Shown: positions 1 through 64,000 of the stretch, piece by piece | How the letters are laid out: every line of letters starts with the position of its first letter | Position numbering within the stretch: the stretch's first letter is position 1 | From: Bacteroidales bacterium | GTDB taxonomy: Bacteria > Bacteroidota > Bacteroidia > Bacteroidales > UBA12077 | DNA length: 64,000 bases | Direction of reading: 5' to 3' | Assembly: GCA_963665525.1 (NCBI GenBank) | Contig: OY762280.1 | Coordinates: forward strand, 3,597,410-3,661,409 | Translations under genes and position numbers: made by a program | The notes under the pieces: generated by a model | The model's input: the letters and a program-made list of their open reading frames with translations, nothing else | Databases searched by the model: none | Told to the model about the DNA's origin: nothing

Positions 1-112
1 TTGACTAAAATCTTGAAAAAAAGGTTACAAACCCTTTAACCGTAATTTTATACTTTCATAAATTTTGCTTTATTTGCATCTTTACTTTAAGGATAGCATG
101 AGGAAGAATTAA

Positions 113-3100
113 ATGGAATTTGAAAGAAGGTTAAAAAACAAAACGATACTCACAGTCATGATGGTGCTATTTATTTTATGTGCCATCTACTTTATGTTGG
201 GAATGAAAAATCAGAAAAAATACTCTGATTGGCAAATCCAGAAAGAAAATGCTTTAGTAAATCTTAAGATTAAAAACCTTTTTCAAACCACAAATCAGCT
301 CTATAGAGATAAAATACAGTTCTTTGTGAATAACCCTGAAATAAAAAAAGATTTTTATACTCAATCAGCTGATAATTTATATCGACGAATATTTCCTCTT
401 TATACTATTCTTAAATCGGAAGATCCTTATCATTTTGAGATTAACTTTTACACTGCCGACAATCGGTCTTTATTAAACATGGAAACAGGTGCTGGTAGTA
501 TTCACTCATCGCTCGACAAAAATTCTATTGCCTATAAGGTAAATCAAGAAAAGAGAAAAAAAACAGGCTTCGAAATTGATAAGTCATTATTGTATTACAA
601 AGTAGTTGAACCTGTTATTTACAAGGGGGAATACATTGGATGTGTTGAATTTGCAATTCGTGAAAACGAGGTTATCGATCATATTACTTCAAGTTTTAAT
701 ATTTCAGCCGCCAGCTTATTCAACACCGAAAATATTCATGAAAACATCTCTAGTAAGCTTAAATCATCTTATTTGATAAACAATATTCTTATTCATTCTA
801 TTTCTAATGAAGGTATTTATAAAGAAATAGCTAAAAGTGATCATTTAACATCCGGGAAATTTAAGTTTAATAACAAATACTACTATCTGAATATATTAAG
901 TGTTGAAAGTAATTTAAAAAAGGAAGGACTAGAAGGAATTATTTATGTGCGTGATATTACTAACTTACAAAATCAATTTCAAGCTACAATTTATAAATCA
1001 TTGTTAATTATATTCCTGATTTTTTTCTCTACTTATTTAATACTGCACTTTTCATTTAATACCATCATCCATAAAATCTTTAATTTACAGGATTCATTAG
1101 ATGAAAGGCTTGCACAAAAAACCAAAGAGATTGTAAATGCCAATGCAGAATTAAATCAGATATTTAATACTACTGGGAATAGTATGCGGCTTATCGATAC
1201 CGACTATAATATTATTCGTGTAAATAGAGCATTCACCAGTATGTCAGGTATTAGTAAAGAAGATGCAGAAGGAAAAAAATGCTTTAACATTTTTCCGGGT
1301 CCTTATTGTCACACTGCCGAATGTCCATTGAATAGAATAAAAGAAGGCGAAGAAAGAGTTGAACAAGATATCAAGAAGAAAAATAAACAAGACAAAATTA
1401 TTCCGGGAATCTTAACTGCTGTTTCTTTTAAAGGTCAGAATGGAGAAATTTTGGGAATCATTGAAGATTTTAAGGATATTTCAAAACGTGTTGAAGCAGA
1501 AAATGCTAAACTAAAAGCTGAGCAGCGCTTTTCTATTTTTATGGATAATCTACCGCTGGGAGTATTTATTAAAGATGAAAATCTTAAGTCTGTGTATATA
1601 AACAAGTATATGGATTGGATATATCCTATTGAAGAGTGTCAGAACAAAACACCACAAGAAATCTTTCCTGCAGAATATGCTAAACGTGTACTTGAAGAAG
1701 ATAAGCGAGTGTTAAATGGCGAAGTTTTAGTCGTTGAAGACAACCTTCCAAATCAATTAGGCGAGCTTAGGTACTATCAAACGCATAAATTCAGATTTAG
1801 AGGCGATCATAATAAATGGCAAATTGGAGGTGTTTCCATTGATATTACTAAACGTAAAAAAGCAGAACATAAGCTTAGGATATTATCTAATGCTATTCAG
1901 CACTCTCCAGCTTGTGTTATTATAACTGATTTGGAAGGTAAAATAGAAATTGTTAATCCAAGTTTTACTCAAATTACAGGGTATTCTTCAGATGATATTG
2001 TAGGAAAAGATATAAGTATTCTTCATTCGAACTCAAACTCCAGCAAGAAATTTAACGATATTATCTCCACTTTAATTCAAGGGCAAGATTGGCAAGGAGA
2101 ATTTCATAATAAAAAGAAAAATGGAGAAAATTATTGGGAATTAGCATCTATTTCTCCTGTCCTGAATGATAAACAAGAAATTACTCATTTTGTAGTGATC
2201 TCTGAAAATATCACTTCAAGAAAAAGAAACGAAAAAGAGCTTATCGATGCAAAAGAAAAAGCAGAAGAATCTAATCGATTAAAAACAGCTTTCCTTGCTA
2301 ATTTATCGCATGAGATAAGAACTCCCATGAATGCTATCATTGGCTTTTCAAGTTTACTTATGGATGAAGATATATCTTATGAAGAGAAAGTTAAGTTAAA
2401 CAAACTCATCAATGCAAATAGTCTTAACCTGCTTAAACTTATTGATGATGTTATAGATATATCAAAAATACAATCAGGAGATATCGAATTAAATAAAACA
2501 AAATGTTATTTAAATAAACTCCTTCTTGATCTTTATGTTTCCTTTAGTGTTCAAATTGAAAATGATAACAGTAAGCAAATTCATCTTTCAATGAATAAAG
2601 GCTCAAGAGATAACGACTTTTCATTAATCAGCGATCCTATTCGAATTAGACAAATTTTACACAACCTGATTGAAAATGCTGTAAAATTTACTACAAAAGG
2701 CTTCGTTGAATTTGGCTATACCATCATAGAAGAGGAAAATAAAATTCAGTTTTATGTTATCGACTCAGGAATAGGTATCTCTAATGAAAAATTTGATCTT
2801 ATTTATGACTTGTTCCGTCAAGCAGATGAATCTTTTACACGCGAATATGGAGGTACAGGAATAGGCTTAACAATTGCAAAAAGTATTGTTGATCATCTGG
2901 GTGGTGAAATCTGGATTCAATCAACACCAAATCAGGGCACAAATATTTACTTCACTTTACCATTTGAAAGTTCCGAGTCGAAATTTGTATCGGCAGAACA
3001 TGATTTAACCTTAAATCAGTTTGACTGGAAAAATAAAGTTGTTGTTGTTGCTGATGATATTGACATTAACTATAAATTAATTGAAGAAATTCTTATACCT

Positions 3101-3397
3101 ACTAAAGCAAAGATTATTTGGGCTAAAGATGGAAATGAAGCTGTTGAAATTTGTTTAAACAATGATGATATTGATTTGGTTTTAATGGATATCAATATGC
3201 CGGGAATGGATGGTTTTGAAGCAACACAAAAAATAAAAGCACATAAACAGAAAGTAAAAATTATTGGTCAAACAGCATATCCTGAAGATGATGATGAAGA
3301 AAGATATTTAAATGCAGGATTTGATAATTACATTGTAAAACCAATAAAAATAGATACTTTACTTTCAGTTATAAATAATATTTTTTCACAAAATTAA
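113..3397 (+). CDS. Hybrid sensor histidine kinase/response regulator (TM, periplasmic domain, TM, about 3 PAS, HisKA, HATPase_c, REC)
   Basis: N-terminal TM (ILTVMMVLFILCAIYFML) and a second TM near aa 295-315. H-box LANLSHEIRTPMNAIIG. HATPase motifs HNLIENAVKFT, DSGIGI and GGTGIGL. C-terminal receiver VVVADDIDINY...DLVLMDINMPGMDG...VKP. Confidence 0.9.
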   Translation: MEFERRLKNKTILTVMMVLFILCAIYFMLGMKNQKKYSDWQIQKENALVNLKIKNLFQTTNQLYRDKIQFFVNNPEIKKDFYTQSADNLYRRIFPLYTILKSEDPYHFEINFYTADNRSLLNMETGAGSIHSSLDKNSIAYKVNQEKRKKTGFEIDKSLLYYKVVEPVIYKGEYIGCVEFAIRENEVIDHITSSFNISAASLFNTENIHENISSKLKSSYLINNILIHSISNEGIYKEIAKSDHLTSGKFKFNNKYYYLNILSVESNLKKEGLEGIIYVRDITNLQNQFQATIYKSLLIIFLIFFSTYLILHFSFNTIIHKIFNLQDSLDERLAQKTKEIVNANAELNQIFNTTGNSMRLIDTDYNIIRVNRAFTSMSGISKEDAEGKKCFNIFPGPYCHTAECPLNRIKEGEERVEQDIKKKNKQDKIIPGILTAVSFKGQNGEILGIIEDFKDISKRVEAENAKLKAEQRFSIFMDNLPLGVFIKDENLKSVYINKYMDWIYPIEECQNKTPQEIFPAEYAKRVLEEDKRVLNGEVLVVEDNLPNQLGELRYYQTHKFRFRGDHNKWQIGGVSIDITKRKKAEHKLRILSNAIQHSPACVIITDLEGKIEIVNPSFTQITGYSSDDIVGKDISILHSNSNSSKKFNDIISTLIQGQDWQGEFHNKKKNGENYWELASISPVLNDKQEITHFVVISENITSRKRNEKELIDAKEKAEESNRLKTAFLANLSHEIRTPMNAIIGFSSLLMDEDISYEEKVKLNKLINANSLNLLKLIDDVIDISKIQSGDIELNKTKCYLNKLLLDLYVSFSVQIENDNSKQIHLSMNKGSRDNDFSLISDPIRIRQILHNLIENAVKFTTKGFVEFGYTIIEEENKIQFYVIDSGIGISNEKFDLIYDLFRQADESFTREYGGTGIGLTIAKSIVDHLGGEIWIQSTPNQGTNIYFTLPFESSESKFVSAEHDLTLNQFDWKNKVVVVADDIDINYKLIEEILIPTKAKIIWAKDGNEAVEICLNNDDIDLVLMDINMPGMDGFEATQKIKAHKQKVKIIGQTAYPEDDDEERYLNAGFDNYIVKPIKIDTLLSVINNIFSQN

Positions 3398-3464
3398 ACT
3401 GTGATAATAACGTTATTTAATAAAATTCTCTATTAAGCTGTAATTTAATGTATTAAATTTTTAT

Positions 3465-3472
3465 TACATTTG
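3465..3472 (+). promoter_or_regulatory. Candidate Bacteroidota sigma-A -7 box (TACATTTG, consensus TAnnTTTG)
   Basis: Exact match to TAnnTTTG, 51 nt upstream of the ATG at 3523. Confidence 0.35.
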
Positions 3473-3522
3473 TTCAGATGTAGTTACTTTTATTTAAATG
3501 AACCGCTAATAAAAACAAGATC

Positions 3523-4653
3523 ATGATCGCAACCTACATTCAGGAATTACTTGCTACAAATAACAGGGTAATAGTGCCTAACTATGGAGCATTTTTGGTT
3601 AGGGCTACTTCAAAAAGCAAGGACGCGAATACTTTAGAAGAAAAACTAAAAGATATTTATTTCAGCCCCTTTCTTAAGTTTAATGATGAACTTCTTGAAA
3701 AATATGTTATCAAGAAAGAAGGGGTAAGCAAAGAGCAAGCAGCTCAAAAAATAACAGAGTTTATCGATGCGGTTAAAAAAGAACTTGAACAGGAAAAACC
3801 TTATGTAATTAAAGGTTTTGGCGAATTTGTTGCAGATAAACAAGGAAAAGTTCAGTTTAATACCGTTACAAAAGAAATTACTGAAACAAAACCTGCTGAA
3901 GCTAAAGAAGAAAAGAAACCTGCAACAAAAACAACAAGTACTAAAAAAGCAACTACAACTAAAAAAGCAGCTGAGAAAAAAGAGGAAGAAAAACCTAAAG
4001 CTGCTCCGGTAAAGGAAGAAAAGAAAGAAATCGTATTAGAAGAGTTTAAAGACGAGAAAAAAGAAACTGCTGCCCCTAAAACCACTACTCCAACTAAACC
4101 AATTTACAGTTATAAAAGAGAAAAGAAACCTGTGAATAAAGGTTTAGTATGGGCAATTGCTATTGGAGTACCTGTAGCTGCTGTCTTTGTATGGGCATTA
4201 TTAAATTTCTCTACTATTAAAAAAGTTCTTCATAAAGATAAAGCCAAAACAGAACAAGTTGCTAAAAAGAAAAAAACTACTACAACTAAAAAAACAGCAA
4301 CTAAACCGGCGACTAAGCAAACAAAAGAACCTGCAGAAACAACAAAAACAGCAACGAAACAACCAACAGCTAAGGCTGAACCTAAAGCCCGTCCGGCAGG
4401 CGGGGAAGTTAAAAAGCCTGTTGTTCCTCAAAAGAAATATTACATCATTGCCGGAAGTTTTAAAAATGAAAAATATGCTAATGCATTTTTAAATAAATTA
4501 AAAGCGGAAGGATATAATGCAGAAAAACTGGAACAAAGAAATGGAATGCACGCAGTAAGCTACAATTCATTTGCTGATAAGAAAAAAGCCATAGCAGAAT
4601 ACAAATTCCTTGCACAAGAAAAAGGATTACAAGCTTGGATTTTATATTATTAA
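3523..4653 (+). CDS. HU-like (HU-CCDC81-type) N-terminal domain, low-complexity linker, TM, and C-terminal SPOR peptidoglycan-binding domain
   Basis: N-terminus MIATYIQELLATNNRVIVPNYGAFLV resembles bacterial HU-CCDC81 domains. The linker is K/T/E/A/P-rich. One TM (GLVWAIAIGVPVAAVFVWALLNF). C-terminus KKYYIIAGSFKNEKYANAFLNKLKAEGYNAEK...AVSYNSF is SPOR-like. Confidence 0.75.
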   Translation: MIATYIQELLATNNRVIVPNYGAFLVRATSKSKDANTLEEKLKDIYFSPFLKFNDELLEKYVIKKEGVSKEQAAQKITEFIDAVKKELEQEKPYVIKGFGEFVADKQGKVQFNTVTKEITETKPAEAKEEKKPATKTTSTKKATTTKKAAEKKEEEKPKAAPVKEEKKEIVLEEFKDEKKETAAPKTTTPTKPIYSYKREKKPVNKGLVWAIAIGVPVAAVFVWALLNFSTIKKVLHKDKAKTEQVAKKKKTTTTKKTATKPATKQTKEPAETTKTATKQPTAKAEPKARPAGGEVKKPVVPQKKYYIIAGSFKNEKYANAFLNKLKAEGYNAEKLEQRNGMHAVSYNSFADKKKAIAEYKFLAQEKGLQAWILYY

Positions 4654-4675
4654 ACCAAAATTTAATATATGCTGA

Positions 4676-4700
4676 AAGCCACATGTCATGTGGCTTTTTT
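4676..4700 (+). terminator. Rho-independent terminator
   Basis: Stem agccacat/atgtggct with loop gtc, followed by a T-run, 23 nt after the stop codon. Confidence 0.7.
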
Positions 4701-4764
4701 TATACTTGTCAAAAAAAAATCAATTTGTAAAAACAAAATCAACTCTACATATTCAATTTTTGCT

Positions 4765-4771
4765 TAATTTG
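4765..4771 (+). promoter_or_regulatory. Candidate -7 box (TAATTTG)
   Basis: TAnnTTTG match about 30 nt upstream of the ATG at 4802. Confidence 0.4.
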
Positions 4772-4801
4772 CATTTTTAATCAACCTTTATCTTTATATG
4801 A

Positions 4802-6193
4802 ATGAAAATTAAGTATCTTGATTTAATTGAGCAAACTTTTGACTTTCCACAACAAGAGTTTGAACTAGATGGTGATAATTTACTATTTCACAAAATTCCA
4901 TTAATGGATATGATTCAAAAATACGGAACACCATTAAAATTTACTTATTTACCACAAATTTCGAATCAAATACAAAAAACGAAGTCATGGTTTAAGAGTG
5001 CCATGAAAAAGGTAAATTATAAAAGTAAATACCATTACTGCTATTGTACAAAAAGTTCACATTTTAGGCATATTTTACATGAAGCACTTAAAAATGATAT
5101 TCATATTGAAACCTCATCTGCTTACGATATAAATATTGTTGAACAACTTTATAAAGAAAAGAAAATTACCAAATCAAGCTATATTATTTGTAATGGTTTT
5201 AAACGGGACCAATATATTGAAAACATTGCCCGTTTAATAAATAATGGTTTTGAAAATACAATTCCGGTTATTGATAATTATAAAGAACTCGATCGGCTAG
5301 AAGAATTAATCGACGTTCCATTTGAAGTAGGAATCAGAATTGCTTCAGAAGAAGAACCAAAATTTGAATTTTATACTTCACGTTTAGGAATTGGATATAA
5401 GAACATTGTTAATTTTTATCTTAAACAAATTAAAGAAAATCCTAACATTAAACTCAAAATGTTGCATTTTTTTATTAATACAGGTATTAAAGATAATGCA
5501 TACTACTGGAGTGAATTAGTAAAGTGTTTAAATGTTTATGGTGAACTTAAAAAGGTTTGTCCTGAACTGGATTCCTTAAATATTGGAGGAGGATTTCCAA
5601 TTAAAAACTCACTCTCGTTTGATTACGATTATGAGTATATGGCCGATGAAATCATTTTACAAATAAAAACTTATTGCGAGGCCAATAATTTAAAAGAACC
5701 TCATATATTTACTGAGTTTGGTTCTTTTACTGTTGGCGAAAGCGGAGGTATTATTTATTCTGTTCTAGGTCAGAAAAAACAAAACGACCGGGAAGCATGG
5801 AATATGATCGACAGCTCATTTATGACAACATTACCTGATAGTTGGGCTATTAATAAGCGATTCATCATGTTACCAATAAACAGGTGGAACAGTACTTATG
5901 AACGTGTTTTTTTAGGAGGATTAACTTGCGATAGCGACGATTACTATAATTCAGAACAACATAGTAATGCAATCTATTTGCCGAAATTTGATCAGAATAA
6001 TACGCTATATATAGGTTTCTTTAATACCGGTGCTTATCAGGATACTTTAGGAGGTTATGGGGGTTTACAGCATTGTTTAATTCCAGGGCCACAGCATATT
6101 ATCATTGATAAAGATTCTAAAGGTAATTTTACCACTTCTCTTTTTTCAAAAGAGCAGGCTCCTAATGATATGCTTAAAATTTTAGGTTACTAA
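4802..6193 (+). CDS. Type III PLP-dependent (alanine-racemase-fold) basic amino acid decarboxylase, probably arginine decarboxylase (short form)
   Basis: Orn/DAP/Arg decarboxylase-like blocks: YCYCTKSS around the PLP lysine, LNIGGGFP, EFGSF, GGLTCDSDD. It lies immediately upstream of an agmatinase gene. Confidence 0.7.
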   Translation: MKIKYLDLIEQTFDFPQQEFELDGDNLLFHKIPLMDMIQKYGTPLKFTYLPQISNQIQKTKSWFKSAMKKVNYKSKYHYCYCTKSSHFRHILHEALKNDIHIETSSAYDINIVEQLYKEKKITKSSYIICNGFKRDQYIENIARLINNGFENTIPVIDNYKELDRLEELIDVPFEVGIRIASEEEPKFEFYTSRLGIGYKNIVNFYLKQIKENPNIKLKMLHFFINTGIKDNAYYWSELVKCLNVYGELKKVCPELDSLNIGGGFPIKNSLSFDYDYEYMADEIILQIKTYCEANNLKEPHIFTEFGSFTVGESGGIIYSVLGQKKQNDREAWNMIDSSFMTTLPDSWAINKRFIMLPINRWNSTYERVFLGGLTCDSDDYYNSEQHSNAIYLPKFDQNNTLYIGFFNTGAYQDTLGGYGGLQHCLIPGPQHIIIDKDSKGNFTTSLFSKEQAPNDMLKILGY

Positions 6194-6206
6194 TCCTGAT
6201 CATAAT

Positions 6207-7061
6207 ATGAATTACGCTGGAATACCTGATAAATATGCTCAGCTGGAATCATCTAAAATAGTTTTGATTCCTGTTCCTTATGATGGAACAAGCACATGGA
6301 TTAAAGGTGCAGATAAAGGTCCAGATGCCTTTCTTGAAGCATCGGAAAACATGGAAATATACGATATTGAAACAGATTCTGAAGTTTACAAACAAGGCGT
6401 TTTTTTGGCGAATCCTGTAACAGAAAACAAATCTCCAGAAAGGATGGTTGATGCAGTTTATAAAACTGCATCAGAATATATCAAACAAGGAAAATTTGTA
6501 ACTCTCTTTGGAGGAGAACATTCGGTAAGTATTGGATCAATACGTGCTTTTCGTGAAAATTTTGAACAGCTTACAGTACTTCAATTCGACGCTCATGCCG
6601 ACCTTCGACCTGAATATGAAGAATCTAAATGTAATCATGCCTGTGCTGTTCACGAAGCACAACATACAACCAATCTTATTCAGATTGGGATTCGCAGCAT
6701 GGATACCGTGGAAAAACCTTTCTTAAAAAAGGAAAACTGTTTTTTTGCCAATGAAATTTTTGCTAATCCTGACTGGATGAATCAAGCCCTGGGGAAAATA
6801 ACCGAAAATGTTTTTATTACCATTGATTTGGATGTTTTTGATTCGTCGATCATGCCATCAACTGGAACCCCAGAACCCGGAGGATTGAACTGGTACCAGG
6901 TAGTTGATTTTATAAGATTAGTCGTAAAAAATAAGAATGTAGTAGGATTTGATATCATGGAACTCTGTCCGAATAAAATAAATAAAGGACCTGATTTCCT
7001 TGCTGCAAAGCTTTATTATAAAATATTAAGTTACGTGTTTAACAATTCAAAATTAGCTTAG
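6207..7061 (+). CDS. speB: Agmatinase (ureohydrolase/arginase family)
   Basis: Mn-binding ureohydrolase motifs GGEHSVS, DAHADLR and DLDVFD, plus MELCP. Gene context is ADC upstream and a DHS-like gene downstream. Confidence 0.8.
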   Translation: MNYAGIPDKYAQLESSKIVLIPVPYDGTSTWIKGADKGPDAFLEASENMEIYDIETDSEVYKQGVFLANPVTENKSPERMVDAVYKTASEYIKQGKFVTLFGGEHSVSIGSIRAFRENFEQLTVLQFDAHADLRPEYEESKCNHACAVHEAQHTTNLIQIGIRSMDTVEKPFLKKENCFFANEIFANPDWMNQALGKITENVFITIDLDVFDSSIMPSTGTPEPGGLNWYQVVDFIRLVVKNKNVVGFDIMELCPNKINKGPDFLAAKLYYKILSYVFNNSKLA

Positions 7062-7063
7062 TT

Positions 7064-8038
7064 ATGGAAAGAAATACCATATCAAAATTTATTGAAGATC
7101 ATTTTTTACATTTTAATGCTGCAGCACTTAAAGATGCTGCAATAGGCTATGAAAAACATTTAGCAGAAGGTGGAAAAATGATGATTACTCTTGCCGGAGC
7201 AATGAGTACTGGAGAGCTTGGGAAAAGTTTAGCTGAGATGATTCGTCAGGATAAAGTACAGATCATTTCTTGTACAGGAGCTAATCTTGAAGAAGATATC
7301 ATGAATCTTGTAGCACATTCCCACTATAAACGTGTACCAGAATACAGGGATTTATCGCCTAAACAAGAGTGGGAATTATTAGAAAAAGGATTGAATCGTG
7401 TAACTGATACTTGTATACCTGAAGAAGAAGCTTTCAGACGTTTACAACAACATATCTATGAAATTTGGAAAGAAGCTGACAAAAAAGGGGAAAGATATTT
7501 TCCACATGAATACATGTATAAAATGTTACTTTCAGGAGTATTAGAACAATACTACGAAATTGATCCTAAAAACTCATGGATGTTAGCAGCTGCAGAAAAG
7601 AACTTGCCAATTGTTGTTCCCGGATGGGAAGACAGTACTATGGGTAATATCTTTGCATCATACTGCATTAAAGAACAGTTAAAACCATCAACTATGAAAT
7701 CAGGTATTGAATACATGACTTGGCTAGCCAATTGGTATACCAATAATTCTGATGGAAAAGGAATTGGTTTCTTCCAGATTGGAGGTGGAATAGCCGGTGA
7801 TTTCCCTATTTGTGTAGTCCCAATGTTATACCAGGATTTAGAAAAAGAAGATACTCCTTTCTGGAGTTATTTCTGCCAGATTTCTGATTCAACTACAAGT
7901 TATGGTTCTTACTCAGGGGCTGTGCCTAATGAAAAAATTACCTGGGGAAAACTGGATATTGACACCCCCAAATTTATTGTTGAATCCGATGCCACCATTG
8001 TTGCACCTTTAATTTTTGCCTGGCTACTTAACTGGTAA
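7064..8038 (+). CDS. Deoxyhypusine synthase family protein (bacterial DHS-like; possible homospermidine synthase)
   Basis: DHS-like blocks TLAGAMSTGELG, ISCTGANLEEDI, QIGGGIAGDFP, and the conserved catalytic-lysine context EKITWGKL (Lys codon at 7949-7951). Confidence 0.8.
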   Translation: MERNTISKFIEDHFLHFNAAALKDAAIGYEKHLAEGGKMMITLAGAMSTGELGKSLAEMIRQDKVQIISCTGANLEEDIMNLVAHSHYKRVPEYRDLSPKQEWELLEKGLNRVTDTCIPEEEAFRRLQQHIYEIWKEADKKGERYFPHEYMYKMLLSGVLEQYYEIDPKNSWMLAAAEKNLPIVVPGWEDSTMGNIFASYCIKEQLKPSTMKSGIEYMTWLANWYTNNSDGKGIGFFQIGGGIAGDFPICVVPMLYQDLEKEDTPFWSYFCQISDSTTSYGSYSGAVPNEKITWGKLDIDTPKFIVESDATIVAPLIFAWLLNW

Positions 8039-8058
8039 AATAAATCATTAATATATTT

Positions 8059-8089
8059 ATCCTTCATAAATCATTATGAAGGATTTTTT
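8059..8089 (+). terminator. Rho-independent terminator
   Basis: Stem atccttcataa/ttatgaaggat with loop atca, then TTTTTT. Confidence 0.75.
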
Positions 8090-8093
8090 GTCT

Positions 8094-8100
8094 TAATTTG
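8094..8100 (+). promoter_or_regulatory. Candidate -7 box (TAATTTG)
   Basis: TAnnTTTG match 38 nt upstream of the ATG at 8138. Confidence 0.4.
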
Positions 8101-8137
8101 CAAATGATATCTGCTCTTTAACGATTATTAATTTAAT

Positions 8138-9217
8138 ATGAAAGATTTAAAGACAACCAATTCGCTTTTACTAATCATTGTAATACCACTGATTTTTTAT
8201 TTACTAAAGATCTTATCTTTTATTTTTATTCCTCTCATATTGTCAATGTTTATCGCATTGTTATTTCTGCCAATAATGCGTTGGTTTAAAAGAAAAAAAT
8301 TCCCCAAATGGTTAAGTATTTTAATTATAATTCTATTAATCATAGGTTCAATAAAAGCTGGTGGTGAATTAATACGTTTATCAAGCAAAGAAATTCTTTC
8401 TGCTGATAATACCTTTTTTAAAAAAGCCGAAATCAAAATAAATGATGTGATTTTATCTGTTGAGCATTTCTTTGGACTGGAGCGGGTTGAAGGAGAAAAG
8501 GTGCTTAATCACTACATTAATCAAGACAATATTATGGTCAATGTAAAATATGCTTTAACTTTTATTCGAAGTACATTATCCATTGTTTTAATGACAGCTT
8601 TCTTTGTTATTTTACTGCTAGCCGGCTCCGTTGATTTTCAAAAGTTACTTAACCAAACTCTTATAAAAGCCAAATACTCTTCGATGAAAGCATTTTTTAA
8701 AATAGAAAAAGATATCATCAAGTTTGTGAAAGTTAAATTTATAATCAGCCTGTTTACTGGTATTGGATTCAGTTTATCGTGCGTAATTTTCGGAGTTAGC
8801 TTTCCAATTTTCTGGGGCTTATTTGCCTTTGTTGTAAATTTCATTCAGATGATTGGATCGGTAATATCTATTATATTATTGGCATTATTTGCCTTTGTTG
8901 AACTGGATCCTACCGGAACTCTCCTCCTGTTTATAATGGTAATTATTGCTATACAAGTATTAATGGGAAGTGTTCTTGAACCAATTTTTATGGGAAAAAC
9001 GTTCTCTGTAAATGTAGTTACCATATTAATTATGTTAATGCTATGGGGATATATATGGGGCATCCCCGGGTTAATTATCTCTGTCCCAATGACAGTTATT
9101 ATTAAAATTATTTTGGAACAGTTCCCAAAGACAAAAATAATTGCCGACTTCTTATCCGGTAAAGATCCTAAAGTGCCGTTATTAATCAATAAGAATCTGA
9201 ACGATAAAAATAATTAA
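8138..9217 (+). CDS. AI-2E family (PerM/YdiK-like) transporter
   Basis: 359-aa polytopic membrane protein with about 8 TM segments. Topology and length are typical of the AI-2E/UPF0118 family. Confidence 0.65.
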   Translation: MKDLKTTNSLLLIIVIPLIFYLLKILSFIFIPLILSMFIALLFLPIMRWFKRKKFPKWLSILIIILLIIGSIKAGGELIRLSSKEILSADNTFFKKAEIKINDVILSVEHFFGLERVEGEKVLNHYINQDNIMVNVKYALTFIRSTLSIVLMTAFFVILLLAGSVDFQKLLNQTLIKAKYSSMKAFFKIEKDIIKFVKVKFIISLFTGIGFSLSCVIFGVSFPIFWGLFAFVVNFIQMIGSVISIILLALFAFVELDPTGTLLLFIMVIIAIQVLMGSVLEPIFMGKTFSVNVVTILIMLMLWGYIWGIPGLIISVPMTVIIKIILEQFPKTKIIADFLSGKDPKVPLLINKNLNDKNN

Positions 9218-9242
9218 CACCTGTATCAAAAATCATTTCCAA

Positions 9243-9575
9243 ATGAATACCAGCTCTTTATACTTAAACGAGAATCCAAGCTTAAAAGATTTTCAGGAAT
9301 ATGTGAAAAAATTAGAGAATGAACGTGGTTTTAGCAAACAAGATGTAATTCAAAAATGCCTGCTTTTGGGCGAAGAAATCGGCGAATTATTTAAAGCTGT
9401 TCGAAAAATGCAATCTATCAGCATTGATAAGCAAAACTCTAAAATAACCACTGTAGAAGAAGAACTAGCAGACATTCTTATATATATTTGCTCTATTGCA
9501 AACAGGTATAATATTAATCTTGAAGAAGCCTTCAGACATAAGGAAGAAATCAATAAAAAAAGAGTTTGGAGTTAA
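9243..9575 (+). CDS. MazG-like nucleotide pyrophosphohydrolase domain protein
   Basis: EEIGELFKAVRK ... EELADILIYICSIANRYNINLEEAF matches the EExxE/ExxD helix pair of the MazG family. Confidence 0.7.
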   Translation: MNTSSLYLNENPSLKDFQEYVKKLENERGFSKQDVIQKCLLLGEEIGELFKAVRKMQSISIDKQNSKITTVEEELADILIYICSIANRYNINLEEAFRHKEEINKKRVWS

Positions 9576-9588
9576 GTATATAAAAAGA

Positions 9589-9609
9589 AAGGGCTTATAA
9601 AAAGCCCTT
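9589..9609. terminator. Bidirectional hairpin terminator between convergent genes
   Basis: Stem aagggctt/aagccctt flanked by A-rich and T-rich runs, between the 9575 stop (+) and the 9624 stop (-). Confidence 0.6.
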
Positions 9610-9623
9610 CTATAATAAATCAG

Positions 9624-10792
9624 TTAGTTTTTATAACTCATATACTCGTGCATATTCGATTTTAGAAAATATTCCATTTCAGTTTTATTATTTTCATCTA
9701 CTTCGCTAAAAGCAAAAGCAAAAACCGGGTATTTATGGTAATCTATTTTGTGCATGTGTAACAAATTAGAAAAGCCTTTTTTAAAAGCATCATAATTTAC
9801 TTTTTCCACTTTTTCTGGACGAATATCATGACTTGCAATAATCACATTGTATTGCGAATTTTCCTTGCCTTTGAAGCTTTCATGCCAATCAGGAACTTCC
9901 TCTTTAAAATAGGCTTCGTATGGATTAAATCCTCGCGAATATTTTGTCATATCACCCATGCAAAAACCTGCAAATCGCATTGGATTAGCCTCAATTGGAA
10001 TAGCTACTCCCTGTGAATTAATACGAAACTCAATATGCATAGCAAAATTACGGAATTTCCCTTCTGTTGATAATGCTTCAAGTACGTGCATAAACTTATC
10101 ATATCCAACATCAAAAACTTTCTTAGATGTAAAATACAAACGATCGCTCACATCTTTCCCAGAAGCAAAAACATGCTCGTATATATTCACAATCTCAGGT
10201 TTTCCATCCGCTTTAAAGAAAGCATCTACAGCATATTCCTTACCATCAATTAGTTCTTCCAGTAAAAACCGATTACTATCTAAAACTTCTTTTGGAAAAA
10301 TATGTTCGGCTTCTTTCATTTCCTTTTTTAAGTCAACCAGAACTTTATCCCAGTCTTGTTTATTCTCAACAACATGAATCCCCAAACTAAAAAATCCAGT
10401 AACCGGTTTAATAATAAATGGAAAACCAAACTCCTCTACATTAAAACTTGGCAAATTGTCAAAACTCACTTCAGCAAATCTAAAATCAGGATAAACAGGT
10501 TTTAACAATTCGCGAAATTTAAACTTATCCTTACATAATTCAATCAGTTCTGGAAGATGTGTGTGTTTCAAATTTTCCTGAATCCAAGCGATACTATTCT
10601 CTGAATTACAATAAATCTTTGGTTCCTTTCATTGGCAAGTTTTTCCAATGTTTCTTTCTCTTCAACTGTTAAAACTCGTTGGGTTGTTCCAATTAAATTT
10701 CTTGCCGATTCTGTTTGAATCATTGGAATATTTATTTGTTCACTTGTTTGCATCAACAACTCCGATGCAAAAGGATAATCTATTAAAAACAT
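9624..10792 (-). pseudogene. ATP-grasp domain protein split by a single-nucleotide frameshift (pseudogene or assembly error)
   Basis: A 74-aa ORF (10568-10792) and a 315-aa ORF (9624-10571, with only a TTG start) are adjacent on the same strand. The downstream frame stays open back to a TGA at about 10622. Adding one A in ...GAAAGGAA^CCAAAG... (about 10608-10612) gives a continuous ...EKLANERKPKIYCNSENSIAWIQENLKHTHLPELIE... of about 390 aa. The C-terminal part has an ATP-grasp-like fold signature (FPFIIKPVTGFFSLGIHVV, EELIDGKEYAVDAFF, IEANPMRFAG). Confidence 0.6.
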
Positions 10793-11026
10793 ATCTACTT
10801 TTTTAAAACAAGGCGCAAAATTAGAAAAAATATCTTTCTAAAATTTGATATCGATAAGGAAATTAGAGAATTAAGGAATCTTCAATACAAAAATGAATTC
10901 TTATAGAAAAATTATCTTTAATTAAACCATAAATAATTCAAAAAGCGAAGTTAAATATCTAAAAACTAAAAAAATCAGATAGTATATAAAAATGTGTTAG
11001 AATATATGAGCTTCAGAAAGATTTTG

Positions 11027-12262
11027 TTAATAAAACTCAAAACCAATAATAGAAATATCGTCGAAAATGGCAGCATTATCTTCGAGAATTTTCTGTTGCT
11101 TAACTATAGTTCCTATATTATCATCAATATCCTTTGAATTGGCAATGTTCATTTCTATTTGCTTAGTTCCAAAACTTACACCTTCATCATCAACCAATTC
11201 AACTAAACCATCTGTATAGCAAAACAATTTCGATTTTTTTTCAATTTTAAGTGTGCCAAGTTTTAAAGTCGGAATCTCATCGAGCATGCCCATACCAACA
11301 CAACCATCCCGTAAGAATAGCAGATCTTTGTTCTCCATATTATAAAAAATAGGAGGATTATGTCCTGCATTAATATATTCCAGGGTATTTGATTTGTAAC
11401 TATAACGCCCAATAAAAAGAGTAATAAATTTTTCGCCTTTAGCACTGGCCATTACCCTTTCATTTAATTTTTCTATCAATTCTTGTAATGGTACTTTAGC
11501 CGTAAATAAGGCGCGTAAATTAGCCTGGAAATTTGACATTAATAAAGCTGCTGAAATTCCTTTCCCTGAAACATCGGCTATACAAAAACCTATTTCATCT
11601 TTGCTTAACTGGATAAAATCGTAGTAATCACCTCCAACTTCTAAATGCGGATGGTAGAATGTAGAAACAAGAATCTTTTCGTTATGTGGTAATATTGACC
11701 TGTCAGGAATAAGCATCGACTGCATCTTGGATGCCAGTTCCAACTCTTTCTTTAAGGCCTCTTGTTTTAACGATTCTTTATATAAACGAATATTTTCAAT
11801 GGCAACAATAATAATATTTGATAATGTTTGAATGAAATGAAGGTGTTTAATCGTAGGACTTACACCCTCCTTTTCTTCATCAATATCACCAATTAGAACA
11901 AATGCGATTGGGATATTATTATTAATGACCGGAATGATATTATCGAAAACTCTTAATGTTGGATTTGGCGATGCGGTAATAAAAGAAATTTCTTCATGTC
12001 CTAATAGATCCTTTTCAACATCTATTCGTTTGATAATCTCATTAGAACATCCTGAACTTAAAATTAAATCCCAATCTTTATCATATTTAAAGATCAGGAT
12101 TTTACCAATATTTAAATCTTCGCGAAGAATTTTCTCATAACGATGAAGCAATTCTTCGGTTGAAAGATTCTCGTTAATAGCTTTTGTAATAGTTAACAAG
12201 GTATTCAGCTTAAATGTCGAAAGCTTTAACCTGTTTATCGATGCTTTTCCGGCAAGGTCCAT
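11027..12262 (-). CDS. GAF-domain PP2C/SpoIIE-family serine phosphatase (RsbU-like)
   Basis: The C-terminal half contains GGDYYDF, ADVSGKGISAALLMS, NAGHNPP and YTDGLVE (SpoIIE/PP2C motifs). The N-terminal 170 aa or so look GAF-like. Confidence 0.8.
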   Translation of the reverse strand: MDLAGKASINRLKLSTFKLNTLLTITKAINENLSTEELLHRYEKILREDLNIGKILIFKYDKDWDLILSSGCSNEIIKRIDVEKDLLGHEEISFITASPNPTLRVFDNIIPVINNNIPIAFVLIGDIDEEKEGVSPTIKHLHFIQTLSNIIIVAIENIRLYKESLKQEALKKELELASKMQSMLIPDRSILPHNEKILVSTFYHPHLEVGGDYYDFIQLSKDEIGFCIADVSGKGISAALLMSNFQANLRALFTAKVPLQELIEKLNERVMASAKGEKFITLFIGRYSYKSNTLEYINAGHNPPIFYNMENKDLLFLRDGCVGMGMLDEIPTLKLGTLKIEKKSKLFCYTDGLVELVDDEGVSFGTKQIEMNIANSKDIDDNIGTIVKQQKILEDNAAIFDDISIIGFEFY

Positions 12263-12319
12263 TTGTTCTTTTTTACAAATCTGAATAAATGTACGAAATT
12301 TAAGAACAAAAAGAAAGAT

Positions 12320-12889
12320 TTACTCTTTTACCCTTTCACCATATGAATGATCTCTGGTATCAACCTTAATTTTATCACCTGTGTTAACAAATAAAGGAAC
12401 CATTATTTCTGCTTCTGTCTCTAACTTGGCAGGTTTTAATGATGTACTGGAAGATGTATCCCCTTTTAATCCTGGTTCGGTATAAATAACTTCTAACACA
12501 ACATAAGCAGGAAGTTCTGCATATAATGGTGTTTCAGTGTCGGCATGCCATACAGCTTCAACTCCTTGTCCTTCTTTTAATAAATCAGGAGCATTAATTA
12601 ACTCTTCTTGAAAAGATACTTGTTCGAAAGTCTCACTATGCATAAAATGATATCCCATATCGTCTTTATAAAGAAACTGATAAGGACGACGCTCAATACG
12701 CTGAACATTCACTTTAACACCAGCATTAAAAGTATTATCAATAACTTTACCTGTTTTTAGGTTTTTAAGTTTTGTTCTAACAAAAGCTGCTCCTTTTCCT
12801 GGTTTTACATGTTGAAACTGAACGATTGTATATAAATCTCCATTATACTCAATACATAATCCATTTTTAAAATCTGCTGTACTTGCCAT
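12320..12889 (-). CDS. efp: Elongation factor P
   Basis: [39 protein letters not shown] is the canonical EF-P N-terminus. The loop lysine K32 is in the PGKG motif (codon 12794-12796). Confidence 0.95.
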
Positions 12890-12920
12890 AATCTTTAATT
12901 TTATTCAAATGAAATTTGTG

Positions 12921-12928
12921 CAAAAATA
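12921..12928 (-). promoter_or_regulatory. Candidate -7 box for efp (TATTTTTG on the minus strand)
   Basis: The plus strand reads CAAAAATA. The reverse complement matches TAnnTTTG, 32 nt upstream of the efp ATG. Confidence 0.35.
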
Positions 12929-12993
12929 ATGTAAATCATTGAAATAACCTGATTAAACTTTTAAATCAGATTCATTTTAAGAAAAGTCCCTTT

Positions 12994-13767
12994 TTAAAGC
13001 ACCTCTAGCTTGTGCTGTAATCCAGAATATTCAATTAAATCACACTTTATAGACCCAATAATCAGGTCAATACGGATTTGCACAGGAATGTAATTTTTAT
13101 CTTTCGATATCCAAATTGTTACATCGTCTTCCGAATCAAAGATTCTGCCTGGTTCAACAACCGGTGAAAATTTCATGGTATTAAACTTTCCTAATTTGGT
13201 TTTTATGGTTTCATCACCTACATAACGCATTTTTAAGGGGAAAACCTCATCGGCAAAATAAGTGTCTAAAATTAACTCGTCGCCAATATTCTGAATACGA
13301 CTAACCATAGATTCGCGGAAATAATAAAAAGCACCCAACATATCGAAAATGTTTTCCGGTACTTCGTGCTCACCCGATTTTTGACTTACCACCTTATTTT
13401 CTTCGTAATTATATCTTACCTCGTTGTAATATCTGTATTTTCCTTCGCTAATATTTCGAATAGCAAGATATGTTTGGTTATTTTCTGGTCTGAAAAAACT
13501 TTCGTAAACATCACGAACTTCAAATAATTTATCTGCTAATCCAATGGTTTTTGCCTGTGCAACAGCATGATATAAATTCTGATTTTCTAATATGGAATCA
13601 TTAATTATAAAAGTTGCGGTTCCTGCATTAAGCCAACCAAAATGTGCAATATATACTAATTTTTCTCCAGCAATATAAGGTTTTATATCATCTGTTTTAT
13701 TCGCATGAAAGCTCGAGCTTATAATAAAAATAAGTATCAGGAAAATTATATTTGATCTACCTTTCAT
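12994..13767 (-). CDS. Secreted DUF3108-like protein
   Basis: Signal peptide (IIFLILIFIISSSFHA). GEKLVY..HFGWLNAGTATF and a C-terminal block IPVQIRIDLIIGSIKCDLIEY resemble DUF3108. This is recalled from memory, not searched. Confidence 0.5.
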   Translation of the reverse strand: MKGRSNIIFLILIFIISSSFHANKTDDIKPYIAGEKLVYIAHFGWLNAGTATFIINDSILENQNLYHAVAQAKTIGLADKLFEVRDVYESFFRPENNQTYLAIRNISEGKYRYYNEVRYNYEENKVVSQKSGEHEVPENIFDMLGAFYYFRESMVSRIQNIGDELILDTYFADEVFPLKMRYVGDETIKTKLGKFNTMKFSPVVEPGRIFDSEDDVTIWISKDKNYIPVQIRIDLIIGSIKCDLIEYSGLQHKLEVL

Positions 13768-13804
13768 GTTTGAAGTTTTAAAACAGAAAGCAAAAATGAT
13801 GCAA

Positions 13805-14521
13805 CTATTTAAAAATATTCTTCTTTGGAACCGTAGCTATAAAATCTTTTAAATAAAAAGGCTCAAAATAAGCTACATCTTCAAAATGCTGTTTGTCGAA
13901 TGCTGTTTCAGCAATTTTAATCATATCTTTTGCTGATGGATCGTAACCAGGAATAAATTTAGCATTCTTGTGTCTTATCACTTCTGTAATTTTTTCAGAG
14001 CCATCACCAAAAAATATCATCTGTTTATTCTCTAAAATATCCTGATAAGAAGATTCATCAATAATCTCAGCTTTAACATCTCTAGTAAACTCTCCTTCTG
14101 AGTTAAAAAAAGCAGAGTAAACCTCCATTCTTCGAGCATCAATCATTGGAACTAATATGGCTTTTTCAATTTCATGGATTGATAAATTTCCCTCCGCCTG
14201 CCTTTGGATTATTCCATTAGCCATTGATTGTAAGGTATTCACAGCAACTAATGGTAAATCTTTTGCAAAACACAAGCCTTTTGCTGTAGAAACACCAATT
14301 CTAAGTCCTGTATAAGATCCTGGTCCTTTACTAATTGCAATAGCATCCAGATCATCAACCTTAATATGAAGTTCATTGAATAATTCTTGAATAAAAATAG
14401 TCAGTTTCTTGGCATGTGATTTTTCTTCCTTACTTTCTCTCAACCCTATTGCTTGCCCATCACGCGAAACACATACCGAACATACTCTTGTTGAAGTCTC
14501 AATGTGTAGTATTAATGCCAT
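13805..14521 (-). CDS. tsaB: tRNA t6A37 threonylcarbamoyl transfer complex dimerization subunit TsaB
   Basis: MALILHIETSTRVCSV ... AISKGPGSYTGLRIGVSTAKGL is the canonical TsaB (YeaZ) N-terminus. The start is moved from the track's 14593 to the ATG at 14521. Confidence 0.85.
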   Translation of the reverse strand: MALILHIETSTRVCSVCVSRDGQAIGLRESKEEKSHAKKLTIFIQELFNELHIKVDDLDAIAISKGPGSYTGLRIGVSTAKGLCFAKDLPLVAVNTLQSMANGIIQRQAEGNLSIHEIEKAILVPMIDARRMEVYSAFFNSEGEFTRDVKAEIIDESSYQDILENKQMIFFGDGSEKITEVIRHKNAKFIPGYDPSAKDMIKIAETAFDKQHFEDVAYFEPFYLKDFIATVPKKNIFK

Positions 14522-14690
14522 ATAAATCCTCTTTTCTTCAGCTATATCAACAAAGATTAAACCTAAATAATAAATGCCAAATTTATGAAACATATCATTA
14601 GTAAAAGATTAATTTTTGATCTTTTTTATCCCATATTTATTTTTTAATTTAGTGAACTACAGGATCGACCAAAAATCTTATTTTATACCA

Positions 14691-17513
14691 ATGCGTAAAC
14701 CTATATTCTACTTTAGAAATAAAGAAATTAAAATTACTAACTTCTTTTTAACGCAAACTGTTGTAGTAATTAGTTCGATGTGTATTATTGCTGCTTTCTT
14801 TTGGATCAATGGTAAATATAAGAGCATGCAATCAGAACTAGACAGAGTTCAGGTTGAATATGTTCATTCACAGAAAGAACTTATTAAAAGAGAAACTCAA
14901 CATGCCATTAACGACATCAATTATTCAATCAAAAGAGCAGATCAGACCTTACGTAATAAAATAAAATTTCGCGTTTATCAGGCACATAGAATTGCATCCA
15001 ATATTTATAATGAAAATGTAGGTAAAAAGACTAATGCAGAAATTAAGAAACTTATTAAAGATGCTTTAAGACCTGTGGTTTACGACAACAAATATGAATA
15101 CATTTTTATTGCTTCATTAAACGGAACCGAAGTATTATTTCCCACATATCCAGAGTTGGAAGGTAAAAATGTGTATGACTATCAAGATGAATTAGGTCAT
15201 TATATCATGCAAGAAGAAATTAAAATTGTGACCACAAAAGGAGAAGGTTTTTCGGAGAGTCATTGGAGATATGCAGAAGAAGATACAATTACAGTTAAAA
15301 AGAAACTGTCTTATGTAAAACTTTTTCAACCTTTTAACTGGTATATTGGAACCGGCTGTTTTTACTACGATCATACAAAATCAATGAAAGATGAAATTTT
15401 AGCAAGTCTTTCAAATTATCGATATGGAAAAGAAGGCTATATTTTTGTTAACACCTATGATGGTGACGCACTCTTGATGAATGGTGAGATTGTGACTCAA
15501 AAAATGAATGCATGGGATTTAGAAGATGCTAATGGCATTAAAGTAATTCAAGAAGAAAGAAAAGCTGTTAAAAAAGCAGAAGGAGATTATATCTATTATT
15601 CCTGGAGAAGGCTTTCCGATTCTGTTATTATCCCAAAGATGTCGTTTATTAAAGGTATACCTGAATGGGAATGGATGGTTGGCACAGGAGTTTATTTAGA
15701 TGAAATCAATTCACACCTAAATTCCATTGAGACTGAACTAAAAAATAAAATAATTCGTGACATTAAATTTGTTGTTATTTTAAGTCTTGGAATATTTATA
15801 TTTCTATCATTAATAGCCATTTTTACCTCCAGAAAACTTAAGAAAAACATCTCCTTATTTATTCGGTTTTTCGAAACGGCAACTAAAAATTATAAACTCA
15901 TTGATAAATCTAAAATTGCATACTCAGAGTTTAATACTATTGCTGATTATGCTAATAAAATGATTACGAACTTAAAAGTTACTGAAACAAAGAAAAAGGA
16001 AGAACAAGCTCATTACAAAAAACTTTTTGATGAATCTATCGAAGCGATTGCTTTTGTTGATAAAGAAGAAAAAGTACAAAGAATTAATCAGGCTTTTACC
16101 AAGTTATTTGGATATACTATTGGTGATCTTAGAAATAAGAATCTCAATGATGTCATTGTTCCGAAAAAGTTTATTAAGGAAGCTTTAAATTATTCCAAGA
16201 ATTTTAAAGAAGGAACTTATGACGAAGTAGAAGCAATTCGCTATAATAAAGAACGTAAAAAAATTCATGTTGCCATAACGGGAGCACCCGTATTAGTTAA
16301 TAACCAAAACTTAGGAACATACATTGTTTACAGAAATATTACTAATCAAAAGATTTTTGAACAAGAATTATATACTGCCAAAGTAAAAGCCGAAGAATCT
16401 GATCGACTTAAATCTTCATTTTTAACAAATTTATCGCACGAAATAAGAACTCCTTTAAATGCTATTATAGGATTCTCAACGCTTTTAAATACAAAAGATA
16501 TTGGAGCTGAAGAACAAAAAGAATATTTGAAAATCCTTGAAAATAGTGGTAAATCATTGTTAGAAATTATCGATAATATTATTGACTTTTCGAAAATCGA
16601 ATCATCCACTTTAGTTATAAATAAAACCAATAATAATTTTAATGAATTATTAGATGAGATTCTTATAGATTATGTTGATTTTAAGAATAATATGAGTTTT
16701 GATAAAATCGATCTCAAACTAAAGAAAGAAGGTGAGCAAAATCATTTATTTGTATTTACAGACTTTAAAAGAATAAAGCAGGTATTTACAAATTTACTTG
16801 ATAATGCCTTTAAGTTTACTGAAAAAGGAGAAATATCGTTTGGATATCAAATTGAGAGTGACGATATTGTCTGTTTTGTAAAAGATACTGGTATTGGCAT
16901 AAATAAAGAAGAATTAAAATTTATTTTCGATCGATTTCGTCAGGTTGATGAATCCTCAACACGCAAATATGGTGGAACAGGTATTGGATTAGCTTTGTGT
17001 AAAAGTTTGATTGAATTGTTAGATGGTCGTATTTGGGTAGAATCCAATAAGAACGAAGGATCAACCTTTTACTTTACTATTCCACTTGCTGATCATGAAA
17101 ATGTTAAAAAGAAAAATCCGGAACAAAAAACGCTACAAGATTTTAACTGGTCTCATAAAAAAATTCTTATAGCCGAAGATGTTGAAACGAATTACAAACT
17201 ATTAGAAACAATCCTTTCAAGATCTAATGCTAAAATACTTTGGGCCAAAGACGGTAACGAAGTTGTTGAAATGGTTGAAATAAATACCGATATTGATCTT
17301 ATTTTAATGGATATTAATATGCCTATAATGAATGGCCATGAGGCTACCAAGATACTTAAAAGTAAAGGGCTAGAAATACCAATCATTGCACAAACAGCTT
17401 ATGCTACCGAAGAACAAAAAAATGAAATTCTTAGTATGGGATATGATGATTATGTTTTAAAACCCATAACATTCCAGGTGTTATTTCAAAAAGTATCTAA
17501 ATTTTTAGATTAA
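14691..17513 (+). CDS. Hybrid sensor histidine kinase/response regulator with a tandem single-Cache-type periplasmic domain (TM, 2x Cache, TM, PAS, HisKA, HATPase_c, REC)
   Basis: Two Cache-like repeats (YIFIASLNGTEVLFP...NWYIGTGCFY and GYIFVNTYDGDALLMNG...EWEWMVGTGVYLDEI). H-box LTNLSHEIRTPLNAIIG. DTGIGI and GGTGIGL motifs. Receiver ILIAEDVETNY...DLILMDINMPIMNG...LKP. The start is set at the ATG at 14691, because the track start at 14616 is a TTG. Confidence 0.88.
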   Translation: MRKPIFYFRNKEIKITNFFLTQTVVVISSMCIIAAFFWINGKYKSMQSELDRVQVEYVHSQKELIKRETQHAINDINYSIKRADQTLRNKIKFRVYQAHRIASNIYNENVGKKTNAEIKKLIKDALRPVVYDNKYEYIFIASLNGTEVLFPTYPELEGKNVYDYQDELGHYIMQEEIKIVTTKGEGFSESHWRYAEEDTITVKKKLSYVKLFQPFNWYIGTGCFYYDHTKSMKDEILASLSNYRYGKEGYIFVNTYDGDALLMNGEIVTQKMNAWDLEDANGIKVIQEERKAVKKAEGDYIYYSWRRLSDSVIIPKMSFIKGIPEWEWMVGTGVYLDEINSHLNSIETELKNKIIRDIKFVVILSLGIFIFLSLIAIFTSRKLKKNISLFIRFFETATKNYKLIDKSKIAYSEFNTIADYANKMITNLKVTETKKKEEQAHYKKLFDESIEAIAFVDKEEKVQRINQAFTKLFGYTIGDLRNKNLNDVIVPKKFIKEALNYSKNFKEGTYDEVEAIRYNKERKKIHVAITGAPVLVNNQNLGTYIVYRNITNQKIFEQELYTAKVKAEESDRLKSSFLTNLSHEIRTPLNAIIGFSTLLNTKDIGAEEQKEYLKILENSGKSLLEIIDNIIDFSKIESSTLVINKTNNNFNELLDEILIDYVDFKNNMSFDKIDLKLKKEGEQNHLFVFTDFKRIKQVFTNLLDNAFKFTEKGEISFGYQIESDDIVCFVKDTGIGINKEELKFIFDRFRQVDESSTRKYGGTGIGLALCKSLIELLDGRIWVESNKNEGSTFYFTIPLADHENVKKKNPEQKTLQDFNWSHKKILIAEDVETNYKLLETILSRSNAKILWAKDGNEVVEMVEINTDIDLILMDINMPIMNGHEATKILKSKGLEIPIIAQTAYATEEQKNEILSMGYDDYVLKPITFQVLFQKVSKFLD

Positions 17514-17537
17514 GATTGCTTTTGTTAATATTGCAAC

Positions 17538-18260
17538 ATGCCTGAAAAAATTATTCGCGTTGATCGTATTGGGAATATTACTTTTCGTAAAAATAAAAGA
17601 TCAAAAAATGTAAGCATATCTATGCGACCTAACAAAGGAATCCTTGTCACTTTCCCTTGGTTTTTAACATACCAATTTGCCTTAAATGTTGTAGAAAAAA
17701 AGCGCTCTTGGATTCTTAATAACCTGCCAAAAATTAAACAGATAGAGAATAAAGCGACTATTTTTAATGAAAACATAAGTTTTAAGTCACGATCTAAACA
17801 TTTTCTTATTCAACAATCCGAAAGTGTAAAAAAAATTACAACAAGTGTCACCAGCAATCAGGTTGTTATAACTTATCCTCAGAATATCAACATTGAAACA
17901 CCAGAAAATCAAATCACAATAAAAAAAGCTATTGCTGAAGCTCTCCGGATCGAAGCCAAAAATTATTTACCTGGCAGAACATTAGAATTGGCTCAAAAAA
18001 ACGGATTTTCTTTTAATAAGATTTCCATTAAAAATACAAAAACTCTTTGGGGAAGTTGTTCTGTAAAAAACAATATCAATTTAAATCTACATTTAATTCG
18101 TTTGCCTGATTATTTAATTGATTATGTGATTATTCATGAACTTTGTCATACTATAGAAAAAAATCATGGCCAGCAATTCTGGAAACTTATGGACACTATT
18201 CTTGGCGATGCCAAAAAAATATCAAAACAACTTAAAGAGTATTCAATAGAACTTTATTAA
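17538..18260 (+). CDS. YgjP-like/DUF45 (M48-related) zinc metallopeptidase
   Basis: HExxH in YVIIHELCHTIEKNHGQQFW, plus KTLWGSCS, typical of the DUF45/YgjP family. Confidence 0.75.
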   Translation: MPEKIIRVDRIGNITFRKNKRSKNVSISMRPNKGILVTFPWFLTYQFALNVVEKKRSWILNNLPKIKQIENKATIFNENISFKSRSKHFLIQQSESVKKITTSVTSNQVVITYPQNINIETPENQITIKKAIAEALRIEAKNYLPGRTLELAQKNGFSFNKISIKNTKTLWGSCSVKNNINLNLHLIRLPDYLIDYVIIHELCHTIEKNHGQQFWKLMDTILGDAKKISKQLKEYSIELY

Positions 18261-18289
18261 AATCTGAAGCCCTAATATTTACTCATCTT

Positions 18290-18296
18290 TAATTTG
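18290..18296 (+). promoter_or_regulatory. Candidate -7 box (TAATTTG) upstream of the sensor-paralogue array
   Basis: TAnnTTTG match 55 nt upstream of the ATG at 18351. It overlaps the track's TTG start at 18294, which argues for 18351 as the true start. Confidence 0.35.
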
Positions 18297-18350
18297 ATTT
18301 TTTCTCAAATTAATGTAAGTTTAGAGGTTATTTTCAAGCAAAACAAGAGT

Positions 18351-20651
18351 ATGAAGATTAATGCAAAAATGTTGGTATATATCTTGTCGACATCAACACT
18401 CATTTTTATTGTTTCGATAGGATATATAACCACCAAGTCCAGACACATGGCTTTAGAAGAATCGCGTGAGGTTGCAAATCAAAATGCACATCAGTATGCT
18501 AACCTTATTAAATCAGAGTTAGCTTCGGATTTAAGCATTACCCAGACTTTAGCACAAGCCGGACAGGCATATCAAAAACTACCATGGAATGACTGGAATA
18601 AAATTTTCCTTGAACAACAATTGCATATTATAAACGAAAACCCTCATTATTTAGCCGTTGCAACAAGTTGGGAACTAGATCAAATTGATCCAACATGGGA
18701 TAAACCGTTTGGAAGATACTTAAATGGTTGGGTAAGAGATCATGATGGTCATATCAATCAGATTGAAACACAATTAAATACCGATGGTGATGATTTAACA
18801 GGAAATTATTATGCCATGAAATCTACCGGAATTTCTATGATTGTTGACCCCAAATTATGGTCGCCCACAGGAAAAGAAGAAGATTCGTACATCAATACAA
18901 ATATCTCAGTACCTATTAAGATTGGAAATACCTTTATTGGGTTAGCAGGAGTCGATGTTGATCTGCAAAGATTTCAGGATATTATTGTTAAGATACAACC
19001 ATTTAAAGATAGCTATGCTTTCTTAGTTTCAAACGACGGTACTTTCGTAGCCCACCCCGATAGAAAACTCATGGGTAAACTCATTCGTGAAGAAATGCCC
19101 GAATTAAATAATAAGTACGATATAGTAAATCAAATTCAGGCTGGCGCCAATTTTTCTTTCACACATACTAATACCAGTAAGCAAGATAATTTTTATGTTT
19201 TTGCTCCTTTAAAAATCGAAAACATTGAAACTCCTTGGTCACTAGCTATTGTTGTACCAAATAAAGTGATTACATCGAAAGCTTCAAATATTCTATACAA
19301 AGCATTATTAGTTAGTTTTATTGGTCTGTTGTTGTTAACAATCGTTATCTGGTATATTGCAAGAAACATAACAAGTCCGATTATTCGAGTAACCGAAATA
19401 CTTAAAAGTCTGGCAAAAGGTCAAATTAACAAATCTTTAATGATGAAGGTAGACTCCAAAGATGAAGTTGGAGAAATGACCGCAGCTTTAAATACTTCAA
19501 TCGAAGGATTAAATGAAAAAGCTGAGTTTGCAAATCAAATCGGGACAGGTAAAGTTGATTGTGAATTAAACTTATTAAGTAATGAAGATCATTTGGGGCA
19601 ATCATTAATTAATATGCGTAATAGTTTGTTAAAAGCAAGATCAGAAGAAGAAAAACGCAAAGAAGAAGATGGTAAACGTAGATGGATTAATGAAGGTCTA
19701 GCAAAATTTGCTGAGATTCTAAGAAAAAATAATGATGAGATTAAAATCCTGGCAAATGATGTTATCAAAAACCTGGTGAACTATCTTAATGCAAATCAAG
19801 GAGGATTATTTATCTTAAACGAAGAAGAAAAATCGATTGTTATGTATGATCTTTTAGCTGCTTTTGCATACGATCGGGAAAAACATCTTAAGAAACAAAT
19901 TGAGTTGGGAGAAGGTCTGGTAGGAACATGTGCTGCAGAAAAAAACACCATTTATCTCACTGAAATTCCTGAAGATTATATGCAAATTACTTCCGGTTTA
20001 GGAGATGCTAATCCTAAAAGCTTATTGCTGGTGCCATTAAAAACAGAAAATGATATTTTAGGTATTATCGAAATTGCATCATTTCATAAAATCAAAAAAC
20101 ATGAAATTGAATTTACAGAAATGGTTGCTCAAAGTATTGCCTCAACACTTAAAGCTGTGAGAATAAATACAACTACCTCGCAACTCTTAGAACAATCTCA
20201 GCAACAAGCCGAAGAAATGGCAGCACAAGAAGAAGAAATGCGTCAAAACATGGAAGAACTCCAAGCAACTCAAGAAGAATCAACAAGAAAAGGTGAAGAG
20301 TTTAGTGGCATTCTGAATAGTATTGACCAATTTCTTATCAAAGCTGAATTCAATTTAAATTTTGAACTTATAAATGCCAATGGATTGTTCTTAAGTAAGT
20401 TTAAATATAAAATGAATGAAATTGTTGGTAAAGAAGCCGAAGAGTTTGTAGTTGAAAAAGATTTAACAAAATTCCAAAAAATGATCAATACAGTTTTATC
20501 GGGAAATGCACAAAATGAGATAACAAATCTAAAAAATAAAGATGGTGATGAGTTAAAACTAATTACATCATTTACACCTGTATATATTGATGAAACTTTT
20601 GAAAAAATCTTATTCTTGGCAGTAGATATTAGTCAATATAAAAACTCTTAA
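18351..20651 (+). CDS. Sensor paralogue A: TM, periplasmic Cache-like domain, TM, HAMP, GAF, acidic coiled coil, PAS; no recognisable output domain
   Basis: TM1 LVYILSTSTLIFIVSIGYI. The periplasmic region of about 300 aa contains SWELDQIDPTWDKPFGRY and IGLAGVDVDLQRFQ. TM2 ALLVSFIGLLLLTIVIWYIA. HAMP ITSPIIRVTEILKSLAKG...EVGEMTAALNTSIEGLN. GAF NEGLAKFAEILR...ANQGGLFIL...GEGLVGTCA...LGIIEIASF. Coiled coil QQQAEEMAAQEEEMRQNMEELQATQEE. The C-terminal 120 aa or so are PAS-like. Confidence 0.8.
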   Translation: MKINAKMLVYILSTSTLIFIVSIGYITTKSRHMALEESREVANQNAHQYANLIKSELASDLSITQTLAQAGQAYQKLPWNDWNKIFLEQQLHIINENPHYLAVATSWELDQIDPTWDKPFGRYLNGWVRDHDGHINQIETQLNTDGDDLTGNYYAMKSTGISMIVDPKLWSPTGKEEDSYINTNISVPIKIGNTFIGLAGVDVDLQRFQDIIVKIQPFKDSYAFLVSNDGTFVAHPDRKLMGKLIREEMPELNNKYDIVNQIQAGANFSFTHTNTSKQDNFYVFAPLKIENIETPWSLAIVVPNKVITSKASNILYKALLVSFIGLLLLTIVIWYIARNITSPIIRVTEILKSLAKGQINKSLMMKVDSKDEVGEMTAALNTSIEGLNEKAEFANQIGTGKVDCELNLLSNEDHLGQSLINMRNSLLKARSEEEKRKEEDGKRRWINEGLAKFAEILRKNNDEIKILANDVIKNLVNYLNANQGGLFILNEEEKSIVMYDLLAAFAYDREKHLKKQIELGEGLVGTCAAEKNTIYLTEIPEDYMQITSGLGDANPKSLLLVPLKTENDILGIIEIASFHKIKKHEIEFTEMVAQSIASTLKAVRINTTTSQLLEQSQQQAEEMAAQEEEMRQNMEELQATQEESTRKGEEFSGILNSIDQFLIKAEFNLNFELINANGLFLSKFKYKMNEIVGKEAEEFVVEKDLTKFQKMINTVLSGNAQNEITNLKNKDGDELKLITSFTPVYIDETFEKILFLAVDISQYKNS
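20199..20279 (+). other. Invariant coiled-coil motif QQQAEEMAAQEEEMRQNMEELQATQEE (paralogue A)
   Basis: Read directly from the translation. The same 27-aa block recurs in B, C and D with synonymous codon differences. Confidence 0.9.
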
Positions 20652-20704
20652 TCATTGTTTGCGTAAAATAATTCGATATTTTAAAAAATAAAATTATACC
20701 TCTT

Positions 20705-23017
20705 ATGAAACTTAGGCTCGGTTTAAAAAATAAAATGCAACTGTACTTAATATCCTTGTCAGTTGCCATTTATGTTATTGCAATTGGCTATATCAGTATT
20801 AGTGCAAAAAAGACCACTTATCAGGATTCTGTTGAACTCGTAAATGCAAATGCCGAAAAATATGCGTATAAAATGCAATCAGATCTTAATGAATATATGG
20901 CCGTTGTAAGAACGTTGTCATCTGCATTTACCATATATCCTGAAATGTCGAGAGATGAATGGGAGCCTTTGTTTATTAAAATGTATGACAAAATTTATCG
21001 AAATAATCCTGCTTTTTATAAACTTTGGGATAGCTGGGAGCTCAATAAAGTGGATGAGAACTGGTATCAAGCTACTGGAAGAATTGCAAATGTTTTTTCC
21101 CGGGTCAACGGAACGGTTTTACAAAAACAGGATATTAGAAGCCTGGATGGTGATAACCCTACTTATGCTAATATAAAATCGAAAGCTAAGGAAATGGTTC
21201 TACCAATATATTTTGATGTGTTTACAGATGAAGGTGAAACCTCAAAATTAATGACCAGTCTTGTTACTCCCATTTTAATTGATCATGAGTATCATGGAAT
21301 GGTTGGTATAGATTTAATCCTAGAACGTTTTCAAAAAATGGTTGGGAATATAAATCTATCTCAGTTTCCTGGAAGTTATGCTGTGTTAATCACTGAGGAA
21401 GGAAAATATGCAAGTCATCCTCAATCAGAATTATTAAATCAAATGGCAGACTTTTCTTTAAAATCTCAGGAAGATTTTAATATACTTGAAGAAATTGAGC
21501 CCGGAGAAAGTTTCAACATTCTTTCTGTTGACAGTATAGGAAAAACACATTATGTTTCTTTTGCCCCAATCAATATAGGAAAAACAAATACTCCCTGGTT
21601 TTTAGCAGTTTCTGTACCTCTAAACTCCATCATGGCTCAAGCCGACAGAAACTTTATGATCTCCTTGATTGTAGGTATTATTGGCATCATGTTACTTAGC
21701 TTTGCCATATATATCATTACAAAAAATATCTCAAACCCTATACAAAGAATAACCGAGTTTTTAAAAGAGTTAGCTAAAGGAAAAACAGATAGTAAACTGA
21801 ATATTGATGTTACATCGGGTGATGAAATTGAAGAGATGACATTAGCACTAAAAACTTCAATTAATGGATTAAATTTAAAAACAGAATTTGCAAATAATAT
21901 TGGTAAAGGAAACTTAGAATATGAATTTAATTTACTTAGCGATGAAGACAAACTGGGACAGGCCCTAGTTAACATGCGCAATAGCCTTAGGCAGGCTCAG
22001 GATGATGAAAGTGAACGTAAGATCCAAGACGAAAAACGAAGATGGACCAATGAAGGACTTGCAAAGTTTGCTGACATCTTGCGCCAAAATAATGATAATC
22101 TGGATACGCTTTCCAATGAGATTATAAAGAACCTGGTCTATTATCTAGAAGCTAACCAGGGTGGGTTATTCATTCTCGATGATGAAGATAAAAATAATAT
22201 ATTTCTTGATTTAGTTTCTGCATTTGCCTTTGATAGAAAAAAATATCTCGAAAAAAGAATCGCATATGGAGATGGAATTGTAGGTTCCGTTGCTATAGAA
22301 AAACTAACCACTTATATTGAAGATCTACCTAACGAATATATCAAGATTATATCTGGTTTAGGAGGCTCTAACCCTAACGCACTGTTAGTAGTTCCTCTTA
22401 CATTGGAAGAAAAAGTTTATGGTGTTTTAGAAATTGCATCATTCAATAAATTTGAAAAATATCAAATTGAATTTGTTGAAAAAGTGGCTCGTGATATTGC
22501 AGCGACCTTATCATCTGTAAAAATTAGTATTCAAACCAATGAGCTACTGGAAAAATTCCAACAACAATCAGAAGAAATGGCAGCTCAGGAAGAAGAAATG
22601 CGCCAAAACATGGAAGAACTGCAAGCAACCCAAGAAGAAGCTGGGCGCAAAAATGCTGAAATGGAAAGTTTCCTTAGTGCCTTAGATAAGTCCAGTTGTA
22701 CTGTTGAGTACAACCCTGAAGGGTTTATAACTAAAGTTAACGACAACTATTTAAACCTTCTAAACCTAAACCTCTCTGAAGTTCTGGGAGTACATCATTC
22801 TGATAAGATGAAATTTACAACAAAGCAAAAAGAAGAATACGATAAATTTTGGGATGATTTAAGAAACGGAATCACAAAGAAAGAAAAAACAAGTTTTGTG
22901 GTTAGAGGCAAAGAAATAATTCTTTATGAGGTTTATACTCCTATTAAAGACGAAAATGACATCGTTAAAAGAATCCTTAAAATATCAAATAATATTAGTG
23001 ATTTTGAAGAATTATAA
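20705..23017 (+). CDS. Sensor paralogue B (same architecture)
   Basis: Collinear with A, C and D. WDSWELNKVDENW, HAMP NISNPIQRITEFLKELAKG...EIEEMTLALKTSINGLN, GAF RRWTNEGLAKFADILRQNNDN...ANQGGLFIL, the coiled-coil motif, and a C-terminal PAS (CTVEYNPEGFITKVNDNYLNLL...EYDKFWDDLRNG). Confidence 0.8.
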   Translation: MKLRLGLKNKMQLYLISLSVAIYVIAIGYISISAKKTTYQDSVELVNANAEKYAYKMQSDLNEYMAVVRTLSSAFTIYPEMSRDEWEPLFIKMYDKIYRNNPAFYKLWDSWELNKVDENWYQATGRIANVFSRVNGTVLQKQDIRSLDGDNPTYANIKSKAKEMVLPIYFDVFTDEGETSKLMTSLVTPILIDHEYHGMVGIDLILERFQKMVGNINLSQFPGSYAVLITEEGKYASHPQSELLNQMADFSLKSQEDFNILEEIEPGESFNILSVDSIGKTHYVSFAPINIGKTNTPWFLAVSVPLNSIMAQADRNFMISLIVGIIGIMLLSFAIYIITKNISNPIQRITEFLKELAKGKTDSKLNIDVTSGDEIEEMTLALKTSINGLNLKTEFANNIGKGNLEYEFNLLSDEDKLGQALVNMRNSLRQAQDDESERKIQDEKRRWTNEGLAKFADILRQNNDNLDTLSNEIIKNLVYYLEANQGGLFILDDEDKNNIFLDLVSAFAFDRKKYLEKRIAYGDGIVGSVAIEKLTTYIEDLPNEYIKIISGLGGSNPNALLVVPLTLEEKVYGVLEIASFNKFEKYQIEFVEKVARDIAATLSSVKISIQTNELLEKFQQQSEEMAAQEEEMRQNMEELQATQEEAGRKNAEMESFLSALDKSSCTVEYNPEGFITKVNDNYLNLLNLNLSEVLGVHHSDKMKFTTKQKEEYDKFWDDLRNGITKKEKTSFVVRGKEIILYEVYTPIKDENDIVKRILKISNNISDFEEL
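22559..22639 (+). other. Invariant coiled-coil motif QQQSEEMAAQEEEMRQNMEELQATQEE (paralogue B)
   Basis: Read directly from the translation. There is one substitution relative to A, C and D (A to S). Confidence 0.9.
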
Positions 23018-23029
23018 AAACCATCTTGA

Positions 23030-25336
23030 ATGAAAATAAAACTTAAAATCCAGCAAAAAATACAGTTATTTATTATCTCAACCTCGATTATTATTTATGT
23101 AATAGCTGTAGGTTATATTAGTCTAAATGCAAAAAAAATTGCATACACTGATGCCACAAACATTACGGATCGTTACGTACATGAAGCTGCCAATAAGGTA
23201 AAAGCCAATCTTGATGCAGATCTTACACTTGTAAAAACCTTGGCTGAAGCATTTCATACCTACAAATATCTTCCGAACGAAGAATGGCAAGATCTTTATT
23301 CAAAAATGTATCATGAAGTGTTCAAGAAAAACCCACATATTTATAGTCTCTGGGATAGCTGGGAACTCAATGCAATTGATCCTGAATGGGATCGACCAAC
23401 CGGACGATTTGTAATTATTTACTGGAGAGAAAATGGAGAAATAAAATTTAACTTCGAACAACGAAGCTTAGATGGAGATCCCGAATTGTATGCTGCTATT
23501 AAGACAAAGAAAATACCTTCCATTTGGGAACCATATGAAGATGTTTTTACTGAAAACAAAGCCGATAAGTTTTTAATGACCAGCCTCAATGCTCCAATCC
23601 TTGAAAACGGAAATTATGTTGGAATAGTAGCTATAGATATTACATTAGATCGATTTCAGGAACTTGTTGAAGAGATCAAGCCTTTTAAAGGAAGCTATGC
23701 ATATTTAGTATCAAACAAAGGGGCCATTGCAGGTCATCCTGATAAAGAACTTCTTAATGTAAACATTCAGGATCTTATTCCAGAGGATAATAAAAAGTAT
23801 GATATTATTAAAACTATTAGCCAGGGAAAAAGCTTAAGCTACACTAGTATTGATGAGAATGGAGTGGAAAATTATGTTTCTTATGCTCCAATATTTGTAG
23901 GTAAAACAGGAACCCCATGGTCTATTGCCATATCAGTTCCTGTGAAAACAATCATGGCTAAAGCAAATAGAAACTTTACAATATCTATGATTGTTGGCAT
24001 TATTGGCATTTTATTAATTGTTCTGGTAATAGCTTTTATAAGCAAAAATATCACGAATCCTCTTTCTAAAATAACAAGCTTGCTCAATAAGCTCTCAAAA
24101 GGACACATTGATGAGCAAATGAGGATCAAAATTGAAACAGGAGATGAAATTGAAGAAATGACAGATGCTCTGAATAATTCAATTGATGGTTTAAATAAAA
24201 AAGTAGATTTTGCTAATCATATTGGAAAAGGAGCATTAAATCATGATTTTGAATTATTAAGTGATGAAGATGTTTTAGGTAAATCCCTACTTAACATGCG
24301 CAATAGTTTGATGGAAGCCGAAGAAGAGGATAAGAAACGAAAAATTGAAGACGAAAAACGACGTTGGACTAATGAAGGATTAGCAAAATTTGGAGATATT
24401 TTGCGTCAAAACAATGACAACCTGGAAGAACTAGCAACTGAAATAATCATGAATTTAGTTGCTTATTTAGAAGCCAATCAGGGTGGTATATTTATTTTAA
24501 ATGATGATGATAAACAAAACATCCATTTTAATCTTTTGTCGGCTTACGCTTACGATAGAAGAAAATACATGAATAAGCAAATTCAGTTAGGTGAAGGATT
24601 GGTTGGGAATTGTGCCATTGAGAAAAAAACTGTATTTATGACGGATATTCCACAAGACTATATGGAGATTACTTCCGGTCTTGGAGGATCGAACCCGAAT
24701 AGCTTACTTATAGTGCCACTTAAACTCGAAGATGATGTTCTTGGAATTCTCGAAATTGCATCTTTTAATATATTTGAGAAACATGAAATAGAATTTGTTG
24801 AAAAACTTGCAGAAAGTATCGCATCAACATTATCTTCTGTACGAATTAACATTAGAACATCTGAACTACTAGAACGCTCACAGCAACAAGCTGAAGAAAT
24901 GGCTGCACAAGAAGAAGAGATGCGTCAAAATATGGAGGAGTTGCAAGCAACGCAAGAAGAGTCTACACGTAAAAGTGCCGAAATGGAAGGACTCGTTCAA
25001 GCTCTTAATATTTCAAGTTATGTAATTGAATACGATCTGGACGGAAATATTCAAAATGTAAATGATAATTATCTTTCATTATTAGGATTATCTAAAGAAC
25101 AGGTAATCGGCACTCATCATTCCGGTAATATGGATTTTACGGATCAACAAAAAGGTGAGTATGAAAAGTTCTGGAGAGAATTAAGAGCTGGAAATGTGAA
25201 AAAAGAAACCACAAAAGTGAAAATAAATGATAAGGAACTTATTTTTGCCGAAACATATACACCAATCAGAAATGCCGACGGAGATGTTTATAAAATCCTG
25301 AAGATTTCAAATAACATCACCGACTTTCATGATTAA
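23030..25336 (+). CDS. Sensor paralogue C (same architecture)
   Basis: Collinear with B and D. The start is 12 nt after the stop of B. C-terminal PAS ALNISSYVIEYDLDGNIQNVNDNYLSLLGLSKEQVIGTHHS...EYEKFWRELRAGNVKKE...YTPIRNADGDVYKILKISNNITDF. Confidence 0.8.
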   Translation: MKIKLKIQQKIQLFIISTSIIIYVIAVGYISLNAKKIAYTDATNITDRYVHEAANKVKANLDADLTLVKTLAEAFHTYKYLPNEEWQDLYSKMYHEVFKKNPHIYSLWDSWELNAIDPEWDRPTGRFVIIYWRENGEIKFNFEQRSLDGDPELYAAIKTKKIPSIWEPYEDVFTENKADKFLMTSLNAPILENGNYVGIVAIDITLDRFQELVEEIKPFKGSYAYLVSNKGAIAGHPDKELLNVNIQDLIPEDNKKYDIIKTISQGKSLSYTSIDENGVENYVSYAPIFVGKTGTPWSIAISVPVKTIMAKANRNFTISMIVGIIGILLIVLVIAFISKNITNPLSKITSLLNKLSKGHIDEQMRIKIETGDEIEEMTDALNNSIDGLNKKVDFANHIGKGALNHDFELLSDEDVLGKSLLNMRNSLMEAEEEDKKRKIEDEKRRWTNEGLAKFGDILRQNNDNLEELATEIIMNLVAYLEANQGGIFILNDDDKQNIHFNLLSAYAYDRRKYMNKQIQLGEGLVGNCAIEKKTVFMTDIPQDYMEITSGLGGSNPNSLLIVPLKLEDDVLGILEIASFNIFEKHEIEFVEKLAESIASTLSSVRINIRTSELLERSQQQAEEMAAQEEEMRQNMEELQATQEESTRKSAEMEGLVQALNISSYVIEYDLDGNIQNVNDNYLSLLGLSKEQVIGTHHSGNMDFTDQQKGEYEKFWRELRAGNVKKETTKVKINDKELIFAETYTPIRNADGDVYKILKISNNITDFHD
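24881..24961 (+). other. Invariant coiled-coil motif QQQAEEMAAQEEEMRQNMEELQATQEE (paralogue C)
   Basis: Read directly from the translation. Confidence 0.9.
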
Positions 25337-25367
25337 GAATACCTAACCCTAACCCTTACATAATACC

Positions 25368-27398
25368 ATGAAATTTAAACTTAAAATTCAACAAAAGATA
25401 CAGATGTTTATTATCTCGGCTTCCATTATAATATATATTGTAGCCCTTGGATACATAAGCTTACAGGCACGTAAAATGGCTTATAATGATGCCATAAATA
25501 TAACGGATCAATATGTTCAGAACTACGCAAAAGATATTGCAGATCAACTGAATTCTGATATGACTGTAGTGAAGACTTTATCCAATGCCTTTCTTATTTA
25601 TGAAACATTGCCAAAATCAGAATGGAAAAACCTTTTTAAAGAAATGTACTTAAAGGTTTATAGCCAATATCCGCATTTTAATTCTCTGTGGGATAGCTGG
25701 GAATTAAGTGCCATCGATTCAACATGGACAAAATCTCATGGTCGTTATGTAATGATGGTTGCCAGAGATATCTCCGGAAAGATAATTACTGATTCTAGCT
25801 ATAGAAGTATTGAAAAAGAATCTCAGATTTATGACAAGATTATTAAGAAAAGAAGAGTTCCTTCTATCTGGGAACCATATCTTGATAACTACGCTGTTGG
25901 AGAAAATGAAAGAAGTCTAATGACTACCTTAAACTCCCCGATAATGAATGATAATAAATATATTGGAATTGTTGGGATTGATATTAGATTAGACAATTTC
26001 CAACAAATTGTTTCAGAAATTAACCCTTTTGAAGGTAGTTATGCATACATGATTTCATACGGAGGACTTATTGCAGGTCATCCTAACAGGGAATATCTTC
26101 AGGTGAACCTTGAAGATGTATTACCTTATGACTTTGAAACGTATAATATTCTTAGAAATATTCAGTCTGGTAAACCATTTAGTTATACCAGCATAAATGA
26201 GGAGGGTTTAGAATTATATTATTCTTATGCCCCTATCATTGTTAAAGGAACGAATACGCCTTGGTCAATTGCAATCTCTGTTCCTGTTAAAACCATTATG
26301 GCAGCAGCAAATAAAAGCTTTCGCATTTCGCTCATTGTTGGAATACTAGGAATACTTCTTTTAGTATTTGTTATTGCTATCATTAGTAAAAACATTACGA
26401 ATCCATTAACTAAAATAACTAAACTATTAAAGTTGCTAGCCAAAGGACATATTGATGAGAAAATGCGAATTAAAATACACACCGGCGACGAAATTGAGGA
26501 AATGTCAGATGCTCTTAACATGTCAATTAATGGATTAAATAAAAAAGTTGAGTTCGCCAACCACATAGGTAAAGGAGAACTAAATCATGAATTTAACTTA
26601 CTAAGCGATGAAGATATTCTTGGAAAATCATTAATAGATATGAGGACCAGTTTAATTAAAGCTGATGAAGAAGATGAAAAACGAAAGATCGAAGATGAAA
26701 AACGCAGATGGACCAATGAAGGATTAGCACAATTTGCAGATATCTTACGCCAGAATAATGATAACCTGGAAGTTTTAGCTACTGAAATTATTATGAACCT
26801 GGTTAATTATTTAAAAGCTAATCAAGGTGGCTTATTCATTTTAAACGATGATGACAAACAAAATATTCACTTTAATCTACTCTCTGCCTTTGCATACGAT
26901 CGTAGAAAATTTATGCAAAAACATATTCAAATTGGTGAAGGATTAATAGGTACTTGTGCTATTGAAAAGAAAACCATTTTTATGACTGATGTGCCTCAAG
27001 ATTATATGGAGATAACATCCGGATTAGGTGGTGCAAATCCTGGTAGTTTGCTTATTGTTCCATTAAAACTCGAAGATGAGGTTTTAGGTGTAATAGAAAT
27101 TGCATCCTTCAATAAATTTGAAAAACATGAAATAGAATTTGTTGAAAAATTGGCTGAAAGCATTGGATCCACATTATCTTCTGTTCGAATAAATATAAGA
27201 ACGAATGAGTTACTTGAGAAATCACAACAACAAGCTGAAGAAATGGCTGCTCAGGAAGAAGAAATGCGTCAAAACATGGAAGAATTACAAGCTACACAAG
27301 AAGAAATGAAGCGAAAAGAAGATCATTTGAAAGAAATTATTAATAAACTAAAAGAAAAAGGCAACTTTAGTGAAGAAGATTTAGATTTTACTTATTAA
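25368..27398 (+). CDS. Sensor paralogue D (TM, Cache-like domain, TM, HAMP, GAF, coiled coil; lacks the C-terminal PAS)
   Basis: Very similar to C through the coiled coil (for example MKFKLKIQQKIQMFIISASIIIYIVALGYISL versus MKIKLKIQQKIQLFIISTSIIIYVIAVGYISL). It ends 31 aa after ELQATQEE with MKRKEDHLKEIINKLKEKGNFSEEDLDFTY. Confidence 0.8.
   Translation: MKFKLKIQQKIQMFIISASIIIYIVALGYISLQARKMAYNDAINITDQYVQNYAKDIADQLNSDMTVVKTLSNAFLIYETLPKSEWKNLFKEMYLKVYSQYPHFNSLWDSWELSAIDSTWTKSHGRYVMMVARDISGKIITDSSYRSIEKESQIYDKIIKKRRVPSIWEPYLDNYAVGENERSLMTTLNSPIMNDNKYIGIVGIDIRLDNFQQIVSEINPFEGSYAYMISYGGLIAGHPNREYLQVNLEDVLPYDFETYNILRNIQSGKPFSYTSINEEGLELYYSYAPIIVKGTNTPWSIAISVPVKTIMAAANKSFRISLIVGILGILLLVFVIAIISKNITNPLTKITKLLKLLAKGHIDEKMRIKIHTGDEIEEMSDALNMSINGLNKKVEFANHIGKGELNHEFNLLSDEDILGKSLIDMRTSLIKADEEDEKRKIEDEKRRWTNEGLAQFADILRQNNDNLEVLATEIIMNLVNYLKANQGGLFILNDDDKQNIHFNLLSAFAYDRRKFMQKHIQIGEGLIGTCAIEKKTIFMTDVPQDYMEITSGLGGANPGSLLIVPLKLEDEVLGVIEIASFNKFEKHEIEFVEKLAESIGSTLSSVRINIRTNELLEKSQQQAEEMAAQEEEMRQNMEELQATQEEMKRKEDHLKEIINKLKEKGNFSEEDLDFTY
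27225..27305 (+). other. Invariant coiled-coil motif QQQAEEMAAQEEEMRQNMEELQATQEE (paralogue D)
   Basis: Read directly from the translation. Confidence 0.9.
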
Positions 27399-27422
27399 GA
27401 TACAGCATTCATATTAAACGAT

Positions 27423-27450
27423 AAAGCAGTATGTTTAAACATACTGCTTT
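27423..27450 (+). terminator. Rho-independent terminator ending the 14.7-27.4 kb co-directional block
   Basis: Stem of about 12 bp, aaagcagtatgt/acatactgcttt, followed by GTTTTT, 25 nt after the stop of paralogue D. Confidence 0.8.
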
Positions 27451-27553
27451 GTTTTTATGTGCTAATTCATCTCCCATTGAAACGAAATTAAAAACTAAGG
27501 ATTAACATTCTCATAAAAAGAAATGAATTATAATCCTGCTAAATGCACAAAAA

Positions 27554-27575
27554 AAGGTGACCCGAAGATCACCTT
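27554..27575 (-). terminator. Rho-independent terminator of the TPR gene
   Basis: The minus-strand RNA is AAGGUGAUC-UUCG-GGUCACCUU (9 bp including one G-U pair, UUCG tetraloop) followed by a U-run. It lies 23 nt after the stop codon. Confidence 0.75.
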
Positions 27576-27597
27576 TTTCTTTTATCTTAAATATCTT

Positions 27598-28575
27598 TTA
27601 TTGACACTTAACAACATGTTCCATTTGATATTTTGCAGCTTCGGTATAATCACCTTTGTTTGCTTTTCCGTAAGCTTCACAAGCAGCAGCGTTATCTCCT
27701 TTTCCATAGTATGAATTACCCATTTCGAAATGAACTTTAGCATCTTTTGTATCCGTTTCACCAATGATTTCAAGAGCTTTGTTTCCTGCTTCGATTGCAG
27801 CATCCCATTTTGATTGCTTATTATAAATAACTGCTAATTGATAATAAATATCTTCGTCAGCATCTTTATAGTTCATTAAAGTATTGAAATATTTTTCAGC
27901 ATCAGTCCAGTTTTCACCTTTTACTGCATCAGCTCCAGCTACTAAATAAAAATTGCCAGCCAATTGTTTTGCAGTACCTTCCGATTTAGTATCATTCTTT
28001 GCAGCAGCAGCACTAAGGGCTCCATCGATAGCTTCTTTAAAGTTAGCTTCATCATTTTGATCTTTGTATACCTGTGCTTTTCTTACATATGACATAGGAT
28101 ATTTTGGATCCATTTCGATAGATTTATTTAATGCAACGATAGCATTATCATAATCTTTTGCACTGTATAAAGAAGCTCCTTTTGCATAATATAATCTTGG
28201 AATTGTTCTTTCTGCTTTGCTTTTCATTTTAGCATCATTATACGTTTCTGAATATTCAGCTAAAGTTCCAAAAGCAGCAATACACTCATCGTATTTCTTC
28301 TCTTTATAAAGACCCATAGCATATTTATATTGCATATTTGGAATTTGCGATACAGCTGTAGCTCTGTTTTCATTTTCAGTCTCTCCTAATTCATCATAAA
28401 TGCTAATACACTGTTTAAATGATTCTATAGCACCTAAATAATCTTTTGCTTGTGACTTAGCCACACCATCTTTTAATGCATCCACTGCTTCTGATGCCGT
28501 TTGTGCATTTACATTAACTGCAAAACCCAGTAATAATATCATTGCAGCTACTCTACTCATAATTTTGAATTTCAT
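27598..28575 (-). CDS. Secreted tetratricopeptide (TPR) repeat protein
   Basis: Signal peptide MKFKIMSRVAAMILLLGFAVNVNAQ (start moved to the ATG at 28575). Repeated 34-aa TPR-like units (YDNAIVALNKSIEMDPKY, WDAAIEAGNKALEI and others). Confidence 0.75.
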   Translation of the reverse strand: MKFKIMSRVAAMILLLGFAVNVNAQTASEAVDALKDGVAKSQAKDYLGAIESFKQCISIYDELGETENENRATAVSQIPNMQYKYAMGLYKEKKYDECIAAFGTLAEYSETYNDAKMKSKAERTIPRLYYAKGASLYSAKDYDNAIVALNKSIEMDPKYPMSYVRKAQVYKDQNDEANFKEAIDGALSAAAAKNDTKSEGTAKQLAGNFYLVAGADAVKGENWTDAEKYFNTLMNYKDADEDIYYQLAVIYNKQSKWDAAIEAGNKALEIIGETDTKDAKVHFEMGNSYYGKGDNAAACEAYGKANKGDYTEAAKYQMEHVVKCQ

Positions 28576-28729
28576 GGTAATAATTTTTTTAGTTATAGGA
28601 TTATGTTTCATTCTTTTCGGCTCTAAAAATATAAAAACGCTCTTAATAATAAAATTATTTTAAAATTAATTTGTTACATATATCAATTAATAACAATATG
28701 TTACATCGTTTTTAGGTATAGAAAATGAT

Positions 28730-29368
28730 CTAGTGCTCATTTACCAAGGAGTAAGCTATCTGATTATCAGTAAAATCAATTTTCACTAAGCCCAATACAA
28801 TCATGTTTATCAATACCTTTTCTGTTTTATATTTATTTAAGTTAGCTATATTTTTAAATTTTGAAAAAGTAATACTATTGTTATCCTGTAAATAATTTAA
28901 AAGTATTTTCTCTGGTTCATCATACCTGATTAGTATTCCTTTTCCAAACTTTTTCTTATTCCATGCTTTTAAATATATATTATTTACGATGATATTCTCA
29001 TCGTTTACCCTAATATAAACTTTTTGTTTTCCATTCTTATCAGGCGCTGTAATCAACTTTTCAGTATTCATTTTATCGATTGAAATCTCTAAAACCGTTT
29101 TTCCTCCAATATTCCATGCTTTTGTTTCAAAATAAACAGTTGGTTTACAATAAAGATCAGAAGCTGCTTGAACCATATAAAATTCCTCATCGCCTTGCAC
29201 TCCAGCAATAGATCCATTATCTCTAACTCCAATAAGAAGTTTGCCACCATCTGTATTTGCAAATGCTGCTAACGAGCGTGCAATCTTTTTTGAATCAGTA
29301 ATCGAATGCTTAAAATCTAACTGCTGATGCTCTCCCTGCTCAATTAAATCAAATATATACTTACTCAT
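28730..29368 (-). CDS. AlbA_2 (Schlafen-like) putative DNA-binding domain protein with a C-terminal wHTH-like region
   Basis: EGEHQQLDFKHSI...KKIARSLAAFANTDGGKLLIGVRDNGSIAGV is the characteristic AlbA_2 N-terminal block. Confidence 0.65.
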   Translation of the reverse strand: MSKYIFDLIEQGEHQQLDFKHSITDSKKIARSLAAFANTDGGKLLIGVRDNGSIAGVQGDEEFYMVQAASDLYCKPTVYFETKAWNIGGKTVLEISIDKMNTEKLITAPDKNGKQKVYIRVNDENIIVNNIYLKAWNKKKFGKGILIRYDEPEKILLNYLQDNNSITFSKFKNIANLNKYKTEKVLINMIVLGLVKIDFTDNQIAYSLVNEH

Positions 29369-29414
29369 AAGCCCTGTTTAATTCGGTTACGAAGATAAAA
29401 AAGTATATAAAACA

Positions 29415-29446
29415 AAACCTAACAGAATTTGAATTCTATTAGGTTT
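29415..29446 (-). terminator. Rho-independent terminator of the F-type atp operon
   Basis: 13-bp stem with one mismatch (aaacctaatagaat/attctgttaggttt on the minus strand), followed by TTGTTTT, downstream of the atpG stop. Confidence 0.65.
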
Positions 29447-29467
29447 AGCTTATATCATATTATTTCA

Positions 29468-30346
29468 TTACTTATTCAATGCCTCAGCACCACTAACAAT
29501 CTCTAAAATTTCATTGGTAATTGCAGCCTGGCGAGCTTTGTTATAGTTCAGTTGCAGCTCACGTATTAAATCGGCAGCGTTATCAGTTGCTTTATGCATA
29601 GCTGTCATACGAGCACCATGCTCAGCAGCTACAGACTCAAGAATAGCTTCATAAAATTGTATCTTTAGTGATCTTGGAATCAGTTCTTTTACAATGTATT
29701 CTTTCGTTGGTTCAAAGATAAAATCTGCATTTTCATTCATTTCAATATCATGAGGTAATTCAATAGGTAAATATTGTTCTGTCGATAAAATTTGAACAGC
29801 AGCATTTTTAAAACGATTATAGACTAAAACCACCTTATCATAATCTCCTACAATATAGCTCTCCATAATATCTTCAATCATAGGAGCAGCATTTGAAAAA
29901 CTCAGGTTCTCAAGAATCTCATTATTTACAAATAAATTTTTATAGCCTTTTGATTTATAAAATTCACTGCCTTTTTTCCCAATTGAAAATAAGGAAACAT
30001 TTCCTTCTTTATGTTCTCCGGCGTATTTCTCTTCAATTAAACTTATAACTTGCTTCGTAACATTGGCATTAAAAGCACCACAAAGACCTTTATTTGAAGT
30101 TATTGAAACAATCAGGATTTTTTCTGGAATCTCTTTTCGTGAATAGATATTTTCTTCTTCACCTTCGATACTTTTATTAATATTAAACAGAATTTGATGC
30201 AATTTCCCGGCATAAGGTCTAAGATTTATCACCGCATCCTGAGCTTTTTTTAGCTTCGCTGCAGAAACCATCTTCATTGCACTCGTAATCTGTTTTGTTG
30301 ATTTTACAGATGTTATTCGAGTACGTATTTCCTTTAAATTAGCCAT
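29468..30346 (-). CDS. atpG: F1 ATP synthase subunit gamma
   Basis: MANLKEIRTRITSVKSTKQITSAMKMVSAAKL ... ITNEILEIVSGAEAL are the canonical gamma termini. Confidence 0.95.
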   Translation of the reverse strand: MANLKEIRTRITSVKSTKQITSAMKMVSAAKLKKAQDAVINLRPYAGKLHQILFNINKSIEGEEENIYSRKEIPEKILIVSITSNKGLCGAFNANVTKQVISLIEEKYAGEHKEGNVSLFSIGKKGSEFYKSKGYKNLFVNNEILENLSFSNAAPMIEDIMESYIVGDYDKVVLVYNRFKNAAVQILSTEQYLPIELPHDIEMNENADFIFEPTKEYIVKELIPRSLKIQFYEAILESVAAEHGARMTAMHKATDNAADLIRELQLNYNKARQAAITNEILEIVSGAEALNK

Positions 30347-30349
30347 GTA

Positions 30350-31933
30350 TTACTCAGCTTTATATTTTAATGCTACCTCTTCGGCTACTTTTTTAATCGT
30401 TTTTTCAATATCCTCTGTAATCTTACCAGATTTTAAAATATCCATCGCATTTTTATGTTGCATTTCCATCATGTCTAAAAAGTCGCTCTCAAATTCTTTC
30501 ACCTTTTCAACCGGTATATCACTTAATAAACCATGTGTTCCACAATAAATAATTGCAATCTGTTTTTCTACAGCTACTGGTGAATATTGTCCTTGTTTTA
30601 GTATTTCTACATTCTTTGCTCCTTTATCAAGTACAGCTAAGGTAGCTGCATCCAGATCGGATCCAAATTTTGCGAAAGCCTCCAACTCACGATACTGTGC
30701 TTGATCTAATTTTAATGTACCAGCCACTTTTTTCATGGATTTTATTTGCGCATTACCACCAACCCTTGATACTGATATACCAACATTAATAGCAGGCTTA
30801 ACACCAGAATTAAATAAATCAGATTCTAAAAATATTTGTCCATCTGTTATAGAAATAACATTGGTTGGTATATAGGCAGAAACATCACCCGCCTGTGTTT
30901 CAATAATAGGAAGTGCTGTAAGCGAACCTCCTCCTTTAACTTTACCCTTTAAAGCTTCAGGAAGATCATTCATTTGTGCTGCAATCTCATCTGATTGAAT
31001 AATTTTAGCTGCTCGCTCTAAAAGTCTAGAGTGTAAATAAAATACATCTCCAGGATAAGCCTCACGTCCCGGTGGGCGACGTAATAATAAAGAAACCTCA
31101 CGATAAGCAACGGCTTGTTTCGAAAGATCATCGTAAATAATTAATGCTGCACGTCCAGTATCTCTAAAATACTCTCCAATACATGCACCTGCAAATGGTG
31201 CGAAAAACTGCAATGCAGCCGGATCAGAAGCTGTAGCACAAACAATAGTAGTATATTCCATTGCACCATGCTTTTCTAATGTGTCAGCAATATTAGCAAC
31301 TGTTGATCCCTTTTGACCAATTGCCACGTAGATGCAATATACTGGTTCACCTCTATCGTAAAATTCCCTTTGATTAATGATGGTATCAATTGCAATGGCT
31401 GTTTTTCCTGTTTGTCTGTCTCCAATAATTAATTCACGCTGACCTCTTCCTATAGGAATCATTGCATCAATTGGTTTAATCCCTGTTTGTATTGGTTCAT
31501 TTACTGGCTGACGATAAATTACACCCGGAGCCTTTCTTTCTATTGGCATCTCAATAAGCTCTCCACTTAATGGTCCTTTGCCATCAATTGGTTTACCAAT
31601 GGTATTGATAACCCTTCCTAAAACACCTTCACCAACATTGATTGAGGCAATCTTTTTTGTTCTTTTTACCTTATCTCCTTCTTTAATTTCTTCTGAGGAA
31701 CCTAGCAATACAGCTCCAACGTTATCCTCTTCCAGATTTAATACAATCCCTTTTTGACCATTTTCAAACTCAATCAACTCATTGGATTGTACATTGCTCA
31801 AACCATAGATTCTTGCAATTCCATCTCCAACTTGTAATACACTACCTACCTCTTCGAGTTCAGAATTTGTAGTAAAGCCTTCCAATTCCTTTTTTAATAT
31901 TTCAGAGACTTCTCCAGGTTTAATTCCAGCCAT
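30350..31933 (-). CDS. atpA: F1 ATP synthase subunit alpha
   Basis: Walker A GDRQTGKT. Alpha signatures [43 protein letters not shown]. Confidence 0.97.
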
Positions 31934-31951
31934 AGTATATAATTTAATGTT

Positions 31952-32515
31952 TTATTTTTTTCGTTTATTGTTAAAATCAATATTCATAAATTGATTTCTT
32001 AAATCTTGAATCTGACCTGCAACACTTAAATCTAATTGTTTATCATCCACTTGTATAATTACTCCTCCAATTACAGATTCATCAACTTTTGTTTTAAGTT
32101 CAACCGAAGCATTAAATGCATTCTCAATTGATTTCTGAATGTTTGTTTTATGAGTTCTTGTTAATTCAAATGCAGTTGTTAAAACAGCTGTTTTAATGCC
32201 TTTGCTTTTCTTATATAAATCGATGAAATTTTTACAAATGTTTTTAAGGTGATTTTCGCGCTTATTTTTAATGATCAATTTAATAAACGATAATGTGTGT
32301 TCATTTACTTTATCTCCTAATAATTCGCTTAAAACCTTGGTTTTTTTCGATTCTTTTACAACAGGATGTTCAAGCACAATATTAATTTCATCGTTCTCTT
32401 TAAGTAATTGAAGAACTAACTCAATATCTTTTCTTATATTATCAGTAATACCTTTCTCTTCGGCTAAAAGAAAAAGTGATTTTGCGTAACGGCTATTTAT
32501 CTGACTATGATACAT
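31952..32515 (-). CDS. atpH: F1 ATP synthase subunit delta (OSCP)
   Basis: Position between atpF and atpA. RYAKSLFLLAEEKG N-terminus and IGGVIIQVDDKQLDLSVAGQ C-terminal block. Confidence 0.85.
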   Translation of the reverse strand: MYHSQINSRYAKSLFLLAEEKGITDNIRKDIELVLQLLKENDEINIVLEHPVVKESKKTKVLSELLGDKVNEHTLSFIKLIIKNKRENHLKNICKNFIDLYKKSKGIKTAVLTTAFELTRTHKTNIQKSIENAFNASVELKTKVDESVIGGVIIQVDDKQLDLSVAGQIQDLRNQFMNIDFNNKRKK

Positions 32516-32527
32516 TAATTTTTCCCT

Positions 32528-33022
32528 TTAATTTAAATCAATGTCATTTACCAAATCGTCGATGAGTTTTTTCTGCTTACTCTCATCTCCAAGATTTTGC
32601 TTCATAATTTTTTCGGCAATATCGACCGATAATCCAGCAATTTGATTTTTAATTTCATTAATTACCTTATTTTTCTCATTTTCTACACTTTGCTTAGCCT
32701 CTTCGATGATCTTTTTGGCTTCTTGTTTAGCAGTTTGTCTGGCCTCTTCAATAATATTATTTTTTATTTCCTTAGCTTCTTTGAGCATACTCTCTCTTTC
32801 AATTTTGGCTAATTGTGTAATTTTTTCATTACCAAACTCAATTTTAGCCATTTCTTCCTTTGCTCTCTGAGCTGCTTCAAGGCTTTTACCGATTGATCTT
32901 TCACGCTGCTTTAAAGCTGCTAATATTGGTCTCCACGCAAACTTAGCAAGCACATAAAGTACAACACTAAAAGATAATAGCATCCAAATTAAAAGTCCCA
33001 GATCTGGTTTTATCAGTTCCAT
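32528..33022 (-). CDS. atpF: F0 ATP synthase subunit b
   Basis: Single N-terminal TM followed by a long charged helix. Position between atpE and atpH. Confidence 0.85.
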   Translation of the reverse strand: MELIKPDLGLLIWMLLSFSVVLYVLAKFAWRPILAALKQRERSIGKSLEAAQRAKEEMAKIEFGNEKITQLAKIERESMLKEAKEIKNNIIEEARQTAKQEAKKIIEEAKQSVENEKNKVINEIKNQIAGLSVDIAEKIMKQNLGDESKQKKLIDDLVNDIDLN

Positions 33023-33087
33023 AATTAGAATTTTTAAATTTAAAAAGCTTTACAGGCAGCCAACCGCTGCTCTGTAAAGCAAAATCC

Positions 33088-33345
33088 TTAAACAAATAAA
33101 ATAAGGAAACAAACAACAATAGCAAAGAATGCAACCCCTTCAATAAGTGCAGCAGCAACGATCATATTAGATCTAATATCTCCAGCTGCTTCAGGTTGAC
33201 GAGCGATAGACTCCATTGCACTACTACCGATTTTCCCAATACCTAATCCTGCAGCAATAGCAGCAATAGCAGCACCAAAACCAGCAGCAGCTTTAGCTAT
33301 AGCGGCTCCTTCAATTGCTAATAAAATTGTACCTAGTGTTAACAT
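33088..33345 (-). CDS. atpE: F0 ATP synthase subunit c
   Basis: 85-aa two-helix proteolipid with the loop ARQPE and the carboxylate in AAALIEGVAFFAIV. Confidence 0.9.
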   Translation of the reverse strand: MLTLGTILLAIEGAAIAKAAAGFGAAIAAIAAGLGIGKIGSSAMESIARQPEAAGDIRSNMIVAAALIEGVAFFAIVVCFLILFV

Positions 33346-33372
33346 AATGTAAACTTTTAAGTGAATAAAACA

Positions 33373-34485
33373 TTAATGTCCTTCATCAGAAGCCATTCCA
33401 AAATAAATGGCCGACAATATGGTAAATACATATGCCTGAATAAAAGCTACTAATAGCTCTAAAAATGACATAAAAATAGTAAACGCTATTGAAACTGGTG
33501 AAACTGCATATCCTAAGGCAGGTCCCATGTTTCCAAAAATAAAAATTAAACTAAAAAAGCCTAAAACAATAATATGACCAGCGGAAATATTTGCAAATAA
33601 TCGGATCATTAATACAAAAGGCTTAATAATAACACCTATTAATTCTATAAATGGAATTAATGGCAGTGGTAATTTCAACCACCAAGGTACTCCAGGTGGA
33701 TTAAAAATATGTTTCCAATAATTTTTATTCCCTGTTATTGTTGTTGTAATAAACGTAGAAAGTGCCAATGCCATTGTTACCGTAATGTTTCCAGTTACAT
33801 TAGCTCCTCCTGGAAAAATAGGAACCAGTCCTAATAAGTTATTTAATAAAATAAAGAAAAATATACTTAGTAAATAGGGTGTGTATTTTTCATATTTATG
33901 TTCACCAATGCTGTTCTTTGCAATATCATCTCTAACAAAAAGAATAAGAGGCTCAAGTAAAGACTGGATCCCTTTGGGTGGTAATCCTTCTCTTCTTGCA
34001 TAAGTTTTGGCAACAGAAATAAAAAGGAATATCATAAATACTCCGCTCAATAATATAGCAGCTACATTTTTGGTTACAGAAATATCTAATGGTCTTTCAA
34101 TAAATTCACCATGGTTATTTACTTCAATAACTTTACCTTCATAATCACCTTCATCAGCAATTTTAAAATTTCTATAAGTATGTCCATGTTCTAAGTTAAA
34201 CGACCAAAAAGAAACTAATCCCTGATTATTACTATATAAAATCACTGGAAGAGGAATAGATACATGATGTCCTTTATAAGAAAATATGTGCCAGTTATAA
34301 TTATCGCGGATATGTTCAAAAATAAATGTTCCCGGATTAAATTTTTTTTCTTCTGAATGACCATTATCATGCTCTTCTGTATGCTGCTGATTTTCTATTT
34401 CAATATTATCATTTGCAATAATTTGATTGCTATATCCCAAGCATAATAATAAAACGATTGAAATATTTAAAAAGAATTTGTGCAT
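33373..34485 (-). CDS. atpB: F0 ATP synthase subunit a (with a long N-terminal extension)
   Basis: C-terminal core RLFANISAGHI (essential Arg) and LELLVAFIQAYVFTILSAIY. The start is set at the ATG at 34485 (MHKFFLNISIVLLL) because a -7 box overlaps the track's start at 34509. Confidence 0.9.
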   Translation of the reverse strand: MHKFFLNISIVLLLCLGYSNQIIANDNIEIENQQHTEEHDNGHSEEKKFNPGTFIFEHIRDNYNWHIFSYKGHHVSIPLPVILYSNNQGLVSFWSFNLEHGHTYRNFKIADEGDYEGKVIEVNNHGEFIERPLDISVTKNVAAILLSGVFMIFLFISVAKTYARREGLPPKGIQSLLEPLILFVRDDIAKNSIGEHKYEKYTPYLLSIFFFILLNNLLGLVPIFPGGANVTGNITVTMALALSTFITTTITGNKNYWKHIFNPPGVPWWLKLPLPLIPFIELIGVIIKPFVLMIRLFANISAGHIIVLGFFSLIFIFGNMGPALGYAVSPVSIAFTIFMSFLELLVAFIQAYVFTILSAIYFGMASDEGH

Positions 34486-34506
34486 ACTAAAATCTTTGAA
34501 TACATA

Positions 34507-34514
34507 CAAATTTA
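34507..34514 (-). promoter_or_regulatory. Candidate -7 box for atpB (TAAATTTG on the minus strand)
   Basis: The plus strand reads CAAATTTA. The box is 22 nt upstream of the ATG at 34485 and just downstream of the V-type operon terminator. Confidence 0.4.
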
Positions 34515-34555
34515 ATGAATAATTGACAAAATTGCTTGTCTATTAAATAAAAAAA

Positions 34556-34581
34556 GACAGTGCAATCTGATTTGCACTGTC
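34556..34581 (-). terminator. Rho-independent terminator of the V-type ATPase operon
   Basis: Perfect 10-bp stem gacagtgcaa/ttgcactgtc with a 6-nt loop, followed on the minus strand by a 7-T run. It lies 35 nt after the subunit K stop. Confidence 0.8.
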
Positions 34582-34615
34582 CTTATTACGTAATATAAAT
34601 TTTATTGTTTCTTAA

Positions 34616-35092
<477 letters not shown>

Positions 35093-35115
35093 CTATTAAT
35101 TATTTTTATTCTTTT

Positions 35116-36891
35116 TTATTTTGAAAATGGTTTATATTTCTTACCGCCTCCAACGAAGCCGGCATTTTTATAAAATTCTACAAATGTTAAACGTAATGGA
35201 TGCACAAATGCACTTAAAACTGCTAAGAAGATATTTAATCCATGTCCTATCAGTAATACAATGATAAATGGAATATAGCTAACAAAACTATCTCCGATAA
35301 ACTGAGCTGCAATTTTATTAAATACCAAACCTAAAATAGCACTGGAAATACCAATTGCAAATAGTCTAATGTATGATAATAAATCGCCAAAAACTCCTGT
35401 TACCATGTTGTAAGCATCGTATAATCCCGATCCCATACTAGCAAATATATTGATGTCAGGATTACTAAATACTAATATTAATACTCCACTTAAGATCATT
35501 AAAATATTAATTACAATACCTGGTAGCGCTATATTCACCATTGGTAAAACAATAGCCAAAGCTCCACTTGTAATTAATAAAATCCATCCTATAGTGGATA
35601 ATCCATATTTTAATCCTCCTTGCCTGATTTGATTAGCAGCTTTAATAAACATACCGTAATAAATTTGTGCGCCACCAATACCTATCGATAACCAGAATAA
35701 TTTTAATGGATCAAGAATAATCTGTTTTAAAGGATAAGCTTCGATATTAATTAACTCTATTCCAAAGAAAGTTCCTGAGATCATTCCCATAATTACAGTA
35801 GCTATACCTAAAAATGAAGCTAAGCTTAGAATAGGTTTTAGTTTTTTATCTACTTTTCCTCTTAACAACAACGTTGCAATCAAAAGTAATAATCCATACC
35901 CTGAATCGCCCACACAAAAACCGAAAAATAACATGAAGAATGGAGCAAAGAATACAGTTAAATCTAATTCTTTATAATCAGGTAAATCATATAAATCACC
36001 TATTGGTTCAAACAATCTTGAGAATTTATTATTTTTTAGTTTAATTGGAACATTTTCCTGCGTATTTGGCTTTTCCGACAGATAATATACATTTTGTTCA
36101 TCAAGCATTTTTTTAAGATCTGTTTTCTTTTCTTCAGGAATCCATCCCTCTAAAAGCATAACCTTTTCCTCTGCTTGTTTTTCAGTGTGATTAATCGCTA
36201 AGTCGAAATCTGTTTTTTCTTGTAATTTTTGACGTGTTTCTTTAAGTACATCTTGATACTTAATAGCATATTCATCAAAAGCTTTTTCGATTTCTTCTAA
36301 ACGTTCTTTATTCTTCTGATCTTTTGCTAATAGCTCTGATAATCGATGTTCAGGTAATTTTATTTCCTCAGCATCAATATCTATAGGATTCGCACCGTGT
36401 TGAAGAGCCAAGATATATGAATATCCATCTATTGTGTTTATCACCTCAATAGGATATTTCTCTTTCCATTCCGGATTGAATTTTTTCTCGCTACAAACAA
36501 AATATCTTAAATAAATATGTTCTTTCGCAAATTTATCTTGCAACTCAAAATCGAAATCACCCCAAGGTTCAGCTTTTTGAATGTCTTTATTTAAAGAAAG
36601 CTGTTCCTGCTCAATAGAACTAATCTCCTCAGAAAGCATTTTGATTTGTTCAACCAATGCCAATCCATCCATTTCAGATTTTTCAGCAGCTTCTTCCTGA
36701 TTTCTTCTTTCTAAGAACTTTAAGGTTATATTTATTTCGCTGATTTGTTGCAACGACAATCTGATATGCTCATCTATTTCTTTCTTTTTCTGAATAATAT
36801 GAAGTACTCCCAATTCCTGAAGTTTCTCAAGAAAAGTGATATACTCCTTGTGATAGATTAAGAAAGAATATTTTATCATTGGAGTAATCAT
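35116..36891 (-). CDS. ntpI: V-type ATPase subunit I (a-subunit homologue)
   Basis: N-terminal cytoplasmic coiled-coil half and C-terminal polytopic half with SYIRLFAIGISSAILG (essential Arg). Operon position also fits. Confidence 0.88.
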   Translation of the reverse strand: MITPMIKYSFLIYHKEYITFLEKLQELGVLHIIQKKKEIDEHIRLSLQQISEINITLKFLERRNQEEAAEKSEMDGLALVEQIKMLSEEISSIEQEQLSLNKDIQKAEPWGDFDFELQDKFAKEHIYLRYFVCSEKKFNPEWKEKYPIEVINTIDGYSYILALQHGANPIDIDAEEIKLPEHRLSELLAKDQKNKERLEEIEKAFDEYAIKYQDVLKETRQKLQEKTDFDLAINHTEKQAEEKVMLLEGWIPEEKKTDLKKMLDEQNVYYLSEKPNTQENVPIKLKNNKFSRLFEPIGDLYDLPDYKELDLTVFFAPFFMLFFGFCVGDSGYGLLLLIATLLLRGKVDKKLKPILSLASFLGIATVIMGMISGTFFGIELINIEAYPLKQIILDPLKLFWLSIGIGGAQIYYGMFIKAANQIRQGGLKYGLSTIGWILLITSGALAIVLPMVNIALPGIVINILMILSGVLILVFSNPDINIFASMGSGLYDAYNMVTGVFGDLLSYIRLFAIGISSAILGLVFNKIAAQFIGDSFVSYIPFIIVLLIGHGLNIFLAVLSAFVHPLRLTFVEFYKNAGFVGGGKKYKPFSK

Positions 36892-37490
36892 TAGGCAGCC
36901 TCCTTATTTTCTTGACGTTTCTTAACGATCTTCTGTGATGATTTGGAAAGATTTTCCTCATCTTCAAGGAATCGTTTTACTTTAGAAATAGCTTCTTCGT
37001 AACCCGGAATTTGTACCTTTTCGTAAAGATTAACCTTTTGAGTAGTTTTCTTTCTTGCAAAATCTAAAAGTTCCATTTTACGTAAGAAAAACTCACTTTC
37101 AATAGATATTTTAACCAGCGACTCAACAATCTGAACACCACTTAAAAACCAACTTGGTTTATTGAAAAGGCTAAATTCCTTCATCTCAAAAATGACATCT
37201 TCTAAAATTGGGGTTTTTACACCAGCAATTTTCTTAACGATCATTTTCACATCTTTTACTGCAATCAGATCCTGATCAAACTCTCCCCAAAGTCGAACCA
37301 TCGCATCGTATTCTTTCATACGAGCATCCAACTTACGAAGCAATTCATCAGATTGATCTTTTGCACGCTTAACTTCCATGCGTAATGCGGCCTCCTTACT
37401 TTGCAGTGTTGGCAAAGCACGCAAGCGGACTTTAAGCTGCTTGTTTAATTGCTGTAATGATGTTTTATTATATTGAAATTTTATTGCCAT
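36891..37490 (-). CDS. ntpD: V-type ATPase subunit D
   Basis: 199-aa long-helix protein. NKTSLQQLNKQLKVRLRALPTLQSKEAALR is typical of the V/A-type D N-terminus. The start overlaps the end of subunit I by 1 nt. Confidence 0.85.
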   Translation of the reverse strand: MAIKFQYNKTSLQQLNKQLKVRLRALPTLQSKEAALRMEVKRAKDQSDELLRKLDARMKEYDAMVRLWGEFDQDLIAVKDVKMIVKKIAGVKTPILEDVIFEMKEFSLFNKPSWFLSGVQIVESLVKISIESEFFLRKMELLDFARKKTTQKVNLYEKVQIPGYEEAISKVKRFLEDEENLSKSSQKIVKKRQENKEAA

Positions 37491-37551
37491 AATTTTTTAG
37501 TTATTAGTTTTTAGTTCATAGTTAAACTATGGACTTAAAACTGTGGACTAA

Positions 37552-38877
37552 TTAATCTTCTTTTGGCCAATATTGATCAACAAATTCTTGTTTAATACCA
37601 ACTTCAGCAGGTTCAAAATGCTCGTTGAATAAATTCCAACTTGTTGAAAGCATTTGATCTACCTCGATATTAACATCAATAGCCAATAATTTATCTGAAT
37701 AATCTTTAGCAAATTTAAGAGTACGCTCATCATAATCTGTAAGGTCGAAACCATTTTCCTGTTTTGTTTTCGCGTTGGCAGCATCGGCATATAAACGAAT
37801 CGCTGCATTCATCACCTGTGGATGATCGGCCCGTGTTTTCTTACCAATTACTAACTGCTTCAGACGAGATAAACTACGGAATGGGTCAACAACCACCTTA
37901 CCAATATCAGTATCTTTACGTAAGAATAACTGACCTTCGGTAATATAACCAGTGTTATCAGGTATAGCGTGAGTAATATCACCACCCGATAATGTTGTTA
38001 CCGCAATAATTGTAATTGAACCACCATCTGGGAACTGTACCGCTTTCTCGTAAATCTTAGCTAAATCAGAATAAAGAGATCCCGGCATACTATCTTTCGA
38101 TGGAATTTGGTCCATACGGTTCGATACAATACTTAATGCATCGGCATAAAGTGTCATATCAGTTAAAAGAACCAATACTTTTTGATGTTTATCTACTGCA
38201 AAATACTCAGCGGCAGTTAATGCCATATCTGGTACAAGAATACGTTCTACAGGTGGGTTTTCAGTTGTATTCACAAAACTGATAATACGATCTAATGCAC
38301 CTGCATTATCGAATACATTCTTATAATATAAATAATCGTCGTTTGTTAATCCCATACCTCCAAGGATAATTTTATCGGCATCAGCACGAAGTGCTACGTT
38401 TGCCATTACCTGGTTAAAAGGCTGGTCAGGATCGGCAAAGAAAGGAATCTTCTGTCCTGTTACCAAGGCATTGTTTAAGTCAATACCAGCAATACCTGTT
38501 GGAATAAACTCTGATGGTTGTTTTCTACGAACAGGGTTCACAGAAGGACCACCAATCTGACGTTCTTCTCCTTCAATTGCAGGTCCACCATCAATAGGAT
38601 CTCCGTAAGCATTAAAGAAACGTCCTGATAATTCGTCACCAACTTTTAATACTGGTGGACGTCCTAAGAAAACAACTTCAGCATTTGTTGGGATACCTTC
38701 TGTACCTGAGAAAATCTGAAGTGTAACCTCATCGCCCATGATTTTTACAACCTGAGCTAATCGCCCGTGTACAATTGCCATTTCTTCATAGCCAATTCCT
38801 GTAGCTTTTAACGAACAAGTAGCTTTTGTAATCTGAGTGATCTTCGTATAGATTTTTTGAAATGCTTTTGTTTCCAT
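37552..38877 (-). CDS. ntpB: V-type ATPase subunit B
   Basis: Non-catalytic B-type nucleotide-binding fold: GQKIPFFA, LTDMTLYADALS, PGSLYSDLAKIYE, ITEGQLFL. Confidence 0.93.
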   Translation of the reverse strand: METKAFQKIYTKITQITKATCSLKATGIGYEEMAIVHGRLAQVVKIMGDEVTLQIFSGTEGIPTNAEVVFLGRPPVLKVGDELSGRFFNAYGDPIDGGPAIEGEERQIGGPSVNPVRRKQPSEFIPTGIAGIDLNNALVTGQKIPFFADPDQPFNQVMANVALRADADKIILGGMGLTNDDYLYYKNVFDNAGALDRIISFVNTTENPPVERILVPDMALTAAEYFAVDKHQKVLVLLTDMTLYADALSIVSNRMDQIPSKDSMPGSLYSDLAKIYEKAVQFPDGGSITIIAVTTLSGGDITHAIPDNTGYITEGQLFLRKDTDIGKVVVDPFRSLSRLKQLVIGKKTRADHPQVMNAAIRLYADAANAKTKQENGFDLTDYDERTLKFAKDYSDKLLAIDVNIEVDQMLSTSWNLFNEHFEPAEVGIKQEFVDQYWPKED

Positions 38878-40649
38878 TATGCAGTTCTCCTTTCTTCGAT
38901 TATCGAGTTAAGTTCATTCTCATTTTGCTTGAATTTATCCGAATTCCATTCAGAATAATTCATTTGTTTCATCTGGTTGATCATTTTCTTGAAATAAGAA
39001 CCTACATCTTCAAATGATTCGTATGAGAAATCAGTATGATAAATATCTAATACTTTATTCAACATATATTTTTGACGTTCAAGAGATGTTGAAGCATCAA
39101 TTTTATCAAATGCATCTTGTTGTAAAATTACGAAATCAACTACTTCGCCTTTCCAGAAACGATCATGATACTCGATAGGTACACCATCGTCACCTAAGAT
39201 ATTAATCTGTTCAGCTACTTCTCTACTTCTAATTAAAATATCTCTTGCTAATTGTATTTTCTCCGGCCATTCAGGATCGATATTTTCTCTGAAATATTCT
39301 TCTAATTCAGGATATTCAGCATATTTCGAATACGAATCCAATGGGTCAATAGCAGGATAACGCTTACTATCGGCACGATCCTGGGAAAGTGCATAGAAAC
39401 AGCGTGCTGCTTTCTTCGTTGATTCAGTTACCGGTTCTTTTAAGTTACCACCGGCTGGTGATACTGTTCCAATAAAGGTAATTGAACCTGTTTTATCGTT
39501 ATTCAAATATGTAAATCCTGCACGAGAATAGAAGTTAGAAATAATAGCAGGTAAGTCCATTGGGAATGCATCCTGACCTGGTAATTCTTCCATTCTGTTC
39601 GACATCTCACGAAGAGCTTGTGCCCAACGAGAAGTTGAATCGGCAAGTAATAATACTTTTAATCCCATTGCACGATAATATTCTCCTAAAGTCATTGCAG
39701 TATAAACTGATGCTTCACGAGCTGCAACCGGCATATTCGAAGTATTCGCGATAATCGTAGTACGTTCCATTAATTTACGTCCAGTACGTGGATCATCTAA
39801 TTCAGGGAATTCAGTAAAGATTTCCACAACCTCGTTTGCACGTTCACCACAAGCAGCAACAATAATCATATCAGCTTCGGCTTGTTTTGAGAGAGCATGC
39901 TGTAATACGGTTTTACCTGTACCAAAAGGCCCTGGAATGAATCCTGTTCCACCTTCTGCAATTGGATTTAATGTGTCGATTACGCGAACTCCTGTTTCCA
40001 ATAACTTAAATGGACGTGGCTTTTCTTTATATGCTTTAATAGCCAATTTAACAGGCCATTTTTGAGTCATTGTTAAATCAATGTCTTTACCATTTTCATC
40101 GGTAACAACAGCAATGATATCTTTAATGGTATATTCTCCCGCTTCAGCTACACTCTTAACAGTGTATTTACCTTCGAATTTAAAAGGAACCATAATTTTG
40201 TGAGGCATCCAGTTTTCTTTCACCTCACCTAACCAACCTCCTGCTTCCAGAACATCTCCCGGTTTAGCCATTGGTTTAAATTCCCATTTTTTATCGTCTT
40301 CTAATGGATTAGTATGTTCTCCTCGTTTTAAAAAAACACCTTCCATTTTATCAAGGTCGTTTTGTAGACCATCGAAGTTTTTAGAAAGAATACCAGGACC
40401 AAGTGTTACTTCTAACATGTGTCCTGTAAACTCAACCGTGTGATTTACCTTCAACCCACGAGTACTTTCAAATACCTGAACATATGCCTGGGTACCCATT
40501 ACTTTAATAACCTCAGCCATCAATTTAGTTCCTTCTAAATCAATGTAGCATATTTCATTTTGCAGAACAGGCCCATCAACCTCAACAAATACAAGGTTCG
40601 CGATAATACCTGCGACTTTTCCTTTTGTCATTTTATTTATTTTTTCCAT
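38877..40649 (-). CDS. ntpA: V-type ATPase catalytic subunit A
   Basis: Walker A GPFGTGKTV. LLADSTSRWAQALREMS and the non-homologous insert typical of A subunits. An alternative start is the ATG at 40631 (MTKGKVAGI). Confidence 0.95.
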   Translation of the reverse strand: MEKINKMTKGKVAGIIANLVFVEVDGPVLQNEICYIDLEGTKLMAEVIKVMGTQAYVQVFESTRGLKVNHTVEFTGHMLEVTLGPGILSKNFDGLQNDLDKMEGVFLKRGEHTNPLEDDKKWEFKPMAKPGDVLEAGGWLGEVKENWMPHKIMVPFKFEGKYTVKSVAEAGEYTIKDIIAVVTDENGKDIDLTMTQKWPVKLAIKAYKEKPRPFKLLETGVRVIDTLNPIAEGGTGFIPGPFGTGKTVLQHALSKQAEADMIIVAACGERANEVVEIFTEFPELDDPRTGRKLMERTTIIANTSNMPVAAREASVYTAMTLGEYYRAMGLKVLLLADSTSRWAQALREMSNRMEELPGQDAFPMDLPAIISNFYSRAGFTYLNNDKTGSITFIGTVSPAGGNLKEPVTESTKKAARCFYALSQDRADSKRYPAIDPLDSYSKYAEYPELEEYFRENIDPEWPEKIQLARDILIRSREVAEQINILGDDGVPIEYHDRFWKGEVVDFVILQQDAFDKIDASTSLERQKYMLNKVLDIYHTDFSYESFEDVGSYFKKMINQMKQMNYSEWNSDKFKQNENELNSIIEERRTA

Positions 40650-41484
40650 TTATTGCGAATTCTTTAGAAAACTCAAAACCCGATTTCAGATCATTGATAA
40701 TGTCTGAGAACATTTGTCGACCTGTTTCTTCGTCGAGTTCTAGCCATCTATAAGCTATGTCGAGTTTTATTGTATAAGCTAATATTACTTCAATCGTAAA
40801 ATAATCGAAAAGAGTAATTTCCTCTACCTTATCCCATTTAAGTTGATCTAAACCTTTTTCACGAGCCATAATATTTTCATTGTCGGCAAGTGTAATAATA
40901 TCAGAAACATATTCAAGGTCTACCTCTAAACCAAAATCTTTTGCATTACTGTTTAATATTGACTTTGTAACAAAATTATCGCCTATAAGCTGATGTTCTG
41001 CTTCAAGGTTGTATGTACGACAATTATGTCCAATAAGAATATTATTAAGATTTTGATTAAACTCAAACCACTGTTTTAAAAACTTATTTTTTGTTTTTAA
41101 AACATATTCATAATACATTTCTGTTAAAAGGTTTTCCCAACTTTTTGTAACGTTCTTCGATAACTCTTCATCATTATAAATCTCAACAAACTCGTACATG
41201 TACGAAGGAAGAATTCCTTGTTTGTCGTCAGAAAATTCTGTTTCAAAATCCTGAACAGAATACATGCCTAATTTATTTTGATTTTCATAATCTTCATCTA
41301 AGAATCGAAGAAGACGTTCATTGTCGTAAGGTAAAAATAGCAACTCAACCAGTTTATAATCTTCTGCTGAAAGGTGTTCTTTTAGCTCATTTTTAAAATC
41401 GAGCATTTGAAACTGAACCTCAGTATCATCGATAAAGATATCTGGTAAACCTGCTATAAAATAATGATAATAATTACGAAACAT
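40633..41484 (-). CDS. DUF2764 protein (Bacteroidota V-type ATPase accessory subunit, C-like position)
   Basis: MFRNYYHYFIAGLPDI N-terminus and its position between the E and A subunits, as in Bacteroidota V-type operons (recalled from memory). Confidence 0.7.
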   Translation of the reverse strand: MFRNYYHYFIAGLPDIFIDDTEVQFQMLDFKNELKEHLSAEDYKLVELLFLPYDNERLLRFLDEDYENQNKLGMYSVQDFETEFSDDKQGILPSYMYEFVEIYNDEELSKNVTKSWENLLTEMYYEYVLKTKNKFLKQWFEFNQNLNNILIGHNCRTYNLEAEHQLIGDNFVTKSILNSNAKDFGLEVDLEYVSDIITLADNENIMAREKGLDQLKWDKVEEITLFDYFTIEVILAYTIKLDIAYRWLELDEETGRQMFSDIINDLKSGFEFSKEFAINGKNK

Positions 41485-41486
41485 AA

Positions 41487-42104
41487 CTATTCTCCCGGAT
41501 ATAACATTTCAATGGTTTTTGGACGCAAGTATGATTTGAAGAAGTTTTCAAAATCTTCTTCACTAAAACTGATCTTGTATGATCCATCAGCCGGCCCAAC
41601 TTTAAATCCTCCTTTAATTGAATCGCTAAAACTTAATTCAAGATTCGCATTTAATTCTTTACCTGATTTTGCAGTAAAAAAGCTAGAAAATTCCTTTTCT
41701 AACTCAGCAGGCAATAATACAGATAAATCTATTGCTTCCCCTTTTTTCGAATCCCAGTTTTTTACAACAGTTTCAATAATTTCCTTAACGAATTTCACTT
41801 CGTCAAATGCTTTTTTAACAGGTTCGTCGATCACTTTGCTTACAATCATGTCTGTAATTTGCTGTTTTACAGCACGAATTGTTTGCTTAGTAGCAAGATT
41901 TAATTCGGCATCAACATTCTTTTTAATTTCTGCTGATTTTTGCTCAGCAGCAGCAATAATCTTTTCAGCTTCTTTTTCTGCATTTTGCTTTACTTTTTCA
42001 GCCTCAGATTTTGCTTCAGCAAGAATTTTTTCTGCCTCGGTATTTGCTTTTTCAACCCCCTCGTTATAAAGCTTCTGTGTTAATTCCTGAAGTTTGTTTT
42101 CCAT
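41487..42104 (-). CDS. ntpE: V-type ATPase subunit E
   Basis: N-terminal A/E/K-rich long helix (AEKILAEAKSEAEKVKQNAEKEAEKIIAAAEQKSAEI) plus a C-terminal globular domain. It is the first gene of the operon. Confidence 0.8.
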   Translation of the reverse strand: MENKLQELTQKLYNEGVEKANTEAEKILAEAKSEAEKVKQNAEKEAEKIIAAAEQKSAEIKKNVDAELNLATKQTIRAVKQQITDMIVSKVIDEPVKKAFDEVKFVKEIIETVVKNWDSKKGEAIDLSVLLPAELEKEFSSFFTAKSGKELNANLELSFSDSIKGGFKVGPADGSYKISFSEEDFENFFKSYLRPKTIEMLYPGE

Positions 42105-42146
42105 ATCTGTGAGATCTAATTGTTTTTACTTTAAAAAAATGAATTA

Positions 42147-42154
42147 CAAATCTA
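42147..42154 (-). promoter_or_regulatory. Candidate -7 box for the V-type operon (TAGATTTG on the minus strand)
   Basis: The plus strand reads CAAATCTA. It is an exact TAnnTTTG match 43 nt upstream of the ATG at 42104. Confidence 0.4.
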
Positions 42155-42206
42155 ATAACTTATATTTATTTATCAATAATTATTTACATTAATACGTTAT
42201 CAAATA

Positions 42207-42273
42207 AATAATTAGGTTTTGACCTAATTATTCATCAGCAAAACGAACAAAAAAATTGTTGAATTGTTCGTTT
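42207..42273 (-). terminator. Two tandem hairpins (probable terminators of the bactofilin-atpZ unit)
   Basis: Hairpin 42241-42273 has stem aaacgaacaa/ttgttcgttt. Hairpin 42207-42232 has stem aataattaggt/acctaattatt with loop tttg, followed by a T-rich tract on the minus strand. Confidence 0.55.
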
Positions 42274-42454
42274 CTAACAAATTTAATTCAGTTCAAAACA
42301 AACACCAAATTGATGGCATTAATTTTAATTATACAATCTGTTTAACAACACAATCTAGGCTAAATATATTAGCAATTGTAATTAATTACTAATCACTATT
42401 CTTAAAGTTAGTTTAGGTGGTAGGTCGGGCCAAAAATAAAAAAATATTTAAATG

Positions 42455-42850
42455 TCAAACATGATTTTTATCTTGTTTTCTTATATGCCTGACAATTAAA
42501 TATACTTCGAAGGCCGTATATAGTAAATATAAAGTAAAAAACGATATTAAAAACACTTTGGCTTTCTCTGTGAATAGAAATGCATATAAAGTAATTACTA
42601 TTAAATAAATCATCATTTTTATACCCGAAACCATCATAAAACGGGCAGCAAATTTTGATGCTCCTTTATCTTGCATTTGAATTATAGAAAAATGGAATAT
42701 AGCCGTAAGCACAGCAATTATTCCAAGTAATATCCAAAATACAGGTAAATAAAATGCTGCCAATACTGTTTTAAAAAGTATTAGTGCAACAGTTGCCACA
42801 AGGACTGTAAAAAACAGTTCTTGCAATAAAAATCGTTTGAAAATCTGCAT
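42455..42850 (-). CDS. Small 4-TM membrane protein in the position of atp-operon leader genes (DUF6168/AtpI-like)
   Basis: 131 aa with four hydrophobic helices. Its start overlaps the atpZ stop by 1 nt. Confidence 0.5.
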   Translation of the reverse strand: MQIFKRFLLQELFFTVLVATVALILFKTVLAAFYLPVFWILLGIIAVLTAIFHFSIIQMQDKGASKFAARFMMVSGIKMMIYLIVITLYAFLFTEKAKVFLISFFTLYLLYTAFEVYLIVRHIRKQDKNHV

Positions 42851-43095
42851 TACTTCTGAGGCTTTAAAAAATCTTTTATAGCATAATACGTTGCGAAAAT
42901 AACACTAGCCAAAGTAAGTACAACAGTAAATACCGGAAATTCTATCCCGGTTATCCATTGGTCAAGTTTTAATCCTCCAAGTACTCCAATAACCATAATT
43001 GCTATCATCTGAAAGCCTATAGCCGAGTACTTAGCAAAGTCGCTAGGCGCTTTTTTGTTCTTTGTTTCCGAATTTTGGTTCTTCTGATCTGACAT
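42850..43095 (-). CDS. atpZ: AtpZ/AtpI family protein (putative F0F1-ATPase-associated membrane protein)
   Basis: 81 aa. YSAIGFQMIAIMVIGVLGGLKLDQW followed by a second TM matches the AtpZ pattern. Confidence 0.7.
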   Translation of the reverse strand: MSDQKNQNSETKNKKAPSDFAKYSAIGFQMIAIMVIGVLGGLKLDQWITGIEFPVFTVVLTLASVIFATYYAIKDFLKPQK

Positions 43096-43453
43096 TTTTA
43101 TGTTGTTCTTCGCCCATATTACAGTTACCTGTAAATTTAGAGCCTGGTTCTATAGCTAATTTTTTAGTAACAATATCACCAAATATCTTAGCGGTCGCTT
43201 TAAGCGAAAGTAATTCACTAACCTTAATTTTTCCGTGAATTTCGCCTAATACTTCTGAGTTTTTGCAATCAATCTCACCATTTACACGACCAGTTTCACC
43301 AATAACAACTTTACCTGCAGTTTTCAAGTTTCCAGTTAGAACACCATCAATACGAATATCTCCATTTGAATTAACATCACCTGTTATTTCCGTTCCTGCT
43401 CCAATTAAGTTAATTGCAGCTGTAGTCTCTGTATCGTTGTTATACTTTGCCAT
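43043..43453 (-). CDS. Bactofilin (polymer-forming cytoskeletal protein)
   Basis: Repetitive beta-helical pattern: IGAGTEITGDVNSNGDIRIDGVLTGNLKTAGKVVIGETGRVNGEIDCKNSEVLGEIHGKI. Confidence 0.8.
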   Translation of the reverse strand: MAKYNNDTETTAAINLIGAGTEITGDVNSNGDIRIDGVLTGNLKTAGKVVIGETGRVNGEIDCKNSEVLGEIHGKIKVSELLSLKATAKIFGDIVTKKLAIEPGSKFTGNCNMGEEQHKNVRSEEPKFGNKEQKSA

Positions 43454-43495
43454 CTTATATACTATTTATTTTTAACTCCATTATTTATTATTCAA

Positions 43496-43503
43496 CAAAT
43501 ATA
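43496..43503 (-). promoter_or_regulatory. Candidate -7 box (TATATTTG on the minus strand) for the bactofilin-atpZ unit
   Basis: The plus strand reads CAAATATA, 43 nt upstream of the ATG at 43453. A second identical octamer lies at 43538-43545. Confidence 0.35.
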
Positions 43504-43605
43504 GATATTTTTTTTTCTAACGTTTTAGTTAAGTTATCAAATATACGTTGAATTATTAGTTAAACATTCTATTTGTCAATTTATTGTAGGCAGAATATCT
43601 TTTTT

Positions 43606-46515
43606 TTAAAAATTATACAAATCTATTCCAAACATCATCTCTGTAAAGAAATTTCCGGTTGATGCATATCCAACTCGAACACCTGTACTTAAAGGAAAAA
43701 TTGTTCTTAACAGATGATAATCGGCAGTTAGTTCAACACCAAAACTGGCATAATGATCATTAGGCCATATATATGCTGTTTGAGCCTGATTAACCATCCT
43801 GTATGTATTATAAGCATAATCGATAAATGCACTTCCTCTTATGCGTTTAAGATAAAGCACAGATTCTAAATTCCAATCCGGATAGGCAATTGGAAAAACA
43901 TAATCGCTATATAGTTTAACCATTTTTTCTGTTCTCCTTTTTTCGATTCCTCTTGGAAAATCAAAATTGCTTCCAAATAAATACAACACCGGATTCTGAT
44001 ATTGATATCCAAAGTTAAATTTAAATCCTGTGTTGCCTTTTCCAGGTAAATAAAAGGTAGTATTTACATTATACAAATATCCATATAATTCCGAATCGAA
44101 AGGTGTATTAAACAACCTAAAATCAAAAATGGCTCCTAATTCTGGAATAATGTCCTTTTCAGCTTTTCGTTCGTATGAATATAATAATAACTGTGATTCA
44201 ACAAACTCTAAACCATGTATATAATAATCGTTTTGATAATTATAATAGTAATTGTCGAAATACTCAACAGAAACTAAAGGACGTATCCCTTTGATAAATC
44301 TTCCTGATGAAAAGTTAAAAGGAATATATACATCAAAATCATAACTATAACCTGTTGTGGTTTCTGGTACCCAGGTTACTCCATTTATTGTACGAATAAG
44401 CTGTTCGTTACCGTAATTTGCTGTTATTTTAAAAATTGGTAATAAGCCTTTATATTTTATCGATGAAGATAAATAATGACTTCCATTCTTATATGCATAA
44501 CCCAGTACAGCTTCAACAGTACTTAGCTTATTCTGAGATAATAAAGTAATTCCCGGGTGAATATTGTTATAAACTTCAGACGGATCAGCAAAAGCATTTC
44601 CAAGATCCATTTCGTCGTAATTAACATAAAAAGGAATCCAACTATGAAAATTAAACAAATGAAAAGGTTTTCTATATGGTTTTACCGGATAGGAAATATC
44701 CTGTTCTCTATTTTCTTGTTCTTTTGTTAATTCTTGGTTTTTTAACCTTTCTGCTAATTCAAATTTATATTCATCGGAAGTACTTACTTTTTTCCACAAA
44801 GCTCTTTCTATAGGAATGTTTATTACACGAAAGCCTTTCGAAGTATACTCGTTTGTAATTAATTCTGTTTTGTTTGTATTTAAACTAAACTCTGATATGC
44901 CTAATTTAGAATCTGATAACTGATAAGTATCTCCAGTAATTTCATCGTAAGCATAAATATTATCTGTTCCACTAAGTGTTGAATGATAATATACATATTT
45001 TTCAGATGGCAATATTCTTTGAATATCGGCACTACTGTGCTTAAAAATAAATTCCCATTTGTTTTCATTTAAGTTATATCGAGAAACATGCTTCCCTTCA
45101 TTATCTAACAAAATTGCATATATAAACTGTTCATCTTTTGACCATTTTGGACGTTGAATAAAACAATCTTTTTCTGGCTGGATACTTCTTATTACTGAAG
45201 CATTATATCCATTTAAAATTAATATTCGACTCTTATTCTTTGTGTCAACTTCAACCACTAATATTTTATCGGCATCTTTTGATAATTCAGGACTAAAGTA
45301 CCTTGACTTTTTAACCAACGTAAACTCACGATTTGTTGCTATATTTAAAAGTTTTAAAGAAGTAAACTCTCTGTTTTGCCATCGAATATCAGCCTTGTAT
45401 TCTGCCCAAGCCAGAATATTATTTGAAAACGAAAAGTCGTTTGATACTAAATAACCAGGTTCATAAATTATCTTTTCCGAATCATTTTTTATTAAAACAA
45501 ATTGTGGAATGTGAGACAATCCCTTCTTAAGTGCAAGAATGTTTTCATCATCAATAAAAATTGGATTGATATAATCCTCGTAATCATCAATTTTATACTT
45601 TTGAATAAGATTGGGCTGATTAAAACACTTGTCTTTTTGTTCTGCCTTCCACAAATTATCCAAGTAATCCATCGTTTCATCATAAAGCTCTTTTTGTGAT
45701 AAACCAATATTCTTTTTTAATCCTCGATAAAAAGCAAAAGGTGTTGGTAATAAAGTATATGAATTCTTTGCAACATGATTTTCAATTTTACTCCAAATAT
45801 CTGCTCCATATTTATATCTGGCATAAGATGTTAACTGATATCCAAACTCATAATAACTGGGAATATACCTATTATAAGATCCAAATAAACTTTGATCAAA
45901 TGAATAGCTTTCACCATTACTTAATAAATTTGTTTTTATCCCACGATGAAAATAAGGCAATCGGCCACGGCCCATTTTTAATAGTGATGTTTCAGTACAT
46001 ACAGCATCACCTTCCAAATACCACATGGGTAATTGACCGGCTATTAATCCAGTTGCCTGCTCTCCAAATACAATCGAGAGTATTTTTGTAATTCCCTGGT
46101 TTAACTTATCGATTTGCACCACATGCCTTAACTCGTGTATACATAAATGATCTAACCATTCATCTGCAAATAAATCTTGTGGCGGAGTAACCGAAAGATC
46201 CATGCGTTTGGGTGCCCAAGCAACATAACCATTCGATGTGATAGATTGATTATGAACGACAACAGAAATTTTCTTCGGCTTATGATTCAAAGATTGTCCT
46301 GCTAATTGATAATTATATTCAAGAATATTAGCAATCTCTTGTGCTTTATCTTCAAATTCTCTTTGAAATATGATTTGAAAATGATCCGTTTTTATTTGAT
46401 CCCATTTTACTGTTGCAGGATCTTGTCCGGTTGAGTAGTATTGTGCATTTAAATTTTGATGAAATAATAATCCAAAAAACGAAAAGAGAAAAACTAATTT
46501 CTTGAGATCAATCAT
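43606..46515 (-). CDS. Large secreted protein: N-terminal HExxH (gluzincin-like) domain, beta-propeller-like middle region, and probable C-terminal outer-membrane beta-barrel
   Basis: Signal peptide (LVFLFSFFGLLFHQNLNAQ). LCIHELRHVVQ ... GEQ (HExxH plus a downstream E). The middle region has TolB/WD40-like repeat character. The C-terminal 350 aa or so are rich in aromatic and alternating residues and end in ...DLYNF (terminal Phe). Confidence 0.5.
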   Translation of the reverse strand: MIDLKKLVFLFSFFGLLFHQNLNAQYYSTGQDPATVKWDQIKTDHFQIIFQREFEDKAQEIANILEYNYQLAGQSLNHKPKKISVVVHNQSITSNGYVAWAPKRMDLSVTPPQDLFADEWLDHLCIHELRHVVQIDKLNQGITKILSIVFGEQATGLIAGQLPMWYLEGDAVCTETSLLKMGRGRLPYFHRGIKTNLLSNGESYSFDQSLFGSYNRYIPSYYEFGYQLTSYARYKYGADIWSKIENHVAKNSYTLLPTPFAFYRGLKKNIGLSQKELYDETMDYLDNLWKAEQKDKCFNQPNLIQKYKIDDYEDYINPIFIDDENILALKKGLSHIPQFVLIKNDSEKIIYEPGYLVSNDFSFSNNILAWAEYKADIRWQNREFTSLKLLNIATNREFTLVKKSRYFSPELSKDADKILVVEVDTKNKSRILILNGYNASVIRSIQPEKDCFIQRPKWSKDEQFIYAILLDNEGKHVSRYNLNENKWEFIFKHSSADIQRILPSEKYVYYHSTLSGTDNIYAYDEITGDTYQLSDSKLGISEFSLNTNKTELITNEYTSKGFRVINIPIERALWKKVSTSDEYKFELAERLKNQELTKEQENREQDISYPVKPYRKPFHLFNFHSWIPFYVNYDEMDLGNAFADPSEVYNNIHPGITLLSQNKLSTVEAVLGYAYKNGSHYLSSSIKYKGLLPIFKITANYGNEQLIRTINGVTWVPETTTGYSYDFDVYIPFNFSSGRFIKGIRPLVSVEYFDNYYYNYQNDYYIHGLEFVESQLLLYSYERKAEKDIIPELGAIFDFRLFNTPFDSELYGYLYNVNTTFYLPGKGNTGFKFNFGYQYQNPVLYLFGSNFDFPRGIEKRRTEKMVKLYSDYVFPIAYPDWNLESVLYLKRIRGSAFIDYAYNTYRMVNQAQTAYIWPNDHYASFGVELTADYHLLRTIFPLSTGVRVGYASTGNFFTEMMFGIDLYNF

Positions 46516-46519
46516 AAAC

Positions 46520-47827
46520 TTATTTTTTTATTACAAATTTGGATGAATGCACTACTCCCTGGTTATTATATATGTTTAGTAGATACATTCCGTTTGAAAA
46601 TTTTGAAACCGGAATGTTCATTTCCTGCTGTATATTCACAGAAATCTTTTCTTTAAATTTAGTTACTCCAGTAATAGAAATAATTTCCACATCAAGCTCT
46701 TCTAAAGTGGTTCCTTTAATTACTACATTTAAATTCTCAGATGCCGGATTATTATAAATTACATCAACTGCTTCTTTTATGTTATCAAAAAAACCTAATG
46801 GTTCTCCACGATTTTGGTCCACTTTCAATTCAAGATAAACAGGCAAATGGTCTGACATATTATATAGAGCCTGAGCAACATTTGTAGGTACCGAAGTATT
46901 TGTTGAAGTATTTAAAGAACCATTATAATTACTTCCATCTTGCCCAATGGTTTTATATGAATCTGTTATATATTCAAAATGATCAATTCCGCTCATCACA
47001 TAATTGGATGCCAAAATAAAATCGAACCTATCATCCATCCCTCCTCCTGAATAACATTCTCCCGATTCATGTGTTGACTGTGTATGATAGTACCGGTAAT
47101 CATAATTTCTCGACCACTCGCCAATTTGATCAGCAGGATCATAGAATGTATATAAACTATTATCAGGATTAATTAAATTTTGAAAAGCACTCTCTGTAGG
47201 CGAGTAAACATTAAAGTCTCCAAGAATTAAAAAATTTCCGGCTTCTCCAATCGACTCAAAATAATCCATGATATAATTTGTTTCATAATCGCGCTGAGTC
47301 TGATTTTCAGGATAACTACCTGCTTTTAAATGTGCAACCAAACAATAAATGAAAGCTGTATCCTCAGTCATTGCAAGATCTTCTGCATTATAATACAACT
47401 TATAAACATTGAATATTTTATCTACTCCTCCATAAGTAAATTGTTTTGGAATACTCTCTTTTAACCTTAATTTATTCGAGTTGTAAAATATGGTGTTTGC
47501 AAGATAGACTTTGGGAAAATCAGCTTTACGATAATATGAAACTCCATCAACATTTAATGCGTTGTCAAGCAAATAAGATGCATCATCAATAATAGGATAT
47601 TCACTATCACCATCCAACTCATTAACCGAAAAAATATCGGGTTTAATATGCTGAATAATGGTCTTTAAATATCCATTTTTCTTATCTACATTATTGTTAG
47701 TTGTAGTACAAAAATCAGTCTGTTTGCCATAATACAATAAATTATATTGCATCACTTTTATGGTATCTTGAGAGAAAAGAAGATTAACGATAAAAAGTGC
47801 AAAAAAGGTCAACTTATATTTCATCAA
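46520..47827 (-). CDS. Endonuclease/exonuclease/phosphatase (EEP) family protein with a T9SS C-terminal sorting domain
   Basis: Signal peptide. VMQYNLLYYG, FSVNELDG, GDFNVYS and SDHLPV (EEP catalytic blocks). The last 80 aa or so (...NGMYLLNIYNNQGVVHSSKFVIKK) look like a type A T9SS CTD. Confidence 0.75.
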   Translation of the reverse strand: MMKYKLTFFALFIVNLLFSQDTIKVMQYNLLYYGKQTDFCTTTNNNVDKKNGYLKTIIQHIKPDIFSVNELDGDSEYPIIDDASYLLDNALNVDGVSYYRKADFPKVYLANTIFYNSNKLRLKESIPKQFTYGGVDKIFNVYKLYYNAEDLAMTEDTAFIYCLVAHLKAGSYPENQTQRDYETNYIMDYFESIGEAGNFLILGDFNVYSPTESAFQNLINPDNSLYTFYDPADQIGEWSRNYDYRYYHTQSTHESGECYSGGGMDDRFDFILASNYVMSGIDHFEYITDSYKTIGQDGSNYNGSLNTSTNTSVPTNVAQALYNMSDHLPVYLELKVDQNRGEPLGFFDNIKEAVDVIYNNPASENLNVVIKGTTLEELDVEIISITGVTKFKEKISVNIQQEMNIPVSKFSNGMYLLNIYNNQGVVHSSKFVIKK

Positions 47828-47829
47828 TT

Positions 47830-48174
47830 CTACAGTTTTTTTGCTTGATATCCTTCAGCATTTAATATCTGAACTATTTTATCTCTGAAATCACCCTGAA
47901 TTAAGATTTCTCCATCTTTAACAGAACCACCAACAGCACATTTTGTTTTCAATAATTTACCTAAATCTTTTAAGTCATCTTCTGTTCCTACAAAACCATT
48001 CACTAAAGTTGCTTGCTTACCTTTCTTTTTAGCTTTCGTATCAAGGTAAACTTTTAATTTTTGTTTTGATGGTTCTAGCGTTTCTTTTTCCTCTTCTTCG
48101 TCGTAATTGTATTCATAATCCGGATTAGTGGAGTATACAATGTCAACCCTGTTCTTTCTGCTCTTTTTCGACAT
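47830..48174 (-). CDS. yciH: Translation initiation factor SUI1/YciH family protein
   Basis: KGKQATLVNGF...LKDLGKLLKTKCAVGGSVKDGEILIQGDFRDKI is the canonical SUI1 domain. Confidence 0.85.
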   Translation of the reverse strand: MSKKSRKNRVDIVYSTNPDYEYNYDEEEEKETLEPSKQKLKVYLDTKAKKKGKQATLVNGFVGTEDDLKDLGKLLKTKCAVGGSVKDGEILIQGDFRDKIVQILNAEGYQAKKL

Positions 48175-48318
48175 AACAATATGATTATGATGATAAATAA
48201 AATTTTTAGAATTTGGCTAATTTACGTATTTTCGAAGCAATATGTTTGTTATACATATTTTTTTTAGGTTTGACACAATAAAATAGGTGCTAAAACCATT
48301 AATTATCAGAATTTGAAT

Positions 48319-48326
48319 TAGATTTG
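48319..48326 (+). promoter_or_regulatory. Candidate -7 box (TAGATTTG)
   Basis: Exact TAnnTTTG match 27 nt upstream of the ATG at 48353. Confidence 0.4.
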
Positions 48327-48352
48327 GCATTTAAATAAAATCAGTAATCTCG

Positions 48353-51300
48353 ATGGAAAAATTTAAAATTGTAAATCGCATAACGGGCTGGATTGTATTT
48401 TTAATTGCAGCTACAACTTATTTATTAACCATTGAGCCAACAACCAGTTTTTGGGATTGTGGCGAATTTATAGCAACCGCTTTTAAATTAGAAGTAGGGC
48501 ATCCTCCTGGAGCTCCTTTATTTATGATTATAGCCAGAGTTTTTACCTTGTTTGGTGGAGCACCTGAAAATGCAGCTATGATGGTTAATGCCATGTCGGG
48601 TTTGGCAAGTGCATTTACTATTTTATTTCTTTTTTGGTCGATTACGCATATGGCTAAAAAAATGTTCCCTAGAGAAACTGAACTAACCACCGGACAGCTT
48701 ATTGCAATTGTTGGAAGTGGTGTCGTTGGAGCTTTAGCTTACACCTTTTCAGATACCTTTTGGTTTTCGGCTGTTGAAGGTGAGGTTTATGCTTTATCTT
48801 CTTTATTTACTGCTGTAGTTTTTTGGGCTATCCTGAAATGGGAAAATATTGCCAATGAAAAATATGCCAATCGTTGGATTATCTTAATCGCCTATTTAAT
48901 GGGATTATCCATTGGAGTTCACTTACTTAACTTACTAGCCATTCCGGCTATTGTATTAGTTTATTATTTCAAAAAATATGAAGTTTCTCGTAATGGAGTA
49001 ATTAAGGCCTTATTGGTTTCTGTAGCAATACTTGGAACGATTATGTATATCATTATTCCAGGAGTAGTAAAAGTTGCTACCGGATTCGAGCTTATGTTTG
49101 TTAATGGCTTTGGTCTTCCGTTTAATAGCGGGGTTTTCTTTTATATCTTGTTAGTAATAGGAATAACTGTTGGAGCTATTTATTATACTCACAAGAAAAA
49201 GAAGGTTGTTTTAAATACAATTATGGTAGCTTTTGCTGTTATAATGATTGGGTATTCAAGTTTTACCATGATTGTTATTCGTTCTTTAGCAAATCCTCCA
49301 ATGGATGAAAATAATCCTGAAACCGTTTTTGATCTTTTATATTACCTGAATCGTGAACAATATGGTGCAAGACCACTGTTTAAAGGACAATATTACAATG
49401 CTCCTGTAGTTGACAGCGAAGATCCATATACATATCGACAAAAAGATGGTAAATATGTAAAAACATATTCTTTAAACTCAATTTACAAATACGACGAACG
49501 TTTTACGACTATCTTCCCAAGAATGTATAGTCAAACAAACCCTGATCATGAAGGTGAATATAAAAAATGGGCAGATATAAAAGGTAAAAAAATTACCATC
49601 ACTGGATATAATGGAGAACCCGAAATAAGATATGTACCTACTTTTGGTGAAAATCTAAAATTCTTCTTTAGATATCAACTAGGACATATGTACTGGCGTT
49701 ATTTCATGTGGAATTTCTCGGGGCGCCAGAATGATACTCAAAGTCATGGTGAATTAATGAATGGTAACTGGATCACAGGAATCAATTTCATTGATAATGG
49801 TTTAATAGGACCACAAGAAGATTTACCAGATAGCATGAAGAACAGCAAGTCTAGAAATACCTATTATATGCTTCCTTTGTTTTTAGGACTCATAGGATTT
49901 TTCTTCCACTTACGTCGTCATCTAAATGATTTTTCTGTTGTATTACTCCTTTTTGTACTAACAGGAATCGCTATTGTTGTTTACCTTAACCAATATCCTC
50001 TTCAACCACGAGAACGCGATTATGCCTATGCAGGCTCTTTCTATGCATTCTCAATATGGATTGGATTAGGTGTACTTGCTATTTATAATTTCTTCCATAA
50101 AAAATTAAATGCAGTATTAAGTGCCGGCTTAGCAACAACACTATGTGTATTAGCTGTTCCAACCATTATGGCTTCCGAAAACTGGGACGATCATGATCGA
50201 TCTGACAGATATATTGCTCGTGATTTTGCAGCAAACTACCTAAATTCCTGTGCTCCGAATGCCATCTTATTTACGCATGGTGATAACGATACATTCCCTC
50301 TTTGGTATGCTCAAGAAGTAGAAGGAATTAGAACTGATGTTCGTATTGTGAATTTATCCTTGCTAAATACCCATTGGTATATCGATCAAATGAAACGTAA
50401 AGCCTATGATTCAGAACCTGTTCCTTTTGGAATGACTCATGACCAATACTTAAATGGAGTTCGCGATGTGGTGTATATCAATGATCGATTAAATGACTAT
50501 GTGCCGCTTAAACAAGCTATCGATTTTGTAGCTTCTGACGATCAACGTACTAAATTACAAGTAGGGCAAAACGATTTTATTGATTATTTGCCTACCGATA
50601 AATTCATTCTGTCAGTTGATAGTGCTGAAGTAATTGCCAATGGTACTGTTAAACCTGAAGATGCCGATAAAATAGTTTCTGAAATCAAATTTAAATTAGG
50701 CAAACGTAGAATCATGAAAAATGAATTAATGATTCTCGATTTACTTGCAAATAATAATTGGGAGCGTCCTGTTTACTTTGTGTCGACTGCTGGTGATGGT
50801 AATATTGGATTAAACGATTATCTTCAATTGGAAGGATTTGCATATCGTTTAGTACCTATTAAAACACCTTCTAAAGGTTATCTTGAAACAGGAAGAATAG
50901 ATTCAGAGATCATGTATAAAAAACTGATGGAAGATTTCGCCTGGGGTAATATGAATGATCCTAAAGTTTGGATTGATCATACCATAGACAGAACTACTTC
51001 AGTGATAAAAATCAGGAATAATTTTAATCGTTTAGCTCAACAGTTAATCTTAGAAAATAAAAAGGATTCAGCTGAAAAAGTTCTCGATAAAGTAATGGAA
51101 ATAATGCCATCGCATAATTTCAAGTACGACTTATTTATGCTCGATATTATTGAAACATATTATACCCTAGGAGCCAAGGAAAAAGCAAATGCCATTGTTG
51201 CAGAATTTGCTGAAACATCTATGGAAGAGCTAAATTATTACTTTGCTTTACCTCCTAAATTTTTATCAAGTTTAGATTATGAATTAAGACTATCTATTCA

Positions 51301-51412
51301 CTATTTACAAAGACTAAACGAATACGCACGACGATTTGGCAATGCTGAATTAGCCTCAAAAATTGAAAGTGCATTAACCAATGCTTTTAGCCTTTACGAA
51401 CGAAATCAATAA
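48353..51412 (+). CDS. DUF2723 membrane protein (PMT/GT-C-like glycosyltransferase fold, C-terminal TPR-like region)
   Basis: TSFWDCGEFIATAFKLEVGHPPGAPLF is the hallmark N-terminal DUF2723 block. There are about 11 or more TM helices and a large C-terminal soluble domain. Confidence 0.75.
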   Translation: MEKFKIVNRITGWIVFLIAATTYLLTIEPTTSFWDCGEFIATAFKLEVGHPPGAPLFMIIARVFTLFGGAPENAAMMVNAMSGLASAFTILFLFWSITHMAKKMFPRETELTTGQLIAIVGSGVVGALAYTFSDTFWFSAVEGEVYALSSLFTAVVFWAILKWENIANEKYANRWIILIAYLMGLSIGVHLLNLLAIPAIVLVYYFKKYEVSRNGVIKALLVSVAILGTIMYIIIPGVVKVATGFELMFVNGFGLPFNSGVFFYILLVIGITVGAIYYTHKKKKVVLNTIMVAFAVIMIGYSSFTMIVIRSLANPPMDENNPETVFDLLYYLNREQYGARPLFKGQYYNAPVVDSEDPYTYRQKDGKYVKTYSLNSIYKYDERFTTIFPRMYSQTNPDHEGEYKKWADIKGKKITITGYNGEPEIRYVPTFGENLKFFFRYQLGHMYWRYFMWNFSGRQNDTQSHGELMNGNWITGINFIDNGLIGPQEDLPDSMKNSKSRNTYYMLPLFLGLIGFFFHLRRHLNDFSVVLLLFVLTGIAIVVYLNQYPLQPRERDYAYAGSFYAFSIWIGLGVLAIYNFFHKKLNAVLSAGLATTLCVLAVPTIMASENWDDHDRSDRYIARDFAANYLNSCAPNAILFTHGDNDTFPLWYAQEVEGIRTDVRIVNLSLLNTHWYIDQMKRKAYDSEPVPFGMTHDQYLNGVRDVVYINDRLNDYVPLKQAIDFVASDDQRTKLQVGQNDFIDYLPTDKFILSVDSAEVIANGTVKPEDADKIVSEIKFKLGKRRIMKNELMILDLLANNNWERPVYFVSTAGDGNIGLNDYLQLEGFAYRLVPIKTPSKGYLETGRIDSEIMYKKLMEDFAWGNMNDPKVWIDHTIDRTTSVIKIRNNFNRLAQQLILENKKDSAEKVLDKVMEIMPSHNFKYDLFMLDIIETYYTLGAKEKANAIVAEFAETSMEELNYYFALPPKFLSSLDYELRLSIHYLQRLNEYARRFGNAELASKIESALTNAFSLYERNQ

Positions 51413-51433
51413 AATTAACTTAATATTAGTAGT

Positions 51434-51468
51434 AAACACTGCCAAGGTTTAAAACTCTGGCAGTGTTT
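51434..51468 (+). terminator. Rho-independent terminator
   Basis: Stem aaacactgcca/tggcagtgttt followed by a T-run. Confidence 0.8.
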
Positions 51469-51599
51469 TTTATCGTTAAAACTTTAGAAAAGTTGAAAGA
51501 TATTGACTTTACCCAGGGAATATTATAACTTATTCTCGATAAGCTGTAAAACATAATCATTATTTCATCTGTTTCTCTTTTATATTAATTAAAAACACA

Positions 51600-51607
51600 T
51601 ACCTTTG
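51600..51607 (+). promoter_or_regulatory. Candidate -7 box (TACCTTTG) for typA
   Basis: Exact TAnnTTTG match 24 nt upstream of the ATG at 51631. Confidence 0.4.
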
Positions 51608-51630
51608 CACGCTTAAATTTTATAGGGTAA

Positions 51631-53424
51631 ATGCAAAAAATCAAGAACATTGCAATTATAGCGCACGTTGACCATGGTAAGACAACCTTGGTTGATAAGA
51701 TGCTATTAATGGGTAAACTTTTTCGTGAGAATGAAAATCCGGGAGATCTAATCCTGGATAATAATGATCTGGAAAGAGAAAGAGGGATAACCATTTTATC
51801 AAAAAACGTTTCGGTAAACTATAAAGATTATAAAATTAATATAATCGATACTCCTGGTCACGCCGATTTTGGTGGTGAAGTAGAGCGAGTATTAAATATG
51901 GCCGATGGCGTTTTACTCCTGGTTGATGCCTTTGAAGGCACTATGCCACAAACACGCTTTGTGCTTCAAAAAGCACTTTCATTAGGTCTAAAACCTATTG
52001 TGGTTATTAATAAAGTTGATAAGCCCAATTGTCGACCTGAAGAAGTTCAGGAACAAGTTTTTGATTTAATGTTTAATTTAGATGCAAACGAAGATCAATT
52101 AGATTTTCCAACCATTTATGGTTCGGCAAAACAAGGCTGGATGTCGGACGATTGGCAAACACCAACCAACAACATTACTGCCTTAATGGATTGTATCATC
52201 GAAAACATCCCAGATTCAAAGTCGTACGAAGGAACACCTCAAATGTTAATTACTTCTTTGGATTATTCTCCGTATGTTGGTCGAATTGCTATTGGTAAGC
52301 TTTTACGAGGAAACTTAAAACAGGGAATGAATGTTTCGTTGGTTACCAGAGATGGTATTAAAAGAACAAAAATCAAAGAATTACTTACTTACGAAGGTTT
52401 AGGTAAGAAAAAAATCGACGAAGTACAATCAGGAGATATTTGTGCTTTAGTTGGTATTGAAGGATTCTCAATTGGTGATACTATTGCAGATTTTGAAAAT
52501 CCGGAAGGATTGGATCCAATTGCCATCGACGAACCAACCATGAGTATGCTATTTACCATTAACAACTCACCATTTTTTGGTAAAGAAGGTAAGTATGTTA
52601 CATCGCGTCACATTAAAGAACGTTTAGAACGTGAGTTAGAAAAGAATCTTGCTTTGCGTGTTGAAGCAACAGACTCTGCCGATGCTCATACCGTTTATGG
52701 ACGAGGAGTTTTGCACTTGTCGGTATTAATTGAAACCATGCGTCGGGAAGGATATGAATTACAGGTTGGACAACCCCGTGTAATCATCAAAGAAATAGAT
52801 GGTGAAAAGTGCGAACCTATTGAATTCCTAACTGTTGATTTACCAGAAGATTTCTCAGGCAGAGCCATTGAAATTATTCAGCAACGTAAAGGTGAAATGA
52901 TGAATATGGAACGTAAAAACGATCGTGTTTTACTTGAATTCCATATCCCTTCGAGAGGAATTATCGGTTTAAAAAATATATTAATGACAGCAACTGCTGG
53001 TGAGGCAGTTATTGCTCACCGTTTTAAAGATTTTGAACCTTATAAAGGCGATTTTGAAAAACGCCAGGTAGGGTCACTAATTGCAATAGAAACAGGAACA
53101 GCCATTGCTTATGCTTTGGATAAGTTACAAGATAGAGGTAAGTTTTTTGTTGAGCCTCAGGAAGAAATTTATGAAGGACAAGTTGTTGGTGAAAACACCA
53201 AAGAAGGCGATATCGGTTTAAATGTTACAAAAACTAAAAAGCTTTCTAATGTTCGAGCATCAGGTACTGATGATAAAGTAAAACTTCCGCCTCCTGTTAA
53301 ATTTTCTTTGGAAGAAGCTTTAGAATATATTCAGGCAGATGAATATGTTGAGGTTACTCCAAAATCAATCCGTTTACGTAAAATCTATTTAAAAGAACAC
53401 GAACGTAAACGTATGCAGAAGTAA
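51631..53424 (+). CDS. typA: Translational GTPase TypA/BipA
   Basis: [33 protein letters not shown] and NKVDK G-motifs, with BipA-type C-terminal domains. Confidence 0.95.
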
Positions 53425-53470
53425 ATATAAAATCCTTTTTATATTTTATTGATTAATTTTTATAACGCTA

Positions 53471-53500
53471 AACCAGCCGGAATAAATATTCCGGCTGGTT
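53471..53500 (+). terminator. Rho-independent terminator of typA
   Basis: Stem aaccagccgg/ccggctggtt followed by TTTTTTT. Confidence 0.85.
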
Positions 53501-53702
53501 TTTTTATACTATTTAACTTGCTATTAATCCACCTAATATTTTTGCTAATTTATAGACTGTTTTTTACGAATGTTCTAGTTTAATCATTCATGTACAAATT
53601 TATTCTGTTTGTCAAAAAAAGTGAGCCTTTTATTATTCTCGGCGTAAAAAAAGATAAACCAACTATCTTATAACAAGTACTAATTTTTAAAATGCAATAA
53701 TT

Positions 53703-54221
53703 ATGAAAATTTTACTCGTAAAATTAGTTTTTATTATAGCATTAGGGAACCCAGAAATAGATTGTAATACAACACACAGTTCTAATTCTGCAAGTGCCAA
53801 TTTAGATGAACTACAGCAAATTGAAAGTTTAATTCGTAAAAAAGCTGGAGCTGAATTTAATAAGAATAGCAAAAATTCCTTTGAACTTAATGGTTATAAC
53901 GTTTTTACAGAAGTAACTGTTCGTAATTATGGTCCAAGCACTTATGAAGAATCATTTTTTGATGTTAATAATCCAAATCATATCTATAAGATGCGTCTTG
54001 TAAAAAACACTTATGGTGAGATTGAATTAGCAGTTTTAATACATGGCGAAGAAGGTATCGAAAATTACCATGCTTGCTTTGATGAAGATGGTGAGATGTT
54101 TGAAGAAGATCCATGGGGACAAGAAGAAAACTACACCACAGAAATTTTTAATGTCTATAAGAAATATCGAGATATATACTCAAAACGGGTTGATGCATTA
54201 GCACAAAAGAGCTTAGATTAA
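53703..54221 (+). CDS. Hypothetical small protein with a hydrophobic N-terminus
   Basis: ORF only. The N-terminal hydrophobic segment is KILLVKLVFIIALG. I do not recognise a family. Confidence 0.4.
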   Translation: MKILLVKLVFIIALGNPEIDCNTTHSSNSASANLDELQQIESLIRKKAGAEFNKNSKNSFELNGYNVFTEVTVRNYGPSTYEESFFDVNNPNHIYKMRLVKNTYGEIELAVLIHGEEGIENYHACFDEDGEMFEEDPWGQEENYTTEIFNVYKKYRDIYSKRVDALAQKSLD

Positions 54222-54232
54222 CTAAGCTCTTT
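54206..54232. terminator. Bidirectional hairpin between convergent genes
   Basis: Stem aaagagcttag/ctaagctcttt, spanning the stop codon of the + gene and 5 nt from the stop of xth. Confidence 0.6.
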
Positions 54233-54236
54233 TTAT

Positions 54237-55007
54237 TTAAAATTCTATTTCAACAACTACAGGACAATGATCTGAATGATGCACATCCTGCAAAATAGTT
54301 GCATTTTTCAATTGAAATCTTAGTGGTTCTGAAATCATGTGATAATCAATTCTCCATCCTAAATTCTTAGCTCTGGCTCCTGCTCTATAACTCCACCAGC
54401 TATATTGTTCTGCTTGTGTATTATATTCACGAAAAGTATCAATATATCCACTGGCAATAAATTGATCTACCCATTCTCTTTCTTCTGGTAAAAATCCTGA
54501 TGTTTTTTTATGTCGCTCAGGATGATTGATGTCTATTGGCTTATGGCAAATATTAAAATCACCACTTACGATTATTTTAGGCCGTTCCTTTTTCAATCTA
54601 TCAACATGTTTCTGAAAATCGGCCAGATATTCCATTTTATAATCTTGACGAACAGTACCAGTAGTTCCTGAAGGGAAATAAGAATTAATCATTGTAATAT
54701 CACCGAAATCAGCCCGAATTGTTCTGCCCTCAACATCATATTTCTCTATGCCTAAACCTTTTATTACCTGATCCGGCTCTTCTTTACTTAAAATAGCAAC
54801 ACTACTATAACCTTTTTTCTCGGCAGAAAACCAATAATGCTTATAACCTAAATCATCAAAAGCCTGTGTTTCCACCTGATCTTTATGTGCTTTTGTTTCC
54901 TGAATTAAAACAATATCTGGGTTGGCCTCTTTTAACCAATCTACAAAACCTTTATTGAGCGCAGCACGAATACCATTCACATTATATGAAACGATCTTTT
55001 TTGTCAT
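54237..55007 (-). CDS. xth: Exodeoxyribonuclease III
   Basis: [22 protein letters not shown] and SDHCPV are canonical ExoIII/APE blocks. Confidence 0.92.
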
Positions 55008-55090
55008 AATTCATTTTATTTAATTCTTAACAAATATGGGAATAATATTGAAATATTTAATACTTTCGTAACTGTTCAAAAAGATAAGTT

Positions 55091-56020
55091 TTGAAAAAAG
55101 GATTAGTAACAAAATCAACGGGTAGTTGGTATTCTTTAAAAGATACTGAAACCAGTGAAATTATCAATTGTAATATTCGTGGGAAACTACGAATTCAAGG
55201 AATAAAAAGCACCAATCCGGTTGCTGTTGGTGATTTTGTTGAATATGAAATACCTGACAACTCTGAAACAGGAGTAATAAAAAATGTTTTAGACAGAAAA
55301 AATTACATCATTCGAAAATCAACTAATCTTTCGAAACAAACTCATATTCTGGCAGCAAATATCGATCAGGCAATTCTTTTAGTAACCATTGCGTATCCCG
55401 AAACTTATCCCATATTCATTGATCGTTTCTTAATAACTGCCGAAGCATATAGAATTCCTGCAAAATTAATTTTCAATAAAGTTGATTTATATAACGAGAA
55501 ACAAACCGAATATTTAAACAAATTAATCAAGATATACTCAGATGCCGGGTATGAATGTATCGCAAGCTCAGTTATTAAACAAACTAATATTGATGTCGTT
55601 AAATCGCTATTAAAAGATAAAACATCCTTAATTGCTGGAAATTCAGGGGTTGGAAAATCATCATTAATTAACCTGATTGATCCAAGCATGAATTTAAAAA
55701 CTTCTGAAATATCCGATTATCATAAATCGGGAAAACACACTACAACTTTTGCAGAAATGTTTGATCTCTCAATTGGGGGTCATATCATTGATACACCAGG
55801 AATTAGGGGGTTTGGATTACATGACATTCAGAACGAAGAATTATTTCATTTCTTTCCAGAAATATTTAAAATATCAGAGAACTGCAAATATCATAACTGC
55901 ACACATGTACACGAACCAGGATGTGCTGTAAAAAAAGCCATTGAAGAAGGAAGTATAAGTCAATTAAGATATGAAAATTATCTTAGCATTTTATTCGATG
56001 ACGAATCAAAACATCGTTAA
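55091..56020 (+). CDS. rsgA: Ribosome small-subunit-dependent GTPase A
   Basis: OB-fold N-terminus, circularly permuted GTPase (NKVDL...GNSGVGKSSLIN...DTPG), and a C-terminal zinc knuckle CKYHNCTHVHEPGCAV. The start is a TTG and there is no upstream in-frame ATG. Confidence 0.92.
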   Translation: MKKGLVTKSTGSWYSLKDTETSEIINCNIRGKLRIQGIKSTNPVAVGDFVEYEIPDNSETGVIKNVLDRKNYIIRKSTNLSKQTHILAANIDQAILLVTIAYPETYPIFIDRFLITAEAYRIPAKLIFNKVDLYNEKQTEYLNKLIKIYSDAGYECIASSVIKQTNIDVVKSLLKDKTSLIAGNSGVGKSSLINLIDPSMNLKTSEISDYHKSGKHTTTFAEMFDLSIGGHIIDTPGIRGFGLHDIQNEELFHFFPEIFKISENCKYHNCTHVHEPGCAVKKAIEEGSISQLRYENYLSILFDDESKHR

Positions 56021-56126
56021 TGAAAAAAAAACTTACATTCAAATTCATTTCAATTGCTTTTATCACAAATCTTTTAACCATTCTGTTTTTTTTTATAACT
56101 TGTAAGACTTTAACGCAGCCTATATA

Positions 56127-57116
56127 ATGATGAAAAGATTAGTTTTATGCATATTGATTTCTTCGATTATCTTTTTATCCTGTAATAATAATTCCAGTAA
56201 TGACCTCAACTTCCAACATCTTGAACATGTTGCCGCTTGCATTAACAATGATCTTACCTCAGTAAAAAATGATATAATAAATCTTGCCAGTGCTGTACAA
56301 TATAAAATACCTTTTTATAAGGACTTAAACGAAACATTATCAGACAGGTATTATATTCATCCAGGTGAAATACTCTATTATACAAATTCTACCATTCAAT
56401 CGGCAGCATATTTACCTGCCAATAAGAATTTAACACCTCAACTTAAAAAGCTCATAAAAAATAGTGAGTTACTGGATACCTTTTTTGTAAATACTCTTAT
56501 AAATAATCCTTTGCTATCGCAGGTTTACTTTCTTGATACCAACTCATTTTTACGTATTTATCCATACATTGATGTTGTTAGTTACCTGAAAAGTTCCATT
56601 GATTTAACCCGTCTGAATTCATACCAAACAGTTAAAAACCAACCTTTCATTCAAGATCGAGCTTACTGGGCTAATCAACCATTTGCAGATCCATATGGCA
56701 GAGGTTGGATAGTTTCATGCATAGAACCTATATATTACAGAGAGCAGTTCATTGGAATGATATCTGGTGATATTACTTTACGAAGTATAAAGAATAAATA
56801 TTTATCTTCAGATACTGAGCTTATTATTTTAACAGATCATTCAGGAAAAATTATATGTTGTACCAAAGAAGCTGCTAAAATTACGAATGTCCCACCAATT
56901 AGGGAATTCCAGTATTATAAACCTGTTACTGAAGATATTTACGCATTTGATAATCCTTCGCTATTAAATCACAAAAACAAGAAATTTAAAAATGCTGTTA
57001 AATCCCTGTTATCAGGAAAAAATAAAGCAGTTTTTTACATAGACAGTAAAAAGTATACGATATACAAATCTCAAATAAGAGAAACCAATTGGTTATTATT
57101 AAAAATTATTAATTGA
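56127..57116 (+). CDS. Stand-alone secreted or lipoprotein Cache/PDC-like sensor domain protein
   Basis: Lipoprotein-like signal (ILISSIIFLSC). Cache-like core SQVYFLDTNSFLRIYPY ... ADPYGRGWIVSCIEPIYYREQFIGMISGDITLRSI. It ends 12 nt before the hybrid kinase gene. Confidence 0.6.
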   Translation: MMKRLVLCILISSIIFLSCNNNSSNDLNFQHLEHVAACINNDLTSVKNDIINLASAVQYKIPFYKDLNETLSDRYYIHPGEILYYTNSTIQSAAYLPANKNLTPQLKKLIKNSELLDTFFVNTLINNPLLSQVYFLDTNSFLRIYPYIDVVSYLKSSIDLTRLNSYQTVKNQPFIQDRAYWANQPFADPYGRGWIVSCIEPIYYREQFIGMISGDITLRSIKNKYLSSDTELIILTDHSGKIICCTKEAAKITNVPPIREFQYYKPVTEDIYAFDNPSLLNHKNKKFKNAVKSLLSGKNKAVFYIDSKKYTIYKSQIRETNWLLLKIIN

Positions 57117-57128
57117 TACTAGATTATT

Positions 57129-59963
57129 ATGAAAAAATTCTATTATCTCATATCTGCTATTATAATTGTCATTATTGGAGTAAATGCATATTATGGTTAT
57201 CATATATACAGTCAACAATTAAATTTTCATTCAGACATGCTCACTAACCAGGCACAAATTTGTGGTTGGGAAATTGAACAGTCAGGCTACGAATTTGAAA
57301 ACGAAATCAATTACATTGTTTTTTCATCAGATATAGCCAACTTCTTTGAAGACTCTGAAAACATTGATTTAAAAGTCAAGAAACTCGAATTATTTTATTT
57401 TAAGTATCAAAGACTAATAAAGAATATTAAAATCATTGATAACCATAAAAATGTATTCAGCTTATTTAAAGATAAAACCAACCATTTTATTAGTGACTAT
57501 TACCCATCGCAAAGACAACAAAAATTGCGAGATAAAGAAACTGTTTTTCTAAATAATGATGGTAGAACCTATATTTATGTGCTGCCAGTATTTAAAGATA
57601 ATGAAACCGTAGTGAATATTCTAATAAAAGCAGATATCAACAATTATATCAATTCTGTTTTTGAGAATTACCACCTTGGAAATACATTGTGGCAATGGTT
57701 AGTAAGCGCAGAAGGAACCATTGTTTCAAATAATCTAACTCGTGATACGATTTCGGTTAGTCATCTTAATAAAATATCTGATGACATTAAAAATGGTTTT
57801 AACGGAACAATTCTGCATAAAGTTGAAACGGTTGATTCAAAAAATGAATATTTATCATCTTACTATCCTTTGCGAATATTAACCTACGATTTGGGCATCG
57901 TTTTTTCTTTAGAAACCAAAATCATTTTAAGCACTGTAATCACAAATTCAATCATTGTTGGGGCCTCTACATCCTTAATTCTTATAGCCATAATCATATT
58001 CTTCATTTTCTTTATCCGTAAAAAGAAAAAAGAAGAAAAAGCCACTCGTAAAACACTTACTGCCATGCAGGAAATTCTGGAATCTCTTCCTATTGGTATT
58101 ATGATGCTTGGAGAAAATAAAGTAGTAAAAAGCTTAAATAAAACAGCCGTTGAAATTTTTGGCTTAAAAGACGAAAATGAATTAGTTGGTAAAAACATTA
58201 CAGATCAATTCTTAATCTCACGAAATTTTCAAGATTCCGACTCCTTCGCATATACTGATAACTTAAATCAGTTTGTTTATTATGATGATAACGATAATGA
58301 AATCATCATTTATAAGAAAGAAATTCCTTTCATAATGGAAAGCGAAGAAGGTTCTCTTGAAGCCTTTATGGATATAACCCCTGTTGAAATTGCCAGAAAA
58401 AGAGAAGTTGCTGCCAATAAAGCCAAATCTGATTTTCTTGCTAAAATGAGCCATGAAATTAGAACACCATTAAATGGAATTATTGGTATGGCTAATACTT
58501 TAGAAAGTTTAGATTTAAATGATAAACAAACCGATGCTGTAAATATCATCTTAAAATCAGCCGATTTATTACTTTCTATTATCAATGACATTCTTGATTT
58601 CTCTAAGATTGAAGCAGGCAAAATGATCATTGAAGAAACACCATTTAAGTTACGCGAAGAAGTAGATGCTACTGTCTCTTTATTCAACCCAAGAGCCCAG
58701 GAAAAAGGCATTCAGCTCATATCCGATATAAAAAGTGAAGTGCCCGATGGAATTATAGGAGATCCATTTAGGTTAAAACAAGTTATATCAAATTTGATTG
58801 GAAATGCGATTAAGTTTACTTACGAAGGGAAAATAGTATTAAGTGTTGAGTTTGTTAAGAAAAACAATAGTTATCTAACTCTCCTTTTTGCAATTGAAGA
58901 TACTGGCATCGGTATTCCAAAAGAAAAGTTAAGTGACATTTTTGCTTCGTTCTCACAAGCAGATGGATCAACAACCAGAAAATACGGTGGAACTGGTTTA
59001 GGAATTACTATATCAAAACAACTCGTTGAGTTAATGGGAGGAGAAATGTGGGTTGAAAGTCCATCTTCTATTTCAACAGACCCTCAGTATAATGGATCTA
59101 AATTTTCATTTACTATTCAGGTTCATTCTAACGAAAAACTAAGCAAAGAAGTAGATGTTTCCAATATTGTTGATTATAATCAGATTAATGTTTTGATTGT
59201 TAATGATAAACCAGAAGAAGAAAAAACTTTATGGCTCTCATTCACCAGCTTCGAAACAAATAACGAACAAATTAATCCAAAAGATAAAGCCCTGGAAAAA
59301 ATAGAAGAAAGCTTAAAATCTAATAAACGCTATCATTTAATACTTATTAAAGATAATGCCAACTTTGACGGAATTGGATTTGCTCGTAAACTTCATGAAA
59401 AAGGATTGTCAGATAAGTTTTTCATTGCCATTGTCAGTTCAAATGATCAACCGGGTAATTATGTAAAATGCCGAATGAATAATGTCGATTATTATTTAAT
59501 TAAACCCTATGAGGCTTCTGAAGTATTTGAGATATTACAGGATAACTTTACCAATTTAAAAATTAAAGAAAAAGAACTGCCAGAATTAAATAGATTAAAA
59601 AAGAAAATAAAGATTTTACTTGCCGAAGATAATATTATTAATCAACGTGTGGCACAAACCATTTTTAAGAATCTTGGTTACGAAATTACCATCGCCCAGA
59701 ATGGACAACAGTGTGTTGATACCATAAAAAAAGGTGATTTTGATATTATTTTCATGGATATTATGATGCCCGAGAAAGATGGCCTGGAAGCTACAGCAGA
59801 AATTCGTAGTGCCGGATATAAAATGCCTATTGTTGCAATGACAGCTAATGCCCGTGAAGAAGATAAAACAAAAGCTTTTGATAGTGGTATGAATCATTAT
59901 CTTTCAAAACCTGTGAGGATTGAAGAAATAAAAGAAGTCTTGATTAGGTATTTCTCTGAATAA
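57129..59963 (+). CDS. Hybrid sensor histidine kinase with a periplasmic domain, PAS, HisKA, HATPase_c, an internal receiver-like domain and a C-terminal REC
   Basis: H-box LAKMSHEIRTPLNGIIG. NLIGNAIKFT, DTGIGI and GGTGLGI motifs. Internal receiver-like segment INVLIVNDKPEE...HLILIKDNANFDG...YYLIKPY. Canonical REC ILLAEDNIINQ...DIIFMDIMMPEKDG...LSKP. Confidence 0.88.
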   Translation: MKKFYYLISAIIIVIIGVNAYYGYHIYSQQLNFHSDMLTNQAQICGWEIEQSGYEFENEINYIVFSSDIANFFEDSENIDLKVKKLELFYFKYQRLIKNIKIIDNHKNVFSLFKDKTNHFISDYYPSQRQQKLRDKETVFLNNDGRTYIYVLPVFKDNETVVNILIKADINNYINSVFENYHLGNTLWQWLVSAEGTIVSNNLTRDTISVSHLNKISDDIKNGFNGTILHKVETVDSKNEYLSSYYPLRILTYDLGIVFSLETKIILSTVITNSIIVGASTSLILIAIIIFFIFFIRKKKKEEKATRKTLTAMQEILESLPIGIMMLGENKVVKSLNKTAVEIFGLKDENELVGKNITDQFLISRNFQDSDSFAYTDNLNQFVYYDDNDNEIIIYKKEIPFIMESEEGSLEAFMDITPVEIARKREVAANKAKSDFLAKMSHEIRTPLNGIIGMANTLESLDLNDKQTDAVNIILKSADLLLSIINDILDFSKIEAGKMIIEETPFKLREEVDATVSLFNPRAQEKGIQLISDIKSEVPDGIIGDPFRLKQVISNLIGNAIKFTYEGKIVLSVEFVKKNNSYLTLLFAIEDTGIGIPKEKLSDIFASFSQADGSTTRKYGGTGLGITISKQLVELMGGEMWVESPSSISTDPQYNGSKFSFTIQVHSNEKLSKEVDVSNIVDYNQINVLIVNDKPEEEKTLWLSFTSFETNNEQINPKDKALEKIEESLKSNKRYHLILIKDNANFDGIGFARKLHEKGLSDKFFIAIVSSNDQPGNYVKCRMNNVDYYLIKPYEASEVFEILQDNFTNLKIKEKELPELNRLKKKIKILLAEDNIINQRVAQTIFKNLGYEITIAQNGQQCVDTIKKGDFDIIFMDIMMPEKDGLEATAEIRSAGYKMPIVAMTANAREEDKTKAFDSGMNHYLSKPVRIEEIKEVLIRYFSE

Positions 59964-60049
59964 ATATAGAAACTACTAACAATAAATTTTTTTTATTAAA
60001 CCTAGCTATAGTTATTCGATGGTCATTCAATTGTAAATAGTTACATCAT

Positions 60050-60409
60050 ATGAAATTAGAAGAATTACAAGTTTATCAACTCTCAATGAAATTAGGTGAA
60101 AGAGTCTGGAATATTATTGTAGAATGGGATTATTTCATTAAAGATACTATTGGTAAACAATTGATAAGAGCTGTTGATTCTATTGCAGCAAATTTAAGTG
60201 AAGGCTTTGGTCGTTTTCATTATAAAGACTCCAATAAATTCAATTATTACTCCAGAGGATCTCTTTATGAAACAAAAACATGGTTAACAAAAGCCTATAA
60301 TAGAAAATTAATTTCTGAAGATGATTACCAATATTTTCAACATGAAATAAATAATATTGGTGTTAAGCTTAATAATTACATTAAATCAATTGGCAATAAA
60401 ATTAGCTAA
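60050..60409 (+). CDS. Four-helix-bundle protein (23S rRNA intervening-sequence protein / Avd family)
   Basis: LEELQVYQLSMKLGERVW...QLIRAVDSIAANLSEGFGR...YYSRGSLYETKTWL is the hallmark of the family. Confidence 0.85.
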   Translation: MKLEELQVYQLSMKLGERVWNIIVEWDYFIKDTIGKQLIRAVDSIAANLSEGFGRFHYKDSNKFNYYSRGSLYETKTWLTKAYNRKLISEDDYQYFQHEINNIGVKLNNYIKSIGNKIS

Positions 60410-60529
60410 ATCACAACCAAATAACTATTGCTGCACTATTGAATAACAACAGAATTGCTATTGAACATTAGCTAAAATAACATACACAAGCAAAAAAACT
60501 TTTAATAAACCAACTACAGGATAAAAAAT

Positions 60530-61297
60530 ATGACATCACACGAAATAGATTATAAAATTATCGGCGATGATATTCAACTTGTAGAAGTTGAACTAGATCC
60601 AAACGAGACAGTGATAGCAGAGGCGGGAGCTATGTTATATATGGAAGAAGGTATCCATTTTGATACTAAATTAGGCGATGGTTCTACTCCTAACCAAGGT
60701 TTAATGGGAAAGCTTCTTTCTGCAGGAAGCAGGATGTTAACTGGTGAATCGATTTTTATGACACATTTTACCAACCAGGGTTTAGGTAAAAGAAAAGTAT
60801 CTTTTGCTGCCCCTTATCCCGGAAAAATTATTCCTGTTGATTTAAAAGAATGTGGAGGACAAATCATTGTCCAAAAAGATGGCTTTTTATGTGCAGCCAT
60901 GGGAACAAAAGTGTCTATAACCTTAAATCGTCGTTTAGGAGCAGGACTTCTTGGAGGTGAAGGATTTATATTACAAAAACTCGAAGGTGATGGAAAAACT
61001 TTTTTACATGCAGGCGGAACAGTCATTGAAAAAACGCTAAATAACGAAACACTAAGAATTGATACAGGATGTATTGTAGCATATGAACCTCAAATCGATT
61101 TCAGTATTGAATCATCAGGGAGTCTTAAATCAATGGTGTTTGGTGGTGAGGGTATTTTCCTGGCTACACTCCGTGGAACAGGAAAAGTTTGGTTACAATC
61201 AATGCCTATTCGTAAGCTTATTCAACGCTTATCTCCAATGGGAGGAAATGCTAAAAAAGGTAGCCAATCCATTTTAGGAAACTTTTTAGAAGGATAA
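60530..61297 (+). CDS. TIGR00266/AIM24 (DUF124) family protein
   Basis: Y.I.G...Q.V.V.L....V.AE.GAM.YM N-terminus and GEG.F...L.G.G.V.LQS C-terminal pattern. Confidence 0.75.
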
Positions 61298-61316
61298 AAT
61301 TTAACTATATATTTCA

Positions 61317-61347
61317 ATCCTGACATGTTTTTAATACATGTCAGGAT
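61317..61347 (+). terminator. Strong hairpin (terminator of the preceding gene, possibly REP-like)
   Basis: 12-bp perfect stem atcctgacatgt/acatgtcaggat with loop ttttaat, followed by ATATATTTTTT. Confidence 0.7.
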
Positions 61348-61396
61348 ATATTTTTTATTCGTTTTTTTCTACTCTTGTATTCTAATATTAAGAAAT

Positions 61397-61999
61397 ATGT
61401 TATTTGAGAAAGGGAATTTATATCATATTTATAATCAGGGAAATAATAAGCAGAAAATATTTTTTATTGATGATAATTATCTCTTTTTCCTTAATAAAAT
61501 TGAAACATACATTTTACCATATGCCGATATTCTTGCCTGGTGTTTAATGCCTAATCACTTTCATTTAATGCTATTAATAAAAGAAGAAGAATTGAATACA
61601 AGTGATCCGATGACTTTAAGTCATCAGATCACTAAAAGAACATTGAATAATTCAATAGCAATAATGCTACGGTCATATACAAGAGCAATAAATAAACAAA
61701 ACGGAACAAGTGGTTCGTTATTTCGTCAAAAAACTAAAGCCGAATGTCTAAATTGCCCTAAAGGAATAAAACCATCATTTATTAATAAAAATGGAATTAC
61801 AAGAATAAACATATCAAATCCTGAAAGAGAATATCCCCAGATATGTTTTAATTATATACATCAAAATCCTGTAAAAGCGAATTTAGTTAAAGAAGAAACG
61901 GACTGGGAGTATTCATCAGCTAAAGACTATGCTGGTTTACGTTATGGAAAACTGGTAAACAAACTTATAGCAAAAAATTATCTTATCTTAGAACCTTAA
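61397..61999 (+). mobile_element. IS200-like Y1 (HUH) transposase homologue, RayT-like and probably domesticated
   Basis: YHIYNQGNNKQKIFF, HUH motif MPNHFHLML, catalytic-Tyr helix NYIHQNPVKANLV. The start is set at the ATG at 61397, because the track's extension runs through the upstream hairpin. No partner TnpB or terminal structures of a complete IS are seen. Confidence 0.7.
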
Positions 62000-62031
62000 T
62001 ATCATATTAGGATTGTGCAAAAAAATCAGTT

Positions 62032-63063
62032 ATGTCAGAAAAATTAGGTGTTTTAGAATTTTATACGCTTTCTAGGTCAATTCCTGTTATTGATGTTCGT
62101 ACTCCAAAAGAATTTGAAACAGGACATATCCCAGGAGCATATAATATTCCTATTTTTACCAATGAAGAAAGAGCTATTGTTGGAACTACCTATAAAAAGG
62201 AGGGTAAAGAACCAGCTGTATTACAAGGTTTAGAAATTGTTGGAAATAAACTACGCCTGTTTGCCGATACAGCTCGTAAATTATCGGTTAACAACACCTT
62301 ACTGGTTCATTGCTGGCGCGGAGGAATGCGCAGTGGAAGCATGGCCTGGTTATTCGAAACCGTTGGAATTAAAACCTTTATCCTGGAAGGTGGTTACAAA
62401 GCTTTCAGAAAATATGGAAAACAACAGCTTGCTGCATCAAAAAACATTATCATACTGGGAGGGCTCACCGGAAGTGGGAAAACAGAAAAGCTATTAAGGA
62501 TTAAAGAACAAGGAGAGCAGGTTGTTGACCTGGAAGGACTTGCTCACCATAAAGGTTCTGCTTTTGGATCTCTGGGTCAGGAACCTCAACCAACCAACGA
62601 ACAATTCGAAAACAACTTACTCTATGAATGGTTGTCTTTGGATATCCAAAAGCCTATCTGGCTCGAAGATGAAAGTCACTCCATCGGAGCAAACTGGATT
62701 CCAAACGAATTATTCCAAACGATGCGAACGGCTCCTGTAATAAAAGTTGAAATTGATAAAAACTTACGCATAGAACGATTGCTTAACGAATATGCAAATT
62801 TCGACTCAAAATACCTTGAAGAATGTATTTTAAGAATAGGGAAAAGGTTAGGAGGTCAAAATGTAAAAGAAGCTATAGAATCGCTTAAAAAAGGCGATTT
62901 AAGAAAGGTTGCTGATATTAGTCTTACATATTACGATAAGAGTTATAATTTTGGATTAGATCAACGAAATAAAGGCACTGTTTTTCCTATTAAGATAGAT
63001 GCTGATAATCCTGACAAAAATGCTAAAAAATTAATACGGTTTGTTAAAACCATTTCAAACTAA
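62032..63063 (+). CDS. selU: tRNA 2-selenouridine(34) synthase
   Basis: N-terminal rhodanese with active-site HCWRGGMRS, followed by the P-loop GGLTGSGKT. Length of about 343 aa is typical of SelU/MnmH. Confidence 0.88.
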   Translation: MSEKLGVLEFYTLSRSIPVIDVRTPKEFETGHIPGAYNIPIFTNEERAIVGTTYKKEGKEPAVLQGLEIVGNKLRLFADTARKLSVNNTLLVHCWRGGMRSGSMAWLFETVGIKTFILEGGYKAFRKYGKQQLAASKNIIILGGLTGSGKTEKLLRIKEQGEQVVDLEGLAHHKGSAFGSLGQEPQPTNEQFENNLLYEWLSLDIQKPIWLEDESHSIGANWIPNELFQTMRTAPVIKVEIDKNLRIERLLNEYANFDSKYLEECILRIGKRLGGQNVKEAIESLKKGDLRKVADISLTYYDKSYNFGLDQRNKGTVFPIKIDADNPDKNAKKLIRFVKTISN

Positions 63064-63071
63064 TAAAAAAA

Positions 63072-63091
63072 GGAGACAATAATTTGTCTCC
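63072..63091. terminator. Bidirectional hairpin terminator between convergent genes
   Basis: Stem ggagacaa/ttgtctcc with loop taat, flanked by an A-run (5') and a T-rich tract (3'). Confidence 0.7.
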
Positions 63092-63099
63092 CTTTATAT

Positions 63100-63951
63100 T
63101 TATTTATTTTTTCCTGCAGTCATCCCAGGATCTAACTCAAAACTTAAAGAGTGACTATTCTGCAGTACTTTTTCAGATTCTTTAAATGTGTCCTTCCAAT
63201 CAATATTCATAGTAGCAAACTGCATATCTAAAATGCGGCCTTCAATTTTAAATTTAGCTGTAAATTTTACTTCATCCCCCTTTTGCAAAATTTCTTGTTT
63301 CGATTTTCTTTCCATGTTTGCAAATTCACCTTTTTCGGTGCTTACAACCAACTTACTTGGATCAAAAATACCAACTTTGTCACCAGTATAAGTACATGTG
63401 AATTTTGCATAGGTTTCTTGTGTTCTTTGACTTACATCATTTAAGTTAATTTTAAACCCTCCTGTTTCAAAACTGTTTTTATTGGCTGGTAACTGAAACA
63501 TTTCTGCTTCTAATGCTTCTCCGTTTACTGAAACTAAATAGATTCCTTTAATCTCAACATCCAATTGCTCAACATGAAAATTTGCATCTCCTGTTACCTT
63601 AGCAACAAAGCTTTTTGATTTACCTGGAGCAATAATTAAACCTCCTGAAATTAATGATGCTAATCCACTCTTTGGTTTTGGTGAGTATGATCCATGATCA
63701 AAAGTAAATACAAACTCTTCAGGACTTACGAATATATAGTCCCGGGATTTATTCGTAACATTCACTTTCATCTGGCAAAATGCCTGCTGTGCATGTGCAT
63801 CCGAAATTTCAATCTTATAATTGTCGGTTTCAATAGCATTTACCTTTTTAAAATGATTTTCGTGATTTGGATCATTAACATCCTGAGCATTAATAATAAA
63901 TGTTGATAACAATAAGCCTAAACTTACCAATAGAATGAATTTGTGTTTCAT
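63100..63951 (-). CDS. Hypothetical secreted protein
   Basis: Signal peptide MKHKFILLVSLGLLLSTFIINAQ. The sequence is beta-rich. I do not recognise a family. Confidence 0.5.
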   Translation of the reverse strand: MKHKFILLVSLGLLLSTFIINAQDVNDPNHENHFKKVNAIETDNYKIEISDAHAQQAFCQMKVNVTNKSRDYIFVSPEEFVFTFDHGSYSPKPKSGLASLISGGLIIAPGKSKSFVAKVTGDANFHVEQLDVEIKGIYLVSVNGEALEAEMFQLPANKNSFETGGFKINLNDVSQRTQETYAKFTCTYTGDKVGIFDPSKLVVSTEKGEFANMERKSKQEILQKGDEVKFTAKFKIEGRILDMQFATMNIDWKDTFKESEKVLQNSHSLSFELDPGMTAGKNK

Positions 63952-64000
63952 GTTTTAATTTTAAAGGTTAATAAGATTTTTAAAAATGACCCTGAAGATA

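Follow-up and report, generated by a model that had tools for sequence, protein, structure and literature searches.

A probable operon for agmatine-dependent homospermidine synthesis, with a short SpeY-type deoxyhypusine synthase homologue, in a Bacteroidales bacterium

Three genes in the window (the whole 64,000-nucleotide stretch of DNA analyzed here) very probably constitute a single operon that makes sym-homospermidine by the agmatine-dependent ('diagmatine') route, by analogy with characterized homologues. They encode an arginine decarboxylase (ADC), a SpeB-like ureohydrolase and SpeY, a bacterial homologue of deoxyhypusine synthase (DHS). We examined the anatomy of the genes, their family membership and pocket residues, the genome inventory and synteny, and took the three activities from tested homologues. 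In the proposed route, arginine would be converted to agmatine by a short decarboxylase of the alanine-racemase (AR) fold. SpeY, with NAD and Lys296, would then move the 4-guanidinobutyl unit from one agmatine to another, giving N1,N9-bis(guanidino)homospermidine (G44G). Both guanidino groups of G44G would finally be cut off as urea by the SpeB-like ureohydrolase to yield homospermidine. Putrescine would be bypassed and would not be an intermediate. The features are summarized in Table 1.

Table 1 Positions in the window of the speY cluster, its flanking elements and efp.
Feature	Position	Strand	Remark
Terminator-like hairpin, 3' of the upstream HU/SPOR gene	4674–4698	+	11-pair stem with 4 GC pairs, then a T run; consensus match only
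TAATTTGCA, possible Bacteroidota-type −7 promoter element	4765–4773	+	28 nt ahead of the ADC start codon; weak
ADC gene	4802–6193	+	463-aa ORF
SpeB-like gene	6207–7061	+	284-aa ORF
speY (DHS homologue)	7064–8038	+	324-aa ORF
Lys296 codon of speY	7949–7951	+	sequence alignment onto catalytic Lys329 of human DHS
Terminator-like hairpin, 21 nt past the speY stop	8059–8084	+	11-pair stem, then TTTTTTGT
efp (EF-P, Lys32 in KPGKGAAF)	12320–12889	−	189 aa; judged outside the system, in a separate block

A sequence-only reading of this region had described three tightly packed genes separated by 13 and 2 nt, and the ORFs sit exactly as claimed, with the SpeB stop codon 2 nt ahead of the speY start. 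The two terminator-like hairpins bracket these three genes alone and mark the upstream and downstream boundaries of the speY unit. The order ADC-SpeB-SpeY was retained in all three genomes of the same genus. The −7 promoter consensus of Bacteroidota is TAnnTTTG. The possible element ahead of ADC is not significant by count, as TAATTTGCA occurs three times in the window with 2.98 copies expected by chance; a second copy lies at 8094–8102, ahead of the next gene. A scan for sigma-70 promoters was at chance level (44 found, 42.7 expected). An Rfam scan of positions 1–16000 matched no RNA family, indicating no riboswitch ahead of the operon. The G+C content of the cluster is 0.36 versus 0.32 for the genome. 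The GC3 of the three genes (0.22–0.26) is similar to that of neighboring genes, so that the first two codon positions account for the excess. Horizontal transfer was considered as the cause of the higher G+C and set aside, as the neighbor-like GC3 gives no sign of a recent event.

The ADC matched the Pfam family Orn_Arg_deC_N (E 3.8e-17), and its best NCBIfam match was the biosynthetic ADC model (175.3 bits, cut-off 369), with the lysA model at 82.3 bits. Its residues 44–326 align to residues 87–381 of E. coli SpeA and residues 336–420 to 487–576. SpeA residues 382–486 have no counterpart in the ADC (query 326 to 336), so the four-helix-bundle insert of approximately 100 aa is absent. A protein nearest to biosynthetic ADC and without this insert corresponds to the short 'ancestral' AR-fold, pyridoxal-phosphate (PLP)-dependent arginine decarboxylase that makes agmatine, and we infer its specificity for arginine. 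PMC8503589 deals with decarboxylases of the AAT fold and has no bearing on this enzyme.

SpeY matched the Pfam family DS (PF01916) with an E value of 1.2e-41 over profile positions 11–286 of 288. Its predicted model (pLDDT 78.7) resembles solved structures of eukaryotic and archaeal DHS (EC 2.5.1.46; human 1RLZ and 8A0E, P. horikoshii 7CMC) with TM scores of 0.65–0.72, which together with the Pfam match places it in the DHS fold family. Among the 120 best matches listed, its homologues are 323–326 aa long and named 'deoxyhypusine synthase family protein'. The translation contains VPNEKITWGKLD, including Lys296, and the earlier statement that the catalytic lysine is retained was confirmed by the alignment with human DHS. 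Glu290, which aligns to human Glu323, and Trp294 are retained as well. Glu290 was found in 24 of 24 aligned family members and Lys296 in 23; the mapped pocket positions Asn195, Tyr283, Glu290 and Trp294 are invariant in these 24, and Lys296 is not.

SpeY shares the catalytic lysine and the Trp-Gly-Lys motif with DHS, and probably also an NAD-dependent transfer of the aminobutyl type, by analogy with tested SpeY enzymes. However, the overall identity is only about 16–21%, and by sequence alignment Asp243, Asp316 and His288 of human DHS are replaced by Asn195, Tyr283 and Asp246, the first two being uncharged. DHS also differs in its substrate, eIF5A/aIF5A, which is absent in a bacterium; the only factor homologue here is EF-P, and the IF-5A model scored 25 bits (cut-off 138). 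Canonical DHS is thus a poor description of this protein. The retained lysine and glutamate, the two uncharged positions, and an agmatine source (ADC) and a ureohydrolase encoded alongside are the features of SpeY/CdmS, the caldomycin synthase of Thermus thermophilus, which homocouples agmatine and likewise acts together with an ADC and a ureohydrolase (PMC10981699, Sci Rep 2024). CdmS is described there as keeping the catalytic lysine and carrying Phe204 and Leu286 in place of human Asp243 and Asp316. In both proteins, a glutamate stands six residues before the lysine (Glu290/Lys296 here, Glu293/Lys299 in CdmS). SpeY is shorter here than in Thermus (340 aa) and is 23–27% identical to two longer DHS-like classes of its own phylum, one of which has the CdmS-like Phe and Leu.

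SpeY scored under the cut-off of all NCBIfam DHS equivalogs, for example 106.5 bits for NF001980 (cut-off 450) and 88.6 for another family model (cut-off 500). As the short Bacteroidota type is a separate subfamily, these models do not cover it; the low scores weaken the name SpeY without contradicting the mechanism. Conservation within the short type is unusually high, with 80–87% identity across orders, and the protein is 82–84% identical to homologues from Flavobacterium and Flavobacteriaceae that have an adjoining ADC.

The composition of the cluster matches the biochemistry of the SpeY pathway described in 2024–2026 (PMC10981699, PMC13625781). The closest parallel is the cluster of Winogradskyella algicola (PMC13625781, J Biol Chem 2026), a flavobacterium of the same phylum; that cluster is made up of genes of the same three types. 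As given there, its SpeY has 325 aa and its SpeB 313 aa, the latter longer than the protein here, and the four-helix-bundle insert is missing from the ADC in both organisms. Based on length, taxonomy (the identity to flavobacterial homologues) and shared cluster composition, SpeY here probably belongs to the same short subfamily as W. algicola SpeY (WP_138435141). W. algicola belongs to another order, and the nearest named homologues among the 120 best matches listed come from Bacteroidales metagenome-assembled genomes. Neither W. algicola SpeY nor its SpeB, WP_138435142, appears by name in the 80 related loci or in the 120 best matches listed per protein.

In the data reported in PMC13625781, every SpeY tested yields G44G, including that of W. 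algicola. The likely activity of SpeY in this bacterium is accordingly read by analogy as the coupling of two agmatines. The earlier view of the three genes as a polyamine module is supported, and its remark that DHS-like genes are linked with speA and speB in the literature was correct. Its suggestion of homospermidine-type aminobutyl chemistry also agrees with the tested SpeY enzymes. The statement that the role in Bacteroidota is not well established is outdated, since W. algicola SpeY and SpeB have been assayed (PMC13625781).

The SpeB-like protein belongs to the Pfam arginase family (E 1e-60) and scored 221.2 with the NCBIfam agmatinase equivalog TIGR01230, above the cut-off of 174.3; by annotation alone, it would thus be a true agmatinase. 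Its best solved relatives are the agmatinases 3LHL and 3PZL, and among the 120 best matches listed it is 71–73% identical to 'agmatinases' of Flavobacteriaceae. These matches fit a different route, in which ADC plus a true agmatinase supply putrescine, from which the DHS homologue then forms homospermidine with putrescine or spermidine as the aminobutyl donor, as in plant DHS-like homospermidine synthase (HSS); eukaryotic DHS is described as forming homospermidine from spermidine and putrescine (PMC13625781). We consider this route improbable. According to the same report, G44G accumulates with every bacterial SpeY tested, and a ureohydrolase is required to reach homospermidine. W. algicola SpeB hydrolyzes G44G with a kcat/KM of 4.2e4, and its agmatine activity, like that of the SpeY-associated SpeB of C. 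aerophila, was undetectable (PMC13625781, Table 4). In addition, no spermidine route was found in the genome to supply this donor, and the two aspartates that hold spermidine amines in human DHS are the ones replaced here by Asn and Tyr.

The SpeB-like protein, encoded next to speY, is therefore most likely not a true agmatinase but a ureohydrolase acting on G44G ('diagmatine'; DUH), its substrate choice being read from the preference of W. algicola SpeB. Activity on G44G with none on agmatine is documented for two enzymes alone, those of W. algicola and C. aerophila (PMC13625781, Table 4), and a sequence signature for this choice is not known from that work. The sequence-only reading had the cluster make putrescine from arginine, which is probably wrong, because tested SpeY proteins couple two agmatines and W. 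algicola SpeB shows no agmatine activity.

Among the families inventoried, the operon appears to be the sole polyamine biosynthetic route recognized in the genome. The inventory covered agmatine iminohydrolase, AdoMet decarboxylase, nspC, the saccharopine-dehydrogenase family, AAT-fold decarboxylases and the arginase family. Neither agmatine iminohydrolase nor AdoMet decarboxylase was found in the genome. The best genomic match in a search for nspC was LysA, none of the three genes of the saccharopine-dehydrogenase family was CASDH or HSS, and no AAT-fold decarboxylase scored over the cut-off. The second arginase-family gene of the genome is HutG. Bacterial HSS (EC 2.5.1.44, e.g., 4TVB) would lead to the same end product, homospermidine, but its fold is unrelated and it requires putrescine; the genome showed no HSS-like gene. 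Three order-wide family searches spanned 401 genomes each, of which only the rows for this genome and its genus were used.

In other loci, the only recurring neighbor of speY is ADC, present in 12 of the 80; it is out of reach of speY in the remaining 68, and SpeB in 78.

The gene efp lies 4.3 kb from the speY cluster and is single-copy in the genome. Its product contains all three EF-P domains (Pfam) and scored 222 with NCBIfam TIGR00038 (cut-off 185.8). The earlier observation of an efp about 4 kb away with Lys32 in a KPGKG loop is confirmed, the codon being 12794–12796. As EF-P is homologous to eIF5A/aIF5A and carries this lysine at the tip of the loop, SpeY, alone or with SpeB, might also modify it: a guanidinobutyl group from agmatine would be placed on Lys32 and trimmed by SpeB to a deoxyhypusine-like residue. 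The modifiers EpmA/EpmB/EpmC, EarP and YmfI/GsaB/YnbB target the same loop-tip residue, and none of them is a DHS homologue. No EpmA, EpmB or EarP gene was found in the window. In the 4.6-Mb genome, the best match to EpmA (TIGR00462) was a 590-aa frame with 238.7 against a cut-off of 286.9, and that to EpmB (TIGR03821) reached 125 against 369.3; the latter belongs to the KamA family, has 382 aa and fits none of the equivalogs. The statement that no known EF-P modifier is visible thus holds for EpmA and EpmB, in the window and in the whole genome. EarP (PF10093) had no match in the genome, and control genomes also gave none; this enzyme targets arginine and is not expected here, because the EF-P tip residue is lysine.

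The absence of EpmA and EpmB at cut-off leaves room for another modifier, and in approximately half of bacterial genomes the EF-P type is described as falling outside the known classes of modification (PMC13602936, a 2026 review). An agmatine-based model has been proposed for Haloferax, where aIF5A modification clusters with an essential agmatinase-like gene (PMC5178350). The unusual conservation of SpeY would also suit a protein substrate, and efp lies 1.4–4.3 kb from speY in three genomes of the genus. These three are not independent cases, however, as all come from one genus, and the adjacency occurs only there: none of the 80 related loci had efp within reach of speY, and translation-related neighbors did not recur among 74 flanking genes of 37 loci. 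The block TsaB-DUF3108-efp-SpoIIE is intact in a relative (G243) without a PF01916 gene, and all 12 relatives lacking PF01916 retain the KPGKG lysine, three of them with the identical KPGKGAAF loop. Moreover, speY and efp run towards each other, with a terminator-like hairpin closing the speY unit. The proximity of efp reflects the gene order of the genus, not a functional link. The proposed hypusine-like modification of EF-P is therefore unsupported, and we regard it as extremely unlikely. If true, this would be a hypusine-type modification without precedent in bacteria, reminiscent of the agmatine-based scheme put forward for aIF5A of haloarchaea, and an EF-P substrate could explain the slow evolution of the short SpeY type. 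As it stands, the operon offers no handle on EF-P modification in Bacteroidota with a KPGKGA loop.

The operon is an ordinary one of a recently characterized bacterial type, and its annotation is routine: the names due are ADC, G44G (diagmatine) ureohydrolase and SpeY/diagmatine synthase in place of 'agmatinase' and 'deoxyhypusine synthase'. The short SpeY type of Bacteroidota has pocket residues of its own (Asn195, Tyr283 and Asp246), so far without a structural or mutagenesis explanation. For polyamines, the lineage seems to depend solely on this operon, and none of seven relatives sampled from the order has a DHS homologue; the organism is expected to hold homospermidine and little putrescine.

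The genes for the arginine decarboxylase (ADC), the ureohydrolase (SpeB) and the deoxyhypusine synthase (DHS) homologue (SpeY) lie on one strand with spacings of 13 and 2 nt, and efp lies on the opposite strand; the ORF coordinates confirmed this packing, which had been proposed in the sequence-only reading. In NCBIfam, SpeB scored above the agmatinase cut-off (221.2 versus 174.3) and the efp product exceeded the EF-P cut-offs. The top match of ADC, biosynthetic ADC, was below its cut-off (175.3 versus 369), and SpeY was under the cut-off for every DHS-family equivalog, the top one being 'homospermidine biosynthesis protein' at 106.5 bits. Translation also bore out the ITWGKL context of the catalytic lysine in SpeY (motif NEKITWGKL; Lys296, codon 7949-7951) and Lys32 in the EF-P loop.

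Features of the polyamine gene cluster and its surroundings.
Feature	Position	Strand	Description
ORF 1, ADC	4802-6193	+	463 aa; Pfam Orn_Arg_deC_N, E 3.8e-17
ORF 2, SpeB	6207-7061	+	284 aa; Pfam Arginase family, E 1e-60
ORF 3, SpeY	7064-8038	+	324 aa; Pfam DS/PF01916, E 1.2e-41
efp	12320-12889	-	all three EF-P domains in product (Pfam)
Terminator-like hairpin	4674-4698	+	3' of upstream gene
Terminator-like hairpin	8059-8084	+	21 nt past speY stop

Judged from sequence, ADC, SpeB and SpeY look like one self-contained transcription unit, because terminator-like hairpins are present at both ends and no Rfam family was matched in a scan of 1-16000. The 9-mer TAATTTGCA, which we take to resemble the Bacteroidota -7 promoter element, occurs at 4765-4773 and 8094-8102, 28 nt before the ADC start and 35 nt before the start of an AI-2E family transporter. 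The window has 3 copies of it versus 2.98 expected by chance.

The linkage of speY to other genes was analyzed in the best 80 loci of 596 SpeY relatives in named genomes (tblastn, E ≤ 1e-3). ADC was found near speY in 12 of the 80 loci, SpeB in 2, and EF-P in none. At least 3.5 kb was available on both sides of speY in 55 loci, and the nearest ORF on each side was scanned in 37 of these; the resulting 74 proteins were unrelated genes with no recurring partner and no EF-P. ADC was the nearest neighbour in 3 of the 37. In these Flavobacterium-type loci (L020, L036, and L039), speY comes immediately after ADC without an intervening SpeB and is itself followed by an ORF of approximately 140 aa without a Pfam match (L020:10991-11416, L036:10402-10821, and L039:10987-11415).

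All three same-genus genomes carry ADC-SpeB-SpeY, and their SpeY proteins are 90-91% identical. Two have speY convergent to SpoIIE-efp, just 1.4 kb from efp, and the third has speY and efp on separate contigs; as the genomes with the adjacency are related, they are not independent cases. Between speY and SpoIIE (8138-10571), the window carries genes for an AI-2E family transporter, a MazG-like protein, and an ATP-grasp_4 ligase (E 1e-54); these are missing at that place in the former two genomes, where speY directly abuts SpoIIE. An AI-2E transporter also adjoins speY in one other locus, L011. The TsaB-DUF3108-efp-SpoIIE block is likewise intact in G243, a member of the same taxonomic order with no PF01916 gene. 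On gene order, the adjacency is confined to this genus, in which the polyamine operon sits next to an older efp block, because EF-P was missing from all 80 loci and the block is intact in G243.

The sequence-only reading had suggested, as a long shot, that the DHS homologue places a hypusine-like modification on EF-P, and had seen no known EF-P modifier. The latter holds genome-wide for EpmA and EpmB. The best EpmA match (238.7 bits, cut-off 286.9) is a 590-aa frame, as long as a complete aminoacyl-tRNA synthetase, and the best EpmB match (125 bits, cut-off 369.3) is a 382-aa KamA-family radical SAM aminomutase (G000:C1:1296737-1300567; L086:1267-2415, -), which reached no equivalog cut-off (top, glutamate 2,3-aminomutase, 199 bits versus 650). 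Its gene adjoins an LLM/F420-type oxidoreductase gene in this genome without EpmA. The EarP search gave no match in the genome, and likewise none in the control genomes. According to a 2026 review, the known modification classes do not cover the EF-P types of approximately half of bacterial genomes (PMC13602936), and PGKGP-type EF-Ps of some Bacteroidetes are described as probably functional unmodified (bioRxiv 10.1101/2023.09.18.558224; PMC12931083).

A PF01916 gene was present in 311 of 401 sampled genomes of the phylum and in none of the seven sampled from the window's order. EF-P was compared from 12 genomes without a PF01916 match (seven of the same order and five of the same class). HVKPGKG was kept in all 12, and the loops were KPGKGAAF, identical to that of the window (3), KPGKGPAF (6), KPGKGNAF (1), and KPGKGNTI (2). 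The 'modifiable lysine' is thus the default EF-P state of the group and does not follow the distribution of SpeY. That SpeY also modifies Lys32 is highly improbable, as the linkage, the intact efp block in G243, and the retention of the lysine without any PF01916 gene all speak against it, and the suggestion found no support. In its favour are the Haloferax precedent of an essential agmatinase-like gene that reportedly clusters with aIF5A modification, where the authors put forward an agmatine-based model (PMC5178350), and the unusual conservation of SpeY, which is 80-87% identical across orders, more than EF-P, and within the genus 90-91% versus 83-86% for EF-P.

The AlphaFold model of SpeY, built on 24 homologues, had a mean pLDDT of 78.7 and a pTM of 0.81, with low confidence in loop 276-295, and matched DHS structures from archaea and eukaryotes at TM 0.65-0.72. 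Sequence alignment related human DHS Asp238, Glu323, Trp327, and Lys329 to Asp190, Glu290, Trp294, and Lys296 of SpeY, and, less certainly, His288 to Asp246. Human Asp243 and Asp316, which hold the spermidine amines, align with Asn195 and Tyr283; therefore, SpeY is uncharged at both positions. Asp190, Asn195, Asp246, Tyr283, Glu290, and Trp294 were invariant among 24 aligned family members from several orders, and Lys296 was present in 23. The exception, P0170 (a cluster of 23 member sequences, 91% identical), has ITWGQL; the Gln may reflect either a protein that has lost activity or a fault in the assembly.

Three distinct DHS-like classes occur in the phylum, one short (324 aa, the window type) and two longer (343-369 aa), the latter being 23-27% identical to the window SpeY and scoring far higher on PF01916. 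The residues at human Asp243/Asp316 are Asn/Tyr in the short class and Phe/Leu and Met/Leu in the longer ones; all three have Asn or Asp at the His288 position. Nearly all of the 120 best matches of the short class are 323-326 aa long, named only 'deoxyhypusine synthase family protein', and homologues from Flavobacterium, Chryseobacterium, and Flavobacteriaceae are 82-84% identical to the window SpeY.

The Thermus thermophilus DHS homologue CdmS/SpeY is reported to convert two agmatines to bis-guanidino homospermidine; it retains catalytic Lys299 and Glu293, and Phe204/Leu286 replace human Asp243/Asp316 (PMC10981699), so that both positions are likewise uncharged, although the residues differ from those of the window SpeY. 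PMC13625781 extends this chemistry to SpeY proteins of several phyla. One of these, 325 aa long, is from the flavobacterium Winogradskyella algicola, whose cluster consists of SpeB, SpeY, and an 'ancestral' AR-fold ADC without the four-helix bundle of approximately 100 aa. As described there, N1,N9-bis(guanidino)homospermidine (G44G) accumulated with every SpeY assayed, in E. coli without agmatinase; the purified SpeB of W. algicola was active in G44G hydrolysis, with a kcat/KM of 4.2e4 per M per s, and had no detectable agmatine activity, and the authors concluded that the route is agmatine-dependent, with putrescine excluded. We infer that the W. algicola SpeY belongs to the short class because of its length, its family (relatives 82-84% identical), and the shared ADC partner.

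The window ADC has the same form as that of W. algicola. It aligns with E. coli SpeA in two pieces (44-326 to SpeA 87-381 and 336-420 to SpeA 487-576), and therefore approximately 100 SpeA residues have no counterpart. The best solved relatives of SpeB are agmatinases, and among named proteins it is nearest to 'agmatinase' entries from Bacteroidales MAGs, at 75-90% identity, and from Flavobacteriaceae, at 71-73%. The proposal that the cluster makes putrescine is nevertheless probably wrong, given the activity reported for W. algicola SpeB.

The genome, one contig of 4,597,882 bases (99.86% complete), holds one PF01916 gene and one efp. Agmatine iminohydrolase was found neither in it nor in the three same-genus genomes and is present in 281 of 401 genomes of the order. 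No AdoMet decarboxylase was found in the genome, and no AAT-fold decarboxylase above the cut-off (18.6 versus 27). The best match to carboxynorspermidine decarboxylase proved to be LysA (389.7 bits, cut-off 297.9). None of three saccharopine-dehydrogenase-family genes is CASDH (33-41 bits versus 800), and the 445-aa product of one of the three is not HSS, as its solved relatives identify it as a saccharopine reductase; the second arginase-family gene is formimidoylglutamase HutG (295.9, cut-off 229). A 706-aa SpeE-like protein (G000:C1:3150331-3152451; L105:1832-3952, -) was below all cut-offs (129 bits versus 472). It has a spermidine-synthase-like domain, yet the genome has no AdoMet decarboxylase to feed it; similar forms of 700-850 aa are common in the order. 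Within the enzyme families covered by these searches, the operon would be the sole recognisable polyamine route in the genome, and agmatine would have no outlet other than SpeY.

The polyamine role assigned to the cluster by the sequence-only reading agrees with the published SpeY pathway (PMC10981699, PMC13625781). The agmatine-dependent homospermidine pathway is already characterised in the same phylum, and the cluster is very probably a further member of it, with ADC, SpeY, and diagmatine (G44G) ureohydrolase activities predicted from the tested homologues.

Follow-up and report, generated by a model that had tools for sequence, protein, structure and literature searches.

Four consecutive genes in a Bacteroidales genome encode membrane sensors that lack any recognizable output domain, raising the question of how, and to what, such receptors could pass on a signal. 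In the window, by which we mean the whole 64 kb stretch of DNA that was analyzed, ORF coordinates agreed with the four same-strand genes of 766, 770, 768 and 676 aa, separated by gaps of 53, 12 and 31 nt, that the initial annotation had described:

18351..20651, + strand: paralogue 1, 766 aa, dCache_1-TM-HAMP-GAF-acidic segment-PAS (ORF, Pfam and NCBIfam)
20705..23017, + strand: paralogue 2, 770 aa, dCache_1-TM-HAMP-GAF-acidic segment-PAS (ORF and Pfam)
23030..25336, + strand: paralogue 3, 768 aa, dCache_1-TM-HAMP-GAF-acidic segment-PAS (ORF, Pfam and AlphaFold model)
25368..27398, + strand: paralogue 4, 676 aa, dCache_1-TM-HAMP-GAF-acidic segment, without PAS (ORF and Pfam)
27420..27453, + strand: terminator-like hairpin, a 15-bp stem followed by a T run, directly 3' of the fourth gene (consensus scan only)

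The ATG start of paralogue 1, the most divergent of the four copies, is favoured by the lengths of its homologues (763-766 aa); an alternative TTG start lies at 18294. Paralogue 4 has a helical basic tail C-terminal to its acidic segment. As a scan based on consensus only found no terminator-like hairpin on the + strand between the array genes and one after the fourth, the arrangement fits a single transcription unit.

The array proteins meet the definition of a dCache_1 sensor domain, a double PDC fold between two transmembrane helices. Pfam scores for copies 1 to 4 were 46.9, 42.5, 58.4 and 56.8 bits (copies 1, 3 and 4 above the cut-off of 45 bits, copy 2 under it), the sequence of copy 3, the entry modelled and queried, matched PDB entry 9heh with an E-value of 4.7e-23, and Foldseek gave target TM-scores of 0.77-0.80 for dCache ligand-binding domains in the PDB. 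Pfam detected HAMP in all four copies, GAF_2 at 46-64 bits across them, and PAS_9 in copies 1-3 only (25.7, 20.1 and 42.4 bits, the match in paralogue 2 being weak), and the NCBIfam model TIGR00229 exceeded its cut-off in copies 1 and 3. These searches thus recovered the Cache, HAMP and GAF domains, and the PAS domain in three of the four proteins, that had been called from the letters alone.

No HisKA/HATPase, MCPsignal, GGDEF/EAL, cyclase, PP2C, STAS or HTH domain was found in the four copies by Pfam and NCBIfam at E ≤ 1. The proteins do not qualify as sensor histidine kinases (HisKA or an equivalent and HATPase_c are absent by Pfam and NCBIfam), as SiaA-type or SpoIIE PP2C phosphatases (no SpoIIE match in the four copies by Pfam) or as MCPs (no copy has MCPsignal, PF00015, the cytoplasmic hairpin whose tip binds CheA/CheW, at E ≤ 1), and HMMs made locally from the window's own kinases had no match in the family. 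Only about 45 residues separate the GAF domain from the PAS domain or the C-terminus. The AlphaFold monomer of copy 3 has a PAS sheet at residues 664-762, with no further fold and no hairpin, and the sole Foldseek matches in the PDB were dCache ligand-binding domains, with no output fold among them. The lack of a recognizable output domain claimed initially therefore withstood a search for a cryptic output fold by HMMs, the monomer model of copy 3 and Foldseek.

A profile of the shared cytoplasmic module retrieved 4,945 clusters at E ≤ 1e-30, centred on Bacteroidales, and all four copies satisfy the family definition, namely an LSDED.LG..L..MR linker, RRW.NEGLAKF, a GAF domain with ANQGG and EIASF, and the acidic signature described below. 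Kinase, receiver or PP2C domains occurred in none of the 150 best family representatives and in none of the 120 closest homologues. Database names are generic ('hypothetical', 'GAF domain-containing' or, at JGI, 'methyl-accepting chemotaxis protein') and a literature search found no paper describing a GAF-acidic heptad-PAS family, in keeping with the earlier statement that this is not a characterized one. Multi-PAS relatives, which PAS_10 matches, repeat the acidic segment ahead of each PAS domain, the largest reaching 2,400 aa with nine motif-PAS repeats, and PP2C-fused relatives also exist (e.g. L037:8422-11031, with a SpoIIE match). Paralogue 4 belongs to a class of orthologues, 674-703 aa long, that is conserved in its own right, and the PAS-less copy is not a truncation; no pentapeptide-like tether was found in the PAS-less orthologues. 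The array itself is a conserved unit of three to five genes in many Bacteroidales. Neither the conservation of this unit nor the genuine orthology of the PAS-less copy had been noted initially.

The signature of the family is the acidic segment, which occurs once in each array protein:

20199..20279, + strand: acidic heptad motif of paralogue 1, QQQAEEMAAQEEEMRQNMEELQATQEE (sequence alignment, EE pairs every 7 residues)
22559..22639, + strand: acidic heptad motif of paralogue 2, beginning QQQSEEM (sequence alignment)
24881..24961, + strand: acidic heptad motif of paralogue 3 (sequence alignment and model)
27225..27305, + strand: acidic heptad motif of paralogue 4 (sequence alignment)

Amino-acid identity among the copies is lowest in the Cache half (29-54%), higher in the GAF domain (56-87%) and highest in the acidic segment (77-91%), consistent with the faster divergence of the periplasmic halves inferred before. 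Values of pS lie around 0.6-0.9 whichever domain is considered, which means saturation at synonymous sites, also within the motif's own codons; the acidic motif is nonetheless the same in all four copies. In the family signature, AEEMxAQEEEMRQNMEELQATQEE, each of four consecutive heptads has an EE pair and EExxA(S/T) occupies a set position, and its EELQAT fits the chemoreceptor methylation consensus EExxA(S/T) (PMC1079850). Among 320 unique sequences most motif positions are at least 80-90% conserved. In 386 of 496 unique segments EExxA[ST] occurs at the same place, with both x positions varying freely, and its density per 1000 aa is 20.8 within the segment versus 0.05 outside it. As regards the 'invariant acidic coiled coil' of the initial annotation, the conservation of the motif held, whereas the coil remains an inference from sequence, residues 618-642 (the motif) being non-helical with a pLDDT of 51-64 in the AlphaFold monomer of copy 3. 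That this segment is a family signature carrying the MCP methylation consensus had gone unnoticed.

Relatives of the array proteins in other Bacteroidales are encoded in a conserved operon with the order CheR-(family sensor)-CheR-CheB-GAF-(GAF-acidic-PAS-PAS-SpoIIE)-DUF6272-SiaC, the last three proteins of which are named SiaA-like, SiaB family and SiaC by NCBIfam. The operon was found around five CheR homologues that are diverse (65-86% identity) and whose flanking genes are unrelated, and no MCP, CheA or CheW was found within 10 kb of these five loci. The CheR-flanked sensors share 67-69% identity with paralogue 3 over the GAF-acidic module, and acidic-motif proteins are the only possible substrates encoded in the CheR/CheB operon. 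SpoIIE genes also adjoin family genes at six loci (L033, L052, L061, L069, L075 and L082), and one contig of Perlabentimonas gracilis bears both the operon and a separate 'orphan' family sensor, as would fit one enzyme set serving several receptors. CheR, CheB, SiaB and SiaC were not found in the 64 kb window, a result that covers the window and not the whole genome, and no locus with a window-type array has CheR within 10 kb. Among the 78 genome loci compared, true CheR adjacency is confined to L018, L037, L053 and L071, the last three of which are closely related, so that it amounts to two or three independent cases. The initial annotation had overlooked both this operon and the PP2C fusions. 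Given the CheR/CheB/PP2C/SiaB/SiaC operon and the PP2C fusions among relatives, something can now be said about the output.

Each array protein thus combines a diversified periplasmic dCache_1 domain and HAMP with a strongly conserved GAF-acidic heptad-PAS cytoplasmic cassette. Judging from sequence and gene context, we suggest, at a probability of roughly 0.45, that the four genes encode receptors that work without CheA, are probably methyl-accepting and act in trans, a PP2C partner switch being their most plausible target; methylation has not been demonstrated. Ligand binding by the Cache domain would be relayed by way of HAMP and then GAF into the acidic segment and PAS, and the acidic segment would be a methyl acceptor on which CheR/CheB-type enzymes act, as they do on the methylation helix of MCPs. 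Output would occur in trans, via contact or mixed oligomers with an effector bearing the same cassette, the best-supported type of effector being a SiaA-like PP2C phosphatase controlling a SiaB/SiaC partner switch, and the four copies may act as parallel inputs to one pathway, with different ligands. In favour of this reading are the lack of output domains, the conservation of the motif, the CheR-linked operon, the ties to PP2C, the P. gracilis contig and a similar EELQST coil described below; against it are the lack of CheR, CheB, SiaB and SiaC in the 64 kb window, the few independent cases of CheR adjacency, the many other gene contexts, the non-helical motif in the monomer model and the missing tether in the PAS-less orthologues. 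The fuller proposal, in which CheR and CheB methylate and demethylate the EE/EExxAT sites of a CheA/CheW-independent Bacteroidales receptor system controlling SiaA-like PP2C, SiaB and SiaC, with the array as its ligand-diversified receptors, is more tentative still.

The same segment could instead be an unmethylated, S-helix-like structural coupler of GAF and PAS, the proteins making trans PAS/GAF contacts with a nearby kinase or phosphatase or acting as ligand-binding co-receptors. Its location exactly between two sensor domains, its repetition before each PAS in multi-PAS relatives, the absence of CheR near most family loci and the wide variation in neighbours speak for this reading. We nevertheless consider it doubtful, as the EE pairs, though they face the solvent, are as conserved as the core positions, as is the A-T within EExxAT, while the x positions are variable, and as the only candidate substrates of the CheR/CheB operon bear the motif.

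The genes around the array offer further candidate partners:

11027..12262, - strand: SpoIIE/PP2C phosphatase, 410 aa, N-terminal half without an assigned domain (Pfam and synteny)
14616..17513, + strand: hybrid histidine kinase, dCache_2-PAS-HisKA-HATPase-REC (Pfam and synteny)
17538..18260, + strand: YgjP-like (WLM/SprT-like) metallopeptidase, immediately upstream of the array (Pfam and synteny)
27598..28611, - strand: TPR protein, conserved downstream neighbour on the opposite strand (Pfam and synteny)

The SpoIIE/PP2C gene occurs in synteny in L001, L006 and L013 and ranks as no more than a candidate partner. Pfam annotation covered a minority of the neighbour ORFs in the 78 loci, and no Ser/Thr kinase was found among the ORFs it covered. 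The many other contexts of family genes include a Usp protein with a cyclase, a cNMP-binding kinase, a YfiR-like protein and an M16 peptidase.

Known co-sensors modulate their kinases through PAS-PAS or membrane contacts, and the four proteins might in this way be accessory sensors of the upstream hybrid kinase, which has PAS and REC domains and whose order with YgjP and the array is retained in the sister strain and about 12 close relatives. This is unlikely, as the kinase is upstream only in the closest relatives (L001, L003, L005 and L006 keep YgjP and the array without it), possesses its own dCache_2 sensor and lacks the acidic motif, and as distant family members have other neighbours. 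Still harder to support is a joint function with the YgjP-like metallopeptidase, for instance with the receptors as its ligand-gated regulators or proteolysis substrates. Its gene, on the strand of the array and about 90 nt ahead of it, precedes nearly all window-type arrays (17 loci), yet the link is limited to one syntenic lineage and missing in every other family context, and no mechanism is known. As the whole neighbourhood is conserved, including TsaB, DUF3108 and ATP synthase, plain synteny explains the association. Finally, the idea that the genes have no function, being histidine kinases that decayed or were truncated, or else an artefact of assembly, has in its favour only the split of the sister strain's fourth gene into 326 and 321 aa and is effectively refuted by dN/dS well below 1 with saturated dS among the four copies, which upholds the old duplication under purifying selection proposed at the outset, by lengths kept in hundreds of homologues and by the presence of the same array in many independent assemblies.

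To our knowledge, adaptation by CheR/CheB has been described solely for MCPs whose output runs through CheA. Flagellar chemotaxis is mostly missing in Bacteroidales, and the CheR/CheB genes examined here sit inside a partner-switch operon. Were the motif a CheR/CheB substrate, thousands of 'output-less' GAF/PAS proteins would gain a mechanism and a testable biochemical handle, methylation-based adaptation could couple to Ser/Thr phosphatase signalling, and common proteins named 'GAF domain-containing protein' or, wrongly, 'methyl-accepting chemotaxis protein' would acquire a meaning. The array and the relatives' operon together suggest that bacterial receptors can be wired in a manner not yet described.

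Among known systems, the Cache_heme-HAMP (CHH) receptor likewise has a periplasmic Cache domain, a cytoplasmic HAMP and no intrinsic output. It contains heme c, ends at HAMP and has no enzymatic output, and is bound and modified by a separately encoded PknB-like Ser/Thr kinase from the same operon (bioRxiv 10.64898/2026.05.25.727664). The array proteins differ in having GAF and PAS (in paralogue 4, GAF only) after HAMP, and do not meet the CHH definition of a receptor ending at HAMP with a PknB-like kinase with helical repeat modules in its operon; the likeness is an analogy only. JGI applies the name CheB/CheR fusion protein to proteins marked by a similar EELQST heptad coil with PAS_10 after it; like the array family, they have a heptad coil with several EE pairs and an EExx(A/S)T pattern directly before PAS. 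These differ in motif, with NEELQST repeats versus EEMRQNMEELQAT in the array family, and in that kinase outputs are present; in these proteins the enzymes are said to be fused to the coil, a point supported here by the JGI names alone.

The Pseudomonas Sia system is not known to include CheR/CheB or a GAF-acidic-PAS cassette, and a literature search found nothing relevant joining CheR with SiaB/SiaC. The Cache-HAMP part of the array proteins weakly resembles SiaA of the Pseudomonas aeruginosa SiaABCD system (NF038263, E about 1e-8 to 1e-9, far below the cut-off; PMC7647112, PMC8457831), and the relatives' operon likewise encodes a SiaA-like PP2C, a SiaB-family kinase and SiaC, whereas the array proteins lack PP2C and the 64 kb window lacks SiaB, SiaC and SiaD. 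With dCache_1-containing MCPs the array proteins share their topology and periplasmic dCache_1 domain, the best PDB matches being the chemoreceptor ligand-binding domains 9heh, 7psg and 6fu4, as well as HAMP and heptad-spaced EE pairs with EExxA(S/T); the family also resembles MCPs in having relatives beside CheR/CheB and several paralogous receptors per genome. Unlike MCPs, the array proteins have GAF and PAS in place of the MCPsignal hairpin, and thus no CheA/CheW site, and an acidic segment of about 27 residues, inferred from sequence to lie on a single helix, in place of a four-helix bundle. Where MCPs signal through CheA-CheY, the relatives of the array are linked to a downstream PP2C/SiaB/SiaC switch.

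The array consists of four genes on the same strand, with the lengths and gaps (53, 12 and 31 nt) given in the initial annotation confirmed by the ORF coordinates, and a terminator-like hairpin follows the last of them:

18351-20651, + strand, paralogue 1, ORF of 766 aa
20705-23017, + strand, paralogue 2, ORF of 770 aa
23030-25336, + strand, paralogue 3, ORF of 768 aa
25368-27398, + strand, paralogue 4, ORF of 676 aa
27420-27453, after the last array gene, terminator-like hairpin (consensus-pattern scan only)

The same scan, again limited to consensus patterns, detected no terminator-like hairpin between the array genes on the + strand. A TTG at position 18294 could extend the ORF of paralogue 1, but the ATG start is supported by the length of its homologues (763-766 aa). 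Pfam confirmed dCache_1, HAMP and GAF_2/GAF in all four paralogues and PAS_9 in paralogues 1-3, with the NCBIfam PAS model passing its cut-off in copies 1 and 3, and neither collection yielded a kinase, MCPsignal, GGDEF/EAL, cyclase, PP2C, STAS or HTH match at E<=1 in any of the four. In an AlphaFold model of copy 3 (alignment of 48 sequences, mean pLDDT 79.6), the double-Cache domain is followed by one helix across TM2 and HAMP, a further long helix and then GAF. Beyond GAF, two helices (584-617 and 643-662) flank a stretch of low confidence (618-642), and a five-stranded PAS sheet (664-762) comes last. When this model was compared with the PDB using Foldseek, all matches were dCache ligand-binding domains from chemoreceptors and kinases (9heh, 7psg, 3lib and 6fu4, target TM-scores 0.75-0.80), and thus no output fold is concealed in the C-terminus. 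A cryptic output fold at aa 640-770, which the initial annotation had left as a possibility, is ruled out, as Pfam and AlphaFold both place a PAS fold there. These analyses establish the four proteins as output-less dCache-HAMP-GAF-acidic-PAS sensors; the array is real, and its earlier interpretation is supported and extended. Within the PAS domain, a G-(T/V)-H-H-S motif (aa 694-697 of the 23030-25336 product) is nearly invariant in paralogues 2 and 3 and their orthologues, is lacking from paralogue 1, and could serve to bind a metal or a cofactor.

In a codon alignment, pS was ~0.6-0.9 for every pair of copies and every domain, and synonymous sites are therefore saturated. Amino-acid identity between copies was 77-91% in the 43-residue acidic region, 56-87% in GAF, 29-54% in the Cache half and 20-52% in PAS, and the values for Cache versus GAF agree with the earlier claim that the periplasmic half diverges faster. 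A 27-residue core, QQQ(A/S)EEMAAQEEEMRQNMEELQATQEE, is identical across all four copies and differs at many third codon positions. The array therefore goes back to an old duplication that strong purifying selection has maintained, as the initial annotation proposed.

The nearest homologues are Bacteroidales and Marinilabiliales-like MAG proteins of the same architecture, 766-771 aa long or 674-703 aa without PAS, which are named only as hypothetical, GAF domain-containing or, by JGI, methyl-accepting chemotaxis proteins. On related contigs, the same genomic place is occupied by three to five copies in tandem, with a YgjP-like peptidase gene upstream; TPR and AlbA_2 genes and the ATP synthase operon lie downstream. 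The candidate partners in the window are a SpoIIE protein (11027-12262) and a hybrid kinase (14616-17513), both of whose links to the array could be plain synteny; the upstream hybrid histidine kinase is limited to the nearest relatives and is missing from the related loci L001, L003, L005 and L006. The array is also present in a near-identical strain (L089), where the fourth paralogue is called as two genes, of 326 aa (Cache) and 321 aa (GAF), at L089:12339-14368 (ENA ERZ21869602, contig ctg94560l); the split reflects either a frameshift introduced by long-read assembly or recent pseudogenization. The window region is rich in sensory genes, including three hybrid histidine kinases (113-3397, 14616-17513 and 57129-59963) with sensor parts of dCache_3 and three PAS domains, dCache_2-PAS, and, in one, no recognised sensor domain. 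Elsewhere in the window, an F-type ATP synthase operon directly adjoins a V/A-type ATPase operon with V_ATPase_I, A and B subunits and DUF2764 (29468-34509 and 35116-41484, - strand), a pairing also found in L003 and L005. Orn/Arg decarboxylase-like, arginase-family (agmatinase-like) and deoxyhypusine synthase-like genes at 4802-8038 (+) suggest polyamine or homospermidine metabolism, and a 968-aa ORF without a Pfam match (43606-46515, -) adjoins a gene whose product carries a C-terminal sorting domain for type IX secretion (46520-47827, -).

A profile of the module formed by GAF and the acidic segment was searched against 1.84 billion representatives, retrieving 17,004 clusters at E<=0.001 and 4,945 at E<=1e-30. 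The best 150 representatives ranged from 343 to 2,405 aa, and local HMMs found no kinase core, receiver or SpoIIE domain in any of these 150; Pfam analysis of eight of them revealed Cache, HAMP, GAF and up to nine PAS domains, and nothing else. The family is thus demonstrably very large and mostly output-less. In its long multi-PAS members the acidic motif is repeated before every PAS domain. Giant relatives of 1,880-2,405 aa (P0121, P0122, P0124, P0133 and P0142), soluble or membrane-bound, have a nearly invariant pre-PAS motif (AQEEELRQNMEELSATQEE); in Pfam, P0121 shows GAF and then as many as nine acidic motif-PAS repeats, with no output domain.

The consensus over 320 unique first motifs is LLExSQQQAEEMxAQEEEMRQNMEELQATQEE, with at least 80-90% conservation at most positions. 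Among 496 unique segments, EE pairs occupy four positions at seven-residue spacing in 72, 99, 95 and 73%, and EExxA[ST] falls at a single fixed position in 386, with both x residues free to vary; its density is 20.8 per 1000 residues within the acidic segment versus 0.05 outside. The acidic motif is the most conserved element of the family, and it matches the methylation consensus of chemoreceptors. Calling it a coiled coil rests on the heptad pattern, and residues 618-642 are not helical in the monomer model of copy 3. A heptad reading of the sequence assigns M/M/L to one core position and A/E/M/Q to the second; the EE pairs would then be surface-exposed. Searching the acidic segment against the PDB gave chance matches only and no MCP. 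A tether motif in the PAS-less orthologues was considered and rejected, as their tails have no pentapeptide-like C-terminus.

Scanning one genome per species gave 78 family loci, nearly all from Bacteroidales, including Perlabentimonas, Williamwhitmania, Tenuifilaceae and Marinifilum, whose neighbours were analyzed by ORF calling, clustering and Pfam on recurrent clusters. Single-linkage clustering lumped kinases with SpoIIE proteins, which Pfam separated, and SpoIIE was detected with an HMM built from Pfam-verified domains, as jackhmmer with the window SpoIIE domain misses TPR-SpoIIE proteins. The contexts are diverse, comprising the window type, a cNMP-binding histidine kinase, a YfiR-like protein, an M16 peptidase, SpoIIE phosphatases, and Usp adjoining a Y_Y_Y-adenylate cyclase-HD protein and an HD hydrolase. 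At five loci (L033, L052, L061, L069 and L082), a TPR-TM-SpoIIE gene and a family gene are arranged head to head, and at L075 another SpoIIE gene is flanked by two family genes. Some relatives are themselves fused to PP2C: at L037, L053 and L071 the module is joined to SpoIIE in the order two TM helices, family linker motif, GAF, acidic motif (EELKENEEELRQNAEEMRATHEEL), two PAS and PP2C. Single family sensors recur (L026:4009-12401, also L047, L056, L057 and L064) with a Y_Y_Y-adenylate/guanylate cyclase-HD protein (~1,230 aa), tandem Usp and an HD/HD_assoc hydrolase, which hints at a link to cyclic-nucleotide signalling that may bear on the GAF domain. At L039:3317-3838, L031, L040, L055 and L063, a gene for a YfiR/HmsC-like periplasmic protein (DUF4154) lies just upstream of sensor pairs of ~645 and ~780 aa.

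Pfam-verified CheR flanks a family sensor at only four of the 78 loci (L018, L037, L053 and L071), followed by a REC-less CheB at L053 and L071. A higher count of 11 loci, from a local HMM seeded with neighbours of 281 aa, was rejected, those neighbours being tandem Usp proteins in Pfam. The association was also examined in reverse from five diverse CheR homologues (65-86% identity to the query), all five of which lie in the same operon; the genes that flank it are unrelated from case to case. In this operon a family sensor (708-898 aa) stands between two CheR genes; CheB (185-186 aa), a GAF protein (~260 aa), a GAF-acidic-PAS-PAS-SpoIIE protein (~870 aa), DUF6272, SiaC and a TerB-ABC transporter follow in that order, and no MCP, CheA or CheW gene was found within 10 kb of the five. 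In NCBIfam the phosphatase end is SiaA-like (E 1.5e-49), DUF6272 is a SiaB-family kinase (179.7 bits versus a cut-off of 85) and the small protein is SiaC (E 6e-26). Close relatives are demonstrably part of a CheR/CheB/PP2C/SiaB/SiaC operon. The CheR-flanked sensors share 67-69% identity with paralogue 3 over the 222-residue module, no less than any other family member, and the fused phosphatase shares 38%. At six loci (L085-L088, L090 and L091) the operon always ends with the TerB-ABC transporter fusion (~1,030 aa) and has no diguanylate cyclase in place of SiaD, and thus the transporter may be the SiaC target. A synthetic consensus query that joined an EELQST heptad coil to the start of PAS_10 retrieved 4,034 proteins; its top matches all contained PAS_10 and are named CheB/CheR fusion proteins by JGI, so the association of EELQST-type coils with CheR and CheB is partly verified, through those names.

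We rate the array and its relatives as a chemoreceptor-like system with an inferred partner-switch output. In the inferred mechanism, the acidic motif would be methylated, the window proteins would be served by CheR/CheB-type enzymes, and output would pass through a cassette-bearing phosphatase. The main weakness of these inferences is that no CheR, CheB, SiaB or SiaC is present within the 64 kb window, nor was CheR ever found within 10 kb of window-type arrays. Perlabentimonas gracilis has the operon and a separate family sensor on one 170 kb contig, so a single CheR/CheB set and "orphan" receptors can occur together. The boldest reading, that the window proteins are CheA-independent methyl-accepting receptors, remains tentative, with a probability of roughly 0.35.

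Our literature searches found nothing relevant on the sensor architecture, the motif, or CheR with SiaC or in Bacteroidota, and no description of SiaABC joined to CheR/CheB or to a GAF-acidic-PAS cassette. The window proteins are neither histidine kinases nor PP2C phosphatases. By analogy, the system that they would work most like is that of the MCPs, with which they share dCache input, HAMP, multiple paralogues and a putative methyl-accepting helix, although they lack the MCPsignal hairpin and so fail the defining MCP test. As a precedent for output-less Cache-HAMP receptors, the closest is a recently described Cache_heme-HAMP receptor that binds a separate Ser/Thr kinase (bioRxiv 10.64898/2026.05.25.727664), while the downstream module of the relatives resembles SiaABC of Pseudomonas.

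What the first reader, a model, noticed from the sequence alone, without database searches (positions are those of the whole stretch)
20199..20279. Invariant 27-aa acidic heptad motif (QQQAEEMAAQEEEMRQNMEELQATQEE) that resembles a chemoreceptor methylation helix
The block is identical in paralogues A, C and D and has one A-to-S change in B. The other copies are at 22559-22639, 24881-24961 and 27225-27305. The DNA encoding it differs at many third-codon positions, so the peptide itself is under strong constraint.

Its E/Q-pair pattern and the segment EEMRQNMEELQATQEE are reminiscent of the first methylation helix of E. coli Tsr/Tar, which I recall as ...ALEETAASMEQLTATVKQN... with Glx-Glx sites spaced 7 apart. 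It also resembles the EELQSTNEEL-type coiled coil that I recall from CheB-CheR fusion/PAS kinases.

One speculative reading is that this helix is a site of reversible Glu/Gln modification, or a docking helix. That would make these proteins chemoreceptor derivatives that kept adaptation-like elements but lost the kinase-control tip.
Basis: inference. Interest (0 to 1): 0.6.

Follow-up and report, generated by a model that had tools for sequence, protein, structure and literature searches.

The report
Conserved post-GAF signalling helix, likely methylated
The invariant 27-residue acidic block is the core of a coiled-coil helix joining the GAF and PAS domains in a large Bacteroidota family of sensor proteins that have no output domain. 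It is not a chemoreceptor remnant, but relatives sit in operons with CheR/CheB enzymes, so it may be a reversible methylation site.

Summary
**Observation:** confirmed. The 27-aa block is identical in paralogues A, C and D and has one A→S change in B. It is the most conserved stretch of these proteins, and its codons have diverged, so selection acts on the peptide.

**What it is:**
- It lies in one continuous 79-residue helix linking GAF to PAS, in dCache–TM–HAMP–GAF–helix–PAS proteins with no output domain.
- The core `QEEE[ML]RQN[ML]EELxATQEE` is almost invariant in 373 copies. It recurs up to 7 times per protein at spacings that are multiples of 7.

**Chemoreceptor descent:** not supported. 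There is no MCPsignal domain, and the profile scores no better against Tsr/Tar than against shuffles. The helix is homologous to the post-GAF "S-helix" of RsbK-type kinases, which CheR-like RsbM methylates in *Bacillus cereus*.

**Modification idea:** it gains real but indirect support.
- Family members sit in a conserved operon: CheR, motif sensor, CheR, receiver-less CheB, GAF protein, SiaA-like PP2C with the same helix, SiaB, SiaC. None contains a chemoreceptor.
- In *Perlabentimonas gracilis*, an orphan receptor 51% identical to protein C shares a contig with that operon.

**Limits:** the window has no CheR/CheB, its genome could not be searched, and methylation is unproven.

**Verdict:** new variant of a known kind.

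The parts
18294..20651 (+). Paralogue A: dCache_1-TM-HAMP-GAF-helix-PAS sensor with no output domain. The mechanical ORF starts at TTG 18294; the real start is more likely ATG 18351 (MKINAKM...), which aligns with the MK.KLK starts of B-D.
   Evidence: ORF list; Pfam domains; paralogue alignment.
20705..23017 (+). Paralogue B, same architecture (770 aa).
23030..25336 (+). Paralogue C (768 aa), used as the reference. Pfam places dCache_1 at residues ~149-288, HAMP at 336-389, GAF at 464-601 and PAS at 663-765.
   Evidence: AlphaFold2 model, mean pLDDT 80.7.
25368..27398 (+). Paralogue D (676 aa). It has the same N-terminal modules but no PAS domain; the protein ends 31 residues after the motif.
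20199..20279 (+). Motif copy in A: QQQAEEMAAQEEEMRQNMEELQATQEE.
22559..22639 (+). Motif copy in B, with the A4->S change.
24881..24961 (+). Motif copy in C (residues 618-644).
27225..27305 (+). Motif copy in D.
24779..25015 (+). The whole predicted continuous helix of C (residues 584-662). It runs from the last GAF helix, through the conserved lead-in (INIRTSELLERS) and the motif, to the PAS N-cap.
   Evidence: AlphaFold2 secondary structure H584-662. Family conservation extends from about 12 residues before the motif to about 8 after it.
24935..24952 (+). EELQAT in C, the best match to the classical CheR site pattern Glx-Glx-x-x-Ala-Ser/Thr and a candidate methyl-accepting site. The equivalent sites are A 20253-20270, B 22613-22630 and D 27279-27296.
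   Evidence: The pattern [EQ][EQ]xx[AS][ST] is present at this position in 77% of 373 family copies. That it is a real site is inference; the consensus comes from established knowledge of chemoreceptor methylation sites.
14616..17513 (+). Upstream hybrid histidine kinase (dCache_2-PAS-HisKA-HATPase-REC), a conserved syntenic neighbour of the paralogue array and a possible partner.
   Evidence: Pfam. Synteny in L002/L003 and in L007, L040, L065, L081.
17538..18260 (+). YgjP-like (PF01863) HEXXH protein between the kinase and paralogue A, also syntenic.

Best explanation
**What it is (well supported).** The 27-aa block is the core of a ~45-residue conserved signalling helix that directly follows the GAF domain. 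It is the Bacteroidota form of the 'S-helix' of RsbK-type HAMP-GAF sensors. In the window's proteins it lies in the middle of one continuous 79-residue helix that connects GAF to PAS, and presumably forms a parallel coiled coil in a dimer. The heptad has a strict hydrophobic d stripe (M7, M14, L21). The a positions are mostly polar and invariant (E11, Q25). Four Glu-Glu pairs lie on the exposed b/c face.

**How it most likely works (inferred).** The Glu pairs are methyl-accepting sites for a dedicated CheR/CheR/CheB enzyme set encoded elsewhere in the genome; where a Gln is encoded instead, it would be a deamidation site. In relatives that set is encoded in an operon with a SiaA-like PP2C phosphatase carrying the same helix, a SiaB kinase and the phosphoprotein SiaC. 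Reversible methylation would tune the helix, giving adaptation or gain control, and so set the output of a SiaABC-type threonine-phosphorylation switch.

The many scattered receptors, including the four tandem ones here, have no output domain of their own. They would keep the helix invariant because all of them must be read by the same enzymes or the same downstream partner, much as scattered chemoreceptor genes share one cheRB pair.
For: **Anatomy**
- Pfam architecture of the four paralogues.
- Single helix H584-662 in the AlphaFold2 model.
- Heptad register.

**Modularity and conservation**
- An exhaustive search found 2297 hits.
- The core is 95-99% conserved at most positions in 373 copies, including outward-facing b, c and f positions.
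- It recurs 2-7 times per protein, every ~155-170 aa as helix+PAS units, or bare at 28, 35, 42, 63 or 70 aa, all multiples of 7.
- Nine carriers up to 1989 aa have no output domain; P0242 and P0265 are only GAF plus tandem motifs.
- Paralogue D ends just after the helix, so the helix cannot be only a linker.

**Homology to RsbK-type helices**
- tblastn runs through the GAF domain into Deinococcus and Azospirillum hybrid kinases.
- Their post-GAF helix reads RTETLLRQSQSMAQELQSQQEELRQTNEEL.
- The motif HMM hits exactly there at 9.4 bits, against a shuffle maximum of 6.5.
- The D. deserti kinase is followed directly by CheR.

**Precedent**
- RsbM methylates the RsbK S-helix (CHASE3-HAMP-GAF-S-helix-HK-REC) and controls a PP2C partner switch (PMC4574943; PMC12848376).

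**Genomic link**
- 8 of 80 motif loci have CheR and a receiver-less CheB flanking the motif gene.
- Starting instead from CheB, all 80 metagenome loci show the same operon and none has an MCP.
- In 11 of 31 complete cases the only motif carrier is the PP2C phosphatase.
- The CheB catalytic Ser/His/Asp positions are invariant.
- DUF6272 is a SiaB-family kinase: 175 bits against a cutoff of 85, and it matches PDB 6KKO.

**Same family**
- The window's proteins are 34-37% identical over full length to the L064 operon-adjacent sensor, and 38-55% over HAMP-GAF-helix-PAS to the others.

**Co-occurrence**
- In P. gracilis the operon and an orphan receptor lie on one 170-kb contig. The orphan is 51% identical to C, with the motif 26/27 identical.

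**Site pattern**
- EELQAT fits Glx-Glx-x-x-Ala-Thr in 77% of copies.
- E/Q interchange occurs at the second Glu of the outer pairs in receptors (E65/Q17 and E74/Q6) and before the stripe residue in the phosphatase helix (E64/Q31).
Against: - No methylation has been shown for any member.
- The window's own locus has no CheR or CheB. The rest of its genome could not be searched.
- 72 of 80 motif loci have no CheR/CheB within 10 kb.
- Genome-level co-occurrence was verified in only one genome.
- The 80 CheB loci are close relatives (at least 69% identity), so they represent one operon family and are not independent confirmations.
- The central Glu pairs never vary to Gln.
- The 10-residue Thermotoga-type methylation consensus is not matched.
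- There is no sequence homology to MCP methylation helices.
- The predicted geometry is a parallel two-helix coil, not the antiparallel four-helix bundle that CheR and CheB are known to act on.
- CheR/CheB in the operon could target another protein, for example the small TM-GAF protein.
- The B. cereus RsbK helix sequence and its methylated residues could not be retrieved for direct comparison.
Confidence: 0.5

Rival explanations
1. A purely mechanical signalling helix. The block is a parallel coiled-coil transmission element between GAF and PAS (and between PAS domains) that is never covalently modified. Its extreme conservation would reflect the demands of a bistable, marginally stable coil with polar core residues and in-register dimerisation.
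For: - It is a continuous helix between two sensory domains.
- It has strict heptad phase, and copy spacings are multiples of 7.
- Invariant polar residues sit at core a positions, as is typical of switchable signalling helices.
- Most loci have no CheR/CheB nearby.
Against: - Conservation is as strong on the exposed b, c and f positions as in the core.
- The helix is the C-terminal element in D-type proteins, and it is the only element after GAF in P0242 and P0265, so there is nothing downstream to transmit to.
- This rival does not explain the conserved MCP-less operon with two CheR genes and CheB.
Confidence: 0.27
2. A docking or hetero-oligomerisation helix. The invariant helix would let paralogous receptors pair with one another or with the SiaA-like phosphatase, whose N-terminal GAF-helix-PAS module is homologous. 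Alternatively it binds another common partner. Receptors without an output domain would signal by joining mixed coiled coils.
For: - The helix is identical in four tandem paralogues that are otherwise 40-68% identical.
- The phosphatase's GAF-helix-PAS module is 34-39% identical to the paralogues and carries a motif variant.
- The proteins have no output domain.
- Tandem arrays of the motif could act as multivalent platforms.
Against: - No interaction data exist.
- The highly acidic b/c faces disfavour simple self-association of many copies.
- This rival does not by itself explain why CheR and CheB are in the operon.
- It is compatible with the best explanation, and may complement it rather than exclude it.
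Confidence: 0.17
3. One reading: the proteins are degenerate chemoreceptors, and the block is a retained MCP methylation helix.
For: - MEELQAT versus Tar MEQLTAT is 5/7 identical.
- Glx pairs are spaced 7 apart.
- JGI pipelines often name these proteins 'methyl-accepting chemotaxis protein'.
Against: - There is no MCPsignal domain.
- BLAST or HMM similarity to Tsr, Tar, Trg or Tap is no better than to shuffles.
- No chemoreceptor appears in the PDB profile search.
- The helix is contiguous with a GAF domain and homologous to RsbK-type kinases.
Confidence: 0.03
4. An artefact: a low-complexity E/Q-rich stretch, or identity maintained by recent gene conversion among the tandem paralogues.
For: - The composition is E/Q/M-rich.
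- The genes lie in tandem.
Against: - Codons have diverged inside the motif.
- The same core is near-invariant in 373 copies from hundreds of unrelated contigs.
Confidence: 0.01

Closest known systems
Bacillus cereus RsbK S-helix and its CheR-type methyltransferase RsbM (PMC4574943; Chen et al. 2012, PMID 22640257, not held)
   Same: - The helix sits directly after HAMP-GAF.
- It is paired with a CheR-family methyltransferase gene in relatives.
- The downstream pathway uses a PP2C phosphatase and partner switching.
- The helix of RsbK-like kinases (D. deserti, A. oryzae) aligns with the motif.
   Different: - RsbK has HisKA-HATPase-REC after the helix. The window's proteins have only PAS, or nothing.
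- RsbM is an orphan methyltransferase with no dedicated esterase. The Bacteroidota operon has two CheR genes plus a receiver-less CheB, so reversible modification is possible.
- The output is SiaA/SiaB/SiaC-like rather than RsbY/RsbV/RsbW/sigma-B.
- The B. cereus helix sequence itself was not available for comparison.
Methylation (adaptation) helices of chemoreceptors Tar/Tsr
   Same: - Heptad-spaced Glx-Glx pairs lie just before a core residue.
- One site fits Glx-Glx-x-x-Ala-Thr.
- Receptor genes are scattered, with a single CheR/CheB locus.
- Some positions show E/Q interchange.
   Different: - No detectable sequence homology.
- No MCPsignal hairpin tip.
- No CheA/CheW coupling in the typical operon.
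- A predicted parallel two-helix coil rather than an antiparallel four-helix bundle.
Signalling helix (S-helix) of Anantharaman, Balaji and Aravind 2006 (from my own knowledge; cited as ref. 50 in PMC4574943)
   Same: A ~40-50-residue heptad-periodic helix between an N-terminal sensory domain and a downstream domain.
   Different: - Sequence conservation here is far higher, and on all faces.
- The helix is reused as a tandem module.
- In some proteins it is C-terminal, with no downstream domain.
Pseudomonas aeruginosa SiaABCD pathway (PMC8457831; PMC7647112)
   Same: The relatives' operon encodes a SiaA-like PP2C, a SiaB-family kinase and SiaC.
   Different: - No SiaD diguanylate cyclase; a TerB-ABC transporter follows instead.
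- The PP2C is fused to GAF-helix-PAS-PAS rather than to a HAMP sensor.
- CheR, CheR and CheB are added.
- None of these genes lies in the window.
   Same: It would be the same xEEL-x-x-[ST] heptad type.
   Different: Not verified. No such fusion was present in any DNA fetched, and the motif strings are absent from the paper library.

Membership tests
Methyl-accepting chemotaxis proteins (MCP) | Cytoplasmic MCPsignal hairpin domain (PF00015) with the kinase-control tip | tested here: not met
   No MCPsignal hit at E<=0.1 in any paralogue. tblastn with Tar, Tsr, Tap and Trg finds nothing in the window.
Methyl-accepting chemotaxis proteins (MCP) | Sequence homology of the helix to MCP methylation helices | tested here: not met
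   The motif HMM scores -1 to -2 bits on the four E. coli MCPs, and 15-31% of shuffles do as well or better. The PDB profile search finds no MCP at E<=10.
Methyl-accepting chemotaxis proteins (MCP) | Methylation-site consensus Glx-Glx-x-x-Ala-Ser/Thr at heptad spacing | tested here: inconclusive
   One of the four Glu pairs (EELQAT) fits, in 77% of 373 copies. AEEMAAQ fits partly. The 10-residue Thermotoga-type consensus is not matched.
Methyl-accepting chemotaxis proteins (MCP) | CheR/CheB present, and CheA/CheW coupling | tested here: inconclusive
Relatives have CheR and CheB but no CheA/CheW in the typical operon. Only L068 and L082 have a classical che cluster next door.
RsbK-type HAMP-GAF-S-helix sensors with a CheR-type methyltransferase | HAMP followed by GAF followed directly by a long heptad helix | tested here: met
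   Pfam finds HAMP and GAF. Helix H584-662 starts within the last GAF helix.
RsbK-type HAMP-GAF-S-helix sensors with a CheR-type methyltransferase | Helix homologous to that of RsbK-like kinases | tested here: met
   - tblastn to D. deserti and Azospirillum kinases through the GAF domain gives E about 1e-29.
- The shared pattern is RT..LL..SQ..A.E[LM]..Q.EE[LM]RQ..EEL.
- The HMM scores 9.4 bits at that helix, against a shuffle maximum of 6.5.
- B. cereus RsbK itself was not available.
RsbK-type HAMP-GAF-S-helix sensors with a CheR-type methyltransferase | Histidine-kinase and receiver output after the helix | tested here: not met
   No HisKA, HATPase or REC in any paralogue, nor in nine other carriers.
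RsbK-type HAMP-GAF-S-helix sensors with a CheR-type methyltransferase | Adjacent CheR-family methyltransferase gene | tested here: not met
   Not met in the window. Met for homologous sensors in 8 of 80 genome loci and in the 80 CheB-anchored loci, and elsewhere on the same contig in P. gracilis.
RsbK-type HAMP-GAF-S-helix sensors with a CheR-type methyltransferase | Demonstrated glutamate methylation of the helix | not testable with these tools
   Needs mass spectrometry or labelled-SAM assays.
SiaABC-type partner-switching pathway | PP2C (SiaA), SiaB kinase and SiaC phosphoprotein encoded together | tested here: not met
   - No SiaB or SiaC in the window.
- An unrelated GAF-like-PP2C gene lies at 11027-12262 on the other strand.
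- The feature is met in the relatives' operon.

The most novel reading that the evidence does not exclude
Bacteroidota, a phylum without flagellar chemotaxis, may run a widespread sensory-adaptation network that needs neither chemoreceptors nor CheA. A CheR/CheR/CheB set would reversibly methylate a GAF-linked acidic helix. That helix is carried by dozens of scattered transmembrane receptors with no output domain, and by a SiaA-like PP2C phosphatase. Methylation would tune a SiaB/SiaC phosphorylation switch. The window's four tandem receptors would be inputs to that network, and the invariant 27-mer would be its shared methyl-accepting and recognition element.
Probability: 0.4. Interest if true: 0.85.

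Novelty: new variant of a known kind. Interest (0 to 1): 0.62.

Why it matters
CheR/CheB-type reversible glutamate methylation is the textbook adaptation mechanism of chemotaxis. Outside chemoreceptors there is essentially one studied case, RsbK/RsbM, and it has no esterase.

If the helix described here is a CheR/CheB substrate, three things follow:
- Covalent adaptation has been coupled to a different receptor scaffold (HAMP-GAF-helix-PAS) and a different output (a PP2C/SiaB/SiaC switch).
- The system would be very common in Bacteroidales and Marinilabiliales: thousands of stand-alone CheB genes and thousands of motif proteins.
- It would give a function to a large class of multi-domain "sensors" with no output domain that pipelines mislabel as chemotaxis proteins.

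The motif also gives experimenters a precise peptide to look for by mass spectrometry.

If it is not modified, the motif is still a sharply defined, reusable signalling-helix module that neither Pfam nor NCBIfam models.

Tried and rejected
- **PDB with the single 62-aa motif region.** phmmer found only generic coiled coils.
- **Motif strings in the literature.** EELQSTNEEL, QTNEELEE, EEMRQNMEEL and similar strings gave zero papers.
- **Locating the source genome.** The look-up of encoding contigs for protein C and for the ~100%-identical P0121 (on a 4.6-Mb contig) found nothing on record. The listing of cluster members gave no accession. The source genome therefore could not be searched for CheR/CheB.
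- **Contig-length matching for CheB.** I looked for a CheB hit on a contig of 4,597,882 or 563,224 bp among the top 120 CheB hits and found none. The family is far too large for that list to be informative, with 7970 of 8000 scored candidates significant. This is not evidence of absence.
- **Short-query homologue search.** It returned only fragments of 203 aa or less, which says nothing about architecture.
- **Original RsbM/RsbK paper.** It is not held. The 2015, 2024 and 2026 papers give neither the helix sequence nor the methylated residues.
- **Papers linking CheR/CheB with SiaC, PP2C, partner switching or GAF.** Nothing describes this operon.
- **NCBIfam.** No model covers the helix.
- **CheB-CheR fusion kinases.** None was present in the ~2.1 Mb of fetched DNA.
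- **Gene conversion and low complexity as explanations.** Considered and rejected.
- **The window's own PP2C gene (11027-12262) as a partner.** Considered, then set aside. Its linker lacks the motif, it is on the other strand behind housekeeping genes, and it is not adjacent in the syntenic MAG.
- **Correction.** In passing I first said the window has no SpoIIE/PP2C gene, because BLAST with the operon phosphatase missed it. One search corrected this.
Full report
**1.

The four stated coordinate ranges translate to QQQAEEMAAQEEEMRQNMEELQATQEE in A, C and D, and to the same with A→S in B. They lie in four tandem + strand genes of 676-785 aa. About 15-16 of the 81 nucleotide columns differ among the copies, and all but the A/S codon are synonymous.

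In the alignment of the four proteins, this is the most conserved 27-column window: 26 invariant columns against 7.7 ± 5.6 on average. At identical residues, codon identity inside the motif is 0.48-0.78, against 0.44-0.49 in the rest of the genes. The DNA has therefore diverged about as much as elsewhere. Selection on the peptide, not gene conversion, keeps the block invariant.

**2. Anatomy**

Pfam gives dCache_1, a transmembrane segment, HAMP, GAF, the motif and then PAS in A-C. D stops 31 residues after the motif. No MCPsignal, HisKA, HATPase, GGDEF or other output domain is present.

An AlphaFold2 model of C built on 43 homologues (mean pLDDT 80.7) places the motif (residues 618-644) in the middle of one continuous helix, residues 584-662. 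This helix begins as the last GAF helix and ends as the N-cap of PAS.

Across 373 copies, hydrophobic residues occupy a strict 7-residue stripe, corresponding to M7, M14 and L21 of the 27-mer and the next two turns. They are hydrophobic in 75-100% of copies. The other core position is hydrophobic only at M18; elsewhere it holds invariant E11 and Q25. All four Glu-Glu pairs fall at positions b and c, just before the stripe residue.

**3. The motif is a widely reused module**

An exhaustive HMMER search with 62 residues around the motif found 2297 proteins at E≤1e-3 and 352 at E≤1e-10.

- In the best 147 hits retrieved, the core [AS]QEEE[ML]RQN[ML]EE[LM]xATQEE occurs up to 7 times per protein.
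- Copies recur every ~155-170 residues, as helix+PAS units. They also occur in bare tandem arrays spaced 28, 35, 42, 63 or 70 residues apart, all multiples of seven.
- Most core positions are 95-99% conserved, including outward-facing ones, while the flanks vary.
- Copies follow either a GAF domain (IN.RT..LLE.SQQQ...) or the DIT end of a PAS domain.
- Nine representative carriers, up to 1989 aa, have only GAF, HAMP and PAS domains and no output domain. P0242 and P0265 are just GAF plus four to six motif copies.
- Neither Pfam nor NCBIfam models the helix, and the motif strings are absent from the paper library.
- A scan of species-representative genomes found at least 554 confirmed occurrences. 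The best 80 are almost all Bacteroidales, Marinilabiliales, Rikenellaceae and other Bacteroidota.
- 63 of the 80 loci are single scattered genes of the window's type. The window's arrangement (hybrid kinase, YgjP-like gene, tandem paralogues, TPR, AlbA) recurs in close relatives.

**4. It is not a chemoreceptor remnant**

I used real E. coli sequences fetched from NC_000913.

- Tar, Tsr, Tap and Trg do not align to the motif at E≤10. The window contains no MCP signalling domain, CheR, CheB catalytic domain or CheW.
- A 97-sequence motif profile finds only designed helical bundles in the PDB at E≤10.
- The profile scores -1 to -2 bits against the four receptors, and 15-31% of composition-matched shuffles do as well or better.
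That is a short pattern, not homology.

**5. What it is homologous to**

tblastn of the linker-GAF-motif region against annotated plasmids hits HAMP-GAF hybrid kinases of Azospirillum, Deinococcus, Streptomyces and 110 Rhizobium plasmids, through the GAF domain and up to the motif.

- Directly after GAF these read MRTETLLRQSQSMAQELQSQQEELRQTNEELEQKA in D. deserti and LKQSQRLTTELQSQQEELKTTNERLEQQ in A. oryzae.
- They share RT..LL..SQ..A.E[LM]..Q.EE[LM]RQ..EEL with the window.
- The motif HMM hits exactly that helix at 9.4 bits in D. deserti. The 300 shuffles gave a mean of -7.1 and a maximum of 6.5. In A. oryzae it scores 4.4 bits, against a shuffle maximum of 3.6.
- The D. deserti protein is polyHAMP-GAF-helix-HisKA-HATPase-REC×3 and is followed immediately by a CheR gene.
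- This is the layout of B. cereus RsbK (CHASE3-HAMP-GAF-S-helix-HK-REC). Its S-helix is methylated by the CheR-type RsbM to hold a PP2C/partner-switching pathway off (PMC4574943).
- A genomic RsbK-CheR association, and 127 RsbK-like kinases in 10 phyla, are reported there and in PMC12848376.

**6. An unexpected genomic link to CheR/CheB**

In 8 of the 80 motif loci the motif gene is flanked by CheR-like and CheB-like genes. Pfam and NCBIfam identify a conserved operon:

- CheR.
- A sensor with GAF, motif and PAS.
- A second CheR.
- A CheB catalytic domain of ~186 aa with no receiver.
- A small TM-TM-coil-GAF protein.
- An 870-aa GAF-helix-PAS-PAS-PP2C protein whose phosphatase part matches SiaA.
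- DUF6272, which is a SiaB-family kinase (175 bits against a cutoff of 85; matches PDB 6KKO).
- SiaC.
- A TerB-ABC transporter.

The reciprocal test started from the CheB alignment, in which the positions equivalent to the catalytic Ser, His and Asp are invariant.

- It retrieved 80 metagenome loci, all with this same operon. None contains an MCP signalling domain.
- 31 loci have both CheR genes on the contig. In 20 the motif sensor lies between them. In 11 the two CheR genes abut, and the only motif-bearing protein is the phosphatase.
- The phosphatase's post-GAF helix has the consensus NQKTEKLLQESQQMT.EL.ENEE[E64/Q31]LRQNAEEMRATQEEL.
- This stand-alone CheB family is very large: 7970 of 8000 scored candidates have E≤1e-10, mostly from Bacteroidales.

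The window's proteins belong to the same family as the operon sensors. They are 34-37% identical over full length to the L064 sensor, and 38-55% over HAMP-GAF-helix-PAS to the others. The phosphatase's GAF-helix-PAS module is 34-39% identical to them.

In the cultured Perlabentimonas gracilis, one 170,095-bp contig carries the operon at about 11.5-24 kb. An orphan receptor lies at about 100 kb. The orphan is 51% identical to protein C over its full length, with the motif 26/27 identical.

**7. Site-level hints (weak)**

- EELQAT fits the classical CheR site pattern Glx-Glx-x-x-Ala-Ser/Thr in 77% of copies. The pattern itself is established knowledge of Tar/Tsr sites and is visible in the real Tar sequence.
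- E/Q interchange, typical of methyl-accepting positions, is seen at the second Glu of the outer pairs (E65/Q17 and E74/Q6). The first Glu varies towards Asp instead. The phosphatase helix shows E64/Q31 immediately before the stripe residue.
- The central pairs are invariant Glu, and the longer Thermotoga-type consensus is not matched.

**8. Interpretation**

*Shown:*
- The block is the core of a GAF-linked heptad helix.
- It is homologous to RsbK-type S-helices.
- It is a reusable module in a very large Bacteroidota family of sensors with no output domain.
- Family members are embedded in MCP-less CheR/CheR/CheB-SiaABC operons.

*Inferred:*
- The Glu pairs are substrates of those enzymes.
- The scattered receptors, including the window's four, feed the same pathway. 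The helix would stay invariant because all of them must be recognised by shared enzymes or a shared partner.

*Main rivals:*
- An unmodified mechanical helix. This is weakened by all-face conservation and by proteins in which the helix is terminal.
- A docking or hetero-oligomerisation helix, which is compatible with the main model.

*Limits:*
- No modification has been demonstrated.
- The window has no CheR/CheB, and its genome could not be searched.
- 72 of 80 motif loci lack nearby CheR/CheB.
- Co-occurrence was verified in one genome only.
- The CheB-anchored loci are close relatives of one another.
- The B. cereus RsbK helix itself could not be compared.

**9. Verdict**

The chemoreceptor-descent reading is rejected.

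This is a new variant of a known kind: RsbK/RsbM-type methylatable S-helices. Here the helix has lost the kinase, has gained a dedicated CheB, and is coupled to a SiaABC-type switch.

Noticed in passing
window 11027-12262 (-): A 411-aa GAF-like-PP2C (SpoIIE) phosphatase gene lies about 6 kb upstream of the paralogue array, on the other strand. Its linker (RLYKESLKQEALKKELELASKMQ) lacks the motif. BLAST with the operon phosphatase missed it; Pfam found it. It is not adjacent in the syntenic MAG L002.
   Followed up: partly
window 14616-17513 and 17538-18260 (+): A hybrid histidine kinase (dCache_2-PAS-HisKA-HATPase-REC; the ORF starts at TTG) and a YgjP-like HEXXH protein lie immediately before paralogue A. 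The same order (kinase, YgjP, tandem paralogues, TPR, AlbA) recurs in L002, L007, L040, L065 and L081, so they may work together with the receptors.
   Followed up: partly
window 18294-18351: The mechanical ORF of paralogue A starts at TTG 18294 and adds 19 residues with no counterpart in B-D. The ATG at 18351 (MKINAKM) aligns with the starts of the other three.
   Followed up: no
window 25368-27398: Paralogue D lacks the PAS domain and ends 31 residues after the motif. This short form (~676-702 aa) is itself conserved in many relatives (P0184-P0212), so it is not a truncation artefact.
   Followed up: partly
window 113-3397 and 57129-59963 (+): There are two further hybrid histidine kinases in the window: dCache_3-PAS×3-HisKA-HATPase-REC, and a 944-aa HisKA-HATPase-REC protein. 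The region is dense in sensory genes.
   Followed up: no
window 4802-8038 (+): A polyamine-type cluster: an arginine-decarboxylase-like gene, an agmatinase (passes the NCBIfam cutoff) and a deoxyhypusine/homospermidine-synthase-like gene.
   Followed up: no
L040 (Bacteroidales MAG GLR59); proteins P0242, P0265, P0317: Some family members carry bare tandem arrays of the motif. In L040, two paralogues of the syntenic cluster have 3 copies each; the copies lie 42 aa apart in one, and 70 and 42 aa apart in the other. P0242 has 6 copies 70 aa apart, P0265 has 4 copies 42 aa apart, and P0317 has 3 copies 28 aa apart. What a multivalent array does is unexplained.
   Followed up: partly
L164 2613-4289, L155 1236-3194, L147 2-1438: A variant of the CheB-SiaABC operon has no adjacent CheR genes. 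Upstream of CheB it carries a PAS-helix-HisKA-HATPase kinase. In L164 and L147 the pre-HisKA helix of that kinase reads TTNEEL[YC]A[TA]NEELYA[TI]NEEL, with heptads of the EExxA[TAI] type.
   Followed up: partly
L068 and L082 (Marinilabiliaceae JC017; Saccharicrinis sp.), 1-9000: In these two genomes a classical chemotaxis cluster (MCP, CheY, a CheA-sized gene, CheW×2, CheR, full-length CheB with receiver) lies directly upstream of the motif-sensor/CheR/CheB/SiaABC operon. Each locus thus has two separate CheR/CheB sets.
   Followed up: no
L132, L137, L138, L144, L145, L148, L149, L151, L153, L162, L126: In 11 of 31 complete operons the sensor gene between the two CheR genes is absent. The SiaA-like phosphatase is then the only protein with the helix.
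   Followed up: partly
hits P0003, P0012, P0036, P0153, P0161 and others: JGI's automatic annotation names many of these proteins 'methyl-accepting chemotaxis protein', although none has an MCPsignal domain. This is probably a propagated mislabel from the dCache/HAMP part.
   Followed up: partly
L013 ('Thiohalospira sp.' MAG), L022 (Chlorobiota MAG), P0228: A few carriers are labelled as non-Bacteroidota MAGs. This could be mis-binning or horizontal transfer. L013 also has a SiaC gene next to the receptor, and L049 and L086 have SiaC or SiaB next to theirs.
   Followed up: no
window 21637-21981 (-) and 26225-26566 (-): ORFs of 113-114 aa lie antisense inside paralogues B and D. They are low-complexity and have no support, so they are almost certainly not genes.
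   Followed up: no

Follow-up and report, generated by a model that had tools for sequence, protein, structure and literature searches.

A complete V-type ATPase operon lies inside the F-type ATP synthase locus of this Bacteroidales genome, between the leader genes and atpB, and the same layout is present in every sampled member of one clade. We propose that a native V operon was probably relocated once into the F-type locus, giving three tandem transcription units and a pair of rotary ATPases predicted to be coupled to Na+ and H+, respectively.

Gene content of the locus

In the window (the whole 64-kb stretch of DNA analyzed), 16 contiguous genes run on the minus strand from 43453 to 29468. 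A preliminary description had read them as three leader, seven V-type and six F-type genes; the open reading frames, together with Pfam and NCBIfam matches, confirmed that order and every coordinate. The leader genes encode, in order, a bactofilin (43043..43453; PF04519, 1.7e-29), AtpZ (42850..43095; ATPase_gene1, PF09527, 3.3e-12), which is the 'I' type of ATP synthase protein I (nomenclature in PMC4154653), and a 131-aa protein with four hydrophobic segments by eye (42455..42850), in the AtpI ('sI') position. Pfam and NCBIfam searches with this 4-TM protein returned no match; of its 23 positional homologues, two matched PF03899 (ATP-synt_I), the leading family, with a best E value of 1.3e-3. 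We refer to it as AtpI-like, a weakly supported assignment.

All seven V-type genes were identified with Pfam and NCBIfam. Subunit E (41487..42104) matched NF002424 (V-type E) at 2e-31, under the equivalog cut-off, and its orthologues match Pfam vATP-synt_E. The DUF2764 protein (40633..41484; PF10962, 1.1e-64), encoded by the second V-operon gene in Bacteroidota, has orthologues that additionally match vATP-synt_AC39. Then follow catalytic subunit A (38877..40649; Pfam ATP-synt_ab, ATP-synt_ab_Xtn and ATP-synt_ab_N), subunit B (37552..38877; ATP-synt_ab and ATP-synt_VA_C), with homologues at 86-96% identity, subunit D (36891..37490; PF01813, 6e-34), subunit I, the stator a-subunit (35116..36891; PF01496; NCBIfam V-type I, 2.8e-86), and subunit K, a duplicated c subunit with two ATP-synt_C matches (34616..35080).

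The F-type genes, assigned with Pfam, are atpB, encoding F0 subunit a (33373..34485; PF00119, 3e-59; TIGR01131 over its cut-off), atpE, subunit c (33088..33345; PF00137), atpF, subunit b (32528..33022; PF00430), atpH, delta/OSCP (31952..32515; PF00213, 3.5e-48), atpA, F1 alpha (30350..31933; ATP-synt_ab, ATP-synt_ab_C and ATP-synt_ab_N), and atpG, F1 gamma (29468..30346; PF00231, 1.2e-94). With the V operon between them, the AtpI-like gene and atpB are 7.97 kb apart. Genes for beta and epsilon were found neither at the F-type locus nor elsewhere in the 64-kb window, which also yielded no further alpha/beta-family gene; in Bacteroidetes, these two subunits are encoded away from the main locus (PMC4154653).

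The ion-binding residues of the two rotors differ. When K was aligned to Enterococcus hirae NtpK (2BL2), L61, T64, Q65, Q110 and E139 were all conserved, and by these residues (ligand lists from PMC2359735) the V rotor would have a complete Na+-binding site and be of the Na+ type, as is the V rotor of Bacteroides fragilis (PMC10197588). Aligned to the Ilyobacter tartaricus c subunit (1YCE), atpE has I for Q32, G for S66, V for T67 and F for Y70 and lacks the Na+ ligands; by its ion-binding residues, the F rotor is predicted to be of the H+ type.

Distribution and age of the arrangement

We examined 80 Bacteroidales atpB loci. The bactofilin-AtpZ(-AtpI-like) genes adjoined atpB in 50 of them, no leader was present in 19, a V operon intervened in 6, and 5 were too short for judgment. 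The leader is thus directly 5' of atpB in 50/69 informative loci, bearing out the expectation that the trio normally sits there. In these 'empty' loci the gene directly 5' of atpB is the 4-TM gene, and the gap between leader and atpB is mostly 15-86 nt.

The V-between-F layout was found in the window and in 11 other loci, 10 of them distinct (L001-3, L005-7 and L081-85), which belong to one clade only. All clade members have kept the leader genes despite a distance of ~8 kb to atpB. In a neighbor-joining tree of F-type proteins, the V-between-F loci were monophyletic in 100/100 bootstraps and nested among 'empty' loci (all trees here are neighbor-joining trees on tblastn-derived segments, not maximum-likelihood trees). 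A phylogenetic check of the V-type proteins, with the F-type proteins as comparison, gave near-congruent trees and pairwise distances correlated at r = 0.95, indicating that the two sets co-diverge. Within the clade, identity of V subunit I falls as low as 52%. The event that placed the V operon within the F-type locus is therefore old, fixed in the whole clade and not particular to this genome.

Stand-alone V operons of other Bacteroidota (L086-L089) have a gene order identical to that of the window cassette. They share a different, conserved neighborhood (DUF456, CAP, OTCase and FtsK), have no leader genes beside them, and carry their own terminators and an upstream palindrome, TGTTAT-N4-ATAACA, as do the inserted copies. 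Their distances to the window are 0.49-0.51, compared with 0.39-0.41 for the deepest clade members. Except for a few MAGs that are probably misbinned, all named close V homologues come from Bacteroidales or Bacteroidota.

The preliminary description had set an insertion against an ancestral, widespread arrangement with no compositional discontinuity. The arrangement proved to be confined to one nested clade, while GC3 indeed showed no discontinuity: it was 0.245 for the V genes, 0.210 for the F genes and 0.237 for the background. In codon usage the V genes deviate from the background: their RSCU correlated with that of the window background at r = 0.876, whereas random background subsets gave 0.965 +/- 0.011. 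We attribute the deviation, which involves CGT, GGT, TTC and CAC, to expression-linked bias, although a cassette of old foreign origin could look the same. V and F genes also differ in codon bias (CGT 0.59 vs 0.28; TTC 0.36 vs 0.11), which suggests different expression levels. No integrase or transposase gene was found among the ORFs and Pfam matches between 29468 and 43453, and no junction repeat was found, the junction spacers having in common only one 11-mer, which is a promoter box. A mobile element or genomic island was rejected on these grounds, there being no integrase, transposase, flanking repeats, GC3 shift or patchy distribution. Because GC3 matches the flanks and V and F co-diverge, the cassette is neither recent nor demonstrably foreign.

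Predicted promoters and terminators

We next consider the signals on the minus strand, using the -7 box consensus defined in PMC7366714. From base composition, a chance TAnnTTTG match is estimated at ~1 per 1.4 kb per strand in AT-rich DNA; such boxes count as evidence here only because their position is kept across relatives. One candidate box read from the sequence, TATATTTG (43496..43503), lies 43 nt 5' of the bactofilin start and is a possible promoter of the leader genes.

Matches to TGTTAT-N4-ATAACA with at most one mismatch fell within 450 nt 5' of V-type E in 16/63 cases, a zone that makes up 0.4% of the sequence searched. Alignment with clade spacers identified a degenerate remnant of the paired palindrome in the window (42317..42350), whose copy has 3 or more mismatches. 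As the palindrome begins 17-20 nt past the stop codon of the 4-TM gene in L002 and L003, we place the left junction there.

Two promoter-like elements precede V-type E. P2, the -7 box TAGATTTG (42147..42154) ~43 nt 5' of the V-type E start, had been proposed earlier and is conserved in the clade, TTATTAG(A/C)TTTGT being invariant in six loci. P1 (42278..42309), recognized by alignment, pairs TTTG (42309-42306) with TAAATTTG (42285-42278); its TTTGG and TAnATTTG columns are invariant in 6/6 aligned clade spacers, and it occurs in L083-L085 too, at -145 to -152. This second conserved promoter-like box, 5' of the tandem hairpins, had been missed in the preliminary description. The tandem hairpins that separate P1 from P2 (42207..42273), two in number, are present as described and fold well (MFE -25.6 kcal/mol, z = -5.0), but they are specific to the window: their equivalents in L001, L002, L005 and L006 fold no better than shuffles (z -0.6 to +1.1).

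The perfect 10-bp hairpin reported after K (GACAGTGCAA/TTGCACTGTC, then T7) proved longer, extending by sequence and folding to a 13-pair stem (34553..34584; MFE -18.7 kcal/mol, z = -7.0). It is kept in the clade, where compensatory double changes preserve pairing at 6/12 pairs, and its features are those of a Rho-independent terminator, which we predict to end the V operon. Next comes P3, the -7 box TAAATTTG (34507..34514), 29 nt 5' of the atpB start and without a well-spaced -33 TTTG. This box, also noted earlier, is conserved at the corresponding position in most aligned relatives: TA(A/C)ATTTG lies at -29 to -32 in the window, L001, L002, L005 and L006, is recovered by alignment in L003, is present in L083 and L084, and is missing from L007 in the alignment. 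A hairpin search found a 14-pair terminator-like hairpin after atpG (29415..29446). The conserved terminator after K and the TAnnTTTG box before atpB argue for separate transcription units; we infer promoter activity, terminator efficiency and transcript number from motifs and conservation.

Origin of the arrangement and comparison with known systems

Given that the leader is normally next to atpB, that the interruption is restricted to a single clade, and that stand-alone operons carry the same palindrome and terminator, we favor a model in which a native, self-contained cassette moved once. The earlier proposal of a self-contained V cassette inserted into the F-type locus is thus upheld, and the absence of a GC3 discontinuity, a mobile-element gene or a junction repeat makes intragenomic relocation of a native operon its most likely form. 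In this model, the E-DUF2764-A-B-D-I-K operon would have moved whole in the ancestor of the clade, with its upstream operator-like palindromes, promoter(s) and intrinsic terminator, landing where a short spacer had separated the AtpI-like gene from the promoter of atpB; V and F genes would have been inherited together thereafter. The bactofilin-atpZ-atpI-like genes would form one transcription unit, the V operon, transcribed from P1 and P2 as far as the conserved terminator, a second, and atpBEFHAG, with its own -7 box and a terminator after atpG, a third. With a Na+-coupled V enzyme and an H+-coupled F enzyme, the clade would have brought its two rotary machines, one for each coupling ion, next to each other but not fused them.

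Acquisition of the cassette from another organism, with loss of any resident V operon, is distinctly unlikely. The cassette's self-contained nature and its departure from background codon usage would suit such an origin, and a donor within the order is possible, since the sampled stand-alone operons lie little farther from the window than the deepest members of the clade do; another Bacteroidales lineage, the closest conceivable source, could have supplied it. However, V GC3 is the same as that of the flanks, the codons that deviate are those typical of highly expressed genes, the DUF2764 type to which the operon belongs is specific to Bacteroidota, its close homologues are found in Bacteroidales or Bacteroidota, and neither integrase, transposase nor junction repeat accompanies it. 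The event is also older than the divergence of the clade, so that any compositional signal would have faded anyway. The opposite polarity, with V-between-F ancestral in Bacteroidales and the V operon excised to a new site in other lineages, is hardly credible. Although the layout is widespread in a deep clade and does not stand out in composition, that clade is nested among 50 leader-adjacent loci of many lineages, including the most distant sampled (L079 and L080); many independent precise excisions would be required; bacteria in general have I-sI next to atpB, the order I-sI-a-c-b-delta-alpha-gamma being ancestral (PMC4154653); and the stand-alone operons have one conserved neighborhood in common.

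How far the 16 genes act as one unit is a separate matter. Substantial co-transcription, with read-through coupling both ATPases and leader proteins serving both, is unlikely, though not to be lightly dismissed: the genes share a strand throughout with short spacers, the arrangement has held through deep divergence, the leader is retained far from atpB, and L005 and L006 have no hairpin between leader and V operon. Against this, the strong terminator after K is conserved with compensatory changes, -7 boxes are conserved before both V-type E and atpB, V and F codon biases differ, and stand-alone V operons manage without leader genes. It is a long shot that the juxtaposition itself was selected, with the leader acting on both machines and regulated read-through balancing Na+-ATPase and H+-ATP synthase expression. 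The leader might then, for example, help to assemble or position both the Na+ K-ring and the H+ c-ring, while read-through would reach the V operon from P1 and the hairpin leader, and atpB by way of a leaky K terminator, balancing the two ATPases from a single bioenergetic supra-operon.

A single relocation, our preferred reading, involves parts that are individually familiar. The Bacteroidota V operon, as in B. fragilis (PTOS_002482-88) and Porphyromonas gingivalis, matches the window in all seven genes and in their order, and has a duplicated K with all Na+ ligands and a terminal intrinsic terminator; relatives have the upstream palindrome. In B. fragilis, for which the V gene order has been described, the V and F operons occupy separate loci (PMC10197588); there and in L086-L089 the V operon is a separate unit, remote from the F-type genes, whereas in the window it lies within the F-type locus. 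The window differs further from other V operons in its degenerate palindrome and in the two hairpins between P1 and P2.

An N-ATPase (alternate F1Fo, atpDCQRBEFAG, without delta and with AtpQ and AtpR) was rejected, as OSCP/delta is present, subunit a reaches 65 bits with TIGR03306 (altF1_A), whose cut-off is 302, and the c subunit is without Na+ ligands. The window instead has the genes and order of the Bacteroidota F-type locus, atpZ-atpI-atpBEFHAG with atpDC elsewhere, as well as the bactofilin gene before atpZ seen in the 50 related loci and an H+-type c subunit. Unlike in the usual Bacteroidota locus, the leader is not immediately 5' of atpB, and a conserved -7 box of its own, 3' of a terminator, precedes atpB. 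Like the Bacillus-type atpZ-atpI-atpB leader, that of the window encodes a PF09527 protein and, after it, a small 4-TM protein, in agreement with the ancestral order given in PMC4154653; it differs in its added bactofilin gene and its weak AtpI assignment. AtpI is a c-ring assembly factor. The components are thus all well known, and what is new is their gene order, a synteny variant.

Gene content and proposed transcription units of the locus

The ORF listing and the Pfam and NCBIfam scans confirmed the layout and coordinates claimed in the preliminary description, with 16 consecutive genes on the minus strand. The leader genes encode bactofilin (43453-43043; Pfam), AtpZ (PF09527; 43095-42850; Pfam) and a 131-aa four-helix membrane protein (42850-42455; ORF listing), and are followed by V-type ATPase E, DUF2764, A, B, D, I and K (42104-34616) and F-type atpB, E, F, H, A and G (34485-29468), both sets assigned by Pfam/NCBIfam. 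The NCBIfam scan gave no match for bactofilin, AtpZ, the four-helix protein or DUF2764. No gene for F-type beta or epsilon was found within the 64-kb window; a split atp locus, with these two subunits encoded elsewhere, has been published for Bacteroidetes (PMC4154653). Among 23 positional homologues of the small membrane protein, the top family was PF03899, which matched 2 (best E value, 1.3e-3) and weakly suggests an AtpI-like protein. In the proposed ancestral bacterial order, I-sI-a-c-b-delta-alpha-gamma, AtpZ and then AtpI precede atpB (PMC4154653).

Several genes of the locus drew our attention individually. The bactofilin gene (43043-43453) is the conserved first gene of a bactofilin-atpZ-atpI-like-atpB series in 50 related loci from many Bacteroidales lineages (for example, starting at L008:9014 and L026:8999 among the fetched loci), and atpZ often overlaps it. 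We are not aware that ATP synthase and a cytoskeletal polymer are functionally connected. Orthologues of the DUF2764 gene (40633-41484) in loci L081, L083, L084 and L085 have precomputed Pfam matches to vATP-synt_AC39, the V-type subunit d/C family, rated weak for L081/82 and without a mark for L083-85; the DUF2764 protein may therefore be a divergent central-stalk socket subunit of a reduced V-ATPase. Just upstream of bactofilin, a 969-aa protein (43606-46515) has no Pfam match and a faint NCBIfam match to the TolB beta-propeller (E value, 7.7e-4). Core members of the clade that shares the window's layout keep it upstream of their leader genes; Rikenellaceae-like loci carry it on the opposite strand, ~9 kb downstream of atpB.

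The hairpins and -7 boxes were also present where the preliminary description had placed them. The hairpin after subunit K, a perfect 10-bp stem with a T7 run, extends to 13 pairs (z = -7.0 against shuffles) and is common to the window and loci L001-3, L005-7 and L081; the sequences differ and the pairing is kept, with compensatory double changes at 6 of 12 pairs. In loci L083 and L084, subunit K is followed by a separate hairpin and T-run, and a terminator-like hairpin follows atpG in the window (29446-29415, minus strand). Before atpB lies the P3 -7 box, TAAATTTG (34514-34507, minus strand). The window and most members of the clade, but not L007, carry a TAnnTTTG box, the Bacteroidetes primary-sigma -7 consensus (PMC7366714), at -29 to -32 relative to the start of atpB.

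Upstream of V-type E are two promoter-like elements on the minus strand: P1 (42309-42278; TTTGG, ~20 nt, TA(A/C)ATTTG) and P2, the latter already noted in the preliminary description for its -7 box, TAGATTTG (42154-42147; motif TTATTAG(A/C)TTTGT, ~43 nt before the E start). Both are kept in all six aligned spacers. A sigma-70 promoter scan, whose consensus differs from that of Bacteroidota, was uninformative, with 60 matches versus 68 expected. The two tandem hairpins between P1 and P2 (42273-42207) were real features of the window (z = -5.0) but confined to it, with no counterpart in L001, L002, L005 or L006 (z ~0). They could either terminate leader-gene transcription weakly or form a structured 5' leader on transcripts from P1; no Rfam family matched anywhere in the window, so they do not belong to a known class of riboswitch or leader. 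The best model for these elements would be three tandem transcription units insulated by the K terminator, with some read-through possible. Functional coupling of the V and F machines through the leader proteins and regulated read-through is a speculative reading that we think improbable.

Distribution of the layout among related genomes

We mapped all window proteins by tblastn onto 80 atpB loci from species-representative genomes, taken with 10 kb on either side. Bactofilin and AtpZ, usually with the small membrane protein, adjoin atpB upstream in 50 of these loci; the leader is absent in 19, and 5 were too short for judgement. Given these 50 loci and the ancestral order (PMC4154653), the premise that the leader normally adjoins atpB was correct. 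In "empty" loci, where no V genes intervene, the small membrane protein gene is mostly separated from atpB by 15-86 nt, and this spacer often contains a TAnnTTTG-like box. In six loci (L001-3 and L005-7; atpB 67-78% identical), all seven V genes lie between leader and atpB in an arrangement identical to the window's.

Tracing V subunit I homologues down to 52% identity to their contigs revealed the same 16-gene layout in L081/L082, L083, L084 and L085, where SLFN_AlbA_2 and TPR genes likewise lie downstream; the best 120 homologues all fell within this clade. Because 11 further loci among those fetched have the layout (10 of them distinct, as L082 duplicates L081), an assembly artefact was ruled out. 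In a neighbor-joining tree of concatenated atpB, atpA and atpG (67 loci, 1138 columns), the V-between-F loci formed a single clade nested among "empty" loci (bootstrap, 100/100), made up of Bacteroidales known mainly from MAGs. Comparing synteny of the atpZ-atpB interval, as had been proposed, thus showed leader-atpB adjacency to be common and the V-between-F order to be limited to one clade. Concatenated V and F trees were nearly congruent within it (pairwise distances, r = 0.95). The parsimonious account is a single insertion in the clade ancestor, followed by joint vertical inheritance of V and F genes.

The Schlafen/AlbA_2-domain and TPR genes directly follow atpG in the window (27598-29368) and in most V-between-F loci, the pair being recorded in L001, L004, L006, L081 and L083-L085; in L002 and L003, the Schlafen match lies ~6 kb further downstream and the TPR match is absent. 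Neither gene was detected beside atpG in "empty" loci, and the pair is a further marker by which synteny identifies the clade. Subunit I in the subclade of L002 (7396-9400) and L003 (7399-9400; proteins P0071 and P0073) has 661 aa versus ~591 and aligns with the window protein by tblastn in two separate pieces, pointing to an internal insertion of ~70 residues.

Stand-alone V operons and the probable origin of the inserted segment

Using the slower-evolving subunit B as query to reach V operons outside the clade, we found three homologues at 87% identity in stand-alone operons (L086/87, L088 and L089). These have the window's gene order, E-DUF2764-A-B-D-I-K, and terminate in strong intrinsic terminators. 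Their neighborhood is mutually conserved, with DUF456, CAP and later OTCase and FtsK following the operon, and differs from that of the window; no F genes lie near them. A 117-aa 23S_rRNA_IVP (four-helix-bundle) gene sits between B and D in one of them (L088:11375-11728), so the V operon tolerates small insertions. Two other subunit B homologues, P0137 (642 aa) and P0138 (635 aa), exceed normal length by ~200 aa and outscored the self-hit; they may be fusions or gene-calling run-ons, and one carries PF20133.

A 16-bp palindrome, TGTTAT-N4-ATAACA, lies ~55 nt before the E start in the stand-alone operons of L086/87 and L089 (L086:6666-6681, L089:6675-6690). In the clade it occurs, often doubled, upstream of P1 and 190-266 nt before E (L002:1898-1930, L003:1907-1939, L081:4612-4627, L083:4579-4611, L084:4600-4632, L085:4593-4625), with a degenerate copy in the window (42350-42317, minus strand). 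Of 63 matches in 1.55 Mb (≤1 mismatch), 16 fell within 450 nt upstream of V-type E, a region making up 0.4% of the sequence, and the palindrome is probably the binding site of a regulator of Bacteroidota V-ATPase. In L002 and L003 it starts 17-20 nt past the stop of the AtpI-like gene. This junction, together with the palindrome and terminators common to clade and stand-alone operons, argues that the moved segment extends from the operator-like palindrome up to and including the terminator; it would have landed just past the AtpI-like stop codon, upstream of the atpB promoter box. The claim of a self-contained V cassette inserted in the F locus was thereby borne out by gene order, palindrome and terminator.

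We then considered where the segment came from. Comparison of the V genes with their flanks gave a divided answer: there was no GC3 step (V genes, 0.245; F genes, 0.210; 31 other window ORFs, 0.237), but codon usage did deviate from background (RSCU r = 0.876, versus 0.965 +/- 0.011 for random background subsets), as an old foreign origin could have left it. The deviating codons, CGT, GGT, TTC and CAC, are the usual high-expression set. This bias is stronger in the V genes (34616-42104) than in the adjacent F genes (29468-34485; Arg CGT, 0.59 versus 0.28; Phe TTC, 0.36 versus 0.11; His CAC, 0.38 versus 0.17), a hint that the V-ATPase may be more highly expressed than the F machine in its host. 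ORF and Pfam scans of the V-F locus found no integrase or transposase, and the search for a junction repeat or target-site duplication returned only chance-level short matches and the 11-mer ATTAAATTTGT, common to P1 and P3; a mobile island was rejected on these absences, the matching GC3 and the presence of the layout in every clade member sampled. None of the neighbors expected at a vacated site (DUF456, CAP, OTCase, etc.) occurs within the 64-kb window, which is too small a part of the 4.6-Mb chromosome for this to be informative. The DUF2764-type V operon is characteristic of Bacteroidetes (PMC10197588). Collectively, the GC3 values, high-expression codons, lack of mobile genes and junction repeats, and Bacteroidetes-type operon suggest that the V operon is most likely a relocated native operon, and we regard transfer from another Bacteroidales lineage as unlikely.

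Significance and comparison with known systems

The novelty of the locus lies in how its genes are ordered, with an entire V operon set within the F-type genes; all of its components are known, and we found no description of the arrangement in the open-access literature searched. The locus represents no new machine type, demonstrates no new mechanism and leaves current understanding unchallenged. It is an unusually clean natural case of a whole operon, with regulatory region and terminator, entering another operon's spacer and becoming fixed, with identifiable junctions of the relocation; many genomes are available that show the "before" states (leader adjoining atpB; V operon standing alone) and the "after" state. 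The layout marks an uncultured clade of Bacteroidales by its synteny and offers a test bed for terminator/promoter insulation of neighboring Bacteroidota operons. To our knowledge, regulation of the Bacteroidota V-ATPase is still uncharacterized, and TGTTAT-N4-ATAACA is a candidate operator for it. In B. fragilis, the V-ATPase is a strong fitness factor under bile stress (PMC10197588).

An N-ATPase was excluded because delta is present and the altF1_A score is far below the cut-off. Subunit K, aligned to Enterococcus hirae NtpK (2BL2), keeps L61, T64, Q65, Q110 and E139 of the Na+ ligand list (PMC2359735), while F-type c keeps Glu65 of I. tartaricus (1YCE) and has Ile, Gly, Val and Phe in place of Gln32, Ser66, Thr67 and Tyr70. 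From these ligands we infer a Na+-type V-ATPase paired with an H+-type F-ATP synthase at one locus. The same pairing has been described for B. fragilis, where the two operons lie at separate loci (PMC10197588).
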